DNA of 64,000 nt. Origin: an uncultured Alphaproteobacteria bacterium. GTDB lineage: Bacteria; Pseudomonadota; Alphaproteobacteria; UBA828. The notes below the pieces were generated by a model. The model did no database searches. It was not told the DNA's origin and saw only the letters and a program-made list of their open reading frames with translations. The stretch is from positions 2,785 through 66,784 of the forward strand of contig CAJXFT010000001.1 in the NCBI GenBank assembly GCA_913053235.1, given 5' to 3'. The number at the start of each line of letters is the position of its first letter. Position 1 is the first letter of the stretch. Positions 1 through 64,000 of this stretch are shown here, piece after piece. The position numbers were made by a program, and so were the translations under genes.

Positions 1-445
1 AGCACCACATGTCGCCGTAATATTCAGCCTCGGCCATGCCACCAAAGAGAAATAATTTCGCGCCATCCGAAACCAGTGCGCCGGCATAGCGCCGGGGCGG
101 GCGCGTCGCGCCGCTGTCGATTTCCCGCCACACACCGTCATAACGCCACAAATGGTCGTAAAAAATGACGGCGCCATCGGAAACGCCGCAGCCGCCGAAT
201 AGATAAAGCGCATCATCGAGAACGCACAGGCTGGCATAGCGCGCGGCGCCGGGCCCGCCGTCGGCCAGCAATTGCCAACTTCCATCGTAGCGCCAGAGCT
301 CGGCGCTGACATCATCGGGCGCCACACCGCCGCCGGCGCCGAAGCCGCCGAAGAAATGAAAATCTCCGCGCCACACGGCCGCCCCGGCGGAGCGCCGCGC
401 GCGCGGCGTCGCGTAATCGGTCACGGATTTAGAGATGGCGCTCAA
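1..445 (-). CDS. Kelch-repeat (beta-propeller) protein, partial (5' end in window, runs off coordinate 1); possibly a NanM-like mutarotase
   Basis: Own translation of the minus strand below the aminotransferase stop gives an open frame to base 1. It shows Kelch-like repeats (...LYLFGGCG...HLWRYDGVW...LFLFGGMAE...). Start is ambiguous: TTG at 445 or GTG at 424. The ORF track does not list it because no stop falls in the window. Confidence 0.45.
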   Translation of the reverse strand, partial: MSAISKSVTDYATPRARRSAGAAVWRGDFHFFGGFGAGGGVAPDDVSAELWRYDGSWQLLADGGPGAARYASLCVLDDALYLFGGCGVSDGAVIFYDHLWRYDGVWREIDSGATRPPRRYAGALVSDGAKLFLFGGMAEAEYYGDMWC

Positions 446-1547
446 TCGCCGCGCAGATGCGCCGGCTTGTGGCTTCGTCCATATCGGGGTGCATGGGCAG
501 GCTGAGAACATGGGCGGCCAGCTTTTCGCTTACGGGGAGGGATCCCGGACCGTCGCCAAAGCCGCGATAGGCGGTTTGCAGATGCATCGGCAGCGGATAG
601 TGAATCGCGGTCGGAATGCCATCTTCGCGCAGCGCCGCCGCCAGGCCGTCCCGATCCTCTACCTGGATGGTGTATTGCGCCCAGGCGCTGGTGCTGCCCG
701 CCATGCGCCCCGGCCGCACCGCCGCGCCAGGCAAATGGCGATCGTAATATTCCGCCAGCCGCTCGCGGGCTTCGATTTCGGCGGCGAAGCCCGGCAGTTT
801 GGCCAGCAGTACCGCCGCCTGGAGCGTATCGAGCCGCGAATTCATGCCGACGCGGACGACATCATACTTGGCTTTGCCCTTGCCATGCCCGCGCAGCGAG
901 CGCCATATCTCGGCGCGCCCCGCATCGTCGGTCAGAAGCGCGCCGCCGTCGCCATAGCAGCCGAGCGGCTTGGCCGGAAAGAAGCTGCTCACCGTGGCCG
1001 GCGCCAGGCTGCCGACGGCGCGGCCGCGATAGCGCCCGCCCATGCTCTGCGCCGCGTCGGCGAGCAGGAAGAGATCATGCGCCGCGGCAATTTTCGCCAG
1101 CCCATCGTAATCCGCCGGCAGGCCGAACAGATCGACCGGTATGACCGCGCGCGGCGTCAAACCACCGGCCGCCTTCAGCGCCGCGATCTTGCTCTCGAGA
1201 TCGCCGCAATCGATGAGAAAATCCTCGCCATCGACATCGACGAACACCGGCGTGGCGCCGACCATCAGCACCGTCTCGGCGGTGGCGGTAAAGGTGAAAG
1301 AGGGGACGAACACGGCGTCGCCCGGGCCGATATTTTCGCCCATCAACGCCAGGGTAAGCGCGTCGGTGCCGTTGGCGCAGCTCACCACATGCGCCGCGCC
1401 GACATTGGCCGCCAGCGCCGCCTCGAACTCGCCCACTTCCGGCCCGAGAATGAATCGGCCATGCGCCAGCACGCGCTCTATGCCGGCGTCTATTTCCGGC
1501 TTGAGACGTGAATATTGCGCCTTCAGGTCGATAAACGGAATGCTCAC
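429..1547 (-). CDS. DegT/DnrJ/EryC1/StrS-family PLP aminotransferase (WbpE-like, UDP-3-keto-sugar aminotransferase)
   Basis: ORF 429..1886 is trimmed to the GTG giving (M)SIPFIDLKAQYSRLKPEIDAGIERVLAHGRFILGPEV, a typical WbpE/DegT N-terminus. An AAGGA RBS lies 8 nt upstream. The extra N-terminal 113 aa are Arg-rich overlap junk. Confidence 0.85.
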   Translation of the reverse strand: MSIPFIDLKAQYSRLKPEIDAGIERVLAHGRFILGPEVGEFEAALAANVGAAHVVSCANGTDALTLALMGENIGPGDAVFVPSFTFTATAETVLMVGATPVFVDVDGEDFLIDCGDLESKIAALKAAGGLTPRAVIPVDLFGLPADYDGLAKIAAAHDLFLLADAAQSMGGRYRGRAVGSLAPATVSSFFPAKPLGCYGDGGALLTDDAGRAEIWRSLRGHGKGKAKYDVVRVGMNSRLDTLQAAVLLAKLPGFAAEIEARERLAEYYDRHLPGAAVRPGRMAGSTSAWAQYTIQVEDRDGLAAALREDGIPTAIHYPLPMHLQTAYRGFGDGPGSLPVSEKLAAHVLSLPMHPDMDEATSRRICAAIERHL

Positions 1548-2116
1548 AAGGACTGTCCTTTTAGAAAGAGTTGGCCATTTGATTCTTGGTATTGGTCGCC
1601 GCTGCGCGGGCAGCGCAAATCGCCGCCGAGCACTTCGCCGCTGCGCGACACCCAGCCCGTCCGGCGCGCCGGATTGCCGAGCATGAGCGCATGCGGGCGC
1701 ACATCCCTGGTGACCACCGCGCCGGCGCCGATCATGGCGTATTCGCCGATGGTCACGCCGCAAATGATCACGGCGCCGGCGCCGATGGTGGCGCCCTTCC
1801 GCACCAGAATCGGGAGGAATTCGTCCTTTCTCTCGACGAAGGCGCGCGGCGTCAGCACGTTGGTAAAAACGCAGGAGGGTCCGCAAAACACGTCGTTCTC
1901 GAGGGTAACGCCCTTATAAATCGAGACATTGTTCTGCACCTTGCAGCCCGAGCCGATAACGGCATCGGGCCCGACCATCACGTTCTGGCCGAGAATGCAG
2001 TTGTCACCGATGCGGCTGCCCGACAGCACATGGGAGAAATGCCAGACCTTGCATCCGGCGCCGAGCTCGGCGCCATCGTCGACGATGGCGGAGGGGTGGA
2101 TAAACGCCTTTTGCAT
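1544..2116 (-). CDS. Left-handed beta-helix (hexapeptide) N-acetyltransferase, WbpD-like
   Basis: MQKAFIHPSAIVDDGAELGAGCKVWHFSHV...GEYAMIGAGAVV hexapeptide repeats with near-colinear similarity to WbpD. ATG at 2116 by codon arithmetic. 4-nt overlap with the downstream gene. Confidence 0.85.
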   Translation of the reverse strand: MQKAFIHPSAIVDDGAELGAGCKVWHFSHVLSGSRIGDNCILGQNVMVGPDAVIGSGCKVQNNVSIYKGVTLENDVFCGPSCVFTNVLTPRAFVERKDEFLPILVRKGATIGAGAVIICGVTIGEYAMIGAGAVVTRDVRPHALMLGNPARRTGWVSRSGEVLGGDLRCPRSGDQYQESNGQLFLKGQSL

Positions 2117-2118
2117 GG

Positions 2119-3117
2119 TCAGCTTTCCAGGTCGATGGCGGTGCCGCGCAGGATCGATTGCTGGCACGCCTGCAACACCTTGAGAACGCGGATGCCTTCG
2201 GCGGCACCGGAAGGCGGCTCGGAAATTCCCCCGATGGCATCGAGAAAGGCCTGGCATTCGTTGCGCAGCGGCTCGCTGGCATCGAATTCAAGCGGCTCGG
2301 GCGCCGCCTTGGAGACGATCGGAAGCTCGCCCTCCCAGCCCACCTTGTGGCGGTAGAGGAGCAGTTTTTGCGCCGCATCCCTGGTGTCGTCGAACACGAT
2401 CATCGCCTGTTCGCCGACCACGACGAGTTTCTGCTCCTTAAAGGGATGGAGCCAGGAAACATAGATATGGGCCTGCAGATTGTCATCCATGACGAGGTGC
2501 GACAACGTCGTGTCGGCGACGCCATCGGTCAGATAATTGGCGCCGCTGGCGATCACGCGGCGCGGTATTCCGCCGGCCAATTGCAGGATCATGGAAATGT
2601 CATGCGGGGCAAAAGACCAGAGTGCATTTTCCTCGCGCCTTATTTTGCCCAGGCTCAAACGGTTGGAATAGATGTAGCGCAGTTTGCCCATATGCCCATT
2701 CCGCGCGGTTTCGAGCAGAACCCGGAACGCCGGATGGTAGAGCAGGAGATGCCCGACCATGAGAACCAGGCCTTTTTTTTCGGCCAGCGCCTTTAGTTTT
2801 TCGCCCTCCACGACATCGAGGCAAAGCGGTTTTTCGACAAAAACATGCTTGCCGGCATGGAGCGCGCGCGCCACCAGATCGCCATGGGTGGCGGCCGGCG
2901 TGGCAATCGCCAGCGCCCGGATGGCGCCATCGCCGAGCATCGCCTCGATGTCCCCGTAAACCTCGGCATGGGGATAAAGCGCGGCGTATTTCGCCCGGCT
3001 GTCGGGCGAAATATCGAACAACCCGGCGAGGGAATTCAGGGCATCGAAATTTCGCAACAGGTTCTTGCCCCAATAGCCGGCACCGATCAGCCCGATGCCG
3101 TGGCTGGCGTGATTCAT
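2119..3117 (-). CDS. Gfo/Idh/MocA-family NAD-dependent oxidoreductase (WbpB-like UDP-sugar 3-dehydrogenase)
   Basis: N-terminal Rossmann motif GLIGAGYWGKN and a GFO_IDH_MocA core. ATG at 3117 is preceded by GAGAGGA. It forms a WbpB-WbpD-WbpE-like triad with the two genes downstream. Confidence 0.8.
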   Translation of the reverse strand: MNHASHGIGLIGAGYWGKNLLRNFDALNSLAGLFDISPDSRAKYAALYPHAEVYGDIEAMLGDGAIRALAIATPAATHGDLVARALHAGKHVFVEKPLCLDVVEGEKLKALAEKKGLVLMVGHLLLYHPAFRVLLETARNGHMGKLRYIYSNRLSLGKIRREENALWSFAPHDISMILQLAGGIPRRVIASGANYLTDGVADTTLSHLVMDDNLQAHIYVSWLHPFKEQKLVVVGEQAMIVFDDTRDAAQKLLLYRHKVGWEGELPIVSKAAPEPLEFDASEPLRNECQAFLDAIGGISEPPSGAAEGIRVLKVLQACQQSILRGTAIDLES

Positions 3118-3845
3118 ATCCTCTCTTTCAATTTGCGCGGCGTGTGAACGGCACAATGTGCCGCCAACTCCGTTTCCAATAGTGAAAAGCGCCGGTCCAG
3201 AAATGCGCTCAGCCTGTCCTCCGGCCGGTCACCCTCGCCGACCCACCATATGGCATGGGTCAAGAGCTGCAGCGCCCTGCCCTCGGCGATCGCCGCGTGA
3301 TCCCGGGGGCGGCCGTGGCGCCACGCACCGCGTGAGTCCGAGCAATAGCCGATCTCGTCGAAAAACCGCGATTCATAAGTATTTCCGCGGCCGGCCAGGA
3401 TGCGGTCGTAGGGCCGCAGATTCGGCGAAGGCCGGTGAAAGCTGATCATCGATACGCGCTGTCCGGTGATCGATTCCAGCATTGCGCACTCGCGTTCGAC
3501 CGCCGCCTCCAGTGCCGCGGCGTCGGCGCCGTAAATCGAGGCATCCAGGTGAAGCCCGATTTCATGGCCGGCGCCGGCGATTTCCCGCAATGCGCCGAGG
3601 CCCGCCGGGCTGAACGGATTGTACATTTCGCTGCGCATAAGAACGAAATAGCTGGCGCGCCAGCCCTGCTCCGCTTCCACTGCCGCCAGCCGCGCGGCCG
3701 AGGCAAGGCACTGGTCGATATCATGACGCAGTATCAGATGGCGCCGCGCCGCTCTGGTTTGCGAAAAATCCGTTATCTCATAGCCGCGCGCCAGAATGGC
3801 CGCGATCAGCTCACGATATCCGGCAAGGGTGAATTCAACCGTCAT
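3114..3845 (-). CDS. Putative polysaccharide deacetylase-like protein (WbmS-like)
   Basis: 243-aa ORF with ATGA start-stop overlap to neighbours. Motifs RHDID ... GHEIGLHLD are reminiscent of divergent CE4/polysaccharide deacetylase folds. Assignment is tentative. Confidence 0.4.
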   Translation of the reverse strand: MTVEFTLAGYRELIAAILARGYEITDFSQTRAARRHLILRHDIDQCLASAARLAAVEAEQGWRASYFVLMRSEMYNPFSPAGLGALREIAGAGHEIGLHLDASIYGADAAALEAAVERECAMLESITGQRVSMISFHRPSPNLRPYDRILAGRGNTYESRFFDEIGYCSDSRGAWRHGRPRDHAAIAEGRALQLLTHAIWWVGEGDRPEDRLSAFLDRRFSLLETELAAHCAVHTPRKLKERI

Positions 3846-5691
3846 CGACGACCTCCGAGTAGGAATGGCGCGCCAGCCAACTGGAGATCGTCAACAATTC
3901 GAGCAGGAGTTTGCGGTGGCTGGTGTGCCCGGCGAGATGCTCCTCGACGATCCTTGCCAGGCCCTGGGGGTCGAACAGGCCGCTGTCCAGAAGAGCGGTA
4001 TTTTCCGCCAGACCCCTCAGGCGTTCGACAAAGAATGCGTCGCGGCGCAGCAATTCGTGCAAATTGCTCCAGCTGCCATGGGTCCAGGTGGCGTCCGCCG
4101 GCGGCGCCGGGCGGGCGGACAAACCGACCCGGCGCGCCGCGCCGCGCATAAACATAAGCACGGCCTGCTTGGCGAATCCATTGTTGGCGGAGAGGCCGCT
4201 ATTGGCATCGGGCAGCGCCATCAGATCGGGTGCAAGGCTCTTCATGGCGGCGTGCGCCATGCGCCCGGAGGCGCGCCAGGCGGGTTTCATGGCGTAATAG
4301 AGATCCAATATATCCGGATCGAAGGCGATCGCGCGGTGGGCGATCACCGTATTCATGGCGACGAAATCGTTATAGGCGGTGTGGCGGCCGAGGCAATGCA
4401 AGACAAAGGCATCCCAGGCATTGTAGGGGTCTTCGATATCGGCCGAGGAAAGCGCCAACGCCATGGCGCCGACGCGCCGTTCGTCCCACCCGGCCCGTGC
4501 CCGGGGCGACAGAACGGCCTGCAAGGCGTGCGCGTTCAGGCCGACACGCAAACTGTCGGAAACCGTTTTCGGCTTGCCATCGGGGATGGCGCGAAGCTTC
4601 GGCAAGCGCGTGAGGGAGCCGGCGAGGCGCACCATCGCACAGGGCAGATAATAGCCCCGCAAGGTATAATCCAGACCGTGGCCGGAGAGCAGCACATCAT
4701 GGCTGCGGGCAATATCGGGCAGCGCGCCGAAGAGATTGAACGGCGCCGTAAACAGGCCATCGCTGGCACGGGCGGCGGCGTCGAAATGTGCCGACAAACC
4801 GTGCGGCCGATTCTCGATGTAACGAAACGGCATGTTCGCCATTTGCGCACAGCGCCGTGCGATGCCGACCTCCAGATTGTCGTGGCTGGCAAGGGTCAGG
4901 CACGAGACCTCATGCCCGGCGGCGCGCGCAGCCGCCAGTACCCAGCGCGCATCCAACCCGCCGGACAGCAGCAAACCATGGCGCGCGCTATCGGCGGTGC
5001 GCCGCCTGACGGCGCGCGAAATCCCCTCGGCCAGACGAAGCGCACCTTCCGCCTGGTCGAATTCGGGCGCCCGCCAAACCGGCCGCCGGGTTTCGCGCTC
5101 TTTCCAGCTTTCACCTTCGACGCACCAGATTCGCGCCGCCGGCATGGCGCGAATATCGGCATATTGCGTATGGTCCGAGACCGTCCGCTGATACGACAGC
5201 AGCTCGGTCAGGCCCTGCACGCTGAGGCGCTTCGGCACCCGCTCATCGGCGAGCAAGGCATCGAGCCGCGAGGCCACGGCCAGGTGCCGCCCGTGCCGCC
5301 AAACGAACAAGGTGCGGCTGCCCATTCGGTCCGTGGCAAGAACGATCCGCTTCATCGCCGGATCGACCAGGATTGCCGCAAAGCTGCCGTTCAGCCAGGC
5401 CAGGCGGTCCATCCTGTCGGCATGATAGAGTTCGGCGATTGCCGCCGCGGCATCTTCGAGCGGCCCGCCGTCATCGAATATCTCTCCGTCAACGGCGACC
5501 GTCACCCCCTCGGCGCCATCCTTCAGCGGCTTGTCGCCCGGCAAGCGGGCATGACGGGCGCTGGCGAGTGCGACACCCGGCGCCGGCGCCAGCACTTCCG
5601 TCACCTGACCATGGCGGGCGATGCCGGCAAGCATGGCGGCGGCCGTGGCGCCCGGCTCCGCGGCACCGGCGGCCAAACAAATACCGCTCAT
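3835..5691 (-). CDS. Asparagine synthetase (glutamine-hydrolysing) homolog, WbpS/WbmI-type sugar-uronamide amidotransferase
   Basis: N-terminal MSGICL (class-II amidotransferase Cys2) and the SGGLDARWV PP-loop motif of AsnB. Start ATG at 5691 overlaps the upstream stop as ATGA. Confidence 0.8.
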   Translation of the reverse strand: MSGICLAAGAAEPGATAAAMLAGIARHGQVTEVLAPAPGVALASARHARLPGDKPLKDGAEGVTVAVDGEIFDDGGPLEDAAAAIAELYHADRMDRLAWLNGSFAAILVDPAMKRIVLATDRMGSRTLFVWRHGRHLAVASRLDALLADERVPKRLSVQGLTELLSYQRTVSDHTQYADIRAMPAARIWCVEGESWKERETRRPVWRAPEFDQAEGALRLAEGISRAVRRRTADSARHGLLLSGGLDARWVLAAARAAGHEVSCLTLASHDNLEVGIARRCAQMANMPFRYIENRPHGLSAHFDAAARASDGLFTAPFNLFGALPDIARSHDVLLSGHGLDYTLRGYYLPCAMVRLAGSLTRLPKLRAIPDGKPKTVSDSLRVGLNAHALQAVLSPRARAGWDERRVGAMALALSSADIEDPYNAWDAFVLHCLGRHTAYNDFVAMNTVIAHRAIAFDPDILDLYYAMKPAWRASGRMAHAAMKSLAPDLMALPDANSGLSANNGFAKQAVLMFMRGAARRVGLSARPAPPADATWTHGSWSNLHELLRRDAFFVERLRGLAENTALLDSGLFDPQGLARIVEEHLAGHTSHRKLLLELLTISSWLARHSYSEVVDDG

Positions 5692-7304
5692 CCCGGCGTT
5701 CCCATGAGGAGAGCGCGGCATTCGCCGGGATCGACCCGTTCGGGTTCGCCGCACAGCGCGTTCTCCAGTTCATCCCCGTCCACCAGGGGCCGGTTGCGGG
5801 CATCGAAACGGGCGGCAATGACGTGGCAGCGCCGCGCCACCATATCCTTGACGCGGGCGTTGAACATCGGATTTCCCATATCGATGAAGGTGATCGGGCG
5901 GTCGGTGCAAAGCGCTTCGGCGAAGGTCGTCGACTGGCCGTAATCGAACAGGAAGCGATCCGCCCAGGCGATATGAGATTCAAAGGGCTCCGCACTGGTC
6001 GGCGCGATGTCGGCCAGGGGATGGCGTTGGCCGCGCAACAGGCCCTCGGGATGCGGCTTGCAGATGAGATCAAGCGGCATTTTTTGCACCGCCTCGACGA
6101 GGCGAAACTGCCAATCGAGATAGATGACATCGGGCAGGGTGGGCGGCAGGAACTGCCGTTGGCCACGCAGAATAGTCGGCGCGTAGATCAGTTGAGGCCG
6201 GGCGCCGGCGCGCGCCGGGCGCTCGAGCGTGAGGCCGGCGAGAGCGGACGCACCGACATGGCCGGCGATTTCGGCGCCGGCGCAATTCGCCATGGCGCCA
6301 TTTTCGCTGGCGCTTTTCAAACATTGCGCGCCGGTCGGCGTTTCCACCACATAGCGGTCGCTCACGGCAAGCTCGGAAAAGGCGATGCTGTCCGTGACCC
6401 CGGCCATGCCGGCAAACCAGCCATGCGCAAATCGCGTCACATGGCCGCCCCGGCGGCGCACCTCGATACCTGCGGCGCGCGCCGGATAGTAGCCGCCCGA
6501 GCCCGACCACAGTTTGCGCGGCAATGTCTTGAGCCGGCGCATGCCTTGCAAATCGGAAACCGCCTTCGACAGCGCCGGCGCTATCAAGGGGTTGATCAAC
6601 CGGTCGAGACGCTGGCGATATTCGGGCGCCAATCCTTCGATGCCGGCGAGGCGCGCGGACAGGCGCGCGGCAATTTCTTCGAGCGCGGCCGGCGCCACTT
6701 CCGGCACCGATGCGGTATGCGCCCGCGCGGCCCGAAGCAGGGCCTCGGCATGGAAGAATCTTACCGCCGCGCCGCCGCGCCGCGCCGCATCGCGCAGCAT
6801 GTCATTGTGGCTGACGGCGGTAATCTCCGGTGCCAGCATGGCAACCGGCAAACGCCAGAGCGGCGTCCAACTCGCTGTCCGTGCAAGCCGGCGCAGCGCT
6901 TCGCCGGACGGCGCGCTCATCGGTTTGAACAGGGCCGGATCGCTTAAACCGGATGACCGTTCAATATTCCCGCCGCCGCTCAACGCGGCCAGTTCGGGCG
7001 GGCCACCCAACAACCGCACCCCGCCCGCGTCCGCCGCCTGAACGACGAAGGCGTTCTCCACCAGGCTGCGCGACAGCGCCAGAACGGAGCCGAGGCCAAG
7101 CAATGCCGCCGGCCGCAGAATTTCACCGTCCAGTTGGTCGATAAGGCCGAGCGCCGCGCCGGTGGCGGCGCGGGTGACGCGAAACGCTTCCGCGTAAGGC
7201 AGCGGCCAAGCCACCGATTCACGCCAGTCCGGGGTATCAAGCGCCGCCGGATAGTCGAACGGCGTCGCCGGCGGCGTCATCGCCGCAGGCAGAGAATGCG
7301 CCAT
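5688..7304 (-). CDS. Hypothetical protein, 538 aa, no recognisable domain (glycan-island resident)
   Basis: Long ORF with GC3-rich codon usage, tightly packed in the operon. No motif recognised by eye. Confidence 0.55.
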   Translation of the reverse strand: MAHSLPAAMTPPATPFDYPAALDTPDWRESVAWPLPYAEAFRVTRAATGAALGLIDQLDGEILRPAALLGLGSVLALSRSLVENAFVVQAADAGGVRLLGGPPELAALSGGGNIERSSGLSDPALFKPMSAPSGEALRRLARTASWTPLWRLPVAMLAPEITAVSHNDMLRDAARRGGAAVRFFHAEALLRAARAHTASVPEVAPAALEEIAARLSARLAGIEGLAPEYRQRLDRLINPLIAPALSKAVSDLQGMRRLKTLPRKLWSGSGGYYPARAAGIEVRRRGGHVTRFAHGWFAGMAGVTDSIAFSELAVSDRYVVETPTGAQCLKSASENGAMANCAGAEIAGHVGASALAGLTLERPARAGARPQLIYAPTILRGQRQFLPPTLPDVIYLDWQFRLVEAVQKMPLDLICKPHPEGLLRGQRHPLADIAPTSAEPFESHIAWADRFLFDYGQSTTFAEALCTDRPITFIDMGNPMFNARVKDMVARRCHVIAARFDARNRPLVDGDELENALCGEPERVDPGECRALLMGTPG

Positions 7305-7314
7305 GGCACAGCCA

Positions 7315-8367
7315 TTAGTCGGCCAAATCGGGCCAATCGAGAGGTGTTCCGCGCGCCAGGTCCCTGGCCGCGCGGCGCCCGAGCACGGCGGCGAGATGTT
7401 TGGGCGGCAATCCGTGGCCGGGGCGAATGGAGCGGATATTTTCCACAGTCAGCGATTCGCCGGCCTTGATATCGGCGACCACATAGAGCGAACGCCGCAG
7501 CACGACATTGCCGGCCTCGCTCGGCGCCGGCGCATGATTGCGCTGGCCTATCGCCCGCCATACGATAGCGCAGGCCTTGACCATTTCGGCGAGCTCCTCC
7601 GGCTCGAGCGAAAAGGCCGAATCAAGGCCGCCATCGGCGCGCCGCATGGTCACATGTTTTTCGATGATGGCGGCGCCGAGCGCCACCGCGCCGATCGGTA
7701 CCGCGATGCCCAGCGTGTGATCGGAAAGGCCGCTCACCACATCGTAACGGCCGAGCGCGCCGAGCGCCGCCAGATTGGAATCCTCGGGCGGGGTCGGATA
7801 ACCGCTGGTGCAGTGCAGCAGGGCGATCTCCCGGCAACCGGCGCCACGCGCCGCCGCGACCGCCTCGCCGATCTCTTCGCCGGTGGCCATGCCGGTCGAC
7901 ATAATCAGCGGCTTGCCGGTCGCCGCCATGCGCTCGATAAGCGGCAAATCGACGATCTCGAACGAAGCGACCTTGTATGCCGGCGCATCGAGCTTCTCAA
8001 GAAAATCCACGGCCGTCGGATCGAACGGGCTCGAGAAGATCGTGATTCCCAGCTCGCGCGCCTTGGCGAACAGGTCGGCGTGCCAGTGCCAGGGCGTGAA
8101 GGCTTCCTGGTACAATTCATAAAGCGTTCGGCCATGCCACAACCCGCCCTCGATGGTGAAGCCCGGGCCGTCATGATCGATGGTGATGGTATCGGCGGTA
8201 TAGGTCTGAATCTTGATGGCATCGGCGCCGGCCTGCTTGGCCGCGGTCATGAGCCGAAAGGCCTGCTCGATATCGCCGCGGTGATTGGCGGACAGTTCGG
8301 CGACGATATAGGGCGGCGCGCCGGCGCCGATGGCGCGCCCGGCGATGCTGATGCGGCTGCCGTTCAT
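7315..8367 (-). CDS. pseI: Pseudaminic acid synthase (NeuB-family, PseI-like)
   Basis: IVAELSANH, AIKIQTYT, GGLWHGRTLYELY, FSSPFD, AYKVASFE and GLSDHT are colinear with C. jejuni PseI. ATG at 8367 by codon arithmetic. Confidence 0.8.
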   Translation of the reverse strand: MNGSRISIAGRAIGAGAPPYIVAELSANHRGDIEQAFRLMTAAKQAGADAIKIQTYTADTITIDHDGPGFTIEGGLWHGRTLYELYQEAFTPWHWHADLFAKARELGITIFSSPFDPTAVDFLEKLDAPAYKVASFEIVDLPLIERMAATGKPLIMSTGMATGEEIGEAVAAARGAGCREIALLHCTSGYPTPPEDSNLAALGALGRYDVVSGLSDHTLGIAVPIGAVALGAAIIEKHVTMRRADGGLDSAFSLEPEELAEMVKACAIVWRAIGQRNHAPAPSEAGNVVLRRSLYVVADIKAGESLTVENIRSIRPGHGLPPKHLAAVLGRRAARDLARGTPLDWPDLAD

Positions 8368-8368
8368 A

Positions 8369-9040
8369 TCAGCGCAGCTCCCGAATGACCGAAAACGCCT
8401 CGGCCGCGACACAGCCGACGCTGGCGCCGCGCAGCGCGGCAAGAGCGCGGACGGCTTCCTCGGAACGGGCATGCGGAGACGGCCGCATCTCGCTCGCATA
8501 GGCAGCAAGCGCGCACATTTTGGCCTCCATATAAGCCGTCACATCGACGAACAGATTGGGGCGAAATGCGGCATGCGCGCCGCTCACCGCCCATTCGGTG
8601 CTGGACACCGTCTCAAAGGCATAGATGGCGCGCACCGCGGCACCGGGCAGCGGGCGGCAGGCGGTCGCCACCGCCTCGCAGGCAATGCGGTGATCTATGT
8701 TGAGGTCGCCGCCATGATGGGTATAGACGATTTCCGGCGCCACGCCTTCGACCACGGCTTCGATGGGTTTGACGATATCCAGCATTTCCATGCCGTCGAG
8801 GCGATTGTCGGGGAAACCGGCGAAGCGCGGCGCCTCGGCGCCGACCGCGCGCGCCGCCTGCCCGGCCGCACCCTCCAACGCTTCCAGCGCGCCGGCCGCG
8901 ATAGCGCCGCGCGCCGCCAGGCCGGTGGCGAGGATCAATATATGCACCCGATCCCCGGCGTCGGCGTGGCGTGCCAGCGTCGCGCCGCAACCGAGAATCT
9001 CATCATCCGGATGCGCCGCCACAACGAGAATTTCGCTCAT
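8369..9040 (-). CDS. PIG-L/LmbE-family N-acetylglucosaminyl deacetylase
   Basis: MSEILVVAAHPDDEILGCG signature (HPDDE). ATG at 9040 overlaps the upstream stop. Confidence 0.8.
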   Translation of the reverse strand: MSEILVVAAHPDDEILGCGATLARHADAGDRVHILILATGLAARGAIAAGALEALEGAAGQAARAVGAEAPRFAGFPDNRLDGMEMLDIVKPIEAVVEGVAPEIVYTHHGGDLNIDHRIACEAVATACRPLPGAAVRAIYAFETVSSTEWAVSGAHAAFRPNLFVDVTAYMEAKMCALAAYASEMRPSPHARSEEAVRALAALRGASVGCVAAEAFSVIRELR

Positions 9041-9807
9041 GCCGCCACCTTGCGGCCGATCGCCGCCATGACATGCTTCTCCAAAACGAACTCGCCGTGA
9101 CGCTCGAAATGAGCCGCGAGATCGCGCGCCACCGCGGCCTCGTGCGGGGCGCTGAAGAATGTCGAATTGCGCCAATAGTCGAGCAGCGCGGCGGGGCTCG
9201 GATAGCGCACCGGGTTGACGAATGTTTGCGTTTCCAGGCGCAGCTCACGCGCCATGACGGGCAGAACGGTTTCGGTCATGAAATCGGCGGCGCTGGAAAG
9301 CACCGCCGGCGGAACTTCAAAATGGCGCCGCAGAAGCTCGAACAGGGCGGAATTGTTGCTGCCATGCGGGCCGACGATCAGCAGCGCGCCACCCTCGGCG
9401 CAGCGTGCCATCATTTGCGCCATAATCCGCGCCGCATCTTCGGCGTAGTAGAGGCCGTAAAAACACGAGACCAAATCGAACTTGCGCTCGACGATGGCGG
9501 CGTGCGCGAAGGCCGTTTCCATGGCTGTCTCGACGAGGTCGCAAGAGACATCGAGCGCATCGAGACGCGCTTGCGCCTTGGCCAGCGATGCGGCGGATAT
9601 ATCGACCCCGACCAGATCCGTGACATCCGGCCGGGCGCCGTAGAGCGCCAATTGATTTCCGGTGCCGCAACAGATGTCGAGCACGCTGGCAAACGATAAT
9701 TGGTCCAGTATGGCACCGACCCAGCCGTCGAAATCGGCGCCCGCGAAACGCTTGTTGCCGGCCGCGCGGGCGCTCAGGAAATCACTGTTCGTAGCCCGAT
9801 CGCTCAT
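9037..9807 (-). CDS. Class I SAM-dependent methyltransferase
   Basis: VLDICCGTGNQL motif I and a Rossmann-like fold. ATGA overlaps on both sides. Confidence 0.75.
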   Translation of the reverse strand: MSDRATNSDFLSARAAGNKRFAGADFDGWVGAILDQLSFASVLDICCGTGNQLALYGARPDVTDLVGVDISAASLAKAQARLDALDVSCDLVETAMETAFAHAAIVERKFDLVSCFYGLYYAEDAARIMAQMMARCAEGGALLIVGPHGSNNSALFELLRRHFEVPPAVLSSAADFMTETVLPVMARELRLETQTFVNPVRYPSPAALLDYWRNSTFFSAPHEAAVARDLAAHFERHGEFVLEKHVMAAIGRKVAA

Positions 9808-11363
9808 CGTACCGCCTTCTTCAAAATGCCGGGGAAAGCCGCTTCATCGCCGCCCCGGCTGAGATACCACTTTCCCTCGGGACGATAGCCGGCCGCGGCA
9901 AACAAAGCGTGCGACGCCTGGTTCCCGGCCAGCACTTCGGCGCGCAGTTCGGCCTCGGGCAGAAGGCGGCGCGCCAGCGCCAGCGCCGCGCCGCCAATGC
10001 CCAACCGCCAGCGCTCCGGCGCCACATATATGGAAACTTCGTAAGCGCCACCTTCCATGCCGCTTTCGAGGCGCAATACACCGGCCGGCTCGTGGCCATG
10101 CATTATGATATTGAACAGACAATCAGGATCGCCAAGCCGGCCGTCGAACCAGGCCCGGTGTTCGTCCGCCGAGGGTGCCTCGGGCACGCGGAAATGGCGC
10201 CGTGTGCGTGCATCGCGCTGCCAGGCCAGCAGGCGATCGGCATCGCCGGCGGCGGCGGGGCGCAGACGAATGGCGACGCCATCATGGGCGGCCGGCGGAT
10301 CGAGGGCCGCGATGAGGCGCCCGGCGCCGAGTCCATCGCACAGACAAGCCGCCGCCCGCGCCATCTCGCGCCGCGCCATGCCGTCCTCCAGCAAATTATG
10401 CAATGCATCGATCAGCCGGCCATCGCTGAAATTTCCGGCCCCGTCCAGGACCCCGGCCCCGTCCAGGACAATTGCCGCGCCCGCGCCGCGCAGGCTTTCG
10501 GCCACCGCATGCTGGTTTTCGGCGCTGCATATCACGATCGACGGCAGGCCGAGGCAACAGCGCTCCCAGGCCCCGCCGCCGCCGGCGCCGAGCGCCACAT
10601 CGGCTTTGCACAGCAGCCCGGCGACATCTTCAATCGCGACATGAAGCGACGCCGGAAAGGGCGCCATCGCCGCCTTGGCGCGCACCGCCTCGAGATGAGG
10701 CGCGGCGCCGCCGAGCAATATATCGACCGCGAGTCGCCAATCGGCGCGCGCCAGGATGTCGAGCACCGCCGAGGTGATATTGGTAGGATCGGTGGCGCCA
10801 AAGGAGAGCAGCAGCCGACGCGGCCTGTCATTTTTTTGGCGCCGTACCAGGGCGGTCCGGCGCAGCGCCGCGAACGACGAACGCAACGGAAGATAGGCCG
10901 GACCGAGCAACTGCATGCAGCCTTTAGGGACGAGAGCGGCATAATCGTCATCTCCACGGCATGCCGCCGGGTCGAGCAGCATATCGCAATCATGGCGGCG
11001 GTCGGCGAGATCGTCGAAGGCCAGGATTCGCCGCGCCCAGGGGCGGCACGAGCGCTCGAATACCGCGTCCCTGCCATAATGATCCGTCACCAACAGGTCG
11101 GCGCCCTCGGGCCAGCGCGCGGCCAGCTCGCCCGCTTCCGCCAGCGCGTCGCCGTTCAGTTGCACGGCCGCGATGGCGGCCGGCCAGGGCGACGGCAGCG
11201 CATCACTCGCGCCGCGCCCGCTGACCAGCACGCAGCGCCATCCCGCCGCCGCAAGCGCGCGGGCGAGCGAAAGACAGCGCGCCGCGTGGCCCGCCCCGAT
11301 CGCGGCGGTGGCATCGGCGCGGAATATGGCGAGGCGGGGCTCAGCCGGCATCGGCGCGCTCAC
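9804..11363 (-). CDS. pseG: PseG (UDP-2,4-diacetamido-2,4,6-trideoxy-L-altropyranose hydrolase) fused to a C-terminal GNAT N-acetyltransferase (PseH-like)
   Basis: N-terminal ~350 aa is a GT-B/PseG-like fold (LAIFRADATAAIGAGHAARCLSLARAL ... LGAGGGGAWERCCLGLPSIVI). C-terminal ~150 aa is a GNAT fold (LRPAAAGDADRLLAWQRD...IYVAPERWRLGIGGAAL). Confidence 0.75.
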   Translation of the reverse strand: MSAPMPAEPRLAIFRADATAAIGAGHAARCLSLARALAAAGWRCVLVSGRGASDALPSPWPAAIAAVQLNGDALAEAGELAARWPEGADLLVTDHYGRDAVFERSCRPWARRILAFDDLADRRHDCDMLLDPAACRGDDDYAALVPKGCMQLLGPAYLPLRSSFAALRRTALVRRQKNDRPRRLLLSFGATDPTNITSAVLDILARADWRLAVDILLGGAAPHLEAVRAKAAMAPFPASLHVAIEDVAGLLCKADVALGAGGGGAWERCCLGLPSIVICSAENQHAVAESLRGAGAAIVLDGAGVLDGAGNFSDGRLIDALHNLLEDGMARREMARAAACLCDGLGAGRLIAALDPPAAHDGVAIRLRPAAAGDADRLLAWQRDARTRRHFRVPEAPSADEHRAWFDGRLGDPDCLFNIIMHGHEPAGVLRLESGMEGGAYEVSIYVAPERWRLGIGGAALALARRLLPEAELRAEVLAGNQASHALFAAAGYRPEGKWYLSRGGDEAAFPGILKKAVR

Positions 11364-12033
11364 CCTTTACGCAGTATGCCGTCGGCGTCGGGCTGGCCGG
11401 GAGCAATCTAAGCCGGGGCGGCTGTTCGAGCGTCGCAAAGACCTCATCCACCGCATCCGATTCTCCCCACCGGCCCACCGCATATTCGTCGAATACGGCA
11501 ATGCCGCCATTGACGATGCGCGGCCAGGCGCCGGCGAGAAGTTTCGCGGTCGGCAGATAGACATCCAAATCGCAATGCAGAAGACTGATGCGGAAGCCCG
11601 GGTTTTCGGCAAGATAGCGCGGAAATTCGCTGACGATGTCGCCCTTGATCAGCTCGACCCGATGGCCGAGGCCGAGGCGATCCAGCGCCGCCACGAGATT
11701 GTCATAGGCGCTGGCGTCATAGCTGGTCTGATGTATTTCGACGGCGCCGCGCTCATCCGCGCGGGCGTGCGTGAATTCTTCTTCAAACGTATCGAAAGCA
11801 ATAATCCTGGTGCGCGAATTGGGCTGATAGGTTTCCAGTAAATGGGCCCAGAGAATAGTGCTGGTTCCCTTATAGACACCCGCGTCAACGATATCGCCGG
11901 GCACATCCATGACCATGCGAAACAGGTCATGGCGGGCGAACATCTTCTGGAAGCGATGTTTGTCGCAATGGAAATAAAAGTTGTGGTACACCTGCCACAT
12001 GTCGGTATCGAAGGGATCGGATTCTTTGTTCAT
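11341..12033 (-). CDS. TylF/MycF-family (macrocin-O-methyltransferase-like) SAM-dependent methyltransferase
   Basis: DVPGDIVDAGVYKGTSTIL and LHCDLDVY motifs of the TylF family. First gene of operon B. Confidence 0.75.
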   Translation of the reverse strand: MNKESDPFDTDMWQVYHNFYFHCDKHRFQKMFARHDLFRMVMDVPGDIVDAGVYKGTSTILWAHLLETYQPNSRTRIIAFDTFEEEFTHARADERGAVEIHQTSYDASAYDNLVAALDRLGLGHRVELIKGDIVSEFPRYLAENPGFRISLLHCDLDVYLPTAKLLAGAWPRIVNGGIAVFDEYAVGRWGESDAVDEVFATLEQPPRLRLLPASPTPTAYCVKGERADAG

Positions 12034-12098
12034 CCTGATTTATCCATTCGTTTTGGTAACGCTTTGAGCCTCAATTTCGCCAGGCTGGCGCACGCATC

Positions 12099-13694
12099 AT
12101 GGCCAATATAATTCTGCTCATCATCGACACCCTGCGCTATGACCGCATGGGCATTTCGGGCTATCGTCCGGCGGTGACGCCGAACCTCGACGAACTTGCG
12201 GCCGAAGGCATCAACTGTGCCAATTATTTTTCCAATGGCTGCGTCACGAGCTTCGCCTTTCCCCCCATGTTCACCTCTTCCCTGCCGTTCGATTTCGGCG
12301 GCTATGACGAAGGCATTCGCCACCGCCCGATTTCGTTTCCCGAGCTTCTCCAACAGGACGGCTTCCATACCTACGGCCTGGTCACCGGCCATCCGTGCTC
12401 GTCCCATTTCGGCTACGGTCGGGGCTTCGACCAATTCCTCGACCTGATCGACCTTTACCAATGGTTCCGCTCGATCTATGTCGCCGCGCTGAGCGAGCCA
12501 ATCGCCACCTGGCAGGCGGGCAAGCTCAGCGAAGCCGAGTTGATGGCCATATTCGTGCCCAAATTCGGCCGTGTGTTGATGGATACGGAAAATTACATCG
12601 CCGCTCTCGATCGCGCCGGCGCACCGCCGAGCGGCCGCCCCCGGGCGCCCTTGCTGGCCGCCGTGCGGGCCGAACGCAAGCTGCTCGACGCGGCTCCCGG
12701 CGCCTGCCTCGAAAAAATCGCGGCGCTTAAATCCGATTATCAATTTGCCCTCGGCGAGAACGGGCTCAGCCGACGCACGCAACGGCGCATCGAGCGGCGC
12801 AAGAAACTGTTCAGCCGGTTTAACAAGCGTATTCACCTGCTTTCCAACCGCCGCGCCTTCGATGCCGGCACCGTCAACAGGCAGTTTGACGGCTTTCTGG
12901 CGCGGCGTTCGGAGCAGCCGTTTTTTGCCCTCCTGCATTATTTCGATCTGCATGAGGCGAAGCTGCAAATCTCCAAATTGCTGGCCCGACCGACGCCGCG
13001 GCGCATCAGTGACGGAATTCGCGCCTACCGCCGCATCTCCAAGGGGCGCCCGCCCGAACAGCGCGGCGTTCTTTACGATATGGGACTCGCCCTGGTCGAC
13101 GAGCAGCTCGGCGCGCTGCGCCACATGCTCAGGCGCCACGGCGTGTCCGAGGATACGGTCATCGTCATCACCGGCGATCACGGAACCGAAGCCGGCGCGC
13201 CGCATCGCGGCCTTGGCAGCAATCTTCCGCGCCTGTTCTATGACGAGCATCTTCACGTTCCGCTCATCGTCAACGGCCGCGGCATCGCGCCGCAAACCAT
13301 CGACGCGCTTTCGAGCCATCTCGACCTGGCGCCGACGATTCTGGATATCGCCGGAATCGCGCCACCGGAAGTCTTTCAGGGCATTCCGATCGCGGCGCGG
13401 CGCGAACATCCCGAAACGCTGGTGTGGAGCGAGAATGCCGGCCTCGGGCGCTGCGACATCGCCACCAAGCCGCTTTATTTCAGCGTCCGTTCGGCCGGCC
13501 ACCGAAGCATCGCGCGGGCCGAGAATTTCGTCCCCGAGCTGGGCGAATTTTACGACCTCCAAAACGACCCCTTCGCGAAGGACAATCTCGCCGGCGGCGA
13601 GCAATGCTCTGAAATCCGCGAGTCTCATCTCGCCGCTATCCGCAAACGGCTGGAGACGTTGCGCGCCCAGTCGAAGGGGCGGGACGCGGCATAG
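12099..13694 (+). CDS. Sulfatase-like (alkaline-phosphatase superfamily) hydrolase/transferase; the canonical C-x-P-x-R arginine is absent
   Basis: IILLIIDTLRYDRMG...TPNLDELAAEGINCANYFSNGCVTSF... sulfatase N-terminal architecture. This is the only plus-strand gene inside the 32-kb minus-strand array. The antisense ORF 12030..14099 is Arg-rich junk. Confidence 0.75.
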   Translation: MANIILLIIDTLRYDRMGISGYRPAVTPNLDELAAEGINCANYFSNGCVTSFAFPPMFTSSLPFDFGGYDEGIRHRPISFPELLQQDGFHTYGLVTGHPCSSHFGYGRGFDQFLDLIDLYQWFRSIYVAALSEPIATWQAGKLSEAELMAIFVPKFGRVLMDTENYIAALDRAGAPPSGRPRAPLLAAVRAERKLLDAAPGACLEKIAALKSDYQFALGENGLSRRTQRRIERRKKLFSRFNKRIHLLSNRRAFDAGTVNRQFDGFLARRSEQPFFALLHYFDLHEAKLQISKLLARPTPRRISDGIRAYRRISKGRPPEQRGVLYDMGLALVDEQLGALRHMLRRHGVSEDTVIVITGDHGTEAGAPHRGLGSNLPRLFYDEHLHVPLIVNGRGIAPQTIDALSSHLDLAPTILDIAGIAPPEVFQGIPIAARREHPETLVWSENAGLGRCDIATKPLYFSVRSAGHRSIARAENFVPELGEFYDLQNDPFAKDNLAGGEQCSEIRESHLAAIRKRLETLRAQSKGRDAA

Positions 13695-13731
13695 AGCGCA
13701 CCGGCAGCGGCATCGGTCTGCCCGTGCCGCC

Positions 13732-15897
13732 TCATTCGGAGAAAACCGGCTGTCCGGCATTGAGCTCGGCCCGCAACATGTCCTGAATGACGTCACGCAT
13801 GAACCAATCCGGCAGCGCCTCGCCGGCGCGCAGCGCCTGGCGCATGTCGGTGCCGCTGATCGGCTCCAGCGTTTCAGCCGCGCCGAGCGCCACATACGCC
13901 TCGGCTTTCGGATCATAGCCGATAGCGTCGAAGAAAATCGGCGTGAGGCCGATATCGCCCAGACTGTCGAACAGGGCGGGAATTTCCTCTGCCGCATAGA
14001 AATCGCCGACGCCGGTATGGTCGCGCCCGACGATGAAATGGGAGCAGCCCATGTTCTTGCGGCAAAGCGCCGTGAAAACCGCCTCGCGCGGGCCGGCATA
14101 GCGCGAATAGGTGGCGAAGCTGCCGAGCACCACCTTGCCCGCCGGGTAAAGCCCCCCGTCCAGCATCATCTGATAGCTGCGCATGATCGGCTCGGGCAGA
14201 AAATCGCCTGATTTCTTGGGCCCGATGACGGGGCTTACATAAAGGCCATCGGCGCCGCTCCGCTCCAATGCGCTGAGCTGAATATGTTCATGCACCCGGT
14301 GAATGACATTGCGGGTATGAAAGCCGACCACCCGGTTCCAACCCTTATGCGAAAAGACGAAGCGCGTCTGCGCCGGGGTAAGTTCGAATTGGCGATAGGG
14401 CGACGGCAGGCGCGCGAACAGGGTGATATCGCCGCCGACAAGATGGCCGCCGCCGCCGGCCAAGCGCGCCACGCCGGGATGATCCATCGAGGCGGTACCG
14501 AACCAGGGCTCGACAACGGCGTCGAAATCGAGCGCATAGACCTCGGCGACGTCGAGCAGCGCATGCGCGACGCCGGCCTCGCTCTTGAGCAGGATGCGCT
14601 CGCCGGGGTGAATTTCGCCGGCCCGGACGCTGTCGACCTGAAGCACGATCGGCAGGGTCCAGGCCTCGCCTTGCGGCAGGCGGTTGTCGCGCAACACCGA
14701 GCGCAACATTTCCTGGGTCATGAATCCGGTGAGCGGCGAATAGGTGCCGTGGGCGATCTGCTGGCAGTCCATCAACACGTTGTGCTCAACGGTGAGGCTG
14801 GCGAGGCGGGCGAGTTCCGCCGCCGCCGGCGCCTCCTGCTCGCGGTGCACAAGCCGGCCGCCATGCGGCTCGACCAGGAGCGACGCCGATTCGAGATCAT
14901 AGCCGCCCGCCGCGGCTTCGGGGCCGGCTTCGTATTCGCGAATCAATTTTACGATCATGCTGGCGCAGCCGATGGGATGCGCGCCGATCGCCGTTTCCGC
15001 CGCCAGCACCAAGCCGTCGACGCCATCGACGAGCGTGTTGTAGACGTCATTGACCTCGGCGCGGGTCGGGCCGGGCGCGGTGATCATCGATTCCAACAGA
15101 TTGGTCGCCACATAGACCTTGCGTCCGGCCACCTTGGCGATGCGCACAATATGTTTTTGCAATGCCGGAATGCGCTCGACCGGCAATTCGCGCGACAGGT
15201 CGCCGCGGTCGATCAGCAGGCCATCGGATTTCGCCGCGATCTCGGCCAGATTGTGGAGGCCGTTGCGGCACTCGATTTTCGAAATCACAAATGTCTCGGC
15301 GCCGACGATCTCGCGGATGGCATCGACATCCGTTTCCCTGTTGGCGAAAGACAGGGCGGCATGTTCGAGGCCCTTGTCGCGGCCGATCCGGAGCGCGGCA
15401 CGGTCCTTGTCCGTCAATGGCGGCATATCGATCGGCCGCTCGACCGTTACCGCCTTGTTCTGACCGATGACGCCGCCGGTCAACACGCGCATCATCGCGC
15501 CCGCCGCCGTTATCTCGATCACCTGCACCAGCACGGCGTTGAAGTCGATGCTGATAAAATCTCCGACTTCGAGAGAATCGACGATGCCATGGGGGTAGAA
15601 GTTGAGGGTTTGGGCATCGCCGGCCACGGTCTCTCGGCGGGCGCAAATGACGGTGCTCTCCTGTACCGCCACACTGCCTTGCGCCAGGCTGCCGGTGCGA
15701 ATTTGCGCGCCTTCGCTGTCGAGGCAGACCGGCACCGCGCTGTGCGATTGAATGAAATCGATGACCGCGGCGACGTCCTCGAGTTTTGTGTGCGACAGGT
15801 TGATGCGGAACAATGTCGCGCCGAGCTCCTCGAGGCGGTTCAACACCCTTTTGTTCATCGAAGCGGGGCCGAGGGTGCAGAATAAATCTTTAGCCAT
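13732..15897 (-). CDS. Fusion protein: N-terminal pyruvate-kinase catalytic barrel (no C-terminal allosteric domain) + C-terminal complete ATP sulfurylase (sulfate adenylyltransferase)
   Basis: aa 1-~335: CTLGPAS...FRINLSHT (PK K+ site), ISKIECRNG (PK IENxxG), IDRGDLS, and ATNLLESMITAPGPTRAEVNDVYNTLVDGVDGLVLAAETA (PK Mg/PEP site). aa ~340-721: PUA-like domain, VGFHTRNVIHRVHEHI (ATP sulfurylase QTRNxxHRAHE motif) and FIVGRDHTGVG (GRDHAG motif). Confidence 0.85.
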   Translation of the reverse strand: MAKDLFCTLGPASMNKRVLNRLEELGATLFRINLSHTKLEDVAAVIDFIQSHSAVPVCLDSEGAQIRTGSLAQGSVAVQESTVICARRETVAGDAQTLNFYPHGIVDSLEVGDFISIDFNAVLVQVIEITAAGAMMRVLTGGVIGQNKAVTVERPIDMPPLTDKDRAALRIGRDKGLEHAALSFANRETDVDAIREIVGAETFVISKIECRNGLHNLAEIAAKSDGLLIDRGDLSRELPVERIPALQKHIVRIAKVAGRKVYVATNLLESMITAPGPTRAEVNDVYNTLVDGVDGLVLAAETAIGAHPIGCASMIVKLIREYEAGPEAAAGGYDLESASLLVEPHGGRLVHREQEAPAAAELARLASLTVEHNVLMDCQQIAHGTYSPLTGFMTQEMLRSVLRDNRLPQGEAWTLPIVLQVDSVRAGEIHPGERILLKSEAGVAHALLDVAEVYALDFDAVVEPWFGTASMDHPGVARLAGGGGHLVGGDITLFARLPSPYRQFELTPAQTRFVFSHKGWNRVVGFHTRNVIHRVHEHIQLSALERSGADGLYVSPVIGPKKSGDFLPEPIMRSYQMMLDGGLYPAGKVVLGSFATYSRYAGPREAVFTALCRKNMGCSHFIVGRDHTGVGDFYAAEEIPALFDSLGDIGLTPIFFDAIGYDPKAEAYVALGAAETLEPISGTDMRQALRAGEALPDWFMRDVIQDMLRAELNAGQPVFSE

Positions 15898-16675
15898 GTT
15901 GCTCGTTTCTCACATTCGGTTGTTGGTTGAGGGCGCCGAAAGGGGCCGCCTTGGTGGCGCCGTGACGCGAGAGATTGATCTCCGCGATTTCGGGATGGTC
16001 GGCGAGAACGCCCAACACGGCGGCCATGGCATGGCCTTCCGCGCCGCCCGGGAGGTGGCGGAACAAGGCTTTGAGGAAGGCGTAATCCTCGGGGTAATCG
16101 AGGGTCCAGCGCGTCGTGCCCGGCAGGCCCGGCGGCGCCGCAAGGTTGGCGCGCGCTATTTCGGCCGCCTCGCGCATCCACGGCGAGACATGCTCGCGTT
16201 CGAAGCTGCGCGCGGCATTGGCGTCGGCGGCGTTCAGCGCCGCCCGGGTGAAGGCTTCGCAGTCGAGCCCGTGCGGCCAGGAGGGCGGCATATTGTTGGC
16301 CGCGTAGCCGGCGCCGGTGCGCTTGCGCAGATCGAGCAGCGCGCCGCATATCGCCGGGTCGATGGCCGGGCAATCGCTGGTCACGCGGAGCACCACATCG
16401 GCTTCCAGCTCTTGCGCCGCGCCGGCGTAGCGCGCCAGCACATCCTCGGCCGGGCCGCGATAGGCCGCGGCGCCGTGGCGCGCCGCTTCCGCCGCCACGA
16501 CATCATCCTCGGCCAGATCCGTCGTCGCGCAACACACGTCATCAACGCCCGCTATGGCCGCGCACCGCGTCAGCACATGGCCGAGCACGCTTTGCGCCGC
16601 CAGCGGCAGAAGAATTTTCCCGGGCAGGCGTGTCGATCCCATGCGCGCCTGAACGATAGCGACCGTCCGTCCCAT
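15890..16675 (-). CDS. Acylneuraminate/pseudaminate cytidylyltransferase-like (SpsF/PseF family)
   Basis: MGRTVAIVQARMGSTRLPGKIL. ATG at 16675 overlaps the upstream stop as ATGA. A TTG 14 codons upstream is an alternative start. Confidence 0.75.
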   Translation of the reverse strand: MGRTVAIVQARMGSTRLPGKILLPLAAQSVLGHVLTRCAAIAGVDDVCCATTDLAEDDVVAAEAARHGAAAYRGPAEDVLARYAGAAQELEADVVLRVTSDCPAIDPAICGALLDLRKRTGAGYAANNMPPSWPHGLDCEAFTRAALNAADANAARSFEREHVSPWMREAAEIARANLAAPPGLPGTTRWTLDYPEDYAFLKALFRHLPGGAEGHAMAAVLGVLADHPEIAEINLSRHGATKAAPFGALNQQPNVRNEQHG

Positions 16676-17877
16676 CAGCCGACGCAAGAAAGCACCGCAT
16701 CGATGACGCGCCGGCAATCGGAATCGGTCATTGCCGGAAACAACGGAATGGTAAGGGCGGCATCGTAATAGGCCTCGGACTCGGGAAAATCGCCCCGCTT
16801 GTAGCCAAATTTTTCCCGATAGTAGGGCTGTAGGTGAAGCGGAATGTAATGCACATGCACGCCAATCTTGCGGGCGCGAAGCTGCTCAAAAATCCGCCGC
16901 CGGCTTTTGCGCAAACGGTCGCGCCGCAGGCGCAGCATATAGAGGTGCCAGGCGCTCTCGCGGTCGCTCTCCTGATGCGGCGGAATGAGCAGTTCGGACT
17001 GGCCGAAGGCGGCGCTGTAGCGCGCCGCGATCTCGCGGCGGCGCGCCAGAAAGCCGTCGAGCTTGGCCAATTGGCTGAGCCCGAGGGCGCATTGGATATC
17101 GGTGACGCGGTAGTTGAAACCCAATTCCTGCATTTCGTAATACCAGGGTGCTCGGTCGCTCGCATTGGCTTTGGCATGGCCGCCGCCATCCTTGTCGGCG
17201 GCCTGGGAGGCGAGACGCATGGCGGCGCCGTCATTGGTGATGCCATGGGTGCGGAAGAGGCGCAGCGCGGCGGCGAGATCGTCATCGTCGGTGGCGATCA
17301 GGCCGCCCTCGCCCATCGCCACGGCTTTGACCGGATGGAAGGAAAAAATGCTCATCGCCGCCAGCGAGCCGACGCTACGGCCCTTATAGGTCGCTCCCAG
17401 GGAGTGCGCGGAATCCTCGATAACCGTGATGCCGTGGCGCGCGGCGATTTCGTTGATCTCGTCCATGTCGGCCGGCTGGCCGGTATAATCGATCGGGATG
17501 ATGGCCTTGGTCTTGGCCGTGATGGCGGCCTCGAGCCTGGCTGGATCGAGGCAGTAGGTATCGCGACGGATATCGGCAAATTTAACCTCGGCGCCGAGAT
17601 AAAGCGCGCAATTGCCGCTCGCCGCGAAGGTGATCGGCGCGGTGATCACCTCATCGCCCGGGCCGACGCCCGCGGCATAACAGGCGCAGTGGAGCGCCGC
17701 CGTGCCGGTGGCGACGGCAATGCCGTGGCGGGCGCCGACACGCGCCGCGACGGCCGCCTCGAAGGCGGCAATGTTGGGCCCCTGGGTGAGCCAATCGCCG
17801 CGCAATACCTCGACCACCGCCGCGATATCGTCCTCGTCGAGGCTTTGGCGGGCATAGGGAATAAAGGCTTCGCTCAT
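16675..17877 (-). CDS. pseC: DegT-family aminotransferase, PseC-like (UDP-4-amino-4,6-dideoxy-N-acetyl-beta-L-altrosamine transaminase)
   Basis: MSEAFIPYARQSLDEDDIAAVVEVLRGDWLTQGPNIAAFE... is colinear with PseC, including the SIFSFHPVK Lys region. ATG at 17877. Confidence 0.8.
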   Translation of the reverse strand: MSEAFIPYARQSLDEDDIAAVVEVLRGDWLTQGPNIAAFEAAVAARVGARHGIAVATGTAALHCACYAAGVGPGDEVITAPITFAASGNCALYLGAEVKFADIRRDTYCLDPARLEAAITAKTKAIIPIDYTGQPADMDEINEIAARHGITVIEDSAHSLGATYKGRSVGSLAAMSIFSFHPVKAVAMGEGGLIATDDDDLAAALRLFRTHGITNDGAAMRLASQAADKDGGGHAKANASDRAPWYYEMQELGFNYRVTDIQCALGLSQLAKLDGFLARRREIAARYSAAFGQSELLIPPHQESDRESAWHLYMLRLRRDRLRKSRRRIFEQLRARKIGVHVHYIPLHLQPYYREKFGYKRGDFPESEAYYDAALTIPLFPAMTDSDCRRVIDAVLSCVG

Positions 17878-17899
17878 TTTTCTCTCTTGCTTCGCCGCT

Positions 17900-19324
17900 T
17901 CAATCGAAGGCCAGTTCCTGCACGGTTTGCAAATTGCTGTAGCCCGCTTGATCGAGATCGCCGAGAGCGCCGGATTCAAGCGCCGCCTTCAACTCACGCA
18001 CGCCGGCCGCGACATCGGTTTCGATTTCGAAGGCCAGCGCCCCGTGCAGCTTGACGCAATTCACCCGATAGTTTCTCGCATCGACCGAGCTGTTGATTCG
18101 GTTGACGGTGAGGCCGGGAAAAACCGCGCCGACGATATCGCCGATCGCGTTGATGGTGTAGTTCTGTTCGCTGTCGCCGACATTGAAGATCTCGGCGCGC
18201 ACCGAATCGAGCGGCGCATCGAGCACGCCGACGATGGCGCGCGCGACGTCGCCGACATGAACATGGGGGCGCCATTGCTCGCCGCCGAAAAGATCGATGG
18301 CGCCGCGCGTGAGCGCATGTTTGGTCAGGGTGTTGACGACGAGATCGAAGCGCGCCCGGGGCGAGCAGCCATAGACGGTGCCGAGCCTGAGAATCGTCGG
18401 CGCGAACAATTGATTGGGCCGGCGCGCCATCGACAGCACCGCCTCCTCGACCATTAATTTGATCTTGCCGTAAAGGCTGACCGGCGCGGTCGCGGAGAGC
18501 TCGGTCAGAAACTCATCGGGGTTGGTGCTGGCGCCGTAAACGCTGCATGAGGAGGTATAGACGAAACGGTTGATGTTGAGATATTCGCAGAGCTGGGCGA
18601 GCGCCGTAACGGCGAGATAATTTGTCTTCAGCGCCGTTTGCGGCGCCTGGCTCACGGCGGGATCGCCGACCAGCTCGGCCAGATAGACGACCGCATCGAC
18701 GCCCTCGACCACCTCGACGAGTGTGTCTATGTTCTTGGCGTCGCCGGTCACGATATCGATTTCGCCGGCCAGCCCGCTCAGCGATTGGCGGCCATAGAGA
18801 AAGACATCGAGCACCCGCACCGCCCAGCCGTCGACGAGCAGTTTGCGCACCAGAACCGAGCCTATGTAACCGGCGCCGCCGACCACCAGAACGGTGCGCC
18901 GGCGCGGCGAAAAATCGCTGCCGGGCGCGCGCATCAACAGCGACTGCACGTCGATCATGCCGAGCGGACGGCGCCCGCCATCGACCACCGGAACCATGAC
19001 ATGCATCTGTTCGGTGGCGTAGAGCGCCTTGAGGCGGGCGAGCGCCGCATCGGCGCTTTCAGCGCTCTCCAGCTCGCTCCCGAGAATGGTCACGGGCGTC
19101 CTGTTCATCACCTCGTCGAGAGCCGTCGAGCGCACCTGGCCATTCAGAATGGCGCGCCGCAAATCGCCGGCGGAAACGATTCCACAAAGCCGCCCGTCAT
19201 CACCGACAACCGCGACAATCGCGCCGTAGCGATCGCCCAGACTCTCAAACGCCTTGGATATGGGTTCATCCGGGCCAAGCGCGGGCAACGGCGCAAGTCG
19301 GTCGATTTTCGATATTTCAGTCAT
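17900..19324 (-). CDS. CBS-domain pair fused to an NAD-dependent epimerase/dehydratase (extended SDR)
   Basis: N-terminal ~130 aa form tandem CBS domains. The remainder has VVGGAGYIGS Rossmann, YTSSCSVYG and YGKIK (YxxxK) motifs. Confidence 0.75.
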   Translation of the reverse strand: MTEISKIDRLAPLPALGPDEPISKAFESLGDRYGAIVAVVGDDGRLCGIVSAGDLRRAILNGQVRSTALDEVMNRTPVTILGSELESAESADAALARLKALYATEQMHVMVPVVDGGRRPLGMIDVQSLLMRAPGSDFSPRRRTVLVVGGAGYIGSVLVRKLLVDGWAVRVLDVFLYGRQSLSGLAGEIDIVTGDAKNIDTLVEVVEGVDAVVYLAELVGDPAVSQAPQTALKTNYLAVTALAQLCEYLNINRFVYTSSCSVYGASTNPDEFLTELSATAPVSLYGKIKLMVEEAVLSMARRPNQLFAPTILRLGTVYGCSPRARFDLVVNTLTKHALTRGAIDLFGGEQWRPHVHVGDVARAIVGVLDAPLDSVRAEIFNVGDSEQNYTINAIGDIVGAVFPGLTVNRINSSVDARNYRVNCVKLHGALAFEIETDVAAGVRELKAALESGALGDLDQAGYSNLQTVQELAFD

Positions 19325-19366
19325 TGTTCAATGCTGGGTTCAATGCCGGCGGCGGCGGCGAATTGC

Positions 19367-19810
19367 TCAACGCGGAATCACCGTCCACGGGTTCCAGTAG
19401 TCGAACGGGTAACGCACATCGTCATCGAGGCTTTCGCCGAGCGCCACGGTGGAAAAAAACAGCAGCCGCGTGTCGGGCCTGAGCGTCATGAAGCCATGGG
19501 CATAGCCGCCGGGCACATAGAGCACGCCCGGCCGGTCTTCGGCGAGCACGAATTTATTGATTTCCAGCGCCGCATCGGGCGCCTCCCAATCATCGACCTC
19601 GACCGCCGCCACGAGCGCCGCGCCGCTCGCCACATAGACATATTTGGCTTCCTGTTTGTGGGCGTGCCAGGCGCGGACAAAGCGCGTTTCATGATTGGAG
19701 ACGACATAAAACCGGCGCACCGCCGCCATGTCGAAATCATTGCAAAATTGCAGCTTGCCGCGATCGTCCATAGCGGCGCCACCGGCGATAAAATTAAGGT
19801 CGCTGTTCAT
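19367..19810 (-). CDS. WxcM/FdtA-like cupin (dTDP-4-keto-6-deoxyhexose 3,4-isomerase family)
   Basis: 147-aa cupin with RFVRAWHAHKQ...VPGGYAHGF resembling the FdtA family. Confidence 0.65.
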   Translation of the reverse strand: MNSDLNFIAGGAAMDDRGKLQFCNDFDMAAVRRFYVVSNHETRFVRAWHAHKQEAKYVYVASGAALVAAVEVDDWEAPDAALEINKFVLAEDRPGVLYVPGGYAHGFMTLRPDTRLLFFSTVALGESLDDDVRYPFDYWNPWTVIPR

Positions 19811-19835
19811 CCGGTCCTTCCAATGTCGGCTTTTT

Positions 19836-21674
19836 TCATTTCACATCTTCGCCCGGGTCCGAAGCGGCGTTCATATCCACCGGCCCTTGCTGCTTGGCGA
19901 AGGCCGAGGCGTACCAGCCGCCGCGCGCCAACAGCTCCGCGTGGCTTCCCGTATCGCTAACACAGCCGGCCTCCATAATCACGATTTGATCGGCGATCGC
20001 GACCGTCGACAGGCGATGGCCGACGACGATAATGGTCATGTCGGTTTCCCGGCGAATGCGCTCCAGCGCGGCGCGAAACGCCGCTTCGGCGTCGGCGTCC
20101 AGATTGCTCGTCGGTTCGTCGAGAACGAGAATCGGCGCGCCGCGCACCAGGGTGCGGGCGAGGTCGAGACGCTGACGCTGGCCGCCTGAAAGCCGCACGC
20201 CATCTTCACCGACCGGTGAATCATAACCCTCGGGCAGGGCCTCGATAAACTCATGGGCACCGGCGAGGCGGGCGGCGGCCTCGATATCGCGCCGCGCCGC
20301 GCCCGCCCCGCCATAGGCGATATGCGCCGCGGCGCTGGCATTGAACACTTGCGGTGTCTGCGGCGCATAGGCGATGGCGGCGCGCAGGCTCTTCAATTCA
20401 AATTCGGACTGCGGCGTTCCATCGAAGAATATTTGCCCGGCGCTGGGCTCGCGCAGCAGCGGCAGGAGGTCGATCAAGGTCGATTTACCGGCGCCCGACG
20501 GCCCCACCAGGGCGGTAATACGGCCGCTCGGAATGGTCAGGTCGATGCCGTTCAGGGCAGCCGTATTGGCGCCGCCATAGGCGAAACTGACGGTTTGGAA
20601 TTCGATGCCGGCGTGAAGTGCCTTGAAGGGCCGCACGCCGGATTCACTTTCGCGCGCCCGCGCCATCTGGTCGAAGCGGCGTTGCAGCGCCGCGAGGCTG
20701 CCGACGAACGACACCAGAGCCTGGCGCGTGCCCATCACTTCGCGCACCCGCGGCATCAGCCGGAGAATGGCGGCGAGGAACAGGCCGATCTCGCCGAGCG
20801 ACAATTCGAAGACGATGAAGCCGAAATAAAGAAAGCCCAGGATCGCCACGGCGCCGAGAATTTCGACCACCGCCGCGACCCGTGCGCCGAGCGCCAGAAC
20901 GTGCACATAGCGGCCATATTGGCGCCGTGCAATCTGCTTCATGGTGCCGGATTCGGCCACTTCGGTACCGGACAGGCGAATGAAGCGGTGCGATTTGAGG
21001 CGCTCCACAAGGAAGCTGCCAAGCGCCTGATTGGCCTCGGTAACTTGTTCACCGACATCGCGGCTCTTGCGGATCATGCCGCGCACGCCGAGCGCGGCGA
21101 GCGCCACGATGGGAAGAATCGCCAGCGCCATCGGCGGCGAAACCGCCAGCGCCAGTCCAAAATAGGACAGTATAAGAATCGTTCCGCCGATCAGAGTGAG
21201 GACCTGAAAGACGCAGCTCGACGCGCGTTCCGCCTCGGTCGTGAAATCGTTCACGGCCTGGCCAAGCTCATCCCCCTCGCTATAGGAGAGGCGGGTGTCG
21301 AGATAGCGGCGAAAGGCCCGCTCCCGCACCTCACGGATGACGCCAAAGCGCGCCGCACCGGCATAAACCGTGCGGCCATAAACAAAGCCGATGCCGGCGC
21401 ACAAAAACAACAGCGACGCCAGCAACAGCGAAGGCAGCGAGATCTCTATGCCGAGCCCGTCAAAAACCGCGACCAGAAACCGCCAAATGGTCGATTGGCC
21501 GGCCAGGGCGCCGACATCGCCGCTGCCTTCGAGATAATCGAGAATCGGCAGAATCATGCCGATGCCGATGCCCTCGAACAACACGCTGACGAGGTCGAGG
21601 CAGAGTATCGCCAGCGCCGTCGAACGCGCCAAGCCGAGTTGGCGGCAAGTGTCGAAGAATGCTCGGGGAGACAT
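19836..21674 (-). CDS. ABC transporter, fused permease/ATP-binding (MsbA/PglK-type exporter)
   Basis: Six predicted TM helices followed by an NBD with Walker A GPSGAGKST, signature LSGGQRQRLDLAR and Walker B ILVLDEPTSNLDA. Confidence 0.85.
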   Translation of the reverse strand: MSPRAFFDTCRQLGLARSTALAILCLDLVSVLFEGIGIGMILPILDYLEGSGDVGALAGQSTIWRFLVAVFDGLGIEISLPSLLLASLLFLCAGIGFVYGRTVYAGAARFGVIREVRERAFRRYLDTRLSYSEGDELGQAVNDFTTEAERASSCVFQVLTLIGGTILILSYFGLALAVSPPMALAILPIVALAALGVRGMIRKSRDVGEQVTEANQALGSFLVERLKSHRFIRLSGTEVAESGTMKQIARRQYGRYVHVLALGARVAAVVEILGAVAILGFLYFGFIVFELSLGEIGLFLAAILRLMPRVREVMGTRQALVSFVGSLAALQRRFDQMARARESESGVRPFKALHAGIEFQTVSFAYGGANTAALNGIDLTIPSGRITALVGPSGAGKSTLIDLLPLLREPSAGQIFFDGTPQSEFELKSLRAAIAYAPQTPQVFNASAAAHIAYGGAGAARRDIEAAARLAGAHEFIEALPEGYDSPVGEDGVRLSGGQRQRLDLARTLVRGAPILVLDEPTSNLDADAEAAFRAALERIRRETDMTIIVVGHRLSTVAIADQIVIMEAGCVSDTGSHAELLARGGWYASAFAKQQGPVDMNAASDPGEDVK

Positions 21675-21687
21675 TTTTTTTGTTCCG

Positions 21688-22380
21688 TTATCGGGGCGGC
21701 GGCGCTGCCTGCCCGCTCAGAAGCGCCTGGGCAAGACGCCAATCCGCCTCGGTATCGACATCGACCGATGCAACGCTATCCATCTCCAATGGCAGCGTTG
21801 CCGGCGGAAAAAGCGTACCATGGCGACGCAGCGAGACGCTGCGAATCAGATAGAGCGTTCCATTGGGAACGAACAGCGGCGCGGCACTTTCGGACGGTGC
21901 AAGCGGGGTCAGAAAACCGCCGGCATCGAGCGGGAAAATCCGGTTCGCTCCAAGGCCGAGGCGCCGCACCCCGACCACCGCATCAGCCTCGTCACGCCGG
22001 GCGAGCAGCGCCACCGCGGCGCGCAACATATCGGCGCTCCGCATCGGCGAGGTGGTTTGCAGCAACAGCACAAGTTCGGGATCTCGGCCGCTATCGCGGC
22101 GCCACCAATCGAGCGCATGGAGCAAGACAGGCAAGGTCGGCGCGCTATCTCCGGCCAGTGCCGCCGGGCGCAAGAACGGCGCCTGCCAGCCCAACGCGCG
22201 GCCGCGCCCGGCGATCTCTTCGTCATCGGTGGTCAGCAATACCGGTGCGCCAAGATCCGCCTCGCCAATCGCATCCTGGGTACGTTCAAGCAAATTGCGC
22301 CCGGCCAGCAGGCGGGTGTGCTTGCCGGGCAGCCGCTTCGAGCCGCCGCGCACCGGAATGATTATCAGCAGATCGCTCAC
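21688..22380 (-). CDS. CMP-nonulosonic acid synthetase (acylneuraminate cytidylyltransferase family, NeuA/LegF-like)
   Basis: LLIIIPVRGGSKRLPGK. GTG at 22380 has an AAGGTGG RBS and a GTGA overlap with the upstream stop. The ATG at 22425 is an alternative start. Confidence 0.75.
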   Translation of the reverse strand: MSDLLIIIPVRGGSKRLPGKHTRLLAGRNLLERTQDAIGEADLGAPVLLTTDDEEIAGRGRALGWQAPFLRPAALAGDSAPTLPVLLHALDWWRRDSGRDPELVLLLQTTSPMRSADMLRAAVALLARRDEADAVVGVRRLGLGANRIFPLDAGGFLTPLAPSESAAPLFVPNGTLYLIRSVSLRRHGTLFPPATLPLEMDSVASVDVDTEADWRLAQALLSGQAAPPPR

Positions 22381-23636
22381 GCCACCTTGTGCCGGAGTTC
22401 CCAGCCCTCGTTGGTCTTGCGCCACAGATGGGGCGAGCGGAAGCGATCCGCGATGTCGAAAAATTCCTCTTCATCAAGGCTCAGATATTCGAGAAATTCG
22501 GGAAAATATTTACGCGGAAATTCTTCATCGTAACGCCGCACCAGGGCCACCGCCTCGTCGCGCTCAATATGTCGGTTGCGAATCTCCTGGCTCGCATCGT
22601 AAGTGGCGCGGCCAATTCCAAACTTGACCAGCGTTGTCCAGTAGTGGAACGGGTCGGTTTTGTCGTCGATGGAATTATATTTCGAATAGGTTCCTTCGGT
22701 GCGCTCGCTGTTCGCTTCAAACTGTATATGTTCAACGGCGTAATAATAATTTTGCTGTGGCGTCCATTTCAAATAATAGCCGAGGTAATGGACCTCGATC
22801 TCGCCGGCGTCGAGCGCCGCGGGGTCGGCCGGCAAATAAGGCTCGAGCTGGGTCGGCTCGATACCGTGCTCGGGCATCCGCGACAATGGCACCCCGCCCA
22901 GATAGATCGAGTCCAAATCGCCGGTTTCGGCCGAGAAATATTCCGCCCTGCGTTGCGCCTCGGTATTTTCGCCGATCGGATTGCCGTATTCGGCCTCGTT
23001 CTCGCCATAAAATACGAGCGGCAGATCGAAGCGCTGCGCCACCTTGGGGGCAAAATTTTTCTGGCCCAGGATGAATGGCTGAAAGGGGTGAAGCAGATTT
23101 ATGTAGGCGAGGCGCGTTAGTTTTCTGTGGATCTCGCCATTCGGCGTGAACAGGTAATTATCGAAACCGCCTTTGTGAATCCAATTTTCGAAATTGCGCC
23201 AACCGACATTGGTGTAGAGGTGCGGCGCCCATGTGCATGTCAGCGGATGCATGCCGTATTCGGCTTTGAGGGTATGCGAGGCGAAAACGGAATCCTTGCC
23301 GCCCGAGCCGGGTACGAGACAGTCGTAAGAGCCGTTGCGGGAACGATAACGATCGCACAGCTCGCGCAGTTTGGCTTCGCGCTCGCGCCAATCGACAGCG
23401 GCGTTTTTTCGCTCGGCGTAACGACAGGCATCGCACATACCGGCATCATCGAATCCGATGGTCGTTTTTTTCGAATCGGGCCGATGCCGGAATTCGGCCG
23501 CCGATGACGGCCGCTGGTTGGAGATAACACAATTCGTGCAGAACTTGACCTCGGGCGGCAACCCGTATTTTACCTCAAGCGATCCCTCATGCGGATGCTC
23601 GACGAAGGTCTTTCCACCCTCTTCAAACGACGCCAT
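22377..23636 (-). CDS. N-acetyl-sugar amidotransferase (WbuX/WbpG family, PP-loop ATPase)
   Basis: PP-loop LVPGSGGKDSVFAS. ATG at 23636 is preceded by GGAGGA. It is followed by HisH/HisF-like partners. Confidence 0.8.
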   Translation of the reverse strand: MASFEEGGKTFVEHPHEGSLEVKYGLPPEVKFCTNCVISNQRPSSAAEFRHRPDSKKTTIGFDDAGMCDACRYAERKNAAVDWREREAKLRELCDRYRSRNGSYDCLVPGSGGKDSVFASHTLKAEYGMHPLTCTWAPHLYTNVGWRNFENWIHKGGFDNYLFTPNGEIHRKLTRLAYINLLHPFQPFILGQKNFAPKVAQRFDLPLVFYGENEAEYGNPIGENTEAQRRAEYFSAETGDLDSIYLGGVPLSRMPEHGIEPTQLEPYLPADPAALDAGEIEVHYLGYYLKWTPQQNYYYAVEHIQFEANSERTEGTYSKYNSIDDKTDPFHYWTTLVKFGIGRATYDASQEIRNRHIERDEAVALVRRYDEEFPRKYFPEFLEYLSLDEEEFFDIADRFRSPHLWRKTNEGWELRHKVA

Positions 23637-23640
23637 TGCC

Positions 23641-24312
23641 TTAATTTCCTCCGATCGAACTCGTTTGAGGGCGCGCCAGATCGGCATCTCCCCGATCGAC
23701 GAAACGCGCCAACAGGGCGAGGCCGGCCTCGCCGCTGCGCTCGGGATGAAACTGGCAGCCGCATATCGCGCCGTGGCGCACGATCGCCGGCACGTCGAGG
23801 CCATTCACGCGCACCGTCGCCACGACATTGTCGACGTCCTCCACGGCCATGCCGAATGAATGCGTAAAATACATCATCTCGGCGTCGCCAAATTCCCGGG
23901 TCAACGCATCCGCCCGGCATGATTCGAGTCGCCGCCACCCGACATTGGGTATTCGAACGGCCTCCGCATCGTCGGCCCGTGGCGCCGGCAGCCGCCGAAC
24001 GGTGCCGGGGATAAAGCCGAGCCCCTCATGGCGCCCGAATTCATCGCCCGCCACGGCCAGTATCTGCATGCCGAGGCAGATTCCGAGCAGCGGCGTTCCG
24101 GCCCGCACGGCGCCCTGCAAAGGCGCCACGAGATCGCGCGCCCGAAGCGCCGCCATCGAAGCGCCAAATGCACCAACGCCCGGTAGAATAAGGCTATCAG
24201 CCCGGCGCACCAGTGCCGCTTGATCGGAGATACAGTGGCGTGCCCCGTTCCGGTCAAGCGCCTTGCTCAGGCTGAATAGATTTCCCCGGCCGTAATCGAC
24301 AATGACGATCAT
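23641..24312 (-). CDS. Glutamine amidotransferase, HisH-like (WbuY-type)
   Basis: MIVIVDYGRGNLFSL...GICLGMQIL...FHPE class-I GATase triad. ATG at 24312 overlaps the upstream stop. Confidence 0.85.
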   Translation of the reverse strand: MIVIVDYGRGNLFSLSKALDRNGARHCISDQAALVRRADSLILPGVGAFGASMAALRARDLVAPLQGAVRAGTPLLGICLGMQILAVAGDEFGRHEGLGFIPGTVRRLPAPRADDAEAVRIPNVGWRRLESCRADALTREFGDAEMMYFTHSFGMAVEDVDNVVATVRVNGLDVPAIVRHGAICGCQFHPERSGEAGLALLARFVDRGDADLARPQTSSIGGN

Positions 24313-25085
24313 AGCCGCGCCCCATGCCCCGCCGCGACGAGCGCTTGCTTTACCGCTCCGATCGGCGCCACATCGTAATGAAATATCGACGCGCAACAGA
24401 CGGCGTCGCAGTCGGACTCGGCGACCAGGTCGACGACATCATCCGCTTGCCCGGCGCCACCGCAGGCGATCACCGGAACCTGAACGCGCTCGCGCACCGC
24501 CGCGATAAGTTCCTTATCGAAGCCGCGCCGCGTGCCTTCCATATCGACCGAGGTGAGCAGAATTTCGCCGACGCCGAGTTGCTCCGCTTCAACCACCCAA
24601 TCGAGCACGTCCACGCCGCTGGTTTCGCGCCCATTGTCGGTCAGCGCCTCCCAGCGGTCCGGCGCACGCCGTTTTGCCTCGACCGAAAGCAGGATGCATT
24701 GACTGCCGAATATGGTGGCCGCTTCGCCGAGGAATTCCGGGCGGGCGATTGCCGCCGTGTTCACGGCGACCTTGTCGGCGCCGCTTCTGAGCGCCGCGAC
24801 GATGTCTTCGACCGTGCGAATGCCGCCGCCGACGGTCATTGGAACGAACACTTCGCGCGCCGCTTCCTCAACGACTGAAAGAATATTGTTGCGGCCGTAA
24901 AGCGATGCCACGACGTCCATGTAAAGAATTTCATCGGCGCCCGTCTTGTAGTAGCGCCGGGCGATTTCTCCGGGCGATCCGATGACACGCAAGCCCTCGA
25001 GATGCACGCCCTTGATGACATTCGCTCCCTTGATATCGAGCCGCGCGATGATGCGCACGGGAATCGGTGCCGCTGTTCGGCTCAT
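24309..25085 (-). CDS. Imidazole-glycerol-phosphate-synthase cyclase-like subunit, HisF-like (WbuZ-type)
   Basis: VRIIARLDIKGANVIKGVHLEGLRVIGSPGE...VPMTVGGGIR TIM-barrel HisF signature. Confidence 0.85.
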   Translation of the reverse strand: MSRTAAPIPVRIIARLDIKGANVIKGVHLEGLRVIGSPGEIARRYYKTGADEILYMDVVASLYGRNNILSVVEEAAREVFVPMTVGGGIRTVEDIVAALRSGADKVAVNTAAIARPEFLGEAATIFGSQCILLSVEAKRRAPDRWEALTDNGRETSGVDVLDWVVEAEQLGVGEILLTSVDMEGTRRGFDKELIAAVRERVQVPVIACGGAGQADDVVDLVAESDCDAVCCASIFHYDVAPIGAVKQALVAAGHGARL

Positions 25086-25095
25086 CGGCCACAGC

Positions 25096-25923
25096 TCATC
25101 GGCTCGTGCGCCGGCGCCATGCGACCGCCGCCTCGACCGCTTCGGTTGCCGGCAAAAGCACCGTTCGCGCCGCCCCGACAGTGCCGAGGCGGGCGATCCC
25201 CTTGTCGATCAACATCGCCATGCCGTCGTCGAACCAGTCGATCGGGTAATTCACATCGCTATATTCAGCCCATTCCCGATGCCCCTCGACAGTGACGGGA
25301 GATCGCCTGGTCACGCGCTCGGCGCCACCGACCAGATGCTGCGTCAGATGAAAGAGGGCCGTCGTGTCGTAAGGCGCGCCGAGCAACAATACCTTGCCGC
25401 CGAGCGCCATCAATTGACCGAGCGGCGAATCCGGTCCGAAACGGTTGTCGAGCGGGTGCGCGCCGACGAGCGCGCCGGCGTCCGGTCCGAGCGCGGCAAA
25501 GGAGGATTGCGGATGCGGGCTGCGAACGACGCCCGGCTGATGGCGGAAAAGTTCCGGCACGACGCCCATGCCGCGGGTCGGAGTCCGCGACGCGTCATAA
25601 GCCGGCATTTCGCCGCGGATCGTTTCCACCCATTCGCTCGGCACCGCCGGGTGCGCCCATTCCGCGGGGTCGGAGAGATCGCCCGAATAGGTCGGCATCA
25701 TCAGCGTTCCAGCTTCGCCGACACTGGCGCTCAGGCCCTCAATGATGGTTCGCGCACCGCCGATCACGAAGCCAAGGCTCTTCATCGAAAGATGCACACA
25801 CAAGACATCACCCGCGCGCACACCGATGCCATGCAGATCGGCGGTGAACGAATGGGGCGTGACGAGCGTCGCGGAATGGGACGCCATCTCGCGCCCGCTC
25901 GATGAAACCGGCTTCACCATCAC
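25096..25923 (-). CDS. AAC(3)-family N-acetyltransferase (aminoglycoside-3-N-acetyltransferase fold)
   Basis: HSFTADLHGIGVRAGDVLCVHLSMKSLGFVIGG...TLMMPTYS is colinear with AAC(3) enzymes. Start may be at M13 (25887). Confidence 0.65.
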   Translation of the reverse strand: MMVKPVSSSGREMASHSATLVTPHSFTADLHGIGVRAGDVLCVHLSMKSLGFVIGGARTIIEGLSASVGEAGTLMMPTYSGDLSDPAEWAHPAVPSEWVETIRGEMPAYDASRTPTRGMGVVPELFRHQPGVVRSPHPQSSFAALGPDAGALVGAHPLDNRFGPDSPLGQLMALGGKVLLLGAPYDTTALFHLTQHLVGGAERVTRRSPVTVEGHREWAEYSDVNYPIDWFDDGMAMLIDKGIARLGTVGAARTVLLPATEAVEAAVAWRRRTSR

Positions 25924-27422
25924 CCCGACCGCGCCAGCACCGAAGGTTTGCTTTCGAAGCTCCGATAGAGCGCCTGGGTCGCCTCGTCGACGGCCTCGGG
26001 ATCGAAACTTTTGAGATCGATATAATCATAGCCGCGCAGATCGAAACTCATGCCGATCATGGCCTCGAGAAAGCGCGCACCATCGCGAAGCGCCTTTTCA
26101 GTATCGAATTCAGCGGTCAGCGCCGCGGCAAGATAATCCTTGAGGCGGGTCTCGTCGCTGACGGTCCAGACATGCGGCAACAGGGCGAAGAGATTGTGCC
26201 GCCCGAAGCTGATGACCGGCTTGCCGAGGGCGGCCGCTTCGAATCCGGCGGTTCCGGTTATCGTGACCACCGCCTTCGCACGGCGCACGATATCAAGGCC
26301 GGGCTCGAGTGTTTCGAGAAGGATGACATTCTTGAGGTCGCGGATCTGGTCATAGAAATCGCTCGGGCGGCGGCCGAGGGAATAGGGCGTGTCTTTCACG
26401 ACAAGCTTGTATCCGGCGGGCAGATCCCGCGATATCGCGGCAATGGCGGCATGTTGATAAAAATATTCGGGCGACAGCGTCTGAAGCGCCATTTCCGGCT
26501 CGGTATGCAGCGGGAAGAACACGAAAGGCTTGTCGCCGAGGCTTTCCAAATTGGGCATGTGGGAACCGATATAGCGGGCCAGGTCGCGCTGCAGGCGAAG
26601 CTCATAAACCAGCCGTTCGCGCAACAGATAACCGCGCGCCTTCTCATAGCGCCGCAGGCGCCAATAGATATGGCGGGCGACGATGAGAAGCAGCCGCTTG
26701 GGCAAATTTCGCCAGCGTTTTTTTGCCAGAAAAGCATCGCGGATCGTGCGGTGCGAAAGATAGGGCCTGTCCATCGCCGCCGCGACGTCGAGGTCGCCCG
26801 AAGTACTGGCAAAGGCGGCGTCGAGTTCATCGGTTTCGAAATATTCGTCTTGCGCCCAATAGTGATAATTTTGAACGCGCGCGCCGGCGATCTGGCGAAA
26901 CGGGATGCCCATGCTTCTGGCGATCACCGCCAGCACCTTGCCGCCCTGGATAATCACGCTCGGCTGCTTGAGGTAAAACTGATTTCGCCAATATGCAAAA
27001 AGCCCGTTGTAAGCCTGCAGCATCTGAACATAGTCGGTGCCCTCGGAGTAGCGCGAACGGGGATGATGGTAGCCGGCCAAGGCATAGCCGCGGCCGAGAT
27101 GGCGGTCGGAAATGTTGATATGGTTATATGTACAGCCCAGCCAATTTTCATTCTTTCGCGCCTCGGCAACGACTTTCGCCTCGTCGAGATCCTGCGCGCC
27201 CACGGCATCATATAGGCGGAACGCGATTTCGATCGTCTCGAACAGGCCGGGCTCGGAATTCTGGCGATAAAAACTTTCCTCCTGAGGGGTTGTGACATAG
27301 AGGTGCAGCTTGCTGTTCTTCTGCGCATGCAGGCGGCGCGCCAGGGCGAGCAAGACATAGCGATATTGTGAATGCGCCACCAGAAAGACGCGGCGAAACG
27401 GTTTGCCCGCGCCTTGATTCAT
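25920..27422 (-). CDS. Capsule-polysaccharide-biosynthesis-family protein (KpsS/KpsC-like, Capsule_synth); possibly a nonulosonic-acid glycosyltransferase
   Basis: ORF 25920..27842 is trimmed to ATG 27422 (MNQGAGKPFRRVFLV...). FFPLHTEPEMAL ... LVVKDTPYSL resembles the Capsule_synth family. Assignment is tentative. Confidence 0.45.
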   Translation of the reverse strand: MNQGAGKPFRRVFLVAHSQYRYVLLALARRLHAQKNSKLHLYVTTPQEESFYRQNSEPGLFETIEIAFRLYDAVGAQDLDEAKVVAEARKNENWLGCTYNHINISDRHLGRGYALAGYHHPRSRYSEGTDYVQMLQAYNGLFAYWRNQFYLKQPSVIIQGGKVLAVIARSMGIPFRQIAGARVQNYHYWAQDEYFETDELDAAFASTSGDLDVAAAMDRPYLSHRTIRDAFLAKKRWRNLPKRLLLIVARHIYWRLRRYEKARGYLLRERLVYELRLQRDLARYIGSHMPNLESLGDKPFVFFPLHTEPEMALQTLSPEYFYQHAAIAAISRDLPAGYKLVVKDTPYSLGRRPSDFYDQIRDLKNVILLETLEPGLDIVRRAKAVVTITGTAGFEAAALGKPVISFGRHNLFALLPHVWTVSDETRLKDYLAAALTAEFDTEKALRDGARFLEAMIGMSFDLRGYDYIDLKSFDPEAVDEATQALYRSFESKPSVLARSG

Positions 27423-27439
27423 GGCGCTCTCATGGCGCT

Positions 27440-28618
27440 TCAGGCCGCCGCATTTTCGGCCCAGGGAGATGAAAATTCGGCGGCCTGTTCCGAATATCTC
27501 TTGATCAGGAGTTTTTCGCGCGCCGGCAGGTTGGCGACCAGCGCCGCGATGCGGGGTGCCGCATGGCCATCGCCGTAGAGCGAGGCGCGGGGGGCGCGCG
27601 GCGCCCGCGGAGCGCCTCCCGCCTCGGCCAGCATTGTTCGAATGGTTTCTGGATCGGCGGCAGAATGGCGCACATTGGCCGCCCTCTCGCGCCCCGCCTG
27701 GCGCCCGCCGACATCGATGACCGGCAGGCCGAAAAGGCCCGCTTCGACGATGCCGCTGGATGAATTGCCGAGCATCAGCGCGGCATGGCGCATGGCGTTG
27801 GCATAGAGGCGAACACCGAGAGTATCGCGGAACAGCGCCCACGGACGCGGCGCCGCGAAGGCTTCGATGCGGGCGCGGATTTCGGCGCCGCCCGGATCCG
27901 CGTTGGGCGCGGTCAGCACGGTTGGCCGCGCCGCATCGTCGAGAGCGGCGAGGACCGCTTCAAGCGGGCGCAGTGGCTCCCCGGCATTGGTCTCGGGATG
28001 CACGGTGACGAGGTAGAACCCATCGCCCGAGGAAAGGCCGAGCTCCGCGGCCAATTCGCCGGCGCCCATTTCGGGCGCCGCCAGCAGCCCGTCCAGCCCC
28101 GGCGCGCCGGTGACGTGAATGCGCCACGGCTCCTCTCCCATCCGGCTGAGGCGCGTGGCGGCTTGCACGGTGGCGGCACAGTGCAGATGGGCGAGCTTGC
28201 TAATGGCGTGGCGGATACGCTCATCGACCGCGCCCTCCGAGCTTTCGCCGCCATGCAGATGTATGAGAGGCAGATTAAAGGCCAGCGTCGCCATCGCGGC
28301 AGGCAGCATGTCGAGCCGGTCACCGATCACCAACACGGCGTCGGGTGCGATCTTGGCGGTCAGGCGCACCATCGCCGCGGCAATCTCCGGCGCCGCCGCC
28401 GCCGCCTCGGCTGCCGCGCGCCCGGCGAGATCGGCGCCGCCCCGATGCACCTCGGCCCCGTCCGGCAGGGCGGTGGCGGCCAAGGCCGTGTCGCTGACAT
28501 GCGCGCCGGTCAGGAATATGTGTAATTCCACGCCGGGCTCGGCGGCGAGCAGGCGCCACACCGGCGCGAGAATTCCAACATCGGCGCGGCTGCTGGAAAC
28601 CGAGAGAACAATGCTCAA
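27440..28618 (-). CDS. legG: Hydrolysing UDP/GDP-N-acetylhexosamine 2-epimerase (NeuC/LegG family)
   Basis: NeuC-like: ...VLVIGDRLDMLPAAMATLAFNLPLIHLHGGE...VTVHPET... Confidence 0.75.
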   Translation of the reverse strand: MSIVLSVSSSRADVGILAPVWRLLAAEPGVELHIFLTGAHVSDTALAATALPDGAEVHRGGADLAGRAAAEAAAAAPEIAAAMVRLTAKIAPDAVLVIGDRLDMLPAAMATLAFNLPLIHLHGGESSEGAVDERIRHAISKLAHLHCAATVQAATRLSRMGEEPWRIHVTGAPGLDGLLAAPEMGAGELAAELGLSSGDGFYLVTVHPETNAGEPLRPLEAVLAALDDAARPTVLTAPNADPGGAEIRARIEAFAAPRPWALFRDTLGVRLYANAMRHAALMLGNSSSGIVEAGLFGLPVIDVGGRQAGRERAANVRHSAADPETIRTMLAEAGGAPRAPRAPRASLYGDGHAAPRIAALVANLPAREKLLIKRYSEQAAEFSSPWAENAAA

Positions 28619-29634
28619 CGAGAGCGCTCCACGGCCATGATATCCACCTCGCGGATCGGCTCATCCGCCGCGCGCGCGATCTTGAGGCGATGGCCGATCG
28701 GCGATTGCGCCGCGGATAGTCCTGTCGCCGGCCGTTTCAGGCAAACATCGCCGGCGGCCAACAGCGCGCCCGCCGCAAGGTCGGTCGCCGCGTGCCAGCT
28801 CTTGCGCGCCACTTCGGCAACTTCCAGCTCGGCCGGGCTCGGCGCCTTCACCCCATCGCCAAGAGCCACCTCCGTGGCGCGCAAGCGCGCGCTCATGGCG
28901 GCAAATTCGTCGGGGTTGAGCGATGCCGCATGGTCGGGGCCGGCAAGAGCGTGATCCAGAGTGAGATGTTTCTCGATCACCGAGGCGCCAAGCGCCACGG
29001 CGGCGACCGCCACATGATCGCCAAGGCTATGGTCGGAATAGCCCACCGGGAGATTGAAATGTTGACGCAGGGTCTGCATGGCGCGCAGGTTCACGCTTTC
29101 CATCGGCGCCGGATAGAGCGAGGTACAGTGCAACAGGGTGATGTCGCCGGCGCCGCCCTGGCGCAACGTCTCGACCGCAAGCCGCACTTCTTCAAGCGTC
29201 GCCATGCCGGTCGACAACAGGACCGGCAGGCCGCTCGCGGCGACATGCGCCAGGGCCGGCAGATTGTCGAGCTCACCGGACGCCACCTTGATGCGCCGCA
29301 TGCCCATATCCGTGAGCGCCGCGATCATCGTCGAATCGAACGCGGTGCAGAGAAATTCCATATCGCGGGCGCGGCAATGTTTGGCGATCCCGGCCAATTG
29401 ATCGAGCGAAAGCTCGAGCCGCTCGAGCATCGCGCGCTGCTCGTCATGGCCGGTTTTCTCTCGTTGATAGGCGGCGGTGGGCGCGCCGCCGGCAACCAGG
29501 TCACGGCCGCGGAAGGCCTGAAACTTGACGATATCGGCGCCCGCCCGCGCCGCCGCGTCGACCAGTGCCAGCGCGCGGTCGAACTCGCCATCGTGATTGA
29601 CGCCCGCCTCGGCGATAATCAGCACGGCGCTCAT
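28615..29634 (-). CDS. legI: N-acetylneuraminate/legionaminate synthase (NeuB/LegI)
   Basis: LIIAEAGVNHDGEFDRALALVDAAARAGADIVKFQ NeuB N-terminus and a C-terminal SAF/antifreeze-like domain. Distinct paralog of the PseI-like gene at 7315. Confidence 0.8.
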   Translation of the reverse strand: MSAVLIIAEAGVNHDGEFDRALALVDAAARAGADIVKFQAFRGRDLVAGGAPTAAYQREKTGHDEQRAMLERLELSLDQLAGIAKHCRARDMEFLCTAFDSTMIAALTDMGMRRIKVASGELDNLPALAHVAASGLPVLLSTGMATLEEVRLAVETLRQGGAGDITLLHCTSLYPAPMESVNLRAMQTLRQHFNLPVGYSDHSLGDHVAVAAVALGASVIEKHLTLDHALAGPDHAASLNPDEFAAMSARLRATEVALGDGVKAPSPAELEVAEVARKSWHAATDLAAGALLAAGDVCLKRPATGLSAAQSPIGHRLKIARAADEPIREVDIMAVERSR

Positions 29635-30218
29635 GGCGATCCGTCCTTCATCGAATAGAGATGATTCGCCGGCACAAGATCGCCGTCACCGATCTCGCAT
29701 CGCGGCAGCACGACCGCCGCGGCACCGATCATGGCGCAGCGGCCAACCGTAACGCCGCCGAGAAGAACAGCGCGCGGCGCCAGATGGCTGCCGGCACCGA
29801 GATGTGAATCATGCTCGACAATGGCGCCGGTATTGACGATCGCGGCGGGTCCGATCACGGCGCCCGGCTGAACGACGGCACCGGCAAGAATGATGGCGCC
29901 TTCTTCAATTTGCGCGGAAGGGCTGACATGAGCCGCCGGGTGGCGGATCGGCGGCGCCGCGCGGCCCGATGCGAGATAGCGCTCAAACAGCAAAAAGCGG
30001 CGCTCCAGCATTTTTCGCGTGACGCCCCCCATCCCCAGGACGAAATTCGCCGGATCGACCGATTTCAGAGCCGTCTCGTCATCGCCAATTCGCCGCGCGG
30101 CCAACCAGGACGCCGCCACGCCATCGACATAGGCCGTCAGCGCATGATCGCCCAACGCCTCGACGATGGCCTTGGCATGCCCGCCGGCGCCGACCAGCAG
30201 AATTGTATTGGCGCTCAT
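29631..30218 (-). CDS. Hexapeptide sugar N/O-acetyltransferase (NeuD/PglD/LegH family)
   Basis: MSANTILLVGAGGHAK plus a C-terminal left-handed beta-helix. ATG at 30218 overlaps the stop of LegC by 1 nt. Confidence 0.8.
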   Translation of the reverse strand: MSANTILLVGAGGHAKAIVEALGDHALTAYVDGVAASWLAARRIGDDETALKSVDPANFVLGMGGVTRKMLERRFLLFERYLASGRAAPPIRHPAAHVSPSAQIEEGAIILAGAVVQPGAVIGPAAIVNTGAIVEHDSHLGAGSHLAPRAVLLGGVTVGRCAMIGAAAVVLPRCEIGDGDLVPANHLYSMKDGSP

Positions 30219-31342
30219 TATTGCCCTGCCGATTGGCGCCACATCCCGAGCGCGGCGATAACCCTGGCCTGGTCCTCGGGCGACAGCGAGCTTGATGACG
30301 GCAACACCACAACGCGGCCCGAGATGCCGCGCGAGATGCCGGCCAACTGCCGCGGGCAGTCGGCGTAAGGCGCCTGGGCCGAAAGCGACAGCCAAAAGAT
30401 CGAAGAATCAATCGCCCGCTCGGCCAAATAGGCGACCAGGCCGTCGGCGCAATCGGGCGACGAACACAACACCGCATAAAGCCAATGGCTGCTCAGCGCC
30501 CAATCGCGGCGCGGCATCGGCGTGAGGTCGGCGCGCCCGGCCAATGCCCGATCATAGGTCGCGGCCAGGGCGCGCTTGGCGGCGAGCATGTCATCGAGCC
30601 GTTCGAGTTGGGCCAGGCCAACGGCGGCGTTGAGATTTGTCATGCGATAATTGAAGGCCACTTCATCATGGCGGTATGCCGGCGCCTCGCGGGACTGGGC
30701 GCTCAGTCGGCGCATGCGCTCCGCCGCCCGGCAGTTATTGGTGACCACCATGCCGCCGCCGCCGGCGGTTACCGTCTTGTTGCCGTTAAAGCTGAACACG
30801 GCGAAATCGCCGAAGCCGCCGACCTGGCGTCCCTGATATTGAGCGCCGAGCGCCCCCGCCGCATCCTCGATCAGCGCCACGCCGGCATCCCGGCAGATGG
30901 CGCCGAGCGGCGCCAGCTCGGCCGGATGGCCGAGCGCATGGACGGCGATGACGGCGCGAATGCGGTTGTCCGGCTGCCCGATTATCCGCCGCGCCGCCGC
31001 CACATCGAGGGTCCAGCTGTCATCCGCGATGTCGGCGAAAAACGGCTCGGCGCCGGCATGGAAGACGGCGTTGGCGGTGGCGGCGAATGTCCAATCCGGC
31101 ACCAATACCCGATCGCCCGGGCCGACGCCCGCGGCGAGCAAGGCGAGGTGCAGGCCCGCCGTGCCGTTGACCGTGGCGACGCTATGGGCGGTGCCGGTAA
31201 TCTCAGCCACGCGGCGCTCCATGTCAGCGACAAACGGCCCCGCCGAGGAGACCCAGTTATCGGCGACACAACGCGCCAGATAGGCGGCCTCATTGCCGCG
31301 CAAATCAGGTATGGCGACAGGAATATTGGCCAGCGCGTTCAA
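30218..31342 (-). CDS. legC: DegT-family aminotransferase (LegC/PglE-like)
   Basis: Start is TTG at 31342 in a TTGA overlap with the upstream stop, with GGAG 10 nt upstream. Protein (M)NALANIPVAIPDLRGNEAAYLARCV... is typical of LegC/PglE. Confidence 0.75.
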   Translation of the reverse strand: MNALANIPVAIPDLRGNEAAYLARCVADNWVSSAGPFVADMERRVAEITGTAHSVATVNGTAGLHLALLAAGVGPGDRVLVPDWTFAATANAVFHAGAEPFFADIADDSWTLDVAAARRIIGQPDNRIRAVIAVHALGHPAELAPLGAICRDAGVALIEDAAGALGAQYQGRQVGGFGDFAVFSFNGNKTVTAGGGGMVVTNNCRAAERMRRLSAQSREAPAYRHDEVAFNYRMTNLNAAVGLAQLERLDDMLAAKRALAATYDRALAGRADLTPMPRRDWALSSHWLYAVLCSSPDCADGLVAYLAERAIDSSIFWLSLSAQAPYADCPRQLAGISRGISGRVVVLPSSSSLSPEDQARVIAALGMWRQSAGQ

Positions 31343-32379
31343 GCGCCGTTCTCCGCATTGGCCTGGGCCAAATCGTCGGGCTGGCCGACATCGCGCCAAT
31401 ATTCGTGCAGGGGAAAGATGCCGACCCGAAGGCCTTCGGCGCGCCCGGCCTCGAGAAGCTCCGGCATGTCCACGGAGCGGCCGCGCGGCGTCAATGCGAC
31501 AAACTCCGGCGACAGCATGTAAATGCCGGCGGCGACAAAATAGCTATTGGTCGGCTTTTCCTCGATGCCGGAAAACAATCCGTCTTCGCCGAGCCGCAAC
31601 ACACCAAATGGTATATTCACGTTGTAGCGTGACACCGCCACGGTGCCGTCATGGTTATGCTCGGCATGAAATTTGCGCAGATGGGCGAAATCCACCTGCG
31701 ACACCACATCGCCATTGACCACAATCGTGGTTTCATCGACGCCACCAGGCATCAAGGTCAGTGCACCGACCGTGCCGAGAGGCTGCGGTTCGCGGATGAA
31801 ACTGATCTCGGCGCGATTGCCGCGCGCGGCGACAAACGCTTCCACCTGTTCGGCGCGATAGTGCACGGCTATGGTGATCGCCTCGACGCCACCATCTTCA
31901 AGCTGGCCGAGCAGGCGACCCAGAATGGGCTGCTCGCCGACCGGCAAAAGCGGCTTGGGAACATGCCGGGTCTGGGCGCCCAGGCGCTTGCCGAAGCCGC
32001 CGGCCATGACCAGGGCACGGCTCGCCAACGGCGCGCGGGCCTGAATGAGCACCTCTTGAATGCGCCCCTCGGCATCGACAATCGGCAAAAATTCAGCCCC
32101 GCTCAGTCTGTCGCGGTTGGCCGCGGTATCGCCCGTCCGACCGACGATGGGTGCTGCGTTCATACATTTTTCTACACTGTCTTCGAGTGCGATCTCGCGC
32201 AGCATCGCGCGGCGCACATCGCCATCGGTCACCGTACCGATGACCCGGCGATCGGCGTCGATGACGATCTGAAAGACGTGCGAGCGGTCATTGTTGATGC
32301 GGCTCAACGCCTCGCGAATCGTTGTCTCTCTCGTACAGACGAGATAATCCAAGGCGCTGATGCGTATCATGGCCGACAC
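31339..32379 (-). CDS. CBS-domain pair fused to a sugar-1-phosphate nucleotidyltransferase (PtmE-like)
   Basis: N-terminal tandem CBS domains, then LVMAGGFGKRLG (G-x-G-x-R nucleotidyltransferase) and a left-handed helix tail. First gene of operon A. GTG at 32379 or ATG at 32370. Confidence 0.75.
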   Translation of the reverse strand: MSAMIRISALDYLVCTRETTIREALSRINNDRSHVFQIVIDADRRVIGTVTDGDVRRAMLREIALEDSVEKCMNAAPIVGRTGDTAANRDRLSGAEFLPIVDAEGRIQEVLIQARAPLASRALVMAGGFGKRLGAQTRHVPKPLLPVGEQPILGRLLGQLEDGGVEAITIAVHYRAEQVEAFVAARGNRAEISFIREPQPLGTVGALTLMPGGVDETTIVVNGDVVSQVDFAHLRKFHAEHNHDGTVAVSRYNVNIPFGVLRLGEDGLFSGIEEKPTNSYFVAAGIYMLSPEFVALTPRGRSVDMPELLEAGRAEGLRVGIFPLHEYWRDVGQPDDLAQANAENGA

Positions 32380-32474
32380 CGCCCGCCGCCATCGCCTTGG
32401 CGACGGTCGATCGCGTATAGTGGCGAATATTGTAAACGGGTTGGCGCCAACGCCTGGCGGACCGAGGAGGAAGC
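32380..32474. promoter_or_regulatory. Divergent promoter region between operon A (minus) and the alpha/beta-hydrolase gene (plus)
   Basis: Only non-coding gap at the head of the 19-kb minus operon. Contains the AT-rich core tatagtggcgaatattgtaaac. Confidence 0.4.
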
Positions 32475-33617
32475 ATGCCGCTGCCGGTGTCCCTGCATGT
32501 CAAAACGCTTGCCGTTAAACGGCGCATTGCGCGCCTGCTGGGTGGCGCGGACGACCCTTATCCGGTGCCCCCCGGCGATGTCTGTTTGAGCCCGAGCGAA
32601 TGCCATATTCATGACTATGACGATGTGCCCCTTCGCTTGTCGTGGCGCAACGGGGGTGAGCGAAATGCCGCCGAATGGCAGCATGCGGCGGGCGCCAAAC
32701 TGGCCGAGTTGAGCGGCTATTCGAGGCCTGAAAGATGCCCGCGAGCCCGCCACGAACAAAGCCACGGCCTGCCCGGCAATCTGATCCGCAAAAGCTGTTA
32801 TCTCAGCGCCGGCGCGGCGCGGGACATTCCCATTCATGTGATTTTCAACCCGTCTCTCAAGCAGCGATTGCCGGTGATGATTTGCCTGCAAGGCACGAAT
32901 TCCGGCATTCATCTGAGCTGGGGCGAGGTGCGTCTGCCGATCGATGTGGAGCGCATTCAGCGCGGCGCGCCCAACGCCCTGCAAGCGGCCTCGCGCGGCT
33001 ACATGGCGGTTGCGGTGGAGCAGGCCTGCTTCGGCGAGCGCCGCGAACGCCGTATCGCCAAGCCGTCGCCGGACCCCTGCATCGATGCGGCCAACCACGC
33101 CCTGCTGCTCGGCCGGACCCTCCTTGGTGAGCGCGTGAGCGATATCTCGGCGGTGATCAATTGGCTCGAAAGCGGCGCCCACGGGATGGCGCTCGATCTC
33201 GCCCGCCTGCACATTATGGGCAATTCGTCGGGCGGGACGACGGCGCTCTTCAGCGCCGCGCTTGACAAGCGTATCACCGCCGCGCTGCTCGGCGGCTGCG
33301 TCGGCTATTTCAGAGACACCATCGCCCGGCGCGCGGACAGTAGCGGCCAAAACGTCATTCCGGGAATTCTCAACTGGCTGGAGATAGACGATGTTCTCGC
33401 TCTGGCGGCGCCCATTCCGGTCCTGCTTTTCGCCGGCCGGGAAGATCATATCTGGCCCTATGCCGGCGCCGAGGCGGTGGCCGAATCGGCGCGCGCCGTC
33501 TACCGCGAACTCGGCGCGCCGGACAGGCTGCGCGCGGCTCCAGCCGAGGGCGGGCACAGCTATCACCCGGACGTCGCCTGGCCGGCTTTCGAGGCTTTGT
33601 TGTCGGAGACGGCGTGA
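32475..33617 (+). CDS. Alpha/beta-hydrolase (esterase/dienelactone-hydrolase-like)
   Basis: GNSSGG nucleophile elbow (G-x-S-x-G) and a downstream Asp/His pattern. The antisense ORF 32367..33623 is Arg-rich junk. Confidence 0.7.
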   Translation: MPLPVSLHVKTLAVKRRIARLLGGADDPYPVPPGDVCLSPSECHIHDYDDVPLRLSWRNGGERNAAEWQHAAGAKLAELSGYSRPERCPRARHEQSHGLPGNLIRKSCYLSAGAARDIPIHVIFNPSLKQRLPVMICLQGTNSGIHLSWGEVRLPIDVERIQRGAPNALQAASRGYMAVAVEQACFGERRERRIAKPSPDPCIDAANHALLLGRTLLGERVSDISAVINWLESGAHGMALDLARLHIMGNSSGGTTALFSAALDKRITAALLGGCVGYFRDTIARRADSSGQNVIPGILNWLEIDDVLALAAPIPVLLFAGREDHIWPYAGAEAVAESARAVYRELGAPDRLRAAPAEGGHSYHPDVAWPAFEALLSETA

Positions 33618-33634
33618 CATCATTTTAGATCATT

Positions 33635-34198
33635 TCAGAAAGAAGAGTTGGGCTGGTTCAGAAAAGCGATTTCCTCGGCCGTGCTGTGGCGGCCCAGGGC
33701 GGCGTTGCGGTGCGGAAAGCGGCCGAAGCGGGTGATGATTTCCTGGTGGCGAAGGGTGAATTGAAAACCCTTATCATCTTCGAGATCGCGGAACAGTTCG
33801 ACCGAGCGCGCCTGGTGCGCCGCGTTTTCGCTGTGCTGTAGGGGCATATAGAGAAATCGCCGTTCGTCCTCGCTCATATGCGCATCGAAGCCCCGCGCCA
33901 ATGCCAGATCCATAATCTCGCGCGCCCGGGCGTCCGCCGCATAGGCGCGCGGATCGCCGCGAAAAAGGTTGCGCGAGAACTGGTCGAGCAGGATGATTTC
34001 GCCGAGGCAACCCTCGGGCGTGGCGCGCCAATCGGCGAGCTCGCCGGCCACCGCCCTTTCATGCAGGCCCGAGAATTTCACCCGAATTTCTTCGTCCAGG
34101 GCATCGTCGCGGCTGAACCATTTTTCCGGGTCGGTCTCGACCAGCCAAAAATCGAGCACGGCGCGGATTTCGGAATTTTCGACCGATGGATTGCTCAT
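33635..34198 (-). CDS. DUF924-family protein
   Basis: FWLVETDPEKWFSRDDALDEEI...GEIILLDQFSRNLFRG is characteristic of DUF924. Confidence 0.7.
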   Translation of the reverse strand: MSNPSVENSEIRAVLDFWLVETDPEKWFSRDDALDEEIRVKFSGLHERAVAGELADWRATPEGCLGEIILLDQFSRNLFRGDPRAYAADARAREIMDLALARGFDAHMSEDERRFLYMPLQHSENAAHQARSVELFRDLEDDKGFQFTLRHQEIITRFGRFPHRNAALGRHSTAEEIAFLNQPNSSF

Positions 34199-35055
34199 GC
34201 CGCGCGCCCGGAGCGAATCGAAAGGGTTTCCAACATGACGAAATGGCGGAGCAGCGCGCCTGCAATCAGGCCGGCCACGGGCACGGCGATCATCATCGAG
34301 ATCAAGCGGCGCAATCTGACCGAGCCGTCATAGTAGCTCGGATTTCTCACCGCCTTCAGCCGCTCCAGGGTCAAATCCTGGCAGCTGCCGATATGCCTTT
34401 TGAGGGCGCGGCGATGGAACCACGGCCAGCGCAAGTGGAGATGATCGGGAATGGGCGCGCCGATCATGCGGCCCAGGGCGCGATGCAGCGGCTTTGGAAA
34501 ATAGTGAATCAACCATGCCCGCGTGTGCGAATCATAGGGGGTCAGGCGGTGCGGAATCTGGTGAATGGCCCAGCCGGTCGCCTTTAGGACCCGGCGCTCC
34601 TCGCCAAAATAGGAATCAATGGCGGCATCATCGACATGTTCCAAAACCTGCTGACTGAACACGATATCGATGCAGCCGTCGGGCAGCGCTATGGTTTTCC
34701 CGTCATCGATTGTGAAGCGCGGCGATGGGTGGTGCAGGATTTCCGTCGTGATGCGGTTCTGCATGCCGAGGTCACCGCCGACATCGACGCCGTAAATATT
34801 CGTATAGCCGCGCGCCGCGAGATAGAGCAGCGTCAAGCCGTTGCCGCAGCCATGGTCGAGAATGGCAATTTCACGCCTCTGCCGCGCGCCGCGATATTGC
34901 TCGATCCTGTTCAGTAATATCGCCAGGTGATAGGGCGGCGCATCGGCCGTTCGCTGCACCGTCTGGCAAAATTCCCCCCAGGTCTCGGTGATCGGCCCAC
35001 CGCCCACCTCGCGCAACTTACTGTTGGCCGCTTTGATCTCGGGCCAACTCATCAA
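34195..35055 (-). CDS. Class I SAM-dependent methyltransferase
   Basis: ILDHGCGNGLTLLYLA motif I. 4-nt overlap with the DUF924 gene. Confidence 0.7.
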   Translation of the reverse strand: MMSWPEIKAANSKLREVGGGPITETWGEFCQTVQRTADAPPYHLAILLNRIEQYRGARQRREIAILDHGCGNGLTLLYLAARGYTNIYGVDVGGDLGMQNRITTEILHHPSPRFTIDDGKTIALPDGCIDIVFSQQVLEHVDDAAIDSYFGEERRVLKATGWAIHQIPHRLTPYDSHTRAWLIHYFPKPLHRALGRMIGAPIPDHLHLRWPWFHRRALKRHIGSCQDLTLERLKAVRNPSYYDGSVRLRRLISMMIAVPVAGLIAGALLRHFVMLETLSIRSGRAA

Positions 35056-35099
35056 CGCCGCCCCATTGCACCGGTGGACGGATCGGAAGCGGGTGTGAT

Positions 35100-36134
35100 A
35101 TGAGCGCGGCCATGGCCGGCAACGACAAAAGATTCAGTGGCAAGCGCGTCTTGGTCACCGGCGCCGATGGATTCATCGGCTCGCATCTGGCCGAGGCGCT
35201 GGTGCGGGGCGGCGCCGAGGTGACGGCGCTGGCGCTTTACAATTCCTTCGGCAGCCACGGCTGGCTCGACGAAAGCGCCGACGAGATACGCGCCCAGATG
35301 CGCATCGAGCTCGGCGACGTGCGCGACGGCGCGCAGATGCGCGCCCTCGCCGAAGGCAGCGAAATCGTCTTTCACCTGGCCGCCCTGATCGGCATTCCCT
35401 ATTCCTATGTGGCGGCGCAATCCTGCGTCGATGTCAACATCCACGGCACCCTCAATCTCCTCGAGGCGGCGCGCGCCGGAGCTGTCGGGCGCTTCGTGCA
35501 CACCTCGACGAGCGAGGTCTACGGCTCCGCCCGAACCAAGCCGATCGGCGAGGACCATGCGCTGCACGGCCAATCGCCCTATGCCGCGAGCAAGATCGGC
35601 GCCGACCAGATGGTCGAGGCGTTTGCCCTGTCGCACGGCACGCCCGCCGTCACGCTCCGGCCGTTCAACACCTTCGGGCCGCGCCAGAGCGAGCGCGCCG
35701 TCATCCCCACCGCGATCCGCCAAATGCTCGATCCGGCCTGCGCCGAAATCCGCCTCGGCGATTTGAGCACGACGCGGGATTTCACTTTCGTCGCCGACAC
35801 GGTGCGCGCCTTCCTCGCCCTCGGCGCCGCGCCGGAGGCCGAATTCGGCACCGTCTACAATGCCGGAACCGGCGTCGAGACCGCGATTGGCGACGTGATT
35901 TCGCGGCTCGGCGAGATCACCGGCAACAACAAGCCCACCGTCAGCGACGAAGCGCGTCTGCGCCCCGAGCATTCGGAGGTGCGCGCCCTGGTCGCCGATG
36001 CGGCGCGCCTGACGGCGCTCACGGGCTGGCGCCCGGAGACGGCGCTCGGCGACGGCCTCGGCCAGTGCGTCGAGTGGTGGCGCCAGCGCATCGCCGGCGG
36101 CCGGCAGCGCCGCGATAGCGGCTACGCGCGCTAA
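35100..36134 (+). CDS. NAD-dependent epimerase/dehydratase (extended SDR; UDP-glucuronate decarboxylase / 4,6-dehydratase-like)
   Basis: KRVLVTGADGFIGSHL Rossmann motif and YAASKIGADQM (YxxxK). The antisense ORF 35052..36143 is junk. Confidence 0.8.
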   Translation: MSAAMAGNDKRFSGKRVLVTGADGFIGSHLAEALVRGGAEVTALALYNSFGSHGWLDESADEIRAQMRIELGDVRDGAQMRALAEGSEIVFHLAALIGIPYSYVAAQSCVDVNIHGTLNLLEAARAGAVGRFVHTSTSEVYGSARTKPIGEDHALHGQSPYAASKIGADQMVEAFALSHGTPAVTLRPFNTFGPRQSERAVIPTAIRQMLDPACAEIRLGDLSTTRDFTFVADTVRAFLALGAAPEAEFGTVYNAGTGVETAIGDVISRLGEITGNNKPTVSDEARLRPEHSEVRALVADAARLTALTGWRPETALGDGLGQCVEWWRQRIAGGRQRRDSGYAR

Positions 36135-36139
36135 CCCGC

Positions 36140-37081
36140 TCATTTCCGGCGCTTCCCGGCGGCGCCGCGCGGCGACGCCTGTGTTTCGTCGCTGAGATAG
36201 GCGCTTTCGCCGGCGCCGAGCGAATGCAGATAGCTGCCGTACTCGCTGCCTTTCATCCGCTGCGCCAGGGCGGCGAGTTGTCGGTCGTCGATCAGGCCGC
36301 GGCGAAAGGCGATTTCCTCGGGACAGGAGATCTTGAGCCCTTGGCGCTTTTCCACGGTGGCGACGAAATTGCCGGCCTCGAGCAGCGACTCATGGGTGCC
36401 CATATCGAGCCAGGCGGTGCCGCGGCCAAGCAGCTGGACGCGCAATCCACCCTCTTCGAGATAGGCCTGGTTGACGCTGGTGATCTCCAATTCGCCGCGC
36501 CCCGAGGGTGCTATGCCGCGCACCATGTCGCACACCCGGCCATCGTAATAGTAAAGTCCGGTCACGGCGTAGGACGAGCGCGGCGCCGCCGGCTTTTCCT
36601 CGATGCTCACGACGCTGCCGTCGGCGGCGAACTCGACGACGCCATAGTCTTGCGGCTTGTTGACGTAATAGGCGAACAGGCTGGCGGTGGCGGATTCCAT
36701 GCGCGCGGCCTGGCGCAGCATGCGGCCAAGGCCTTCGCCGTAGAAAATATTGTCGCCCAGAATGAGAGCCACGGGATCGCCAGCGATGAACGCCTCGCCG
36801 ATGACGAAGGCTTCGGCGATGCCGCGCGGCGAAGCTTGCGTCTCGTAGCTGAGCGAGATTCCCCATTTCGCGCCGTCGCCGAGCAAAGTCTCGAACAAAG
36901 GCCGGTCCTCGGGCCGGGTGATGATCAGAATTTCCGCGATATCGGCCAGCATCAGGGTGCTTAAGGGGTAATAGATCATCGGCTTGTCATAGACCGGCAG
37001 CAGCTGCTTGCTGACGCTCAGCGTCGTCGGCGCCAGGCGGGTACCGCTGCCGCCGGCGAGTATGATGCCCTTGCGAATCAT
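36140..37081 (-). CDS. rmlA: Glucose-1-phosphate thymidylyltransferase
   Basis: [46 protein letters not shown] is near-identical in pattern to RmlA. ATG at 37081 overlaps the rmlB stop. Confidence 0.9.
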
Positions 37082-38208
37082 CGGCGTCCGCCGACCTTCG
37101 CGTCCTGGCCGCCATCGGCCCGGCCGCTCAGGCCGAGGCGCTGGCCGCGATAGCTGCCGTCGCGCACCCGTTTGCACCAGCCTTCATTGTCGAGATACCA
37201 GCGCACGGTTTTTTCCAACCCGCTGGCGAAACTCTCGGCCGGGCGCCAATCGAGCTCGGCGGCGATGCTGTCGATCTCTATGGCGTAGCGCCGGTCATGG
37301 CCGGGCCGGTCTTCGACGAAGGCGATGAGATCGCGGTGGCGACTCGCGCCGGCGCCCGGCGCCAGGCGATCGAGGATATCGCAAATCGCTTCGACGACGT
37401 CGATATTCGCCCGCTCGGCGGCGCCGCCGATGCAATAGGTGCGCCCCGGCACGCCGGCGCTCAAGACCCGGCGCAGCGCACGCGCATGATCTTCGACATG
37501 GAGCCAGTCGCGCACCTGGCGGCCGTCGCCATAGATCGGTAGCGGCTTGCCCTCGAGGGCGTTCAGGATAGATAGCGGAATCAGCTTTTCGGGGAACTGG
37601 CAGGGCCCGTAATTGTTGCTGCAATTGGTGGTCAGCACCGGCAGGTCGAAGCTCTGCTGCCAGGCACGGGCGAGATGGTCGGCCGCCGCCTTGCTGGCGG
37701 CATAGGGCGAGTTGGGGCGGTAGGGATGGCCGGCGGCGAAGGGCGGCGCATCCGGCTCAAGCGCGCCGTAAACCTCGTCGGTCGAGACCTGGAGAAAGCG
37801 GAAGCCGCCTTCGCCGAGCGCGCGGCCAGGATCGGAGACATGCCGCGCGCAATATCCGCGCGCGGCCTCAAGAAGAGTGTAGCTACCGAGGATATTGGTT
37901 TCGATGAACGGCGCCGGGCCGTCGATCGAGCGGTCGACATGGGATTCGGCGGCGAGATGCATAATCGCGTCGGGCCGATAATTCTCGAACAGGCGCGCCA
38001 TCGCTTCCGCGTCGCACACATCCGCCTGCTCGAAACGGTAATTGGCGGCAGCCGCCGCATCGCCGAGCGATTCGAGATTTCCGGCATAGGTCAGCTTGTC
38101 GATATTGACCACCAGATGTTCGCTCTCGGCGACCAATTGGCGGACCACGGCCGAGCCGATAAAACCGGCGCCGCCGGTGACCAGTATCGTCCATTGCGCG
38201 GCGTTCAT
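37078..38208 (-). CDS. rmlB: dTDP-glucose 4,6-dehydratase
   Basis: [16 protein letters not shown]...[10 protein letters not shown]...STDEVYG...[11 protein letters not shown] are the RmlB hallmarks. Confidence 0.9.
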
Positions 38209-38825
38209 TGCCCACTCTCCGGCGATCGCTCGACGTGAAGCAGATGCGGCGTCAACACGCGCGCCGGCGGCAGGCTTCGGATGAGATCGTCATAGACCGC
38301 CTGCGGCGCGTCGAGGGCGGTGAGGATGACGGCGTCGGGGCGGTCGAGCGCGCCGATCGAGGCGACGACCGGCAAGCCCAACAGTGTCTCGCCATGGCGC
38401 CCGCCATCGATCACGCCGAGCAGGACGACATCATGTTCGCGCGCCGAGAGAATGGCGATCTCGGCCAGCTCGCCGGCGCCGGCGAGGGCCAGATGGCGCC
38501 AGCCGGCGGCGCTGCATTGCTCGTATATCGAAGTATATTGCACCCGCGAGCGGCGGAAGAAGGTCAGCGAATCGGAAAGAAATTCGGCGGTCAGGCGGGT
38601 TTTTTCGGTAAACCCCTGCGGCGTCAGATAGTAGGCGTAGCGATTGGGCGGAATCTCGCTGATTTTGATCAGCCCCTTGCGCACGCAGCGCTTGACATAA
38701 CTGTTGGTCATGCCGAGCGCGATGCCCAGTTCCTTGGCCAAAGTGCGCTGATTGACATGCTCCGATTCGCCGACGCGGACCAGAATGTCGCGGATGATGG
38801 CGTCGTCGCGCGCTTTGCGGGTCAT
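38205..38825 (-). CDS. Winged helix-turn-helix transcriptional regulator (MarR-like N-terminal domain + uncharacterised C-terminal domain)
   Basis: [31 protein letters not shown] is an HTH. Divergent to the phosphonate operon. Confidence 0.65.
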
Positions 38826-39200
38826 CCGGCGATCCCGCCAAACAAAATGCGCGGCGGCCCCGGGCGATTCCGCATATTGGCAATTAACATGTTGATATAA
38901 TGTAGAATTTTGAGACGCTACCGCCGTTCCGGGTGCAAGGCTGCGGCCCGGTCGGCGGTGAATCGCGAATCCGCGAATCGGGCCTTACGATGCCCCGGCG
39001 GAACCTGATATGTTATATGTTCAAACTTTGAACAGTGTTGCTCCGCCTATCGTTCACGAATTGAACGCCGAATCAAGGGCTTTGTTCATTTTTTGAACGC
39101 GGGGGCATGTTCGGCGCCCGGCGATTCCACGGGCATTTTCTCGCCACTTTCGGCATGCTACGATTCGCAAAATCGGGCCAAAACGGAAAACGGGCGGGTC
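38826..39200. promoter_or_regulatory. Divergent regulatory region with an extended -10 promoter and three GTTCA-N-TGAAC inverted repeats
   Basis: TGATATAAT at ~38893-38901. Palindromes: tgttcaaactttgaaca at 39018-39034, cgttcacgaattgaacg at 39051-39067 and gttcattttttgaac at 39084-39098, with centres ~32-33 bp apart. Confidence 0.5.
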
Positions 39201-40871
39201 ATGGCGACAAAATTGGACGGCGCGCCGGCGAGCCGGGCGCCGCGCTCCAAGGCGGAAATGCTGAAAGCTGCGCTCCTCAAGGCCGAGCTGGCCTTTGTCA
39301 TGGAGGCGCATAACGGTCTTTCGGCGAAAGTCGTCGAGGAGGCCGGGTTCGAGGGCATTTGGGCCTCCGGGCTGGCGATGTCGGCGGCCTTGGGCGTGCG
39401 CGACAACAACGAAGCCTCGTGGACCCAGGTGCTCGAACAGCTCGAATTCATGGCCGACGCCACCAGCATTCCGATTCTGGTCGACGGCGATACCGGCTAC
39501 GGCAATTTCAACAATGTGCGCCGGCTGGTGAAGAAGCTGTGCCAGCGCGGCGTCGCCGGGGTGTGCATCGAGGACAAGCTGTTTCCGAAGACCAATTCCT
39601 TCATCGGCGAGGGCCAGCCGCTCGCCGATATGGAGGAGTTTTCGGGCCGCATCAAGGCCGGCAAGGACAGCCAGGAGGACGAGGATTTCCAGCTCATCGC
39701 CCGCGTCGAAGCGCTGATATCGGGCCTCGGCATGGCTGAGGCTTTGCGCCGCGCCGAGGCCTATCACAGCGCCGGCGCCGACGGAATTTTGATACATTCG
39801 AAGAAGGCCGACGCCGAAGAGATCCTCACCTTCAGCCGCGAATGGGCCGGGCGCGCGCCCCTCGTGATCGTGCCGACGATGTATTACGCCACCCCGACCG
39901 ACGCTTTCCGCGATGCCGGCGTGTCGCTGGTGATCTGGGCCAACCATAACTTACGCGCCGCCTTGAGCGCGATGCGCGAGACCAGCCGGCGCATCATGGA
40001 GGAGCAGTCGCTGACCTCGGTCGAAGGCGAGGTCGCCGGCGTCAAGGAGATCTTCGACATCGTCGGGCAGGGCGAGCTGGCGGCGGCCGAGGCGCGCTAC
40101 CTCAAACCCAAGGGCGGCGATTACAAGGCCATCATACTCGCCGCGTCGCGCGGCTCGGCGCTCGGGCCGCTCACCGAACGGCTGCCCAAATGCATGCTCG
40201 ACATCCGCGGCCAGCCGCTGCTCAAGCGCCTGATGACGACGCTGGCTGAGGGCGGTTTGCGCGACATCAGCGTGGTGCGCGGCTACGCCAAGGAAATGAT
40301 CGATCTCGCCAATCTGCGCGTCATCGACAATGACGCCTTCGCCGACAATAGCGAAGCGGCGTCGCTCGCCTGCGCCGCCGCCGAGCTCGATGGCGCCTGC
40401 GTTGTCTCATACGGCGATATCCTGTTCCGGCCCTATATTCTGGAAAATTTGCTCGCCTCGTCCGGCGATATCAGCGCCGTGATCGACGCCCGCTGGCGCG
40501 GCACCGGCCACCGCGCGGCCGAGCGCAAGGTCGATCTCGCACGCTGCAGCCGCGCCTTCACCGGCGATTATCTCGACGAGGAACCGGTATGGCTGGAGGC
40601 CATCGAATCGGCTGCCGGAGAAGGCGGCGAGAGCGACGCGCCGGACGGCGAATTCATCGGCCTGATCAAATTGAGCGCCGCCGGCGCGCACGCGGTGCGC
40701 CGCGAATTGCAGGCGATGGAGGCCGAGGGGGTGCTCGATGAGGCCGATCTGCCGGCGCTCTTAAACCGGCTGATCGCGCGCGGCGAGAAGATCGAAGCGC
40801 TCTATGTGACCGGGCATTGGCTCGATGTCGATGATGCTTTCGATCTCGCCAAGGCGCGCAATCTCGTGTGA
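39201..40871 (+). CDS. pepM: Phosphoenolpyruvate mutase fused to a C-terminal nucleotidyltransferase (phosphonate cytidylyltransferase-like)
   Basis: [47 protein letters not shown] is the PEP-mutase signature. The C-terminal ~230 aa ([32 protein letters not shown]) form a nucleotidyltransferase fold. Start ATG at 39201. Confidence 0.85.
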
Positions 40872-40878
40872 TACCAAG

Positions 40879-42015
40879 ATGATCGCGGCGGATGATTTTC
40901 TCGCGCCGGCGCGGGCGCTCGGATTTGATTTCTATTCCGGCGTCCCGTGCTCCTTTCTGGCGCCGCTGATCAACCGCGTGATTTCCGACCCCGGGCTTGA
41001 CTATGTCGGCGCCACCAGCGAGGGCGAAGCGCTGGCGATCGCCGCCGGCGCCTGGCTGGCCGGGCGCAAGTCGGTGGTGATGTGCCAGAACTCGGGCCTC
41101 GGCAACACCGTCAACCCGCTGACTTCGCTCAATTACCCGTTCCGCATCCCGACCCTGTTGATCGTCACCTGGCGCGGCCAGCCCGGCCTCGAGGACGAGC
41201 CGCAACATGAATTGATGGGCCAGATCACGGCTGAGCTGCTCGATGTCATGCAGGTGCCGCACGCGCCTTTCCCGAGCGACGAATCGGGCGTCGCGGAGGT
41301 GCTGGAGAAGGCCTACAAAAGCATGGCGATAAGCGGCCTTCCCTTCGCCCTCATCATGGCCAAGGGCGCGGTGGCGGCCGAGACGCTCGACCCACCGCCG
41401 CCGCCGCCGTCGCCGGCCGGCGATTTGCACGACCGCTCAAGCGGCGGAGAGCGCCCGGCCCGCGCCGAGGCGCTGCAAACCCTGCTCGCCGTGACGCCCG
41501 GCGATGCCGCCATCATCGCCACCACCGGAAAGACCGGGCGCGAATTGTTCACCCTGGCGGACCGCCGCCAGCAGCTCTATCAGGTCGGCTCGATGGGCTG
41601 CGCCGGGGCCATGGGATTGGGCGTCGCGCTCAATGTGAAACGCCCGGTCATCGTCATCGACGGCGATGGCGCGGCGCTGATGAAGCTCGGCGCGCTGGCC
41701 ACCATCGGCGCCCATGCGCCGGACAATCTCCTGCATCTGATTCTCGACAATGGCGTGCATGATTCGACCGGCGGCCAGGCCACGGTGTCGCCCGGCGTCT
41801 CGTTCGCCGGCGCGGCGCGGGCGTGCGGCTACCGGTCCAGTCATGTTTGCGATTCGCTGGACGGTTTCGCAGTCGCACTGGAAGAAGGGTTGGCCGGTGC
41901 CAAGCCGTGCCTGATCCATCTGCGCACCGCGCCGGGCTCGCTCAGCCCGTTGGGACGGCCGACGCTGGCGCCTTCCCAGGTGGCGCGGCGTTTTCGCGAC
42001 TTCCTCGCCTCGTAA
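40879..42015 (+). CDS. ppd: Phosphonopyruvate decarboxylase (TPP-dependent)
   Basis: Two-domain TPP enzyme with the Mg/TPP motif GDGAALMKLGALATIG...N. Immediately follows PEP mutase, as in phosphonate pathways. Confidence 0.8.
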   Translation: MIAADDFLAPARALGFDFYSGVPCSFLAPLINRVISDPGLDYVGATSEGEALAIAAGAWLAGRKSVVMCQNSGLGNTVNPLTSLNYPFRIPTLLIVTWRGQPGLEDEPQHELMGQITAELLDVMQVPHAPFPSDESGVAEVLEKAYKSMAISGLPFALIMAKGAVAAETLDPPPPPPSPAGDLHDRSSGGERPARAEALQTLLAVTPGDAAIIATTGKTGRELFTLADRRQQLYQVGSMGCAGAMGLGVALNVKRPVIVIDGDGAALMKLGALATIGAHAPDNLLHLILDNGVHDSTGGQATVSPGVSFAGAARACGYRSSHVCDSLDGFAVALEEGLAGAKPCLIHLRTAPGSLSPLGRPTLAPSQVARRFRDFLAS

Positions 42016-42026
42016 TGTCCGTGCCG

Positions 42027-42524
42027 TCAGATCGGCTCGACATCGCCGCCGGCGACGGAAACGCGCACCTCGCGGCCCATCAGTTTCAGCAGGATCAAAA
42101 CCCGGTCGGAATCGAGCTCGGCCTCGAAGATGCCCTCCAGATCGGCCATCGGCCCGCCCTGGACGCGCACGCTATCGCCGGGTTTGATGGCGCGCCGCGC
42201 GATCTCGAAAACGCCGTCGGCGCCGGCCCGGGCTCTCAGCGCCTCGATGATATCGCCGCCGATGGCGAGCGGGCCGTCGGCCCCCGAAACCATGGTGTGG
42301 ACGCCATAGGTCGAGAGTATGGGCCGCCAGGTCTGGCTCGAGAGGTCGAGCCGGACGAACAGATAGCGCGGGAAAAGCGGCCGCGGAACGCTTTCGACCC
42401 GGCGTGCATGGCGCCGCGTCTTGTGGTACATCGGCAGCCAGACCTCATAGTTCTGACGCACCAAATTGGTCTCGGCCCGTTGCTCCGAGTTGACCCGGCA
42501 ATGGACCACATACCATTGTCTCAT
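42027..42524 (-). CDS. NusG/RfaH-family transcription antiterminator paralog (NGN + KOW)
   Basis: MRQWYVVHCRVNSEQRAETNL NGN domain and a C-terminal KOW-like region. A stand-alone gene inside a polysaccharide island is typical of RfaH/LoaP-like specialised paralogs. Confidence 0.7.
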   Translation of the reverse strand: MRQWYVVHCRVNSEQRAETNLVRQNYEVWLPMYHKTRRHARRVESVPRPLFPRYLFVRLDLSSQTWRPILSTYGVHTMVSGADGPLAIGGDIIEALRARAGADGVFEIARRAIKPGDSVRVQGGPMADLEGIFEAELDSDRVLILLKLMGREVRVSVAGGDVEPI

Positions 42525-42603
42525 TTAACCTCTGAAGCGGTTTCCATTTCCAACGCGCCCTGATCCGAGTAGACTCCGCGCGTCGCGCAATCAAGTAAAA
42601 TTC

Positions 42604-43620
42604 ATGTCTTCGGTACAGTTTTCGGCAAGCTCTAAATATTCCGTGAAGCGGTTCGTCATGATCGCGGCCAAACTTGCCGTCACCGGCGGCTTGGTCTGGT
42701 ACCTGTTGCGCGAGGTCGATTTGGATGAAAGCGGCGAGCATCTGGCCGGCTTCGACGCCGGATTGGGCATCGTCGCACTTCTGGTGGTGGCGTTGCTGTT
42801 CCTCATCGCCGCCCTGCGCTGGCGCATTTACGCGCGGGCGCTGAACATTTCGCTCAATGTCGGCACCGCCTTTCGCCTCTATCTCATCGGCCAGTTCTTC
42901 GGTCAGATTTTGCCCGCCGGCGTCGGCGGCGATGCGGTGCGGGTGTGGCTGTTGGCGCGCCGCGGCGTCGCCGTCGGGCCGGGCGCGTCGAGTGTCGTGC
43001 TCGAACGCCTGACCGGCCTGATCGGCATTGTGATTCTGATAGCCGTCCTGTTGCCGCTGACCTTTAGCTATGTCGGTGATTCGGGGATGCGCCTCTACCT
43101 CGTCCTGATTCTCGCCATCGCCGCCGCCGGGATATCCGCCATCATCGGGCTTTCCTTCGTGCCGCGCCTGATCACCAGGTGGCGCGCGGTGGCGGTGATC
43201 TCCAAACTGGCCGACGTGGCGAGCGAGGCGCGCCACACCGGTTTGATGCTGAAACCGGCGCTCAGCGTTTTGCTGCTGTCCGTCTTCATGCATCTGCTGG
43301 CGGTGCTCACCGTCTATATTCTGGCGCTCGGGCTCGGCATGGAGATTACGCCGCTCGCCTGCCTGGCGCTGGTGCCCGTCGTCCTGCTGCTTTCCACCCT
43401 GCCCATTTCGGTGGCCGGCTGGGGGGTGCGTGAAACCGTGATGGTGTCGGCGCTGGGTTTCGCCGGCGCCGAATCGAGCGAAGCGTTCGCGCTCTCGATC
43501 CTGTTCGGCCTGGCGCTTTTGGCTCTCAGTCTGGTCGGCGCGGTCATGTGGCTGGTTCAGGGGCGCGCCAATGCGCGCCGGCCGATCGGCGACAAAAAAG
43601 GCAGCGAGGCCGCGCTCTGA
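42604..43620 (+). CDS. Integral membrane protein, lysylphosphatidylglycerol-synthase-TM-region / flippase-like (UPF0104)
   Basis: ~8 TM helices and the GDAVRVWLLARRG motif typical of the LPG_synthase_TM family. Start may be M19 (42658). Confidence 0.65.
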   Translation: MSSVQFSASSKYSVKRFVMIAAKLAVTGGLVWYLLREVDLDESGEHLAGFDAGLGIVALLVVALLFLIAALRWRIYARALNISLNVGTAFRLYLIGQFFGQILPAGVGGDAVRVWLLARRGVAVGPGASSVVLERLTGLIGIVILIAVLLPLTFSYVGDSGMRLYLVLILAIAAAGISAIIGLSFVPRLITRWRAVAVISKLADVASEARHTGLMLKPALSVLLLSVFMHLLAVLTVYILALGLGMEITPLACLALVPVVLLLSTLPISVAGWGVRETVMVSALGFAGAESSEAFALSILFGLALLALSLVGAVMWLVQGRANARRPIGDKKGSEAAL

Positions 43621-45116
43621 TGGATTCGGAAGCCAATCCGCTTCGCCTTGTCGCCGAATCGCAGGACGAGAACCGGCGACAACGGCGCGCCGACCTGATT
43701 CGCGAATATTATGACCGCGTCGCGCCGGAGCGTGACAAGTGGATCTCGCGCAACGCCTATTTCCACGATGAGGACAGCCGCTTCGCGCGTTTTCTCGTGC
43801 CGCCCGGCCTCAAAGTTTTGGATCTCGGCTGCGGCACCGGGCAGATGCTGGCGAATCTCAAACCATGTCAAGGCGTCGGCATCGACATCAGCGCCAAAAT
43901 GGTCGACGCGGCACGGCGCAATTACGCGGCGGACCGCCATCCCAACCTCAGCTTCGAGGTCGGTGATATCGAGGAACCCGAGACTCTCGATGCGCTCGAC
44001 GGCCCCTTCGATGTGATCATCCTTTCCGATACCGTCGGCCTCTTGGACGATGTCGAGGCCACCCTGGCCAGCCTGCACAACCTGTCCTCGAACGAGACGC
44101 GCATCGTGGTCGCCTATTATTCCTGGCTGTGGACACCGACGATTGCGCTGGCCGAGCTGTTCGGCGCCAAGATGCCGCAAATCCCACTCAACCGGCTCGG
44201 GCCGGAGGATGTTTCGGCGCTGCTGGAGTTGGCGGATTTCGACGTCATCAAACGGGATTGGCGTCAACTTCTGCCCAAACGCCTGTTCGGCGCCGGCCCG
44301 CTCATCAATCGATCGCTGGCGGTGCTGCCCCTTATCCGCCGCTTCTGCGTTCGCCATTACGTCGTCGCGCGCTCGCGTCGTCATGCCGGGCTCGACAATC
44401 CCTCCACTACGGTCGTCATTCCGTGCCGCAACGAGCGCGGCAACATCGCTCCCGCCGTCGATCGGCTCCCCGAATTTTGCGATGAAATGGAAATTCTCTT
44501 CGTCGAGGGTCACAGCAGCGACGGCACGCGGGAGGAAATCGAGCGCGTCATCGCGCGCCACCCGGAGCGCGATATCAAGCTGCTGCTGCAGGACGGCGAA
44601 GGCAAGGGCAACGCGGTGCGTGCGGCCTTCGACGCCGCGCGCGGCGATATCCTCATGATACTCGACGCCGATTTGACCGTGCCGCCCGAGGCACTGCCCA
44701 AATTCTACAATGCGCTGGTCGGCGGCAAGGGAGAGTTCATCAACGGCACGCGGCTGGTCTATCCGATGGAAAAGCGCGCCATGCGGCCGCTCAATCTGAT
44801 CGCCAATTTCTTCTTCTCGATGGTCTTTTCCTGGCTCCTCAACCAGCGCTTCACCGATACGCTGTGCGGCACCAAGGTGTTGACCAAGGCGCATTATCTC
44901 GACATCGCGAAAAACCGTGCCTATTTCGGAAACTTCGATCCGTTCGGCGATTTCGACCTCATCTTCGGCGCCTCCAAGCTCAACCTGAAAGTGATCGAAA
45001 TCCCCATCCGCTACGCCGAGAGAACCTATGGCAGCACGCAAATTTCGCGCTTCCGCCACGGTGTCCTGTTGCTGCGCATGGTGGTTTTCGCATTTCGCAA
45101 GCTGAAGGCCTTCTGA
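43620..45116 (+). CDS. Bifunctional SAM-dependent methyltransferase / family-2 glycosyltransferase (Dpm1-like)
   Basis: N-terminal VLDLGCGTGQMLANL (methyltransferase motif I). C-terminal VVIPCRNERGNI...ILMILDADLT (GT2, DxD) plus a TM tail. ATG at 43620 in a TGATG overlap with the flippase-like gene. Confidence 0.75.
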   Translation: MDSEANPLRLVAESQDENRRQRRADLIREYYDRVAPERDKWISRNAYFHDEDSRFARFLVPPGLKVLDLGCGTGQMLANLKPCQGVGIDISAKMVDAARRNYAADRHPNLSFEVGDIEEPETLDALDGPFDVIILSDTVGLLDDVEATLASLHNLSSNETRIVVAYYSWLWTPTIALAELFGAKMPQIPLNRLGPEDVSALLELADFDVIKRDWRQLLPKRLFGAGPLINRSLAVLPLIRRFCVRHYVVARSRRHAGLDNPSTTVVIPCRNERGNIAPAVDRLPEFCDEMEILFVEGHSSDGTREEIERVIARHPERDIKLLLQDGEGKGNAVRAAFDAARGDILMILDADLTVPPEALPKFYNALVGGKGEFINGTRLVYPMEKRAMRPLNLIANFFFSMVFSWLLNQRFTDTLCGTKVLTKAHYLDIAKNRAYFGNFDPFGDFDLIFGASKLNLKVIEIPIRYAERTYGSTQISRFRHGVLLLRMVVFAFRKLKAF

Positions 45117-45856
45117 TGCCCGGCGCCGCGCCGGCGGCGGCGCATTTGGACTCATATCGCGCGACATGGCGAAACAAGGCGGCATTGCGCGCCGTCTATG
45201 GCGATTATTACCGGCGCATGGTCAAACAGTTGAATCCCGGACCGACGCTGGAACTCGGCGCCGGCAGCGGGCAGTTGCGTGAGCATCTTAAGGGTGCCGT
45301 GCTGACCGATATTCAGACGGCGCCCTGGCTCGACGCCGCCGCCGACGCCCAGGCGCTGCCGTTCCGCACCGCCTGCTTTGAGAATATCGTTATGCTGGAC
45401 GTTCTTCATCACGTCGAAAACCCGCCGCAATTTTTTGCCGAGGCGGCGCGCGTGCTCAGGCCGGGCGGGCGAATGGTTATGCTGGAGCCGGCGATTACGC
45501 CGCTCAGCGCCCTGTTCTACCGCTATCTCCATCCCGAGCCGGTCGATATGGGGCAGGATCCGTTCGCCAGCCCGGCCGCCAGCCCCGAGCGCGGTCCGTA
45601 CGACGCCAACCAGGCGATTCCGACACTTTTATTCCGCCGCCAGCGGGCGCGCTTCGAACATCACTTTCCCGACTTCCGGCTGCTTCTGGTGCGCAATCTG
45701 AGCCTGTTCGTCTATCCGCTTTCGGGCGGCTACCGCCGTTGGAGCCTGGTGCCCGCCTTCCTCGTCCGCCCCTTGCTCTGCGCCGAGGACGGCCTGCTGG
45801 TCCTGTTGGGGCCGGTCATGGCCTTCCGCCTTTTCGTCCTGCTGGAGCGGCGCTAG
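45116..45856 (+). CDS. Class I SAM-dependent methyltransferase
   Basis: TLELGAGSGQL motif I. ATG at 45116 in a TGATG overlap. Confidence 0.7.
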   Translation: MPGAAPAAAHLDSYRATWRNKAALRAVYGDYYRRMVKQLNPGPTLELGAGSGQLREHLKGAVLTDIQTAPWLDAAADAQALPFRTACFENIVMLDVLHHVENPPQFFAEAARVLRPGGRMVMLEPAITPLSALFYRYLHPEPVDMGQDPFASPAASPERGPYDANQAIPTLLFRRQRARFEHHFPDFRLLLVRNLSLFVYPLSGGYRRWSLVPAFLVRPLLCAEDGLLVLLGPVMAFRLFVLLERR

Positions 45857-45859
45857 GGT

Positions 45860-46705
45860 ATGATGTCGACCAGGCAAAAGATTCGGCTCGCCGGTGCCGC
45901 CGCGCGCCTGGTCAACGGCGTGCGGCGCGGCGTCGGTGCCGGCGATGATGCCGAAGTGCGGCGCGGCGGCCTCAATTGGCGGCTCGAGCTCGGCGAAGGC
46001 ATCGATTTTGCCATATATCTCCTCGGCGCGTTCGAACGCGCGACGCAGCGCCAATATGGACGACTCCTCAAGCCGGGCGACGTGGCGCTTGATATCGGCG
46101 CCAATATCGGTGCCCACACCCTGCCCATCGCGCGCCTCGTCGGCGCCGCCGGGTCGGTGCATGCCTTCGAGCCGACGGCGTTCGCTTTCGCCAAGCTGAA
46201 GGCGAATATCGCTCTCAATGCCGATCTCGCGAAACGCGTGCACGCGCATCAAATGCTGTTGAGCGACAGCGCCGGGGATGCACCGCCGGCCGCGTTGGCG
46301 GCGAGCTGGCCGCTCGGCGAGCGTGCGGGAGGGCATCCGCTGCATGGCGGCCATGAAAAGACGACCGCCGGCGCCGCGGCGGAGACGCTCGATTCATATG
46401 TCGCGCGACAGCGAATCGAGCGCATCGACTTCATCAAACTGGATGTCGACGGAAACGAATGCCACGTCCTGCGCGGCGGACAGGATACGCTGCGGCGCTT
46501 GCAACCGCCCATTATCCTGGAATTGGCCCCCTATATATTTTCCGGCGGCGAGAACAGCTTCGAAGCCTTCATCGGGCTGCTGCGCGACGCCGGCTACAGA
46601 TTGTTGCGGTCGCCGGGCGGTGCCGCGCTTGCGCTCGACGCGGCGGCGCTTGGCGACAGCATTCCGAACGGCGCCAGCATCAACGCCTGGGCGATGCGGG
46701 CATGA
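45860..46705 (+). CDS. FkbM-family methyltransferase
   Basis: VALDIGANIGAHTLPIARL...VHAFEP is typical of FkbM. Confidence 0.7.
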   Translation: MMSTRQKIRLAGAAARLVNGVRRGVGAGDDAEVRRGGLNWRLELGEGIDFAIYLLGAFERATQRQYGRLLKPGDVALDIGANIGAHTLPIARLVGAAGSVHAFEPTAFAFAKLKANIALNADLAKRVHAHQMLLSDSAGDAPPAALAASWPLGERAGGHPLHGGHEKTTAGAAAETLDSYVARQRIERIDFIKLDVDGNECHVLRGGQDTLRRLQPPIILELAPYIFSGGENSFEAFIGLLRDAGYRLLRSPGGAALALDAAALGDSIPNGASINAWAMRA

Positions 46706-48090
46706 CGCCGGCGCGCACGCTATGGCTCGTTTTCGCCGGCGCGCTGGTGATCCGCCTCGCCTATACGCTGGGCCTTTATATCGGCATCGGCGCGGAAGCT
46801 TTTCTCGTCGAGGATTCAATTCCTTATCTGGAACTCGGCAAAATCTTCGCTTCCGAGGGCGATTTATTGCGCGAAACGGATGTCGCCGGGCAGTTTGAGC
46901 CCGAAGTAGAACGCATGCCGCTCTACTTGATTTGGCTGGCCGTGCACCAATTGGTGAGCGGCATGTCGGCGCCGCTTTTTCCGGCCTTGACCCAAGGTGC
47001 CGTGGACGCGTTTTCCTGCGTCCTCATCGCGCGCACGGCGATGCTTGTCGATCCCCGCCTGCTGCTGCCCGCCGGTCTGTTTGCCGCGTGCAATCCAACC
47101 CAGATCATCGTCGGCGCGATGATCCTCACCGATTCGCTGTTTTTCTTTTTCGTCTGCCTCATGCTCTATGGCGCCGTGCAATGGCTGCGCCGGCCGGCCT
47201 GGCGTTGGGCGCTGCTGTTGGGCCTGGCCCTGGGTCTTGGCGTTTCCACCCGCGTCATGTTGCTGCCGGCGGCGGCGGCGCTGGCGGTCCTGCTGCCGCT
47301 GGCATCGATTTGGCTGCGCCGTTTCCGCATTGCCGGCATCGCCCATGTGCTGGTTTTCATCGCCATCTGCGCGGCGCTCCAGGCCCCCATTCTGGCCCGC
47401 AATATCAGCCGCTACGACAGCGTTCAATTTACCAACCAAGGCGGTGCCTATGAGTTGCTGTGGCTGGCGCCGCTGGTATTGGAAGCGGTCGACGGCACGC
47501 CGCACGCCGAAGGGGCGCGGCAAATGTATCAGCGTTACAAACGCGAAATCGGCGGGGTGGAGCCCGACAATCCGTTCGAGCGCTCGGCCTTGATGTCGGT
47601 CACGGCGCGGAACATCATCGCCGAGTTGGGCGTCCTCGCCACCGTCAAGGCGTGGCTGATCGGCGGCGCCATCAATATATTTTCGCCGGCGGCGATCCTG
47701 TCACCGCCGGTGAGCAACCTGGCGCATACCGGTTTCTACGATATGGCGGGCGACACCAAATTGGAAAAACTGTCGACCTTCCTGTTCCGCAACGACAACC
47801 CCGCCTATGCCTGGGTGTTGATCGTCAGCTTTCTCGCCCTTTTGGCGGTGCGCGCCGGGCAATTGTTCGGCCTCGGCCACGGCCTGTTTCGCCGAGCAAG
47901 CCGCGAGACGCGCATCATTCTCATCCTGATGCTGCTCTGGACCCTCTACATTCTGCTCGTCAACGGCCCCATCGCCTCGGCCAAATACCGCCTGCCGATC
48001 GAGCCCTTCAGCGCCATCTGCGCGGCGTTCGCCTATCTGGCGTGGCGCGATTGGATGGGTCGCCGCGCGGCGCGGCGCCGAGCAGGATAG
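46702..48090 (+). CDS. GT-C fold glycosyltransferase (ArnT/PMT, GT39/GT83-like), polytopic membrane protein
   Basis: ~11 TM helices. ATG at 46702 is an ATGA overlap with FkbM. Assigned from topology and family-like loops. Confidence 0.6.
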   Translation: MTPARTLWLVFAGALVIRLAYTLGLYIGIGAEAFLVEDSIPYLELGKIFASEGDLLRETDVAGQFEPEVERMPLYLIWLAVHQLVSGMSAPLFPALTQGAVDAFSCVLIARTAMLVDPRLLLPAGLFAACNPTQIIVGAMILTDSLFFFFVCLMLYGAVQWLRRPAWRWALLLGLALGLGVSTRVMLLPAAAALAVLLPLASIWLRRFRIAGIAHVLVFIAICAALQAPILARNISRYDSVQFTNQGGAYELLWLAPLVLEAVDGTPHAEGARQMYQRYKREIGGVEPDNPFERSALMSVTARNIIAELGVLATVKAWLIGGAINIFSPAAILSPPVSNLAHTGFYDMAGDTKLEKLSTFLFRNDNPAYAWVLIVSFLALLAVRAGQLFGLGHGLFRRASRETRIILILMLLWTLYILLVNGPIASAKYRLPIEPFSAICAAFAYLAWRDWMGRRAARRRAG

Positions 48091-49315
48091 CGCTCAAGAC
48101 AAGAAAGACGCCCTGCCACCACGCCGCCCAAATCGAGAAATTGAGCATCGAGGACGACCAGAAAGCGACGAATATGGCGACGCCGGCGGCCGCCGTCAGG
48201 GGCGATGTGGCGCCGATCCTGAGCCATAGCCGCAACAGCAGCGCCAACGCCGCGAGCAGGGCGGCAAAGCCGAAAGCCCCGGTTTCGAGGAATATTTCGA
48301 GCGGCCAGCTATGCGGATGGGAGGGGATGAATGTCTGGTTGAATTTTTCGAAAAGCACGGAGGCGCCGGGAAGATAATTGCTGACATCGATGCCATGTCC
48401 GAAATAAGGCTTCTCCAGCGCCGCATCGAACGAGAAACTCCAAATATATTGGCGGTGCGCGTCGACCAGCGAGGTCGGCAGGCCGGTCTCTATCGCGCCG
48501 TAATAGACACCATCGCGGATTTGCCCGGCGACCGGCGGCGGCGGCAGGCGGGTCAGCACCCAGGCGGTAGCGATGGCGAGCAGAACGGCGAGCAGGATCA
48601 AAAACAGCGGCGCCGCGCGCCCCCGCCACAGCCGCCAGCGCTGGCAGACATAGACGATAGCGCCGACCACAAATGCGGCGATGAGGCCGAGCAGCCCGGC
48701 CAGGCTGTCGACGGCGAGGATCAGCACCAGGGCGGCGGCCAAATGCACCACGGCGGCATAAAACCAAACCCGGCCGAGGCGGAAGCCGGCCCACAGCACC
48801 GCCGGCGCCAGGCAGGCCAGGGCGGAGCCATAATATTTGAGCAGTTGCGCGGCGTTGACATCGACCCACCCCTTGCCGCGAAAGAGGCCGTATATCGGGC
48901 TTGCCGCATAAAGGCCGAGGAGCGCGATGAGAGCGCAAACCGAGGCGGCGACGATCATGGCGCGCAGACAGGTGTCGAGCCCGCCGCGCGAAAGAAAATA
49001 ATGAATCAGCGCCGCCACACCCACCATGCCGACCATGCGCCCCCAGGCGCCGAGCGAGCGCCCGAGTTCCGGCGAATCGGCGACGCCCGGCAACCATAGG
49101 AGAAAGGTCAGGATGATCGCCAGGCCGAGCGGCGTGCGCGCGCCGCGCAGCACATCGCCGGCCAATTGCCGGCGCCCCGGCGCCGCCAGCATGAGCAGCA
49201 GGGCGAGGGCCAGCGCGGCCAGGGTGACGGCCTTGCCCGACGCCACAAGCGGAACGCCGATTCCAGCGAATATGGCGGCGCCGAGCGCCAGCCAATCCCT
49301 GTTCGCAACCGACAA
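48008..49315 (-). CDS. O-antigen ligase / Wzy_C-family membrane protein
   Basis: Polytopic protein with a Wzy_C-like periplasmic loop. TTG at 49315 has GGAGGAG 10 nt upstream. The ATG at 49513 is a less likely alternative. Confidence 0.6.
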   Translation of the reverse strand: MSVANRDWLALGAAIFAGIGVPLVASGKAVTLAALALALLLMLAAPGRRQLAGDVLRGARTPLGLAIILTFLLWLPGVADSPELGRSLGAWGRMVGMVGVAALIHYFLSRGGLDTCLRAMIVAASVCALIALLGLYAASPIYGLFRGKGWVDVNAAQLLKYYGSALACLAPAVLWAGFRLGRVWFYAAVVHLAAALVLILAVDSLAGLLGLIAAFVVGAIVYVCQRWRLWRGRAAPLFLILLAVLLAIATAWVLTRLPPPPVAGQIRDGVYYGAIETGLPTSLVDAHRQYIWSFSFDAALEKPYFGHGIDVSNYLPGASVLFEKFNQTFIPSHPHSWPLEIFLETGAFGFAALLAALALLLRLWLRIGATSPLTAAAGVAIFVAFWSSSMLNFSIWAAWWQGVFLVLSAILLGAAPRGDPSNRATPDRRTPRRWR

Positions 49316-49511
49316 AAGCCCGGCTCCTCCGTGGCAAGGTTGGTAAGATATTGTGATGTAACACCGCAATCGGGAAGCGGCAAACGGCTGCTTTGGCGTT
49401 TGCGCCGGCGCGCGCGCCGGCGCGCCGGCGGGGCCGTGGATTGACGCGCGGCGCAAGCGGGCGGTAGGTTCGCGGCGCAGCCCTTGCCAGCCCATCGAGC
49501 CCATAAAGAAC

Positions 49512-51284
49512 ATGATAATTCTCGGTGTCCACCCCGGATATCACGAGGCCGCCGCTTGCCTGTTCGACGATTATCGAATGATCTCCGCGGTCTCGCTCGA
49601 GCGCCTGACCCGGCGCAAGATCGATGGCGGGCGGGTGCCCGACGAGGCCATCGACGAATGCCTCGCCATCGCCGGTCTCAGGCGCCGCGAGGTCGATGCG
49701 GTGGTGCTCGGCCGCGGCGCCTTCGCGTGGCGCTATTACCGGCATTTTCGCGGCTCGCGCCTGCTCGAGGGCAAGGTCCGCCAGGCGCTCGGCAAGGAAA
49801 AGCACAAGAGCATGGAGCGCGAGCTGCTGCGCGCCGGCCATGCCGATTCGGCGTCGCTGTTCAACGGCGGCAAATTTCTCGGCGATTTCGGCTTCCGCTC
49901 AACGACCCGGCTCACCTTCTTCAACCACCATCTCGCCCATGCCCTGCCGACGCTCTTTCATACCGATTGGCGGGACGCGCTGCTCTATACCTCGGATGGC
50001 GGCGGCGACAATGTGCAATACAGCCATCGCGTTTTCCGGGACGGCGAGCTGCGTACCCTGTTCGGCGGCGACGAGTGTTTCGCCACGCCGGCGCGAATCG
50101 ACAGCCTGGGTCTCGCCTATGGCTACGCCACCCAGGCGCTCGGCTGGCGCATCAACCGCCATGAAGGCAAGCTCACCGGCCTGGCGGCGCTTGGCCAGCC
50201 CTCGGCGGCGGCGGCCATCGCGGCGCATTTCAGCGTCGATGCCGAGGGCCAGATCCTGAGCGACTTCGCCAGCAATCCCGAGCTCCGCCAGTTCATGTTC
50301 GAAACCGCGAAGGATATCCCGCGCGAGGACATGGCGGCCTCGATTCAAGAGGTGCTGGAACAGGTGACGCTCGAATCCGTGCGCCGCCTCCTTGAGCGCC
50401 ACGGCGTGCGCCGCCTCGGCCTTTCCGGCGGCGTGTTCGGCAATGTCCGCCTCAATCGCCTGTTGGCCGAGGAGACCGATATCGACGAGGTCTTCGTCTA
50501 CCCGGCGATGAGCGACCAGGGCCTGCCGGCCGGCGGGGTGCTGCAATATCTCCTGGAGCGCGACGGCATGAAAACATGGCTCGACGCGCGCACTCCGCTG
50601 GAGACGCTTTATTTCGGCCGCGACTGGGGACGCGACGCCGATAAGGTTTTCGCCGCCACGCCCGGCCTTGGCGTCGTATCGGACAACCCGGTCGACAAGG
50701 CGGCGGCGCTGATCGAGCAGGGCAAGGCGGTGGCGATATTCAGCCACGGCATGGAATACGGCCCGCGCGCGCTGGGAGCGCGCAGCATCCTCGCCTCGCC
50801 CGCCGATGCCGGCATCAACGATGCGCTCAACCGGCGGCTCTCGCGCTCCGAATTCATGCCCTTCGCGCCGGTCGTCGCCGAGGGTGACGCCGAGACGCTG
50901 TTCGATATCGGCGCGCGCAACCGCTATACGGCGCGCTTCATGACCATCACCTGCGACGTCAAGCCAGCCTGGCGGTCGCGCATCCCGGCCGTCGTGCATG
51001 TCGACGGCACGGCGCGGCCGCAAGTAATTCGCCGCGCCGACAATCCGCTCTATTACGATATTCTCGCCGCTTTCAAGCAACTGAGCGGCCTGCCGACGAT
51101 GATCAACACCAGTTTCAACGTGCATGAGGAGCCGATCATCAACAGCCCCGAGGAGTGCGCGCGCGCACTGCGCGACGACCGGGTGGATTACGTCGTCACG
51201 GAGGACGCGGTTTATGGAGCCACGGAGGACGCGGTTTATGGAGCCACCGAGAAAGCGGTTTACGAACGCGAGAGCGGCGCATGA
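49512..51284 (+). CDS. Carbamoyltransferase (NodU/CmcH family)
   Basis: MIILGVHPGYHEAAACLFDD...SLERLTRRK N-terminus and a C-terminal CmcH domain. Carries a tandem 24-nt repeat at its 3' end. Confidence 0.85.
   Translation: MIILGVHPGYHEAAACLFDDYRMISAVSLERLTRRKIDGGRVPDEAIDECLAIAGLRRREVDAVVLGRGAFAWRYYRHFRGSRLLEGKVRQALGKEKHKSMERELLRAGHADSASLFNGGKFLGDFGFRSTTRLTFFNHHLAHALPTLFHTDWRDALLYTSDGGGDNVQYSHRVFRDGELRTLFGGDECFATPARIDSLGLAYGYATQALGWRINRHEGKLTGLAALGQPSAAAAIAAHFSVDAEGQILSDFASNPELRQFMFETAKDIPREDMAASIQEVLEQVTLESVRRLLERHGVRRLGLSGGVFGNVRLNRLLAEETDIDEVFVYPAMSDQGLPAGGVLQYLLERDGMKTWLDARTPLETLYFGRDWGRDADKVFAATPGLGVVSDNPVDKAAALIEQGKAVAIFSHGMEYGPRALGARSILASPADAGINDALNRRLSRSEFMPFAPVVAEGDAETLFDIGARNRYTARFMTITCDVKPAWRSRIPAVVHVDGTARPQVIRRADNPLYYDILAAFKQLSGLPTMINTSFNVHEEPIINSPEECARALRDDRVDYVVTEDAVYGATEDAVYGATEKAVYERESGA
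51199..51270 (+). repeat. Tandem 24-nt repeat (acggaggacgcggtttatggagcc x2 plus a degenerate third copy) encoding TEDAVYGA-TEDAVYGA-TEKAVYER
   Basis: Read directly at the 3' end of the carbamoyltransferase CDS. Confidence 0.8.
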
Positions 51285-52309
51285 ATATATTGCAGATCAT
51301 CTACGCCAGCCTGGCCGCCGGCGCCGCATCCTGGCTCGCCACCGGCGCCGTGCTCCGCCTGCTGCGCCGCCGTGGCGTGCTCGACATCCCCAACCAGCGT
51401 TCCAGCCATAGTTCGCCGACGCCGCGCGGCGGCGGCATCGCCGTGGCGGGCGTGCTGTTCGCCGCCTGGCTCGCCTTCTGGCTATCCGGCAGCGGCGATG
51501 CCGCGGCGCCGGATTTCTGGATCATATTGGCCGCCGGCGCGGCGCTGGCGGTGATCTCCTGGTTCGACGATGTGCGCGGCGGCTTGCCGGCGACCGTGCG
51601 CCTCGGCGCGCAGGCAATCGCCGTCGGCGCCGGCCTGATGGCGCTGCCCGAGGGCGCCGGCGTCTTTCAGGGCGCATTGCCGCCGGCGCTCGATCTGGCG
51701 CTGAGCGGGCTGATCTGGCTGTGGTTCGTCAATCTGTTCAACTTCATGGACGGCATCGACGGCATCGCCGGCAGCCAGACCGCCAGCGCCGGGCTCGGCC
51801 TGTTCGCGCTGGCCATCATTTTTCCCGCCGCCGCCGGCCTCGGCCCCTACGCGCTGGCGCTGGCGGCGGTGGCTCTCGGCTTCCTGCCGTGGAACTGGCA
51901 GCCGGCGCGCATCTTTCTCGGCGATGTCGGCAGCGTGCCGCTGGGCTACGCCATCGGCTGGCTGCTGCTGTCGCTGGCGGTATTCGGACCGTGGCAAGCG
52001 GCGCTGCTGCCGGTGCTCTACTTTGTCGCGGATGCGACCTTTACCCTGGTGCGGAGATTGTCGCGCGGCGAGGCGATCTGGCGCGCCCATCATCAGCATT
52101 ATTACCAGTTCGCCGTCGATGCGGGGCGGAGCCACGCCCATGTGGTGATGGTGGTGACGGCGGTGAATTTGCTGCTTGCCGGCCTCGCGCTGGCGACGCT
52201 GCTCGGCGCGGCGGCGGCGTGGGGCGCCCTGGCCGCGGGATTGCTGCTCACGACCGGCCTTTTATGCTATCTTCGATTCGCCCGGATCAGACCGAAACAT
52301 GCAGACTAG
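51281..52309 (+). CDS. Polyprenyl-phosphate N-acetylhexosamine-1-phosphate transferase (WecA/WbpL/MraY family, GT4)
   Basis: NLFNFMDGIDGIAG and FLGDVGS motifs of the MraY/WecA family. ATG at 51281 is an ATGA overlap. Confidence 0.85.
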   Translation: MNILQIIYASLAAGAASWLATGAVLRLLRRRGVLDIPNQRSSHSSPTPRGGGIAVAGVLFAAWLAFWLSGSGDAAAPDFWIILAAGAALAVISWFDDVRGGLPATVRLGAQAIAVGAGLMALPEGAGVFQGALPPALDLALSGLIWLWFVNLFNFMDGIDGIAGSQTASAGLGLFALAIIFPAAAGLGPYALALAAVALGFLPWNWQPARIFLGDVGSVPLGYAIGWLLLSLAVFGPWQAALLPVLYFVADATFTLVRRLSRGEAIWRAHHQHYYQFAVDAGRSHAHVVMVVTAVNLLLAGLALATLLGAAAAWGALAAGLLLTTGLLCYLRFARIRPKHAD

Positions 52310-54233
52310 TCGCATCAACAGAACCTACGCGGTAGCCGCCTTCGATGTGGCCATGGCGGCTGTCTCGTTCGCGGTGGCGCTGTTGCTGCGCCGCGGCGTC
52401 GAGAATTTCTGGCACGAATCGAGCGGCTTTTTCATCGAGGGCATCCTCGCCTTCAGCGTCATATCGGTGATCGTTTTCTGGCGCATGCGCATCTACCGGG
52501 GATTCTGGCGCTATACCTCGTCGCGCGACGTCACCAAGATCGCCAGCGCCGCCGGCATCGTCGTCCTCATCTTCGTTGCGCTGCTCTTCGTCGTCACCCG
52601 GCTCGAGGCCTATCCGCGCTCGGCGCTGCCGATAAATTTTCTCGTCCTGGCGGCGCTTCTCGGCGGCCCGCGCATCCTCTACCGCAGCCTGATGGAGCGC
52701 GGCCTCGCCGGATTCTTTCAGCGCGCCAATGGCGAGCACCGGGTGCCGGTTCTGCTGTTGGGCGCCGGCGACGAGGCCGATCTCTTTATCCGCTCGAGCC
52801 TGAGCGGCAGCGCCGTCAATTACCGCGTCGTCGGGTTGGTCGACGATGACAGCGCCAAAATCGACCGCCATATTCACGGCGTCCGGGTCTATGGCCCGGC
52901 CCACAATCTTGTCGAGATCGTGCGCGCGCTGAAGCGGCGCGGCACCCAGCCGCAACGCCTGATCCTGACATCGGACAGCTTCGATCCCGAGCGCCTGCGC
53001 GAAATTCTCGACGCCGCGGAAGGGCTCGCCATGCCGTTCTCGCGGCTGCCGCGCATGACCGATTTCCGCAGCGGAGAAAGCGGCGACATCGACATCCGGC
53101 CGGTGGCGATCGAGGATTTGCTGGGCCGCCCGCAGGCGGCGCTCGACGGCAAGGAAATGGCGGCGCTGATCCGCGAGCGCCGCGTCTGCGTCACCGGCGC
53201 CGGCGGCTCGATCGGCTCGGAACTGTGCCGCCAGATCGCCGCGCACGGACCGGCGCATATGACGCTGGTCGATAATTCGGAATTCAATCTCTATTCCATC
53301 GACATGGAATTGGCCGAGAGCCACCCGGCGATTTCGCGCGATATGGTGTTGGGCGATGTGCGCGATACCGGGCGCCTGAACTCGACCTTCGATCACGCCC
53401 GCCCGCAGCTGGTGTTTCACGCCGCCGCCCTCAAACATGTCCACATGGTCGAAGCCAACCCCAATGAGGGCGTGCTCACCAATGTTTTGGGCACGCGCAA
53501 TGTCGCCGATTGCTGCGTCGCCCACGGCGTCGCCGTGATGGTGCTGATCTCCAGCGACAAGGCGGTAAACCCGACCAATGTCATGGGTGCGACGAAGCGC
53601 ATCGCGGAGAGCTATTGCCAGGCGCTGGGCCATTCGCTGGCCGCCGAGGCCGAGGTGCATACGCGCCTCGTCACGGTTCGTTTCGGCAATGTGCTGGCCT
53701 CGTCGGGCTCCGTGGTGCCGCTCTTTCAGCGCCAGATCGCCGCCGGCGGCCCGGTCACCGTGACCGACCCCAAGGTCAGCCGCTACTTCATGACCACGCG
53801 CGAGGCGGTGCAGCTGGTGTTGCAGGCATCGGCCTTGGGCGCGCGCGGCAAGGGCGGCGAGATTTTCGTGCTCGACATGGGCGCGCCGGTATTGATCAAG
53901 GACCTGGCCAGCCAAATGATCCGGCTCGCCGGCCTGACGCCGGGAAAGAATATCGCGATCGAATATACGGGCCTGCGCCCGGGCGAGAAAATGGCCGAGG
54001 AACTGTTCCACGACAAGGAGCCGTTGTCCGACACATCCGTCGCCGGCCTGCAGCGCGCGACGTCACGGCCGGCCGACCTGGCGGCTCTGCGCCAACAGAT
54101 CGAGCGCCTGTGTGGGGCGGCGGCGGCGCGCGACAGCGCCGCGACGCTGGCCGAGGTCGGCGCTATCGTTCCCGAATTCCGCGCTCAAACGCGCAACTCC
54201 GACACCGGTGCAAGCCGGCGCGCCGCCCAGTAA
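52299..54233 (+). CDS. Membrane-bound UDP-N-acetylglucosamine 4,6-dehydratase (CapD/WbpM/PglF family)
   Basis: 4 N-terminal TM helices, a central Rossmann [15 protein letters not shown] and a C-terminal CapD dehydratase core with [11 protein letters not shown] at 52299. Confidence 0.85.
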
Positions 54234-54252
54234 CCGAACAAGAGAAACGACA

Positions 54253-55842
54253 ATGACAAAAAACGCCGAGCACCGCACCATTACCCGCGCCCTGATCTCC
54301 GTATCCGACAAATCGGGGCTCGCCGATTTCGGCAAATTTCTTTCTCAAGCCGGTGTCGAAATTCTCTCGACCGGCGGCACGGCAAAGGCCTTGCGCGACG
54401 CCGGCGTGACGGTGAAGGACGTATCCGAGCACACCCAATTCCCAGAAATGCTGGACGGCAGGGTGAAGACACTGCATCCCAGGGTGCATGGCGGCATTCT
54501 CGGCATGCGCGACAACCCCGCCCACCGCGACGCCATGGAGGCGCATGATATCCGGCCGATCGATCTGGTCGTGGTCAATCTCTATCCGTTCGAGCACACG
54601 GTGGCGGCGGGCGGCGATTTCGAAACCTGCATCGAGAATATCGATATCGGCGGGCCGGCGCTGATCCGCGCCGCGGCCAAGAATCACCGCGACGTGGCGG
54701 TGCTGGTGGAGAGCGCCGATTACCCGGCGCTGATGGATGAAATGTCCGAGCTGAACGGCGCCACATCGGGCGCGCTGCGCCGCCGCCTCGCGGCCAAGGC
54801 CTACGCGCGCACGGGCGCCTATGATTCGGCCATCGCGAGCTGGTTCGCCGGCCAAGAGGGCGACAACTTCCCCGAACGGCTGACGTTTTCGGCCGAGCGC
54901 CGGCAGATGCTGCGCTACGGCGAGAACCCACATCTCGCCGCCGCCTTTTATGCCGGCGGCGCGGCCCGGCCCGGCGTCGCCGCCGCCGAGCAGGTGCAGG
55001 GCAAGGAGCTGAGCTACAACAATTTGAACGACACCGACGCCGCGTTCGAGCTGGTCGCCGAATTCGACGACCCCGCCATCGCCATCATCAAGCATGCCAA
55101 CCCGTGCGGTGCCGCGCGCGGTGGCGATCTCAAGGAGGCCTACCTCAAGGCCCTGGCCAGCGATCCGGTCAGCGCCTTCGGCGGCATCGTCGCCGCCAAC
55201 CGGCCGCTCGATGAGGCGGTGGCCGAGGAGATCGCCAAGCTTTTCGCCGAAGTGGTGATCGCGCCGGCGGCCGATGCGGCGGCCCTGGAGGTGCTTTCCG
55301 CCAAGAAGAATTTGCGCGTGCTTTTGTGCGGCGCCATGCCGGACCCGGCGGCGCCGGGCATGACCATGCGCAAACTTTCGGGCGGCTATCTGGCGCAGCA
55401 GCGCGACAATGGCCGCGTCGAGGTTAAAAATTTGAAAACGGTCAGCAAGCGCGCGCCCAGCGAGGCCGAGCTTGACGACCTGATTTTCGCCTTCCGCGTC
55501 TGCAAGCATGTCAAATCCAACGCCATCATCTATGTCAAGGACGGCGCCACGGTGGGCGTCGGCGCCGGCCAGATGAGCCGCGTCGATTCATCGCGCATTG
55601 CCGCCTGGAAGGCCGCCGAGGCAGCCGAGGCGGCGGGCGAGAAGCAATCCCGCGCGATCGGCTCGGTGGTCGCCTCGGACGCCTTTTTCCCCTTTGCCGA
55701 CGGCCTGCTCGCCGCCGCCGAAGCCGGCGCCACCGCGATCATCCAGCCCGGCGGCTCGATGCGCGACGAGGAAGTCATCGCCGCGGCCGACGAAAACAAC
55801 CTCGCCATGGTCTTCACCGGCATGCGCCACTTCCGGCATTAA
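54253..55842 (+). CDS. purH: Bifunctional AICAR transformylase / IMP cyclohydrolase
   Basis: [36 protein letters not shown] and a C-terminal AICARFT domain. Colinear with PurH. Confidence 0.9.
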
Positions 55843-55882
55843 AAACCGAGCCCCACAAAGATTCATCCAAACGGCACACCCC

Positions 55883-55908
55883 CCGGAATGCACTATCTTG
55901 CATTCCGG
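55883..55908. repeat. Perfect 10-bp inverted repeat CCGGAATGCA-N6-TGCATTCCGG
   Basis: Read in the convergent intergenic region downstream of purH. No U-tract follows. Confidence 0.5.
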
Positions 55909-56057
55909 CAAGCGCGACCGCGCGCCCGAGTTAATACGAGGTAAGCCAAGGGAGCGGATGCGACCGCCCGGCGCTTGAGGGGCCAAAAAAAAGAGCGCGG
56001 ATGCCCCCCGGTGTTGCGAGCGCGCTTGCGCGCGCTGGGTTTTCCCCTTCTCCCCAA

Positions 56058-56090
56058 CCCCTCTTCCCCTCCGGGAAGAGGGGCTTATTC
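56058..56090. terminator. GC-rich hairpin (11-bp stem CCCCTCTTCCC/GGGAAGAGGGG, loop CTCC) between convergent purH and gdhB; likely a bidirectional terminator and one copy of a repeated element
   Basis: Read in sequence. Followed by CTTATTC on the plus strand and TTGGGG on the minus strand. The same core plus GGCTTATTC recurs at 62675-62706. Confidence 0.55.
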
Positions 56091-56091
56091 G

Positions 56092-59000
56092 CTAAGCCAA
56101 AATCAATTCTCTCAAATGGCGGTTCGCCAGCGCCAGCTTGGCGAGGTCGAGCGGGCCGGCGCTCCTGAGATCGTCGAACAGGACAGTCGCGCGCTCGAAT
56201 ACTTCCTGATTCTGCGATATCCAGTTTTCGACGGCATCTTCGGGCGCGATATGAGCGCCATCCGAGAGCACGGTCCGGCACAGCGCGCGCTGCTGGGAAT
56301 ATAGATCCTCGATGATGGCGGCGACGGCGCGGTGCTGCCAATGATCGCCGGCGAGCAGCGGCGCGGCATCGTCGCGCAGCCATTCGAGGCCGAAGCGCGC
56401 GCCGAGGCGATAATAGACCGCCGCCGTGGTGTCGACGGAGAGCGCCGACTGGCGCGCCACTTCAACGATATCATAGGCTGGAATCATGGCGTCCACGGAA
56501 GCGATCAGGCGGGCCAGCCTATCCGGAACGCCGTTCTTGCCGAATTTGGCCTGGCGCGAACCCATATGCGCCAGCCCGGCCGGCGACAGCAATGATTCGG
56601 TCTGCTCCTCCAATTCGCCGAAGCCGGCGCCGAAATCGTCAATGGCGCGCGAGATATCGAGCGGGCGCGGCCGGTTGCGCAGCAGCCACGAGGTATGGTG
56701 GGCCAGCAATTTGTGCAGTTCGGCGAACATATCAAGCTGGACGTCGCTCGAAATCCGATTGTCGAGCGCCTCGATGTCGCGCCAGGTGCGGCGCAGCTGA
56801 CCGACGCGGCGCGCCGCCGCATAAGCGAGCGCGACATCTCCGAGCGCGCAAACGCACTCCTCCGCGACCTCGGTGACGAAGGAAACGCCGGCGCGATTGA
56901 CGAGGCTGTTGGCGATCGACGTGGCGATGATTTCGCGGCGCAGGCGGTGGCCTTCGATCGCGGCCATATGTTCGGTGCGCAAGGGGGCCGGGAAATAAAG
57001 CGTCAAGTCATCGTCGAGATGGCCATCCTCCGGCACGTCGCTGTCCAGCAATCCCTCATAGAGCGCCATTTTGGCATGCGCCAACAGCACCGCGATTTCG
57101 GGCCGCGTCAGGCCCCGCCCGGCGCTCGCGCGCTCGCCGATCTCTTCCTCGCCGGGCAGGCCCTCGACGGCGCGGTCGAGCCGCCCATCGCGCTCCAGCT
57201 TGCGTATCAGGCGGACATGGGAGTCGAGGCGCTCCGGCGCCTGCGCCGCCTCGACGCTCACCGCCTGGCTCTGCAAATAATTGTCGCGCAGCACCAGGGC
57301 GGCGACCTCATCGGTCATGCGCAGCAGTAATTTGTTGCGGCTTTCCAGCGTCAGCGCGCCTTCGCCGACCGCCGTGGCGAGGGCGATCTTGATGTTTACC
57401 TCATGGTCCGAGCAATCGACGCCGGCCGAATTGTCCAGGGCGTCGCTGTTGATCTTACCGCCGCCGGCGGCGAACTCGATGCGCGCCGCCTGGGTCAGGG
57501 CGAGGTTGGCGCCCTCGCCGATGACCCGGCAGTTGAGCTCGGACGCGGCGGCGCGCAAGCCTGCGTTGACGCGGTCGCCGATCTCTTCGTCGCGCTCAAA
57601 CCCGGCGCGGACAAAACAGCCGATGCCGCCGAACCACAGCAAATCCGCCGGCGCCCGCAACAGCGCGGCGACAAGTTGATTCGGCGTCAGCGATTGCTGC
57701 TCGATTCCGAGCCAGGCGCGCACCTCCGAACTGAGTGCCACCGATTTCGCGCCGCGCTCGGCGATCAAGCCGCTCGGCGACAGCATGCGATAATCGCTCC
57801 ACTCGGAGCGTTCCTGGCGGAACAGGCGTTTGCGCTCCTGGAAACTGGTTTTGGCATCCGGGTCCGGGTCGATAAAAATTTGGCGGTGGTTGAAGGCGGC
57901 GAGAAGGCGGATATGCTCGGACTGCAGCATGCCGTTGCCGAACACGTCGCCCGACATGTCGCCGACGCCGATGACGGTGAAATCCTCGGATTGGATGTCG
58001 CGGCCGAGCTCGCGAAAATGGCGCTTCACCGATTCCCAGGCGCCGCGCGCGGTGATGCCCATCTTCTTGTGATCGTAGCCGTCGCGCCCGCCCGATGCGA
58101 AGGCGTCGCCCAGCCAAAAGCCGTAATCCAGGGCCAGTTCGTTGGCAATGTCCGAAAAACTGGCGGTACCCTTGTCGGCGGCGACGACAAGATAGGGATC
58201 ATCCTCGTCGTAGCGCACCACATCAAGCGGCGGCACGACGGCTTCGCCCTGGCGATTGTCGGTCAGATCCAAAAGCCCGGAAATGAAGGTCTTGTAGCAA
58301 TCGATGGCTTCGGCCCGCAGCGCGTCGCGGGCTACCGGCGGGCGCTTGAGGACAAAACCGCCCTTGGCGCCGACCGGCACGATCACCGCATTCTTGACCA
58401 TTTGCGCCTTCATCAGGCCGAGCACCTCGGTGCGGAAATCCTCGCGCCGGTCGGACCAGCGGATACCGCCGCGCGCCACTTTTCCGCCGCGCAGATGAAT
58501 TCCCTCGACGCGCGGCGAATAGACGAAAATCTCGAACACCGGCCTGGGCGCCGGCAATTCCTCGAGCCGCCGCGAATCCAGTTTGATCGAGAGATAGGGC
58601 TTGGCGCCGCCGGTAGCGCTTTTCTGGAAATAATTGGTCCGCACGGCCGCATCGATGACATTCAAAAAGCGCCGCAATATGCGGTCTTCATCGAGGCTGG
58701 AAACACCGTCCAGCGCCGCCAGAATATTGCTGCGCAATGTGTTGACAACTCTTTTGGAATGCCCCGCCGGATCGAAGCGCGTCACGAAGAGCTCGGCCAG
58801 CGAGGCCGAGATCGACGAATTTTGCGCCAGGGTTTCTTCCATGTAAGGCTGGCTGAAGGGAATTCCGGCCTGGCGCAGAAATTTGGCGATGGCGCGCAGG
58901 ATGGTGACCTGGCGCCAATGCAATCCGGTGCGCACGACCAAATGGTTGAAGCCATCGTCATCGGTCTCGCGCGCCCAAATGCGGGCGAAGGTTTCCTGAA

Positions 59001-61002
59001 AGGATTGCCCGATCTCGCCGATATCGATGTCCCGCCCGCCCTGCTCGGTCATGGTGAGATCGTGCAGCCAGACGGCTTCCAATTGGCCGCGCGCGCGCAG
59101 GGTGGCTCCGATTCCGGTGCCGCCGAGGCGGATGCGATAGGGCCGCTCGCTGATCACGCGCAGGCCCATATTCTCGAGACTCGGCAACAGGTCCGAGAGC
59201 GGGATCGGCGCGCCGGCGTGATAGATCTTGAAATTGACCACCGCCGCATCGTCCTCGGGCCGGCGGTAGAGATGCATGGCTATCGTATCGCCGGCGACCG
59301 CCTGCTCGATCTTGGCCACATCCTCGGCCCCCGTGCGCGCCGCGAAATCCTCCTTGTAGGCCTCCGGAAAGGCATCGCGGAAAGATTTGAAAAGCGCGCG
59401 CTGGCGATCGTCGTCGAAGCGTTCGTCAAGCTCGGCGTTCAGTTGGTCGCGCCACGAACGCGTCGATTCGGCGATGCGCGCCTCGGTTTCGTCCGGGTCA
59501 TAGTCGGGAATCTCGCCGGGCGTGGTTTCGATGATGTAATGCAGCCGCGCCAGCGGCGAATCGCCGACTTCCACCGCGTAAGTCTGGGAAGCGCCGTCGA
59601 ATACAGCTTCGAGGATTCCTTCGATGCGCTTCCTGAGATCGGTGTTGTAGCTCTCGCGGGAGAGATAGACGAGACAGGATACAAAGCGCTCGAAGGGATC
59701 GCGCCGGGTGAAAAGGCGCGTCTGCTGCAAGGTCTCGGCGTTGATCACGCCGAGGCTGAGAGCCAGCAGGTTGTCCTCGCTAATCTGAAACAGCTCGTCC
59801 CTGGGCAGCGATTCCAGAACATGTTCCAGCGCCTTCAGGCTGTGGCTGCCGGCGGTGAATTTCGATTTCTCCATCACATGGTTGACCTTGCGGCGCAGCA
59901 GCGGAATGTCAGTGACGCTGCGGCTATAGGCGACGGAGGTGAAGAGGCCGAGAAAACGCCGCTCGCCGCACACCCGGCCATCGGCGTCATGAATTTTCAC
60001 ACCCACCGAATCCATCGCCACCTGGCGGTGCACCTTGGAGGGCTCGGCGGATTTGGTGATGATCAGGAGATTGGGCGAGGCATAAAAATCAAACGCCTCG
60101 GGCGGCAGCTTGTCCGACCAGGCGCCGAGCGGGCGCACCTCGGGGTCGCGCAATACGCCCAATCCCGAATTGGCCACGACGTGATAGCGGAAATCACCTT
60201 CGGAAATATTTTCGATGCTGTATTCGCGGTAGCCAAGAAAAGTAAAATGATTGTTGGCCATCCAGTCCAGGAAGTCGGCCGCCTCGCTGATTTCGTCTTC
60301 CGGCACGCCGGGCGGCGGCGAGCCTTGGCACAGAGCCACGGTCTTGGCCAGTTGCCGTATCAGGGGATTCCAGTCGTCGACCACGGCGCGCACATCCTCG
60401 AGGATTTCGATCAACCCGCGCTCGAGCTCGAGGAGGACGTTTTCGCCGCTGCAACGGTCGACCTCGATGAGGACGCAGGATTCGAGCGCCGCGCCGCCAT
60501 TGCCCGCGCCGCCATTGCCGGCGGCGCCATGCACGGCCGTGAGATTGCCGTCACCGTCGCGCTCGGTCTCGAGCACCGGGTGAATCAGGCGATGAACCGC
60601 GAGATGCTGTCCGGTCAAATAGGCGACGGTCGAATCGACGATGAACGGCATATCGTCATTGAGCATCGCTACCACCGTATAGGGCGATTGCCAACCGTCG
60701 ATCTCCGGGTCCGGGTTGTAGACCCGCAATTTCGCCACGCCGTGCGCGCGTTCCTGCATGAAGCGCCATTGCGACATGGCCATGGTGAAGAGGATATCCG
60801 GCTCGGTTGCCGCCAGATATTCGGCCGGCAGCGCGGCATAAAAAGCGCGCGCGAATTCGCCGGCGCCCGCCGCCTCGTCCGGAGGCACGTTTTCGCCCAA
60901 CATGCGCACGACGGAATCCAAACGGTCGCGCGCGCGCGCCGATTCTTGCGAACGCGAGCTATTGACCTCGGCCAATTCCCGACCAGTTTGTTTGTTAACC
61001 AT
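56092..61002 (-). CDS. gdhB: NAD-specific glutamate dehydrogenase, large (~180 kDa) Bac_GDH type
   Basis: 1636-aa ORF with a GDH catalytic core in the middle (GGKGGF...) and extended N- and C-terminal domains characteristic of the large NAD-GDHs. Confidence 0.85.
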   Translation of the reverse strand: MVNKQTGRELAEVNSSRSQESARARDRLDSVVRMLGENVPPDEAAGAGEFARAFYAALPAEYLAATEPDILFTMAMSQWRFMQERAHGVAKLRVYNPDPEIDGWQSPYTVVAMLNDDMPFIVDSTVAYLTGQHLAVHRLIHPVLETERDGDGNLTAVHGAAGNGGAGNGGAALESCVLIEVDRCSGENVLLELERGLIEILEDVRAVVDDWNPLIRQLAKTVALCQGSPPPGVPEDEISEAADFLDWMANNHFTFLGYREYSIENISEGDFRYHVVANSGLGVLRDPEVRPLGAWSDKLPPEAFDFYASPNLLIITKSAEPSKVHRQVAMDSVGVKIHDADGRVCGERRFLGLFTSVAYSRSVTDIPLLRRKVNHVMEKSKFTAGSHSLKALEHVLESLPRDELFQISEDNLLALSLGVINAETLQQTRLFTRRDPFERFVSCLVYLSRESYNTDLRKRIEGILEAVFDGASQTYAVEVGDSPLARLHYIIETTPGEIPDYDPDETEARIAESTRSWRDQLNAELDERFDDDRQRALFKSFRDAFPEAYKEDFAARTGAEDVAKIEQAVAGDTIAMHLYRRPEDDAAVVNFKIYHAGAPIPLSDLLPSLENMGLRVISERPYRIRLGGTGIGATLRARGQLEAVWLHDLTMTEQGGRDIDIGEIGQSFQETFARIWARETDDDGFNHLVVRTGLHWRQVTILRAIAKFLRQAGIPFSQPYMEETLAQNSSISASLAELFVTRFDPAGHSKRVVNTLRSNILAALDGVSSLDEDRILRRFLNVIDAAVRTNYFQKSATGGAKPYLSIKLDSRRLEELPAPRPVFEIFVYSPRVEGIHLRGGKVARGGIRWSDRREDFRTEVLGLMKAQMVKNAVIVPVGAKGGFVLKRPPVARDALRAEAIDCYKTFISGLLDLTDNRQGEAVVPPLDVVRYDEDDPYLVVAADKGTASFSDIANELALDYGFWLGDAFASGGRDGYDHKKMGITARGAWESVKRHFRELGRDIQSEDFTVIGVGDMSGDVFGNGMLQSEHIRLLAAFNHRQIFIDPDPDAKTSFQERKRLFRQERSEWSDYRMLSPSGLIAERGAKSVALSSEVRAWLGIEQQSLTPNQLVAALLRAPADLLWFGGIGCFVRAGFERDEEIGDRVNAGLRAAASELNCRVIGEGANLALTQAARIEFAAGGGKINSDALDNSAGVDCSDHEVNIKIALATAVGEGALTLESRNKLLLRMTDEVAALVLRDNYLQSQAVSVEAAQAPERLDSHVRLIRKLERDGRLDRAVEGLPGEEEIGERASAGRGLTRPEIAVLLAHAKMALYEGLLDSDVPEDGHLDDDLTLYFPAPLRTEHMAAIEGHRLRREIIATSIANSLVNRAGVSFVTEVAEECVCALGDVALAYAAARRVGQLRRTWRDIEALDNRISSDVQLDMFAELHKLLAHHTSWLLRNRPRPLDISRAIDDFGAGFGELEEQTESLLSPAGLAHMGSRQAKFGKNGVPDRLARLIASVDAMIPAYDIVEVARQSALSVDTTAAVYYRLGARFGLEWLRDDAAPLLAGDHWQHRAVAAIIEDLYSQQRALCRTVLSDGAHIAPEDAVENWISQNQEVFERATVLFDDLRSAGPLDLAKLALANRHLRELILA

Positions 61003-61269
61003 AAACGGACTCTACGCCGGTTCGATTACCTATGTTTTAACTTTTTGTCATATATGGAAAAACTGGCGGCGTTAACTGAAATCCCTCGACGCCTCCATGG
61101 CGGCGGCTTATATAAACAGTAGTAAGTTGGAGACGACGCATATCAGAGTGGATTTGCACCGGCGAGCGCAGGGACGCCGGTTCCATTTTCGCGCTTCGAC
61201 ATTCGCATGCACCGGCGGCTGCGATTGAGCATATTGCGGCGAATTATCGCCCAATTGGGGAGGAACTAC
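61003..61269. promoter_or_regulatory. Divergent gdhB/gdhA promoter region with a 10-nt direct repeat TGCACCGGCG (x2, ~55 nt apart)
   Basis: Repeats at ~61151 and ~61206. AT-rich stretch ttatataaacagtagtaagtt. GGAGGAA RBS before the gdhA ATG. Confidence 0.35.
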
Positions 61270-62643
61270 ATGTCAAAAACACATGCGAGCGACACCAAAA
61301 CCCAGGAATATCTGGAGCGCTACATGGAGGGCGTGAAAAAGCGCAATCCGGGCGAAGCGGAGTTTCACCAAGCGGTGTACGAGGCCGCCGCGACGATTTT
61401 CCCGTTCATCGCCGACAAACCGATCTATCATAAAAATCAAATCCTCGAACGCATGGCCGAGCCGGAACGGGTGATCATGTTTCGCGTTCCGTGGACCGAC
61501 GATGACGGCAATGTGCGCACCAACCGGGGTTATCGGATCCAGTTCAACAGCGCCATCGGCCCCTATAAGGGCGGAATCCGCTTTCATCCGAGCGTCAATT
61601 TGAGCATTTTGAAATTTCTCGGCTACGAACAGACCTTCAAGAACAGCCTCACCGGCCTGCCCATGGGCGGCGGCAAGGGCGGCGCCAACTTCAATCCGAA
61701 GGGCAAGTCGGACAATGAAGTCATGCGCTTCTGTCAGTCGTTCATAACCGAACTGTACCGCCATATCGGCGAAGACACGGACGTGCCGGCCGGCGATATC
61801 GGCGTCGGCGGGCGCGAGATCGGTTACATGTTCGGCCAATATAAGCGCATCACCAACCGCTTCGTCGGCGTGCTGACGGGCAAGGGGCTGGAATTCGGCG
61901 GCTCGAAAATGCGCACCGAGGCGACCGGTTACGGCGCCATGTTCTTCTTGCGCAACATGCTCGAGCAGGCCGGCGGCGGCATGGACGGCAAGCGCGTGCT
62001 GATTTCGGGCTCGGGCAACGTCGCCACCCACGCCGCCGAGAAAGTTCTTCAGCTTGGCGGCGCGCCGCTCACGCTTTCCGATTCAGGCGGCTTTATTCAC
62101 GCCGCGGGCGGCCTCTCCCAGCAACAGATCGACTGGGTCAAGGAGCTCAAGGGCGTGCGCCGCGGCCGCATTTCGGAAGCCGCGGATGAATTCAGCGACA
62201 TCACCTTCCATGAAGGCCAGCGCCCGTGGGGCGTCGAAGCGGATTGCGCCGCGCCCTGCGCCACTCAGAACGAGGTCAATGGCGAGGAAGCCGCGGTGAT
62301 GCTGAAAAACGGCGTCAAGGCGGTCGCCGAAGGCGCCAACATGCCGTGCGAACAGGCCGCGGTCGATGCCTTCCAGGATGCCAAAATCATGTTCGGCCCG
62401 GCCAAGGCGGTGAATGCCGGCGGCGTCGGCGTGTCGGGCCTGGAGATGAGCCAGAACAGCGCCCGCATCGCCTGGGATGACGTGAATCTGCGCAAGCTGC
62501 TGGAGGACATGATGAAGGACATCCATGATGCCTGCGTCGAACATGGCAGTGAATCGGGCGGCCATGTCGACTACCTAAAGGGCTCCAATATCGCCGGCTT
62601 CGTCAAAGTAGCCGACGCCATGCTCGCCTACGGGCATGTTTGA
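61270..62643 (+). CDS. gdhA: NADP-specific glutamate dehydrogenase
   Basis: RGYRIQFNSAIGPYKGGIRFHPSVN and GLPMGGGKGG hallmarks. ATG at 61270 with a GGAGGAA RBS. Confidence 0.9.
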   Translation: MSKTHASDTKTQEYLERYMEGVKKRNPGEAEFHQAVYEAAATIFPFIADKPIYHKNQILERMAEPERVIMFRVPWTDDDGNVRTNRGYRIQFNSAIGPYKGGIRFHPSVNLSILKFLGYEQTFKNSLTGLPMGGGKGGANFNPKGKSDNEVMRFCQSFITELYRHIGEDTDVPAGDIGVGGREIGYMFGQYKRITNRFVGVLTGKGLEFGGSKMRTEATGYGAMFFLRNMLEQAGGGMDGKRVLISGSGNVATHAAEKVLQLGGAPLTLSDSGGFIHAAGGLSQQQIDWVKELKGVRRGRISEAADEFSDITFHEGQRPWGVEADCAAPCATQNEVNGEEAAVMLKNGVKAVAEGANMPCEQAAVDAFQDAKIMFGPAKAVNAGGVGVSGLEMSQNSARIAWDDVNLRKLLEDMMKDIHDACVEHGSESGGHVDYLKGSNIAGFVKVADAMLAYGHV

Positions 62644-62672
62644 GGCCGGCGGGCCCGCCCGGCGCGATTAAA

Positions 62673-62706
62673 ATCCTCTTCCCCTCTGGGAAGAGGGGCT
62701 TATTCC
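62673..62706. terminator. Second copy of the CCTCTTCCC-N4-GGGAAGAGG hairpin element, between convergent gdhA and the aldolase gene
   Basis: cctcttcccctctgggaagaggggcttattc. On the minus strand the hairpin is followed by ATTTTAAT. Confidence 0.5.
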
Positions 62707-63605
62707 GCAACGCGTAGCGTTTCGCTCTTCAATGTCTCATACATTTCGAGTGCCGGCCCTGGCTTCATATTGTCGTGCACCACGGCGCCGACGGCCTGGA
62801 TCATGGCATCGGGCGAATCCGCCTGAAAGATGTTGCGCCCCATATCGACGCCGCTGGCGCCCTGGTCGATCGCCCGATAGGCCATGTCGAGGGCATCGAG
62901 CTCGGGCAGCTTCTTGCCGCCGGCGATGACGATCGGCACCGGGCAGCCGGCGGTCACGCGCTCGAACCCTTGCTCGACGAAGTAGGTTTTCACGTAATGC
63001 GCGCCAAGCTCGGCGGCGATGCGCGAGGCGAGGCCGAAATAGCGCGCATCGCGCACGCCGATATCCTTGCCGACGCCGGTCACCGCGAGCGTCGGCATGC
63101 CGTAGCGGTTGCCGCAATCGATCAGCTTGACGAGATTGCCGATCGACTGATGCTCATATTCGGCGCCGATATAGATTTGCGCCGCCATCGCCGCGGCGTC
63201 GAGGCGGATGGCGTCCTCGATGTCGACCGCCACCAGCTCGTTGGAGAGCTCGCTGAGGATCGAATTTCCGCCGCTGCAGCGCAGCACCACCGGCTTGCCG
63301 CTTTCCGCCGGCACGGAGCTGCGCAGGATGCCGCGGGTGCACATCAGCACGTCCGCATAGGGCGCCAGCGGCACGATGCTGAGGTCGATGCGCTCGAGAC
63401 CGGTGGTCGGGCCCTGAAAATAACCGTGATCGAAGGCCAGCATCACCGTGCGCCCGCTGCTCGGATTGAAAATCCTGGTCAGGCGGCTCTTCATGCCCCA
63501 ATCCAAGCCCTCCGAGCCTTTGAGAAAGAAGGGCTGGTTTTTGGCCGGCGTACCGAGTCCCCAATCCTTGCCGTCCTTGATATCGTCGAGATCGGCCATG
63601 GCCAT
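62700..63605 (-). CDS. Class I fructose-bisphosphate aldolase (DhnA/LsrF-like TIM barrel)
   Basis: [13 protein letters not shown] ... Schiff-base lysine region HYVKTYF ... resembles archaeal-type class I aldolases. Confidence 0.7.
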
Positions 63606-63719
63606 CCCCCAATCTGTTTTTTTTCAAGCGCTTAATTAATACCGCATGCAACCGTTTGGCGAAAGGTTTGAATCACCATGCCATTGTGCCCTATTATGGC
63701 CGTGGGAGAGATGACAACA

Positions 63720-64000
63720 ATGTCACACCGAAGCAACGGGCAGATATATCGATATATTTTAGCGCCATTGCTTGGCGCCACGCTGGCCGCCGCGCTGGCT
63801 TGGCCGCGGCCGGCGTTCGCCGATCCTTGCGCCGAATCGCCGGTGGCCAGGCGGGCCGGCGAGCTTTATGCCGGCGGCGATAGCCGGGCCGCCTTGCCCT
63901 ATGCGCGCATAGGGCTGAAGTTTGCCGAGCAGCATTGCGGTGGCCAAAGTACCGCCATCGTCGCCCTGCTCGCCGATCTCGCCGCCATTCATCAGGATTT
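63720..64000 (+). CDS. Secreted (signal-peptide) protein, partial (3' end beyond window); possibly TPR-like
   Basis: Own translation: MSHRSNGQIYRYILAPLLGATLAAALAWPRPAFA|DPCAE... It has a GGGAGAG RBS and a signal peptide with an AFA cleavage site. Open to the window end. Confidence 0.55.
   Translation, partial: MSHRSNGQIYRYILAPLLGATLAAALAWPRPAFADPCAESPVARRAGELYAGGDSRAALPYARIGLKFAEQHCGGQSTAIVALLADLAAIHQD

Follow-up and report, generated by a model that had tools for sequence, protein, structure and literature searches.

The way in which specialised NusG paralogs are recruited to their targets has been elucidated in two cases only, first E. coli RfaH and more recently UpxY of Bacteroides. E. 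coli RfaH is a protein of about 160 aa composed of an NGN and a KOW domain and encoded by a monocistronic gene. Its recruitment element, ops (GGCGGTAGCGTG), is found in the leaders of surface-polysaccharide operons and forms a small hairpin in the non-template strand (PMC5995543). RfaH reads bases G5 and T6 of ops via residues K10, H20, R23 and R73, and the pocket that receives T6 is made of H20, R23, Q24 and R73 (PMC5995543). Furthermore, RfaH recruitment requires bases G4, G5, A7 and G8, and the substitution G12C abolishes the pause at U11 while recruitment is retained (PMC5995543). In Bacteroides, UpxY recruitment was demonstrated to involve non-template DNA, the upstream duplex and a nascent-RNA pause hairpin, a signal that Saba et al. 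2024 explicitly contrast with the hairpin-less ops of RfaH (PMC11685472).

According to the parts of Wang et al. 2020 that bear on the subject (PMC7593976), 18% of rfaH genes are alphaproteobacterial, several RfaH sequence clusters are enriched for cell-envelope neighbours, cluster CL4 comes with an HTH regulator, R73 is placed late in RfaH evolution, and recruitment was known only for E. coli RfaH. RfaH homologs have thus far been annotated in Alphaproteobacteria, and their location near envelope genes is already known. The passages of the same paper that deal with these clusters mention no ops elements, hairpin or operator boxes (PMC7593976).

We analysed a 64-kb stretch of DNA from an uncultured alphaproteobacterium, hereafter the window. 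An ATG-to-stop ORF at 42027-42524 (minus strand) encodes a 165-aa protein with an NGN domain and a C-terminal KOW-type domain. GAGG is found 6 nt 5' of the ATG, and the GC content by codon position (0.69/0.45/0.83) includes a GC3 typical of genes in the window, which is 64% GC. The Pfam NusG NGN domain (PF02357) covers residues 3-96 with an E value of 3.3e-23. Among NCBIfam models, the RfaH model TIGR01955 scored highest, with 131.6 bits over residues 4-162 (positions 1-158 of the 159 in the model). This score remained below the RfaH equivalog cutoff (131.6 vs 144.5 bits), as did that of the second RfaH model, NF006534 (95.2 vs 124), and the protein also fell short of the cutoffs for UpxY (NF033644, 81 vs 100 bits) and LoaP (NF033641, 57.3 vs 125 bits). 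E. coli RfaH chains are its best relatives among solved structures, with an alignment over residues 1-159 that is gapless over 1-103, and the layout of about 160 aa with an NGN and a single C-terminal KOW-type domain is the same. Public sources label members of its cluster RfaH. Seventeen public contigs of marine-type alphaproteobacterial MAGs encode the identical protein, the closest relatives (79-84% identity) occur in Rhodospirillaceae-type MAGs, and relatives in Bradyrhizobium, Afipia, Methylocystis and Xanthobacteraceae share 45-50% identity.

Structure prediction with AF2 (pLDDT 87) returned an NGN fold followed by a five-strand C-terminal domain. The latter was modelled as a beta-barrel only, not as the autoinhibitory alpha-hairpin, in a prediction made from a 33-sequence alignment that cannot settle fold switching. 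The Leu-rich segment VLILLKLMGR resembles SMLLLNLINK of RfaH, but the residue corresponding to E48 is an arginine, and therefore the E48-R138 salt bridge is not kept. On sequence grounds, we conclude that 42027-42524 encodes a specialised, stand-alone RfaH-family NusG paralog that lies just under the equivalog cutoff. It is ordinary as a gene call and an ordinary member of its family, and it fits the description of the alphaproteobacterial RfaH clusters given in the passages of Wang et al. 2020 devoted to them (PMC7593976).

The surroundings of the gene were mapped by combining our own profile scans with the gene calls and Pfam annotation of identical contigs. The rfaH-like gene is monocistronic, as it is convergent with the phosphonopyruvate decarboxylase gene ppd (40825-42015, plus strand) and divergent from a flippase-like/GT2 operon that starts at 42604 (plus strand). 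The ppd gene follows a PEP mutase-nucleotidyltransferase fusion, the pair occupying 39201-42015 (plus strand). On the other side, 42604-48090 (plus strand) carries the flippase-like gene, a methyltransferase-GT2 gene, two methyltransferase genes and a PMT-like gene, followed by wzy on the opposite strand (48008-49315, minus), then by carbamoyltransferase, GT4 and PglF-like dehydratase genes (49512-54233, plus strand) and purH. Beyond the phosphonate genes, a unit on the minus strand (38825 to 36140) comprises a gene for a 206-aa winged-helix protein, rmlB (37078-38208; TIGR01181, 449.5 bits, above cutoff) and rmlA (36140-37081; TIGR01207, 449.4 bits, above cutoff). It is followed by an epimerase gene (35100-36134, plus strand), methyltransferase and DUF924 genes (35052 to 33635, minus strand) and a BD-FAE gene (32475-33617, plus strand). 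Finally, an 18.6-kb operon of nonulosonic-acid/capsule type runs from 32370 to 13732 on the minus strand. By gene calls and Pfam matches, this operon encodes a CBS-NTP transferase, DegT, a hexapeptide transferase, NeuB, UDP-GlcNAc 2-epimerase, Capsule_synth, an N-acetyltransferase, HisF/HisH-like proteins, a 475-aa protein of unknown function, a CMP-sugar transferase, an ABC exporter, a CBS-epimerase, a further DegT and a PK-barrel/ATP-sulfurylase fusion. A scan for sigma-70 consensus promoters between 32 and 50 kb found none, and terminator-like sites occurred at chance level.

The preliminary description of this DNA had proposed a stand-alone NusG/RfaH-like paralog, and the ORF, the PF02357 domain, the full-length TIGR01955 match, the monocistronic arrangement and the surface-polysaccharide setting all bear this out. 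Its picture of the surroundings was roughly right: the array given as 19 kb measures about 18.6 kb, but the supposed 12-kb polycistron is made of two units, broken by the opposite-strand wzy gene (48008-49315) and equipped with an internal promoter.

A scan for GGCGGTAGnnTG located the sequence GGCGGTAGCGTC at 38914-38925 (minus strand), in the 375-bp intergenic region that precedes the winged-helix gene and 88 nt before the start of that gene. Numbered as in E. coli, G1 is at 38925, T6 at 38920, T11 at 38915 and C12 at 38914. The sequence is identical to E. coli ops at 11 of 12 positions and lies in sense orientation, which places it on the non-template strand, as expected for ops in the leader of a target operon. 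The core G2-G8 is the same as in E. coli, the single mismatch being C for G at position 12. This ops lies 3.1 kb downstream of the rfaH-like gene and on the same strand. Stop and start codons overlap throughout the winged-helix gene, rmlB and rmlA, which are cotranscribed 3' of ops. Taken alone, GGCGGTAGCGTC is weak evidence because the window contains 8 exact copies of the octamer GGCGGTAG, compared to about 4.5 expected; comparison across loci makes the case strong.

For this comparison we used 80 loci from different species, each encoding a relative of the rfaH-like protein; the genome collection contains at least 597 candidate stretches that encode one. Allowing up to one mismatch, the ops 12-mer occurred 44 times in the 80 loci, 39 times on the rfaH strand and 31 times downstream of rfaH. 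In 63 of the 80 loci, the rfaH strand carries a composite of the form CACC-N3-8-[G/T]GCGGTAG 3' of rfaH, and several of the remaining loci are truncated. The ops core in these 63 loci reads [G/T]GCGGTAGCnTG, its seven bases GCGGTAG being invariant and the same as the E. coli ops core. An alignment of leaders likewise showed ops to be invariant in five relatives. The overall count of GGCGGTAG is not enriched in the loci (69 observed vs about 92 expected); only the extended and positioned element is significant.

In distant relatives, the element begins 40-200 nt past the rfaH stop codon. In the clade of the window, which includes L009-L012 and many metagenome contigs, it is found about 3.1 kb downstream, with the opposite-strand ppm-ppd genes between rfaH and ops. 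A metagenome scan with a 22-mer typical of this clade returned 36 copies on 34 contigs, most of them in the gene context of the window. Some copies lie ahead of an ABC-transporter/NulO-type operon or of a Capsule_synth gene, and two contigs carry two copies each, 4.7 kb apart, without rfaH on the contig. These observations suggest that the element marks several polysaccharide operons and, given the copies on contigs without rfaH, that the factor can act in trans.

Directly 5' of ops, the window contains a predicted hairpin (CCGGG-cc-GCA-gcct-TGC-a-CCCGG, 38929-38951, minus strand) with a 3' arm that holds CACCC (38931-38935, minus strand) and a stem that ends 14 nt before T11. Alignment of 27 elements revealed an invariant CACCC followed by 4-5 nt and the ops core. 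When the upstream 34-43 nt were folded with RNAfold, 25 of these 27 elements were predicted to form a hairpin that places CACCC in its 3' arm. The stem ends 0-5 nt before ops across elements and the loop varies between 4 and 14 nt, a variability that argues for a folded single strand and not for a dimeric protein site. A covariance model (R1) built from 12 elements was used to search 1.5 Mb, comprising the window and the loci. Each locus gave one significant match, in every case on the strand of rfaH, and the sole match in the window was 38912-38951 (minus strand; 23.6 bits, E about 7e-4). In a 59-sequence alignment, which was itself fitted to model R1, 81.7% of cells were paired compared to 73.2% after shuffling, and the covariation score was 0.222 compared to 0.104; none of 500 shuffles reached the observed value in either case. 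Controls with a slid register paired 30-55% of cells. Furthermore, two inner pairs vary on both sides (AU/GU/GC and CG/AU). Covariation thus supports the predicted hairpin stem. Rfam, including its JUMPstart family, gave no match at gathering score in the window and nothing within 38700-39250 at E values up to 10.

The first gene after ops (38205-38825, minus strand) encodes a MarR_EPS-like regulator of 206 aa, hereafter HTH206, with a winged helix and a Rossmann-like domain. Its N-terminus matched Pfam HTH_24 (2.5e-7). The MarR_EPS model TIGR04176 scored 60.8 bits, below its cutoff of 88, and matched the winged helix (residues 13-86) alone. The AF2 model (pLDDT 87) comprises a winged helix, a long helix and an extra Rossmann-like domain of 120 aa. 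A sequence search of solved structures found no match to HTH206, and Foldseek returned weak, architecture-level matches only (all E > 1e-3, 14-17% identity). Whole-chain matches with the same domain layout included Rex-family repressors (3wg9, 3keq, 5zz6) and winged-helix/Rossmann O-methyltransferases, and the C-terminal domain superposed on the CoA-binding domain of succinyl-CoA synthetase alpha at about 2 A rmsd. Like HTH206, Rex-family repressors measure about 200 aa and have a winged helix at the N-terminus, then a long helix, and a domain of Rossmann/CoA-binding type at the C-terminus, but the glycine motif is degenerate in HTH206. In 49 of the 80 loci, the gene immediately 5' of rfaH, in the same orientation, encodes a homologue of HTH206; other loci have this gene directly downstream of rfaH (3), after ops (10) or elsewhere in the locus (5).

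Upstream of the hairpin-ops element, we identified three palindromic boxes GTTCA-N5-TGAAC (39019-39033, 39052-39066 and 39084-39098), spaced by 32-33 bp. They are the only such boxes in the window, even when one mismatch is allowed, and they are conserved in relatives. A -35-like hexamer, TTGATT (39070-39075, minus strand), precedes the middle box. The 1.6 Mb of loci contain 133 exact boxes compared to about 0.8 expected from composition, usually paired 27-28 bp apart and placed 60-110 nt before the regulator gene. On the metagenome contigs, boxes stand at fixed distances upstream of 35 of the 36 hairpin-ops copies. In the examples inspected, 3-5 nt separate the box from a preceding TTGAYN hexamer, and the box therefore would occupy the promoter spacer and the -10 region. 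This co-occurrence leads us to propose that the boxes are operators and that HTH206 probably binds them. Altogether, most of the 80 alphaproteobacterial loci compared retain the predicted module of regulator, operators and ops.

Which genes are placed under ops was examined from the genes that follow it. They are polysaccharide genes everywhere; in other genomes, they include Polysacc_synt_2 dehydratases, UDP-glucose dehydrogenase, a sulfotransferase, CMP-sugar transferases and ABC-2 transporters. In the window, only three genes separate ops from the next gene on the opposite strand, and the direct target of ops would be the regulator-rmlB-rmlA unit. Homologues of the 18.6-kb operon directly follow ops in seven loci (L016, L017, L020, L023, L037, L054 and L073), with much the same order, DegT-hexapeptide-NeuB-epimerase, after ops in L054 and L017. 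Because ops directly precedes its homologues in these relatives, the 18.6-kb operon is a plausible distal or ancestral target: gene order makes it the likely ancestral one, and it is a possible distal one that would be reached by read-through. Among relatives with long flanks, L010 is the closest; there, ops is followed by HTH206, rmlB, rmlA and the opposite-strand epimerase gene, then by methyltransferase, DUF924, CBS-NTP transferase and DegT genes with no BD-FAE gene. Therefore, the apparent leader at 32380-32474 of the window, next to BD-FAE, reflects an insertion. Furthermore, in L009, L011 and L119, the regulator gene alone separates ops from the opposite-strand epimerase gene, a layout which hints that a modified polymerase may run on.

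Alignment of the NGN domain with RfaH gave a mixed answer for the residues that read ops. At the contacting positions K10, H20, R23 and R73, the rfaH-like protein has R10 (a conservative change), N20, R23 and Y73. R23 and the pocket residue Q24 thus match E. coli RfaH, and H20N and R73Y alter two of the four contacting side chains. N20 and Y/F73 are conserved across its clade, with R73 in a few members. The clade also has an invariant W66-R67 where E. coli RfaH has T66-T67, and an invariant basic RRHARR tip on the NGN beta-hairpin. The ops core is kept despite replacement of H20 and R73. Under the module hypothesis proposed below, ops reading would then either predate those residues or be achieved differently, for instance by stacking of Y/F73 on the flipped T6 and by contact of the RRHARR hairpin with the upstream duplex at CACCC.

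Our preferred explanation, which we consider likely, is that an RfaH-family factor loads at the ops at 38914-38925 by means of an extended hairpin-ops signal, downstream of an operator-bearing promoter and with the regulator-rmlB-rmlA unit as direct target. From the observed family assignment, element, conservation, linkage to rfaH and hairpin covariation, we infer each of the mechanistic steps that follow. The promoter that feeds ops would carry the GTTCA-N5-TGAAC operators, probably bound by the winged-helix/Rossmann regulator. By analogy with E. coli, the factor would load onto RNA polymerase paused at ops, its NGN domain reading G5 and T6 in a small hairpin of the non-template strand. With its end 11-16 nt upstream of the pause position, the nascent-RNA hairpin would probably make the pause more stable and could offset the weak pause expected from C12 in this clade. 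The invariant CACCC, as upstream duplex DNA, may be contacted by the basic RRHARR beta-hairpin. If the E. coli mechanism applies, the factor would then stay on the polymerase, exclude NusG and Rho and suppress pausing, and its KOW domain may couple a ribosome. With operators at the promoter and ops at elongation, expression would therefore be gated twice.

Several observations do not sit easily with this explanation. For the protein, they are the RfaH score of 131.6 bits below 144.5, the H20N and R73Y replacements along with R at position 10, and the C-terminal domain that AF2 models as a beta-barrel. For the DNA, they are C12, the base that abolishes the U11 pause in E. coli (PMC5995543), the lack of any promoter or transcription start for ops from the sigma-70 consensus scan, the presence of three genes only after ops, and the two long arrays, which have no ops of their own.

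A different function for the hairpin-ops element, independent of RfaH, seems unlikely to us. The element could be the 3' end or an attenuator of the rfaH transcript, or else the regulator could control it as a site of pausing or Rho entry, with the RfaH-like protein acting elsewhere. Such a function would account for the location of the element in most relatives, 40-200 nt past the stop codon of rfaH, which is where a 3'-end structure would be expected, and for hairpin arms that are conserved in sequence and not in pairing alone. However, no T-run follows the hairpin, and elements of unchanged form occur in the promoter-proximal leaders of other operons, both within the clade of the window and on metagenome contigs that lack rfaH. 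Furthermore, the invariant GCGGTAG corresponds to the E. coli ops core, in which G4, G5, A7 and G8 are essential for recruitment (PMC5995543).

The preliminary description had taken the 19-kb and 12-kb arrays as the substrates of the factor and, having found no ops in the leader at 32380-32474, had suggested a novel recruitment site. Our scan agrees on this leader, to which the earlier search was confined, and neither it nor the leader of the 12-kb array (42525-42603) contains ops, hairpin-ops or an operator box. These ops-less leaders, together with replacement of the ops-reading residues H20 and R73, are what one would expect if the factor licensed read-through of the two arrays via a non-ops site. 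We nevertheless regard this as improbable, and somewhat more so than an RfaH-independent element. A near-canonical ops at 38914-38925 (minus strand) is tightly linked to rfaH, being found beside it in 63 of 80 loci, and the covariance model and box search found no other conserved leader element in the window. Moreover, the 32380-32474 leader exists solely through the BD-FAE insertion relative to L010. As for the arrays being direct substrates, both leaders lack ops, and synteny makes the 18.6-kb operon a plausible target. Finally, it is scarcely conceivable that the gene is the housekeeping nusG, a case that the preliminary description had kept in view, or a decaying duplicate, for although the NGN domain and overall two-domain layout are shared with NusG, the protein scores 54.5 bits with the NusG model TIGR00922 against a cutoff of 135.7, has polysaccharide and phosphonate genes and not secE/rplK as neighbours, and is encoded in an intact frame with a coding-type GC3 of 0.83 and 334 homologues, with many invariant residues in the aligned subset.

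Loading of an RfaH-family factor at an extended ops thus being the reading that we retain, we compared the locus with the two described systems. With E. coli RfaH, it shares the protein size, the NGN and KOW domains, R23, Q24, the PLFPxYLF core and a monocistronic gene, and with E. coli ops, it shares GGCGGTAGCGT (11 of 12 positions) and a position in the leader of a surface-polysaccharide operon. It differs from E. coli RfaH by N instead of H20, Y/F instead of R73, W66-R67 instead of T66-T67 and the extra RRHARR tip. Furthermore, E. coli ops is a hairpin-less type-2 pause (PMC11685472), whereas ops in the window clade is preceded by a conserved hairpin, and unlike in E. coli, most relatives studied here have rfaH beside its ops and paired with a DNA-binding regulator. 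As with UpxY and its opsX site, a NusG paralog of polysaccharide operons appears to use a multipartite signal, which in our case is predicted from sequence, and the factor is encoded within or beside the operon that it targets, together with a second regulator gene (PMC11685472). In contrast to UpxY, the core of the signal is the ops of RfaH instead of opsX, the factor is accompanied by a winged-helix/Rossmann protein that would have an operator of its own rather than by an anti-factor of UpxZ type, and there is one factor per locus where Bacteroides has at least eight UpxY-UpxZ pairs, one per capsule operon (PMC11685472). On balance, the extended ops described here resembles the opsX sites of Bacteroides UpxY more than it does E. 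coli ops.

In the literature searched, the coverage of which is incomplete, we found no description of the hairpin-ops composite, of the operator boxes or of ops conservation in these clades. We tentatively propose, as a possibility that falls a little short of even, that many Alphaproteobacteria use a fixed four-part module, made of an operator promoter, a Rex-like regulator, an RfaH paralog and an extended ops, to control surface-polysaccharide operons. If so, the regulator may sense a ligand of nucleotide type, and the clade would be a natural intermediate between the recruitment modes of RfaH and UpxY. We regard the conserved module of extended ops, regulator and operator as moderately interesting. 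What is new is a testable picture of how a non-enterobacterial RfaH would find its targets, with an ops core, a pause hairpin, an upstream sequence, and a linked regulator and its operator. As the clade keeps ops but changes two of the four reading side chains, it allows a direct test of how ops recognition evolved. The result also points to the predicted control point of a locus of about 40 kb for a surface glycan that would contain phosphonate, rhamnose and nonulosonic acid.

Two further ops-like sites in the window were considered and rejected. The sequence GGCGGTAGCGAT, which follows a CACCC at 48563-48574 (plus strand), is antisense within wzy and is not conserved in L007, L009 and L010, as expected of a chance occurrence. 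The other, GGCGGTAGGTTC at 49460-49471 (plus strand), lies 41 nt before the carbamoyltransferase gene and corresponds to a promoter -10 region. Alignment of six relatives at this site showed conservation of TTGACG (49441-49446), of a 17-18-nt spacer and of TAGGTT/TAGGGT (49465-49470), and the GGCGG part of the site is lost in L011, L019 and L024. The conserved TTGACG-N17/18-TAGGTT upstream of the carbamoyltransferase gene is thus, by its sequence, a sigma-70-type promoter.

We identified two metagenome contigs, L093 and L106, that each carry a pair of copies of hairpin-ops, the near-canonical RfaH recruitment element (ops) joined to its conserved hairpin, on one strand (L093, 890-911 and 5569-5590; L106, 226-247 and 4905-4926). 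The paired copies have identical cores, lie 4.68 kb apart and each have their own operator box, and both contigs are without rfaH. The presence of two hairpin-ops copies on contigs devoid of rfaH provides evidence for an RfaH-like factor acting in trans, which would serve several operons.

Furthermore, in L093 and L106 the two hairpin-ops copies flank homologs of the gene that ends the long operon, the 18.6-kb nonulosonic-acid/capsule-type array. In the window, this gene encodes a pyruvate-kinase barrel domain fused to PUA and ATP sulfurylase (13732-15897, minus strand) and adjoins a sulfatase-family gene on the opposite strand (12099-13694, plus strand). Together, the ATP-sulfurylase fusion, its sulfatase-family neighbor and the L093/L106 context suggest that the glycan is sulfated.

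Three GTTCA-N5-TGAAC palindromes spaced by 32-33 bp (39019-39098) separate the divergent ppm gene from the ops unit, which comprises the 206-aa regulator gene, rmlB and rmlA. In related genomes, this box is in massive excess beside rfaH and its partner regulator (133 observed versus approximately 0.8 expected), with TTGAYN located 3-5 nt upstream of the box, a promoter-like setting. The partner, rfaH's conserved neighbor, is a winged-helix and Rossmann-like protein of 206 aa (38205-38825, minus strand) whose family has at least 1835 members and whose gene lies directly upstream of rfaH in 49 of the 80 loci. This predicted regulator resembles Rex in architecture and MarR_EPS in its N-terminus. 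Just 3' of ops, the conserved stretch ttATATCAAcATgTTAaT (38880-38905, minus strand) is kept in the four closest relatives; it may belong to the leader RNA or form an additional protein site.

Between rfaH and ops lies a phosphonate-decoration pair, a PEP mutase-NTP_transf_3 nucleotidyltransferase fusion followed by a phosphonopyruvate decarboxylase (39201-42015, plus strand; ORFs overlapping by 47 nt), an insertion limited to the window's clade. A second insertion is the esterase-like BD-FAE gene (32475-33617, plus strand). L010, a close relative, lacks BD-FAE at the matching position and DUF924 directly abuts the CBS-NTP transferase gene. Therefore, the 95-bp segment that the preliminary description regarded as the operon A leader is a by-product of BD-FAE insertion.

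A conserved sigma-70-like promoter, TTGACG-N18-TAGGTT (49441-49470, plus strand), precedes the carbamoyltransferase-GT4-PglF-like unit. The octamer GGCGGTAG overlaps its -10 region and was rejected as an ops site, its resemblance to ops being due to chance. Finally, 10 GCGGTAG heptamers are found inside genes between 13700 and 63600, a small sample with nine antisense and one sense; this antisense bias could result from the in-frame TAG or from avoidance of intragenic ops.
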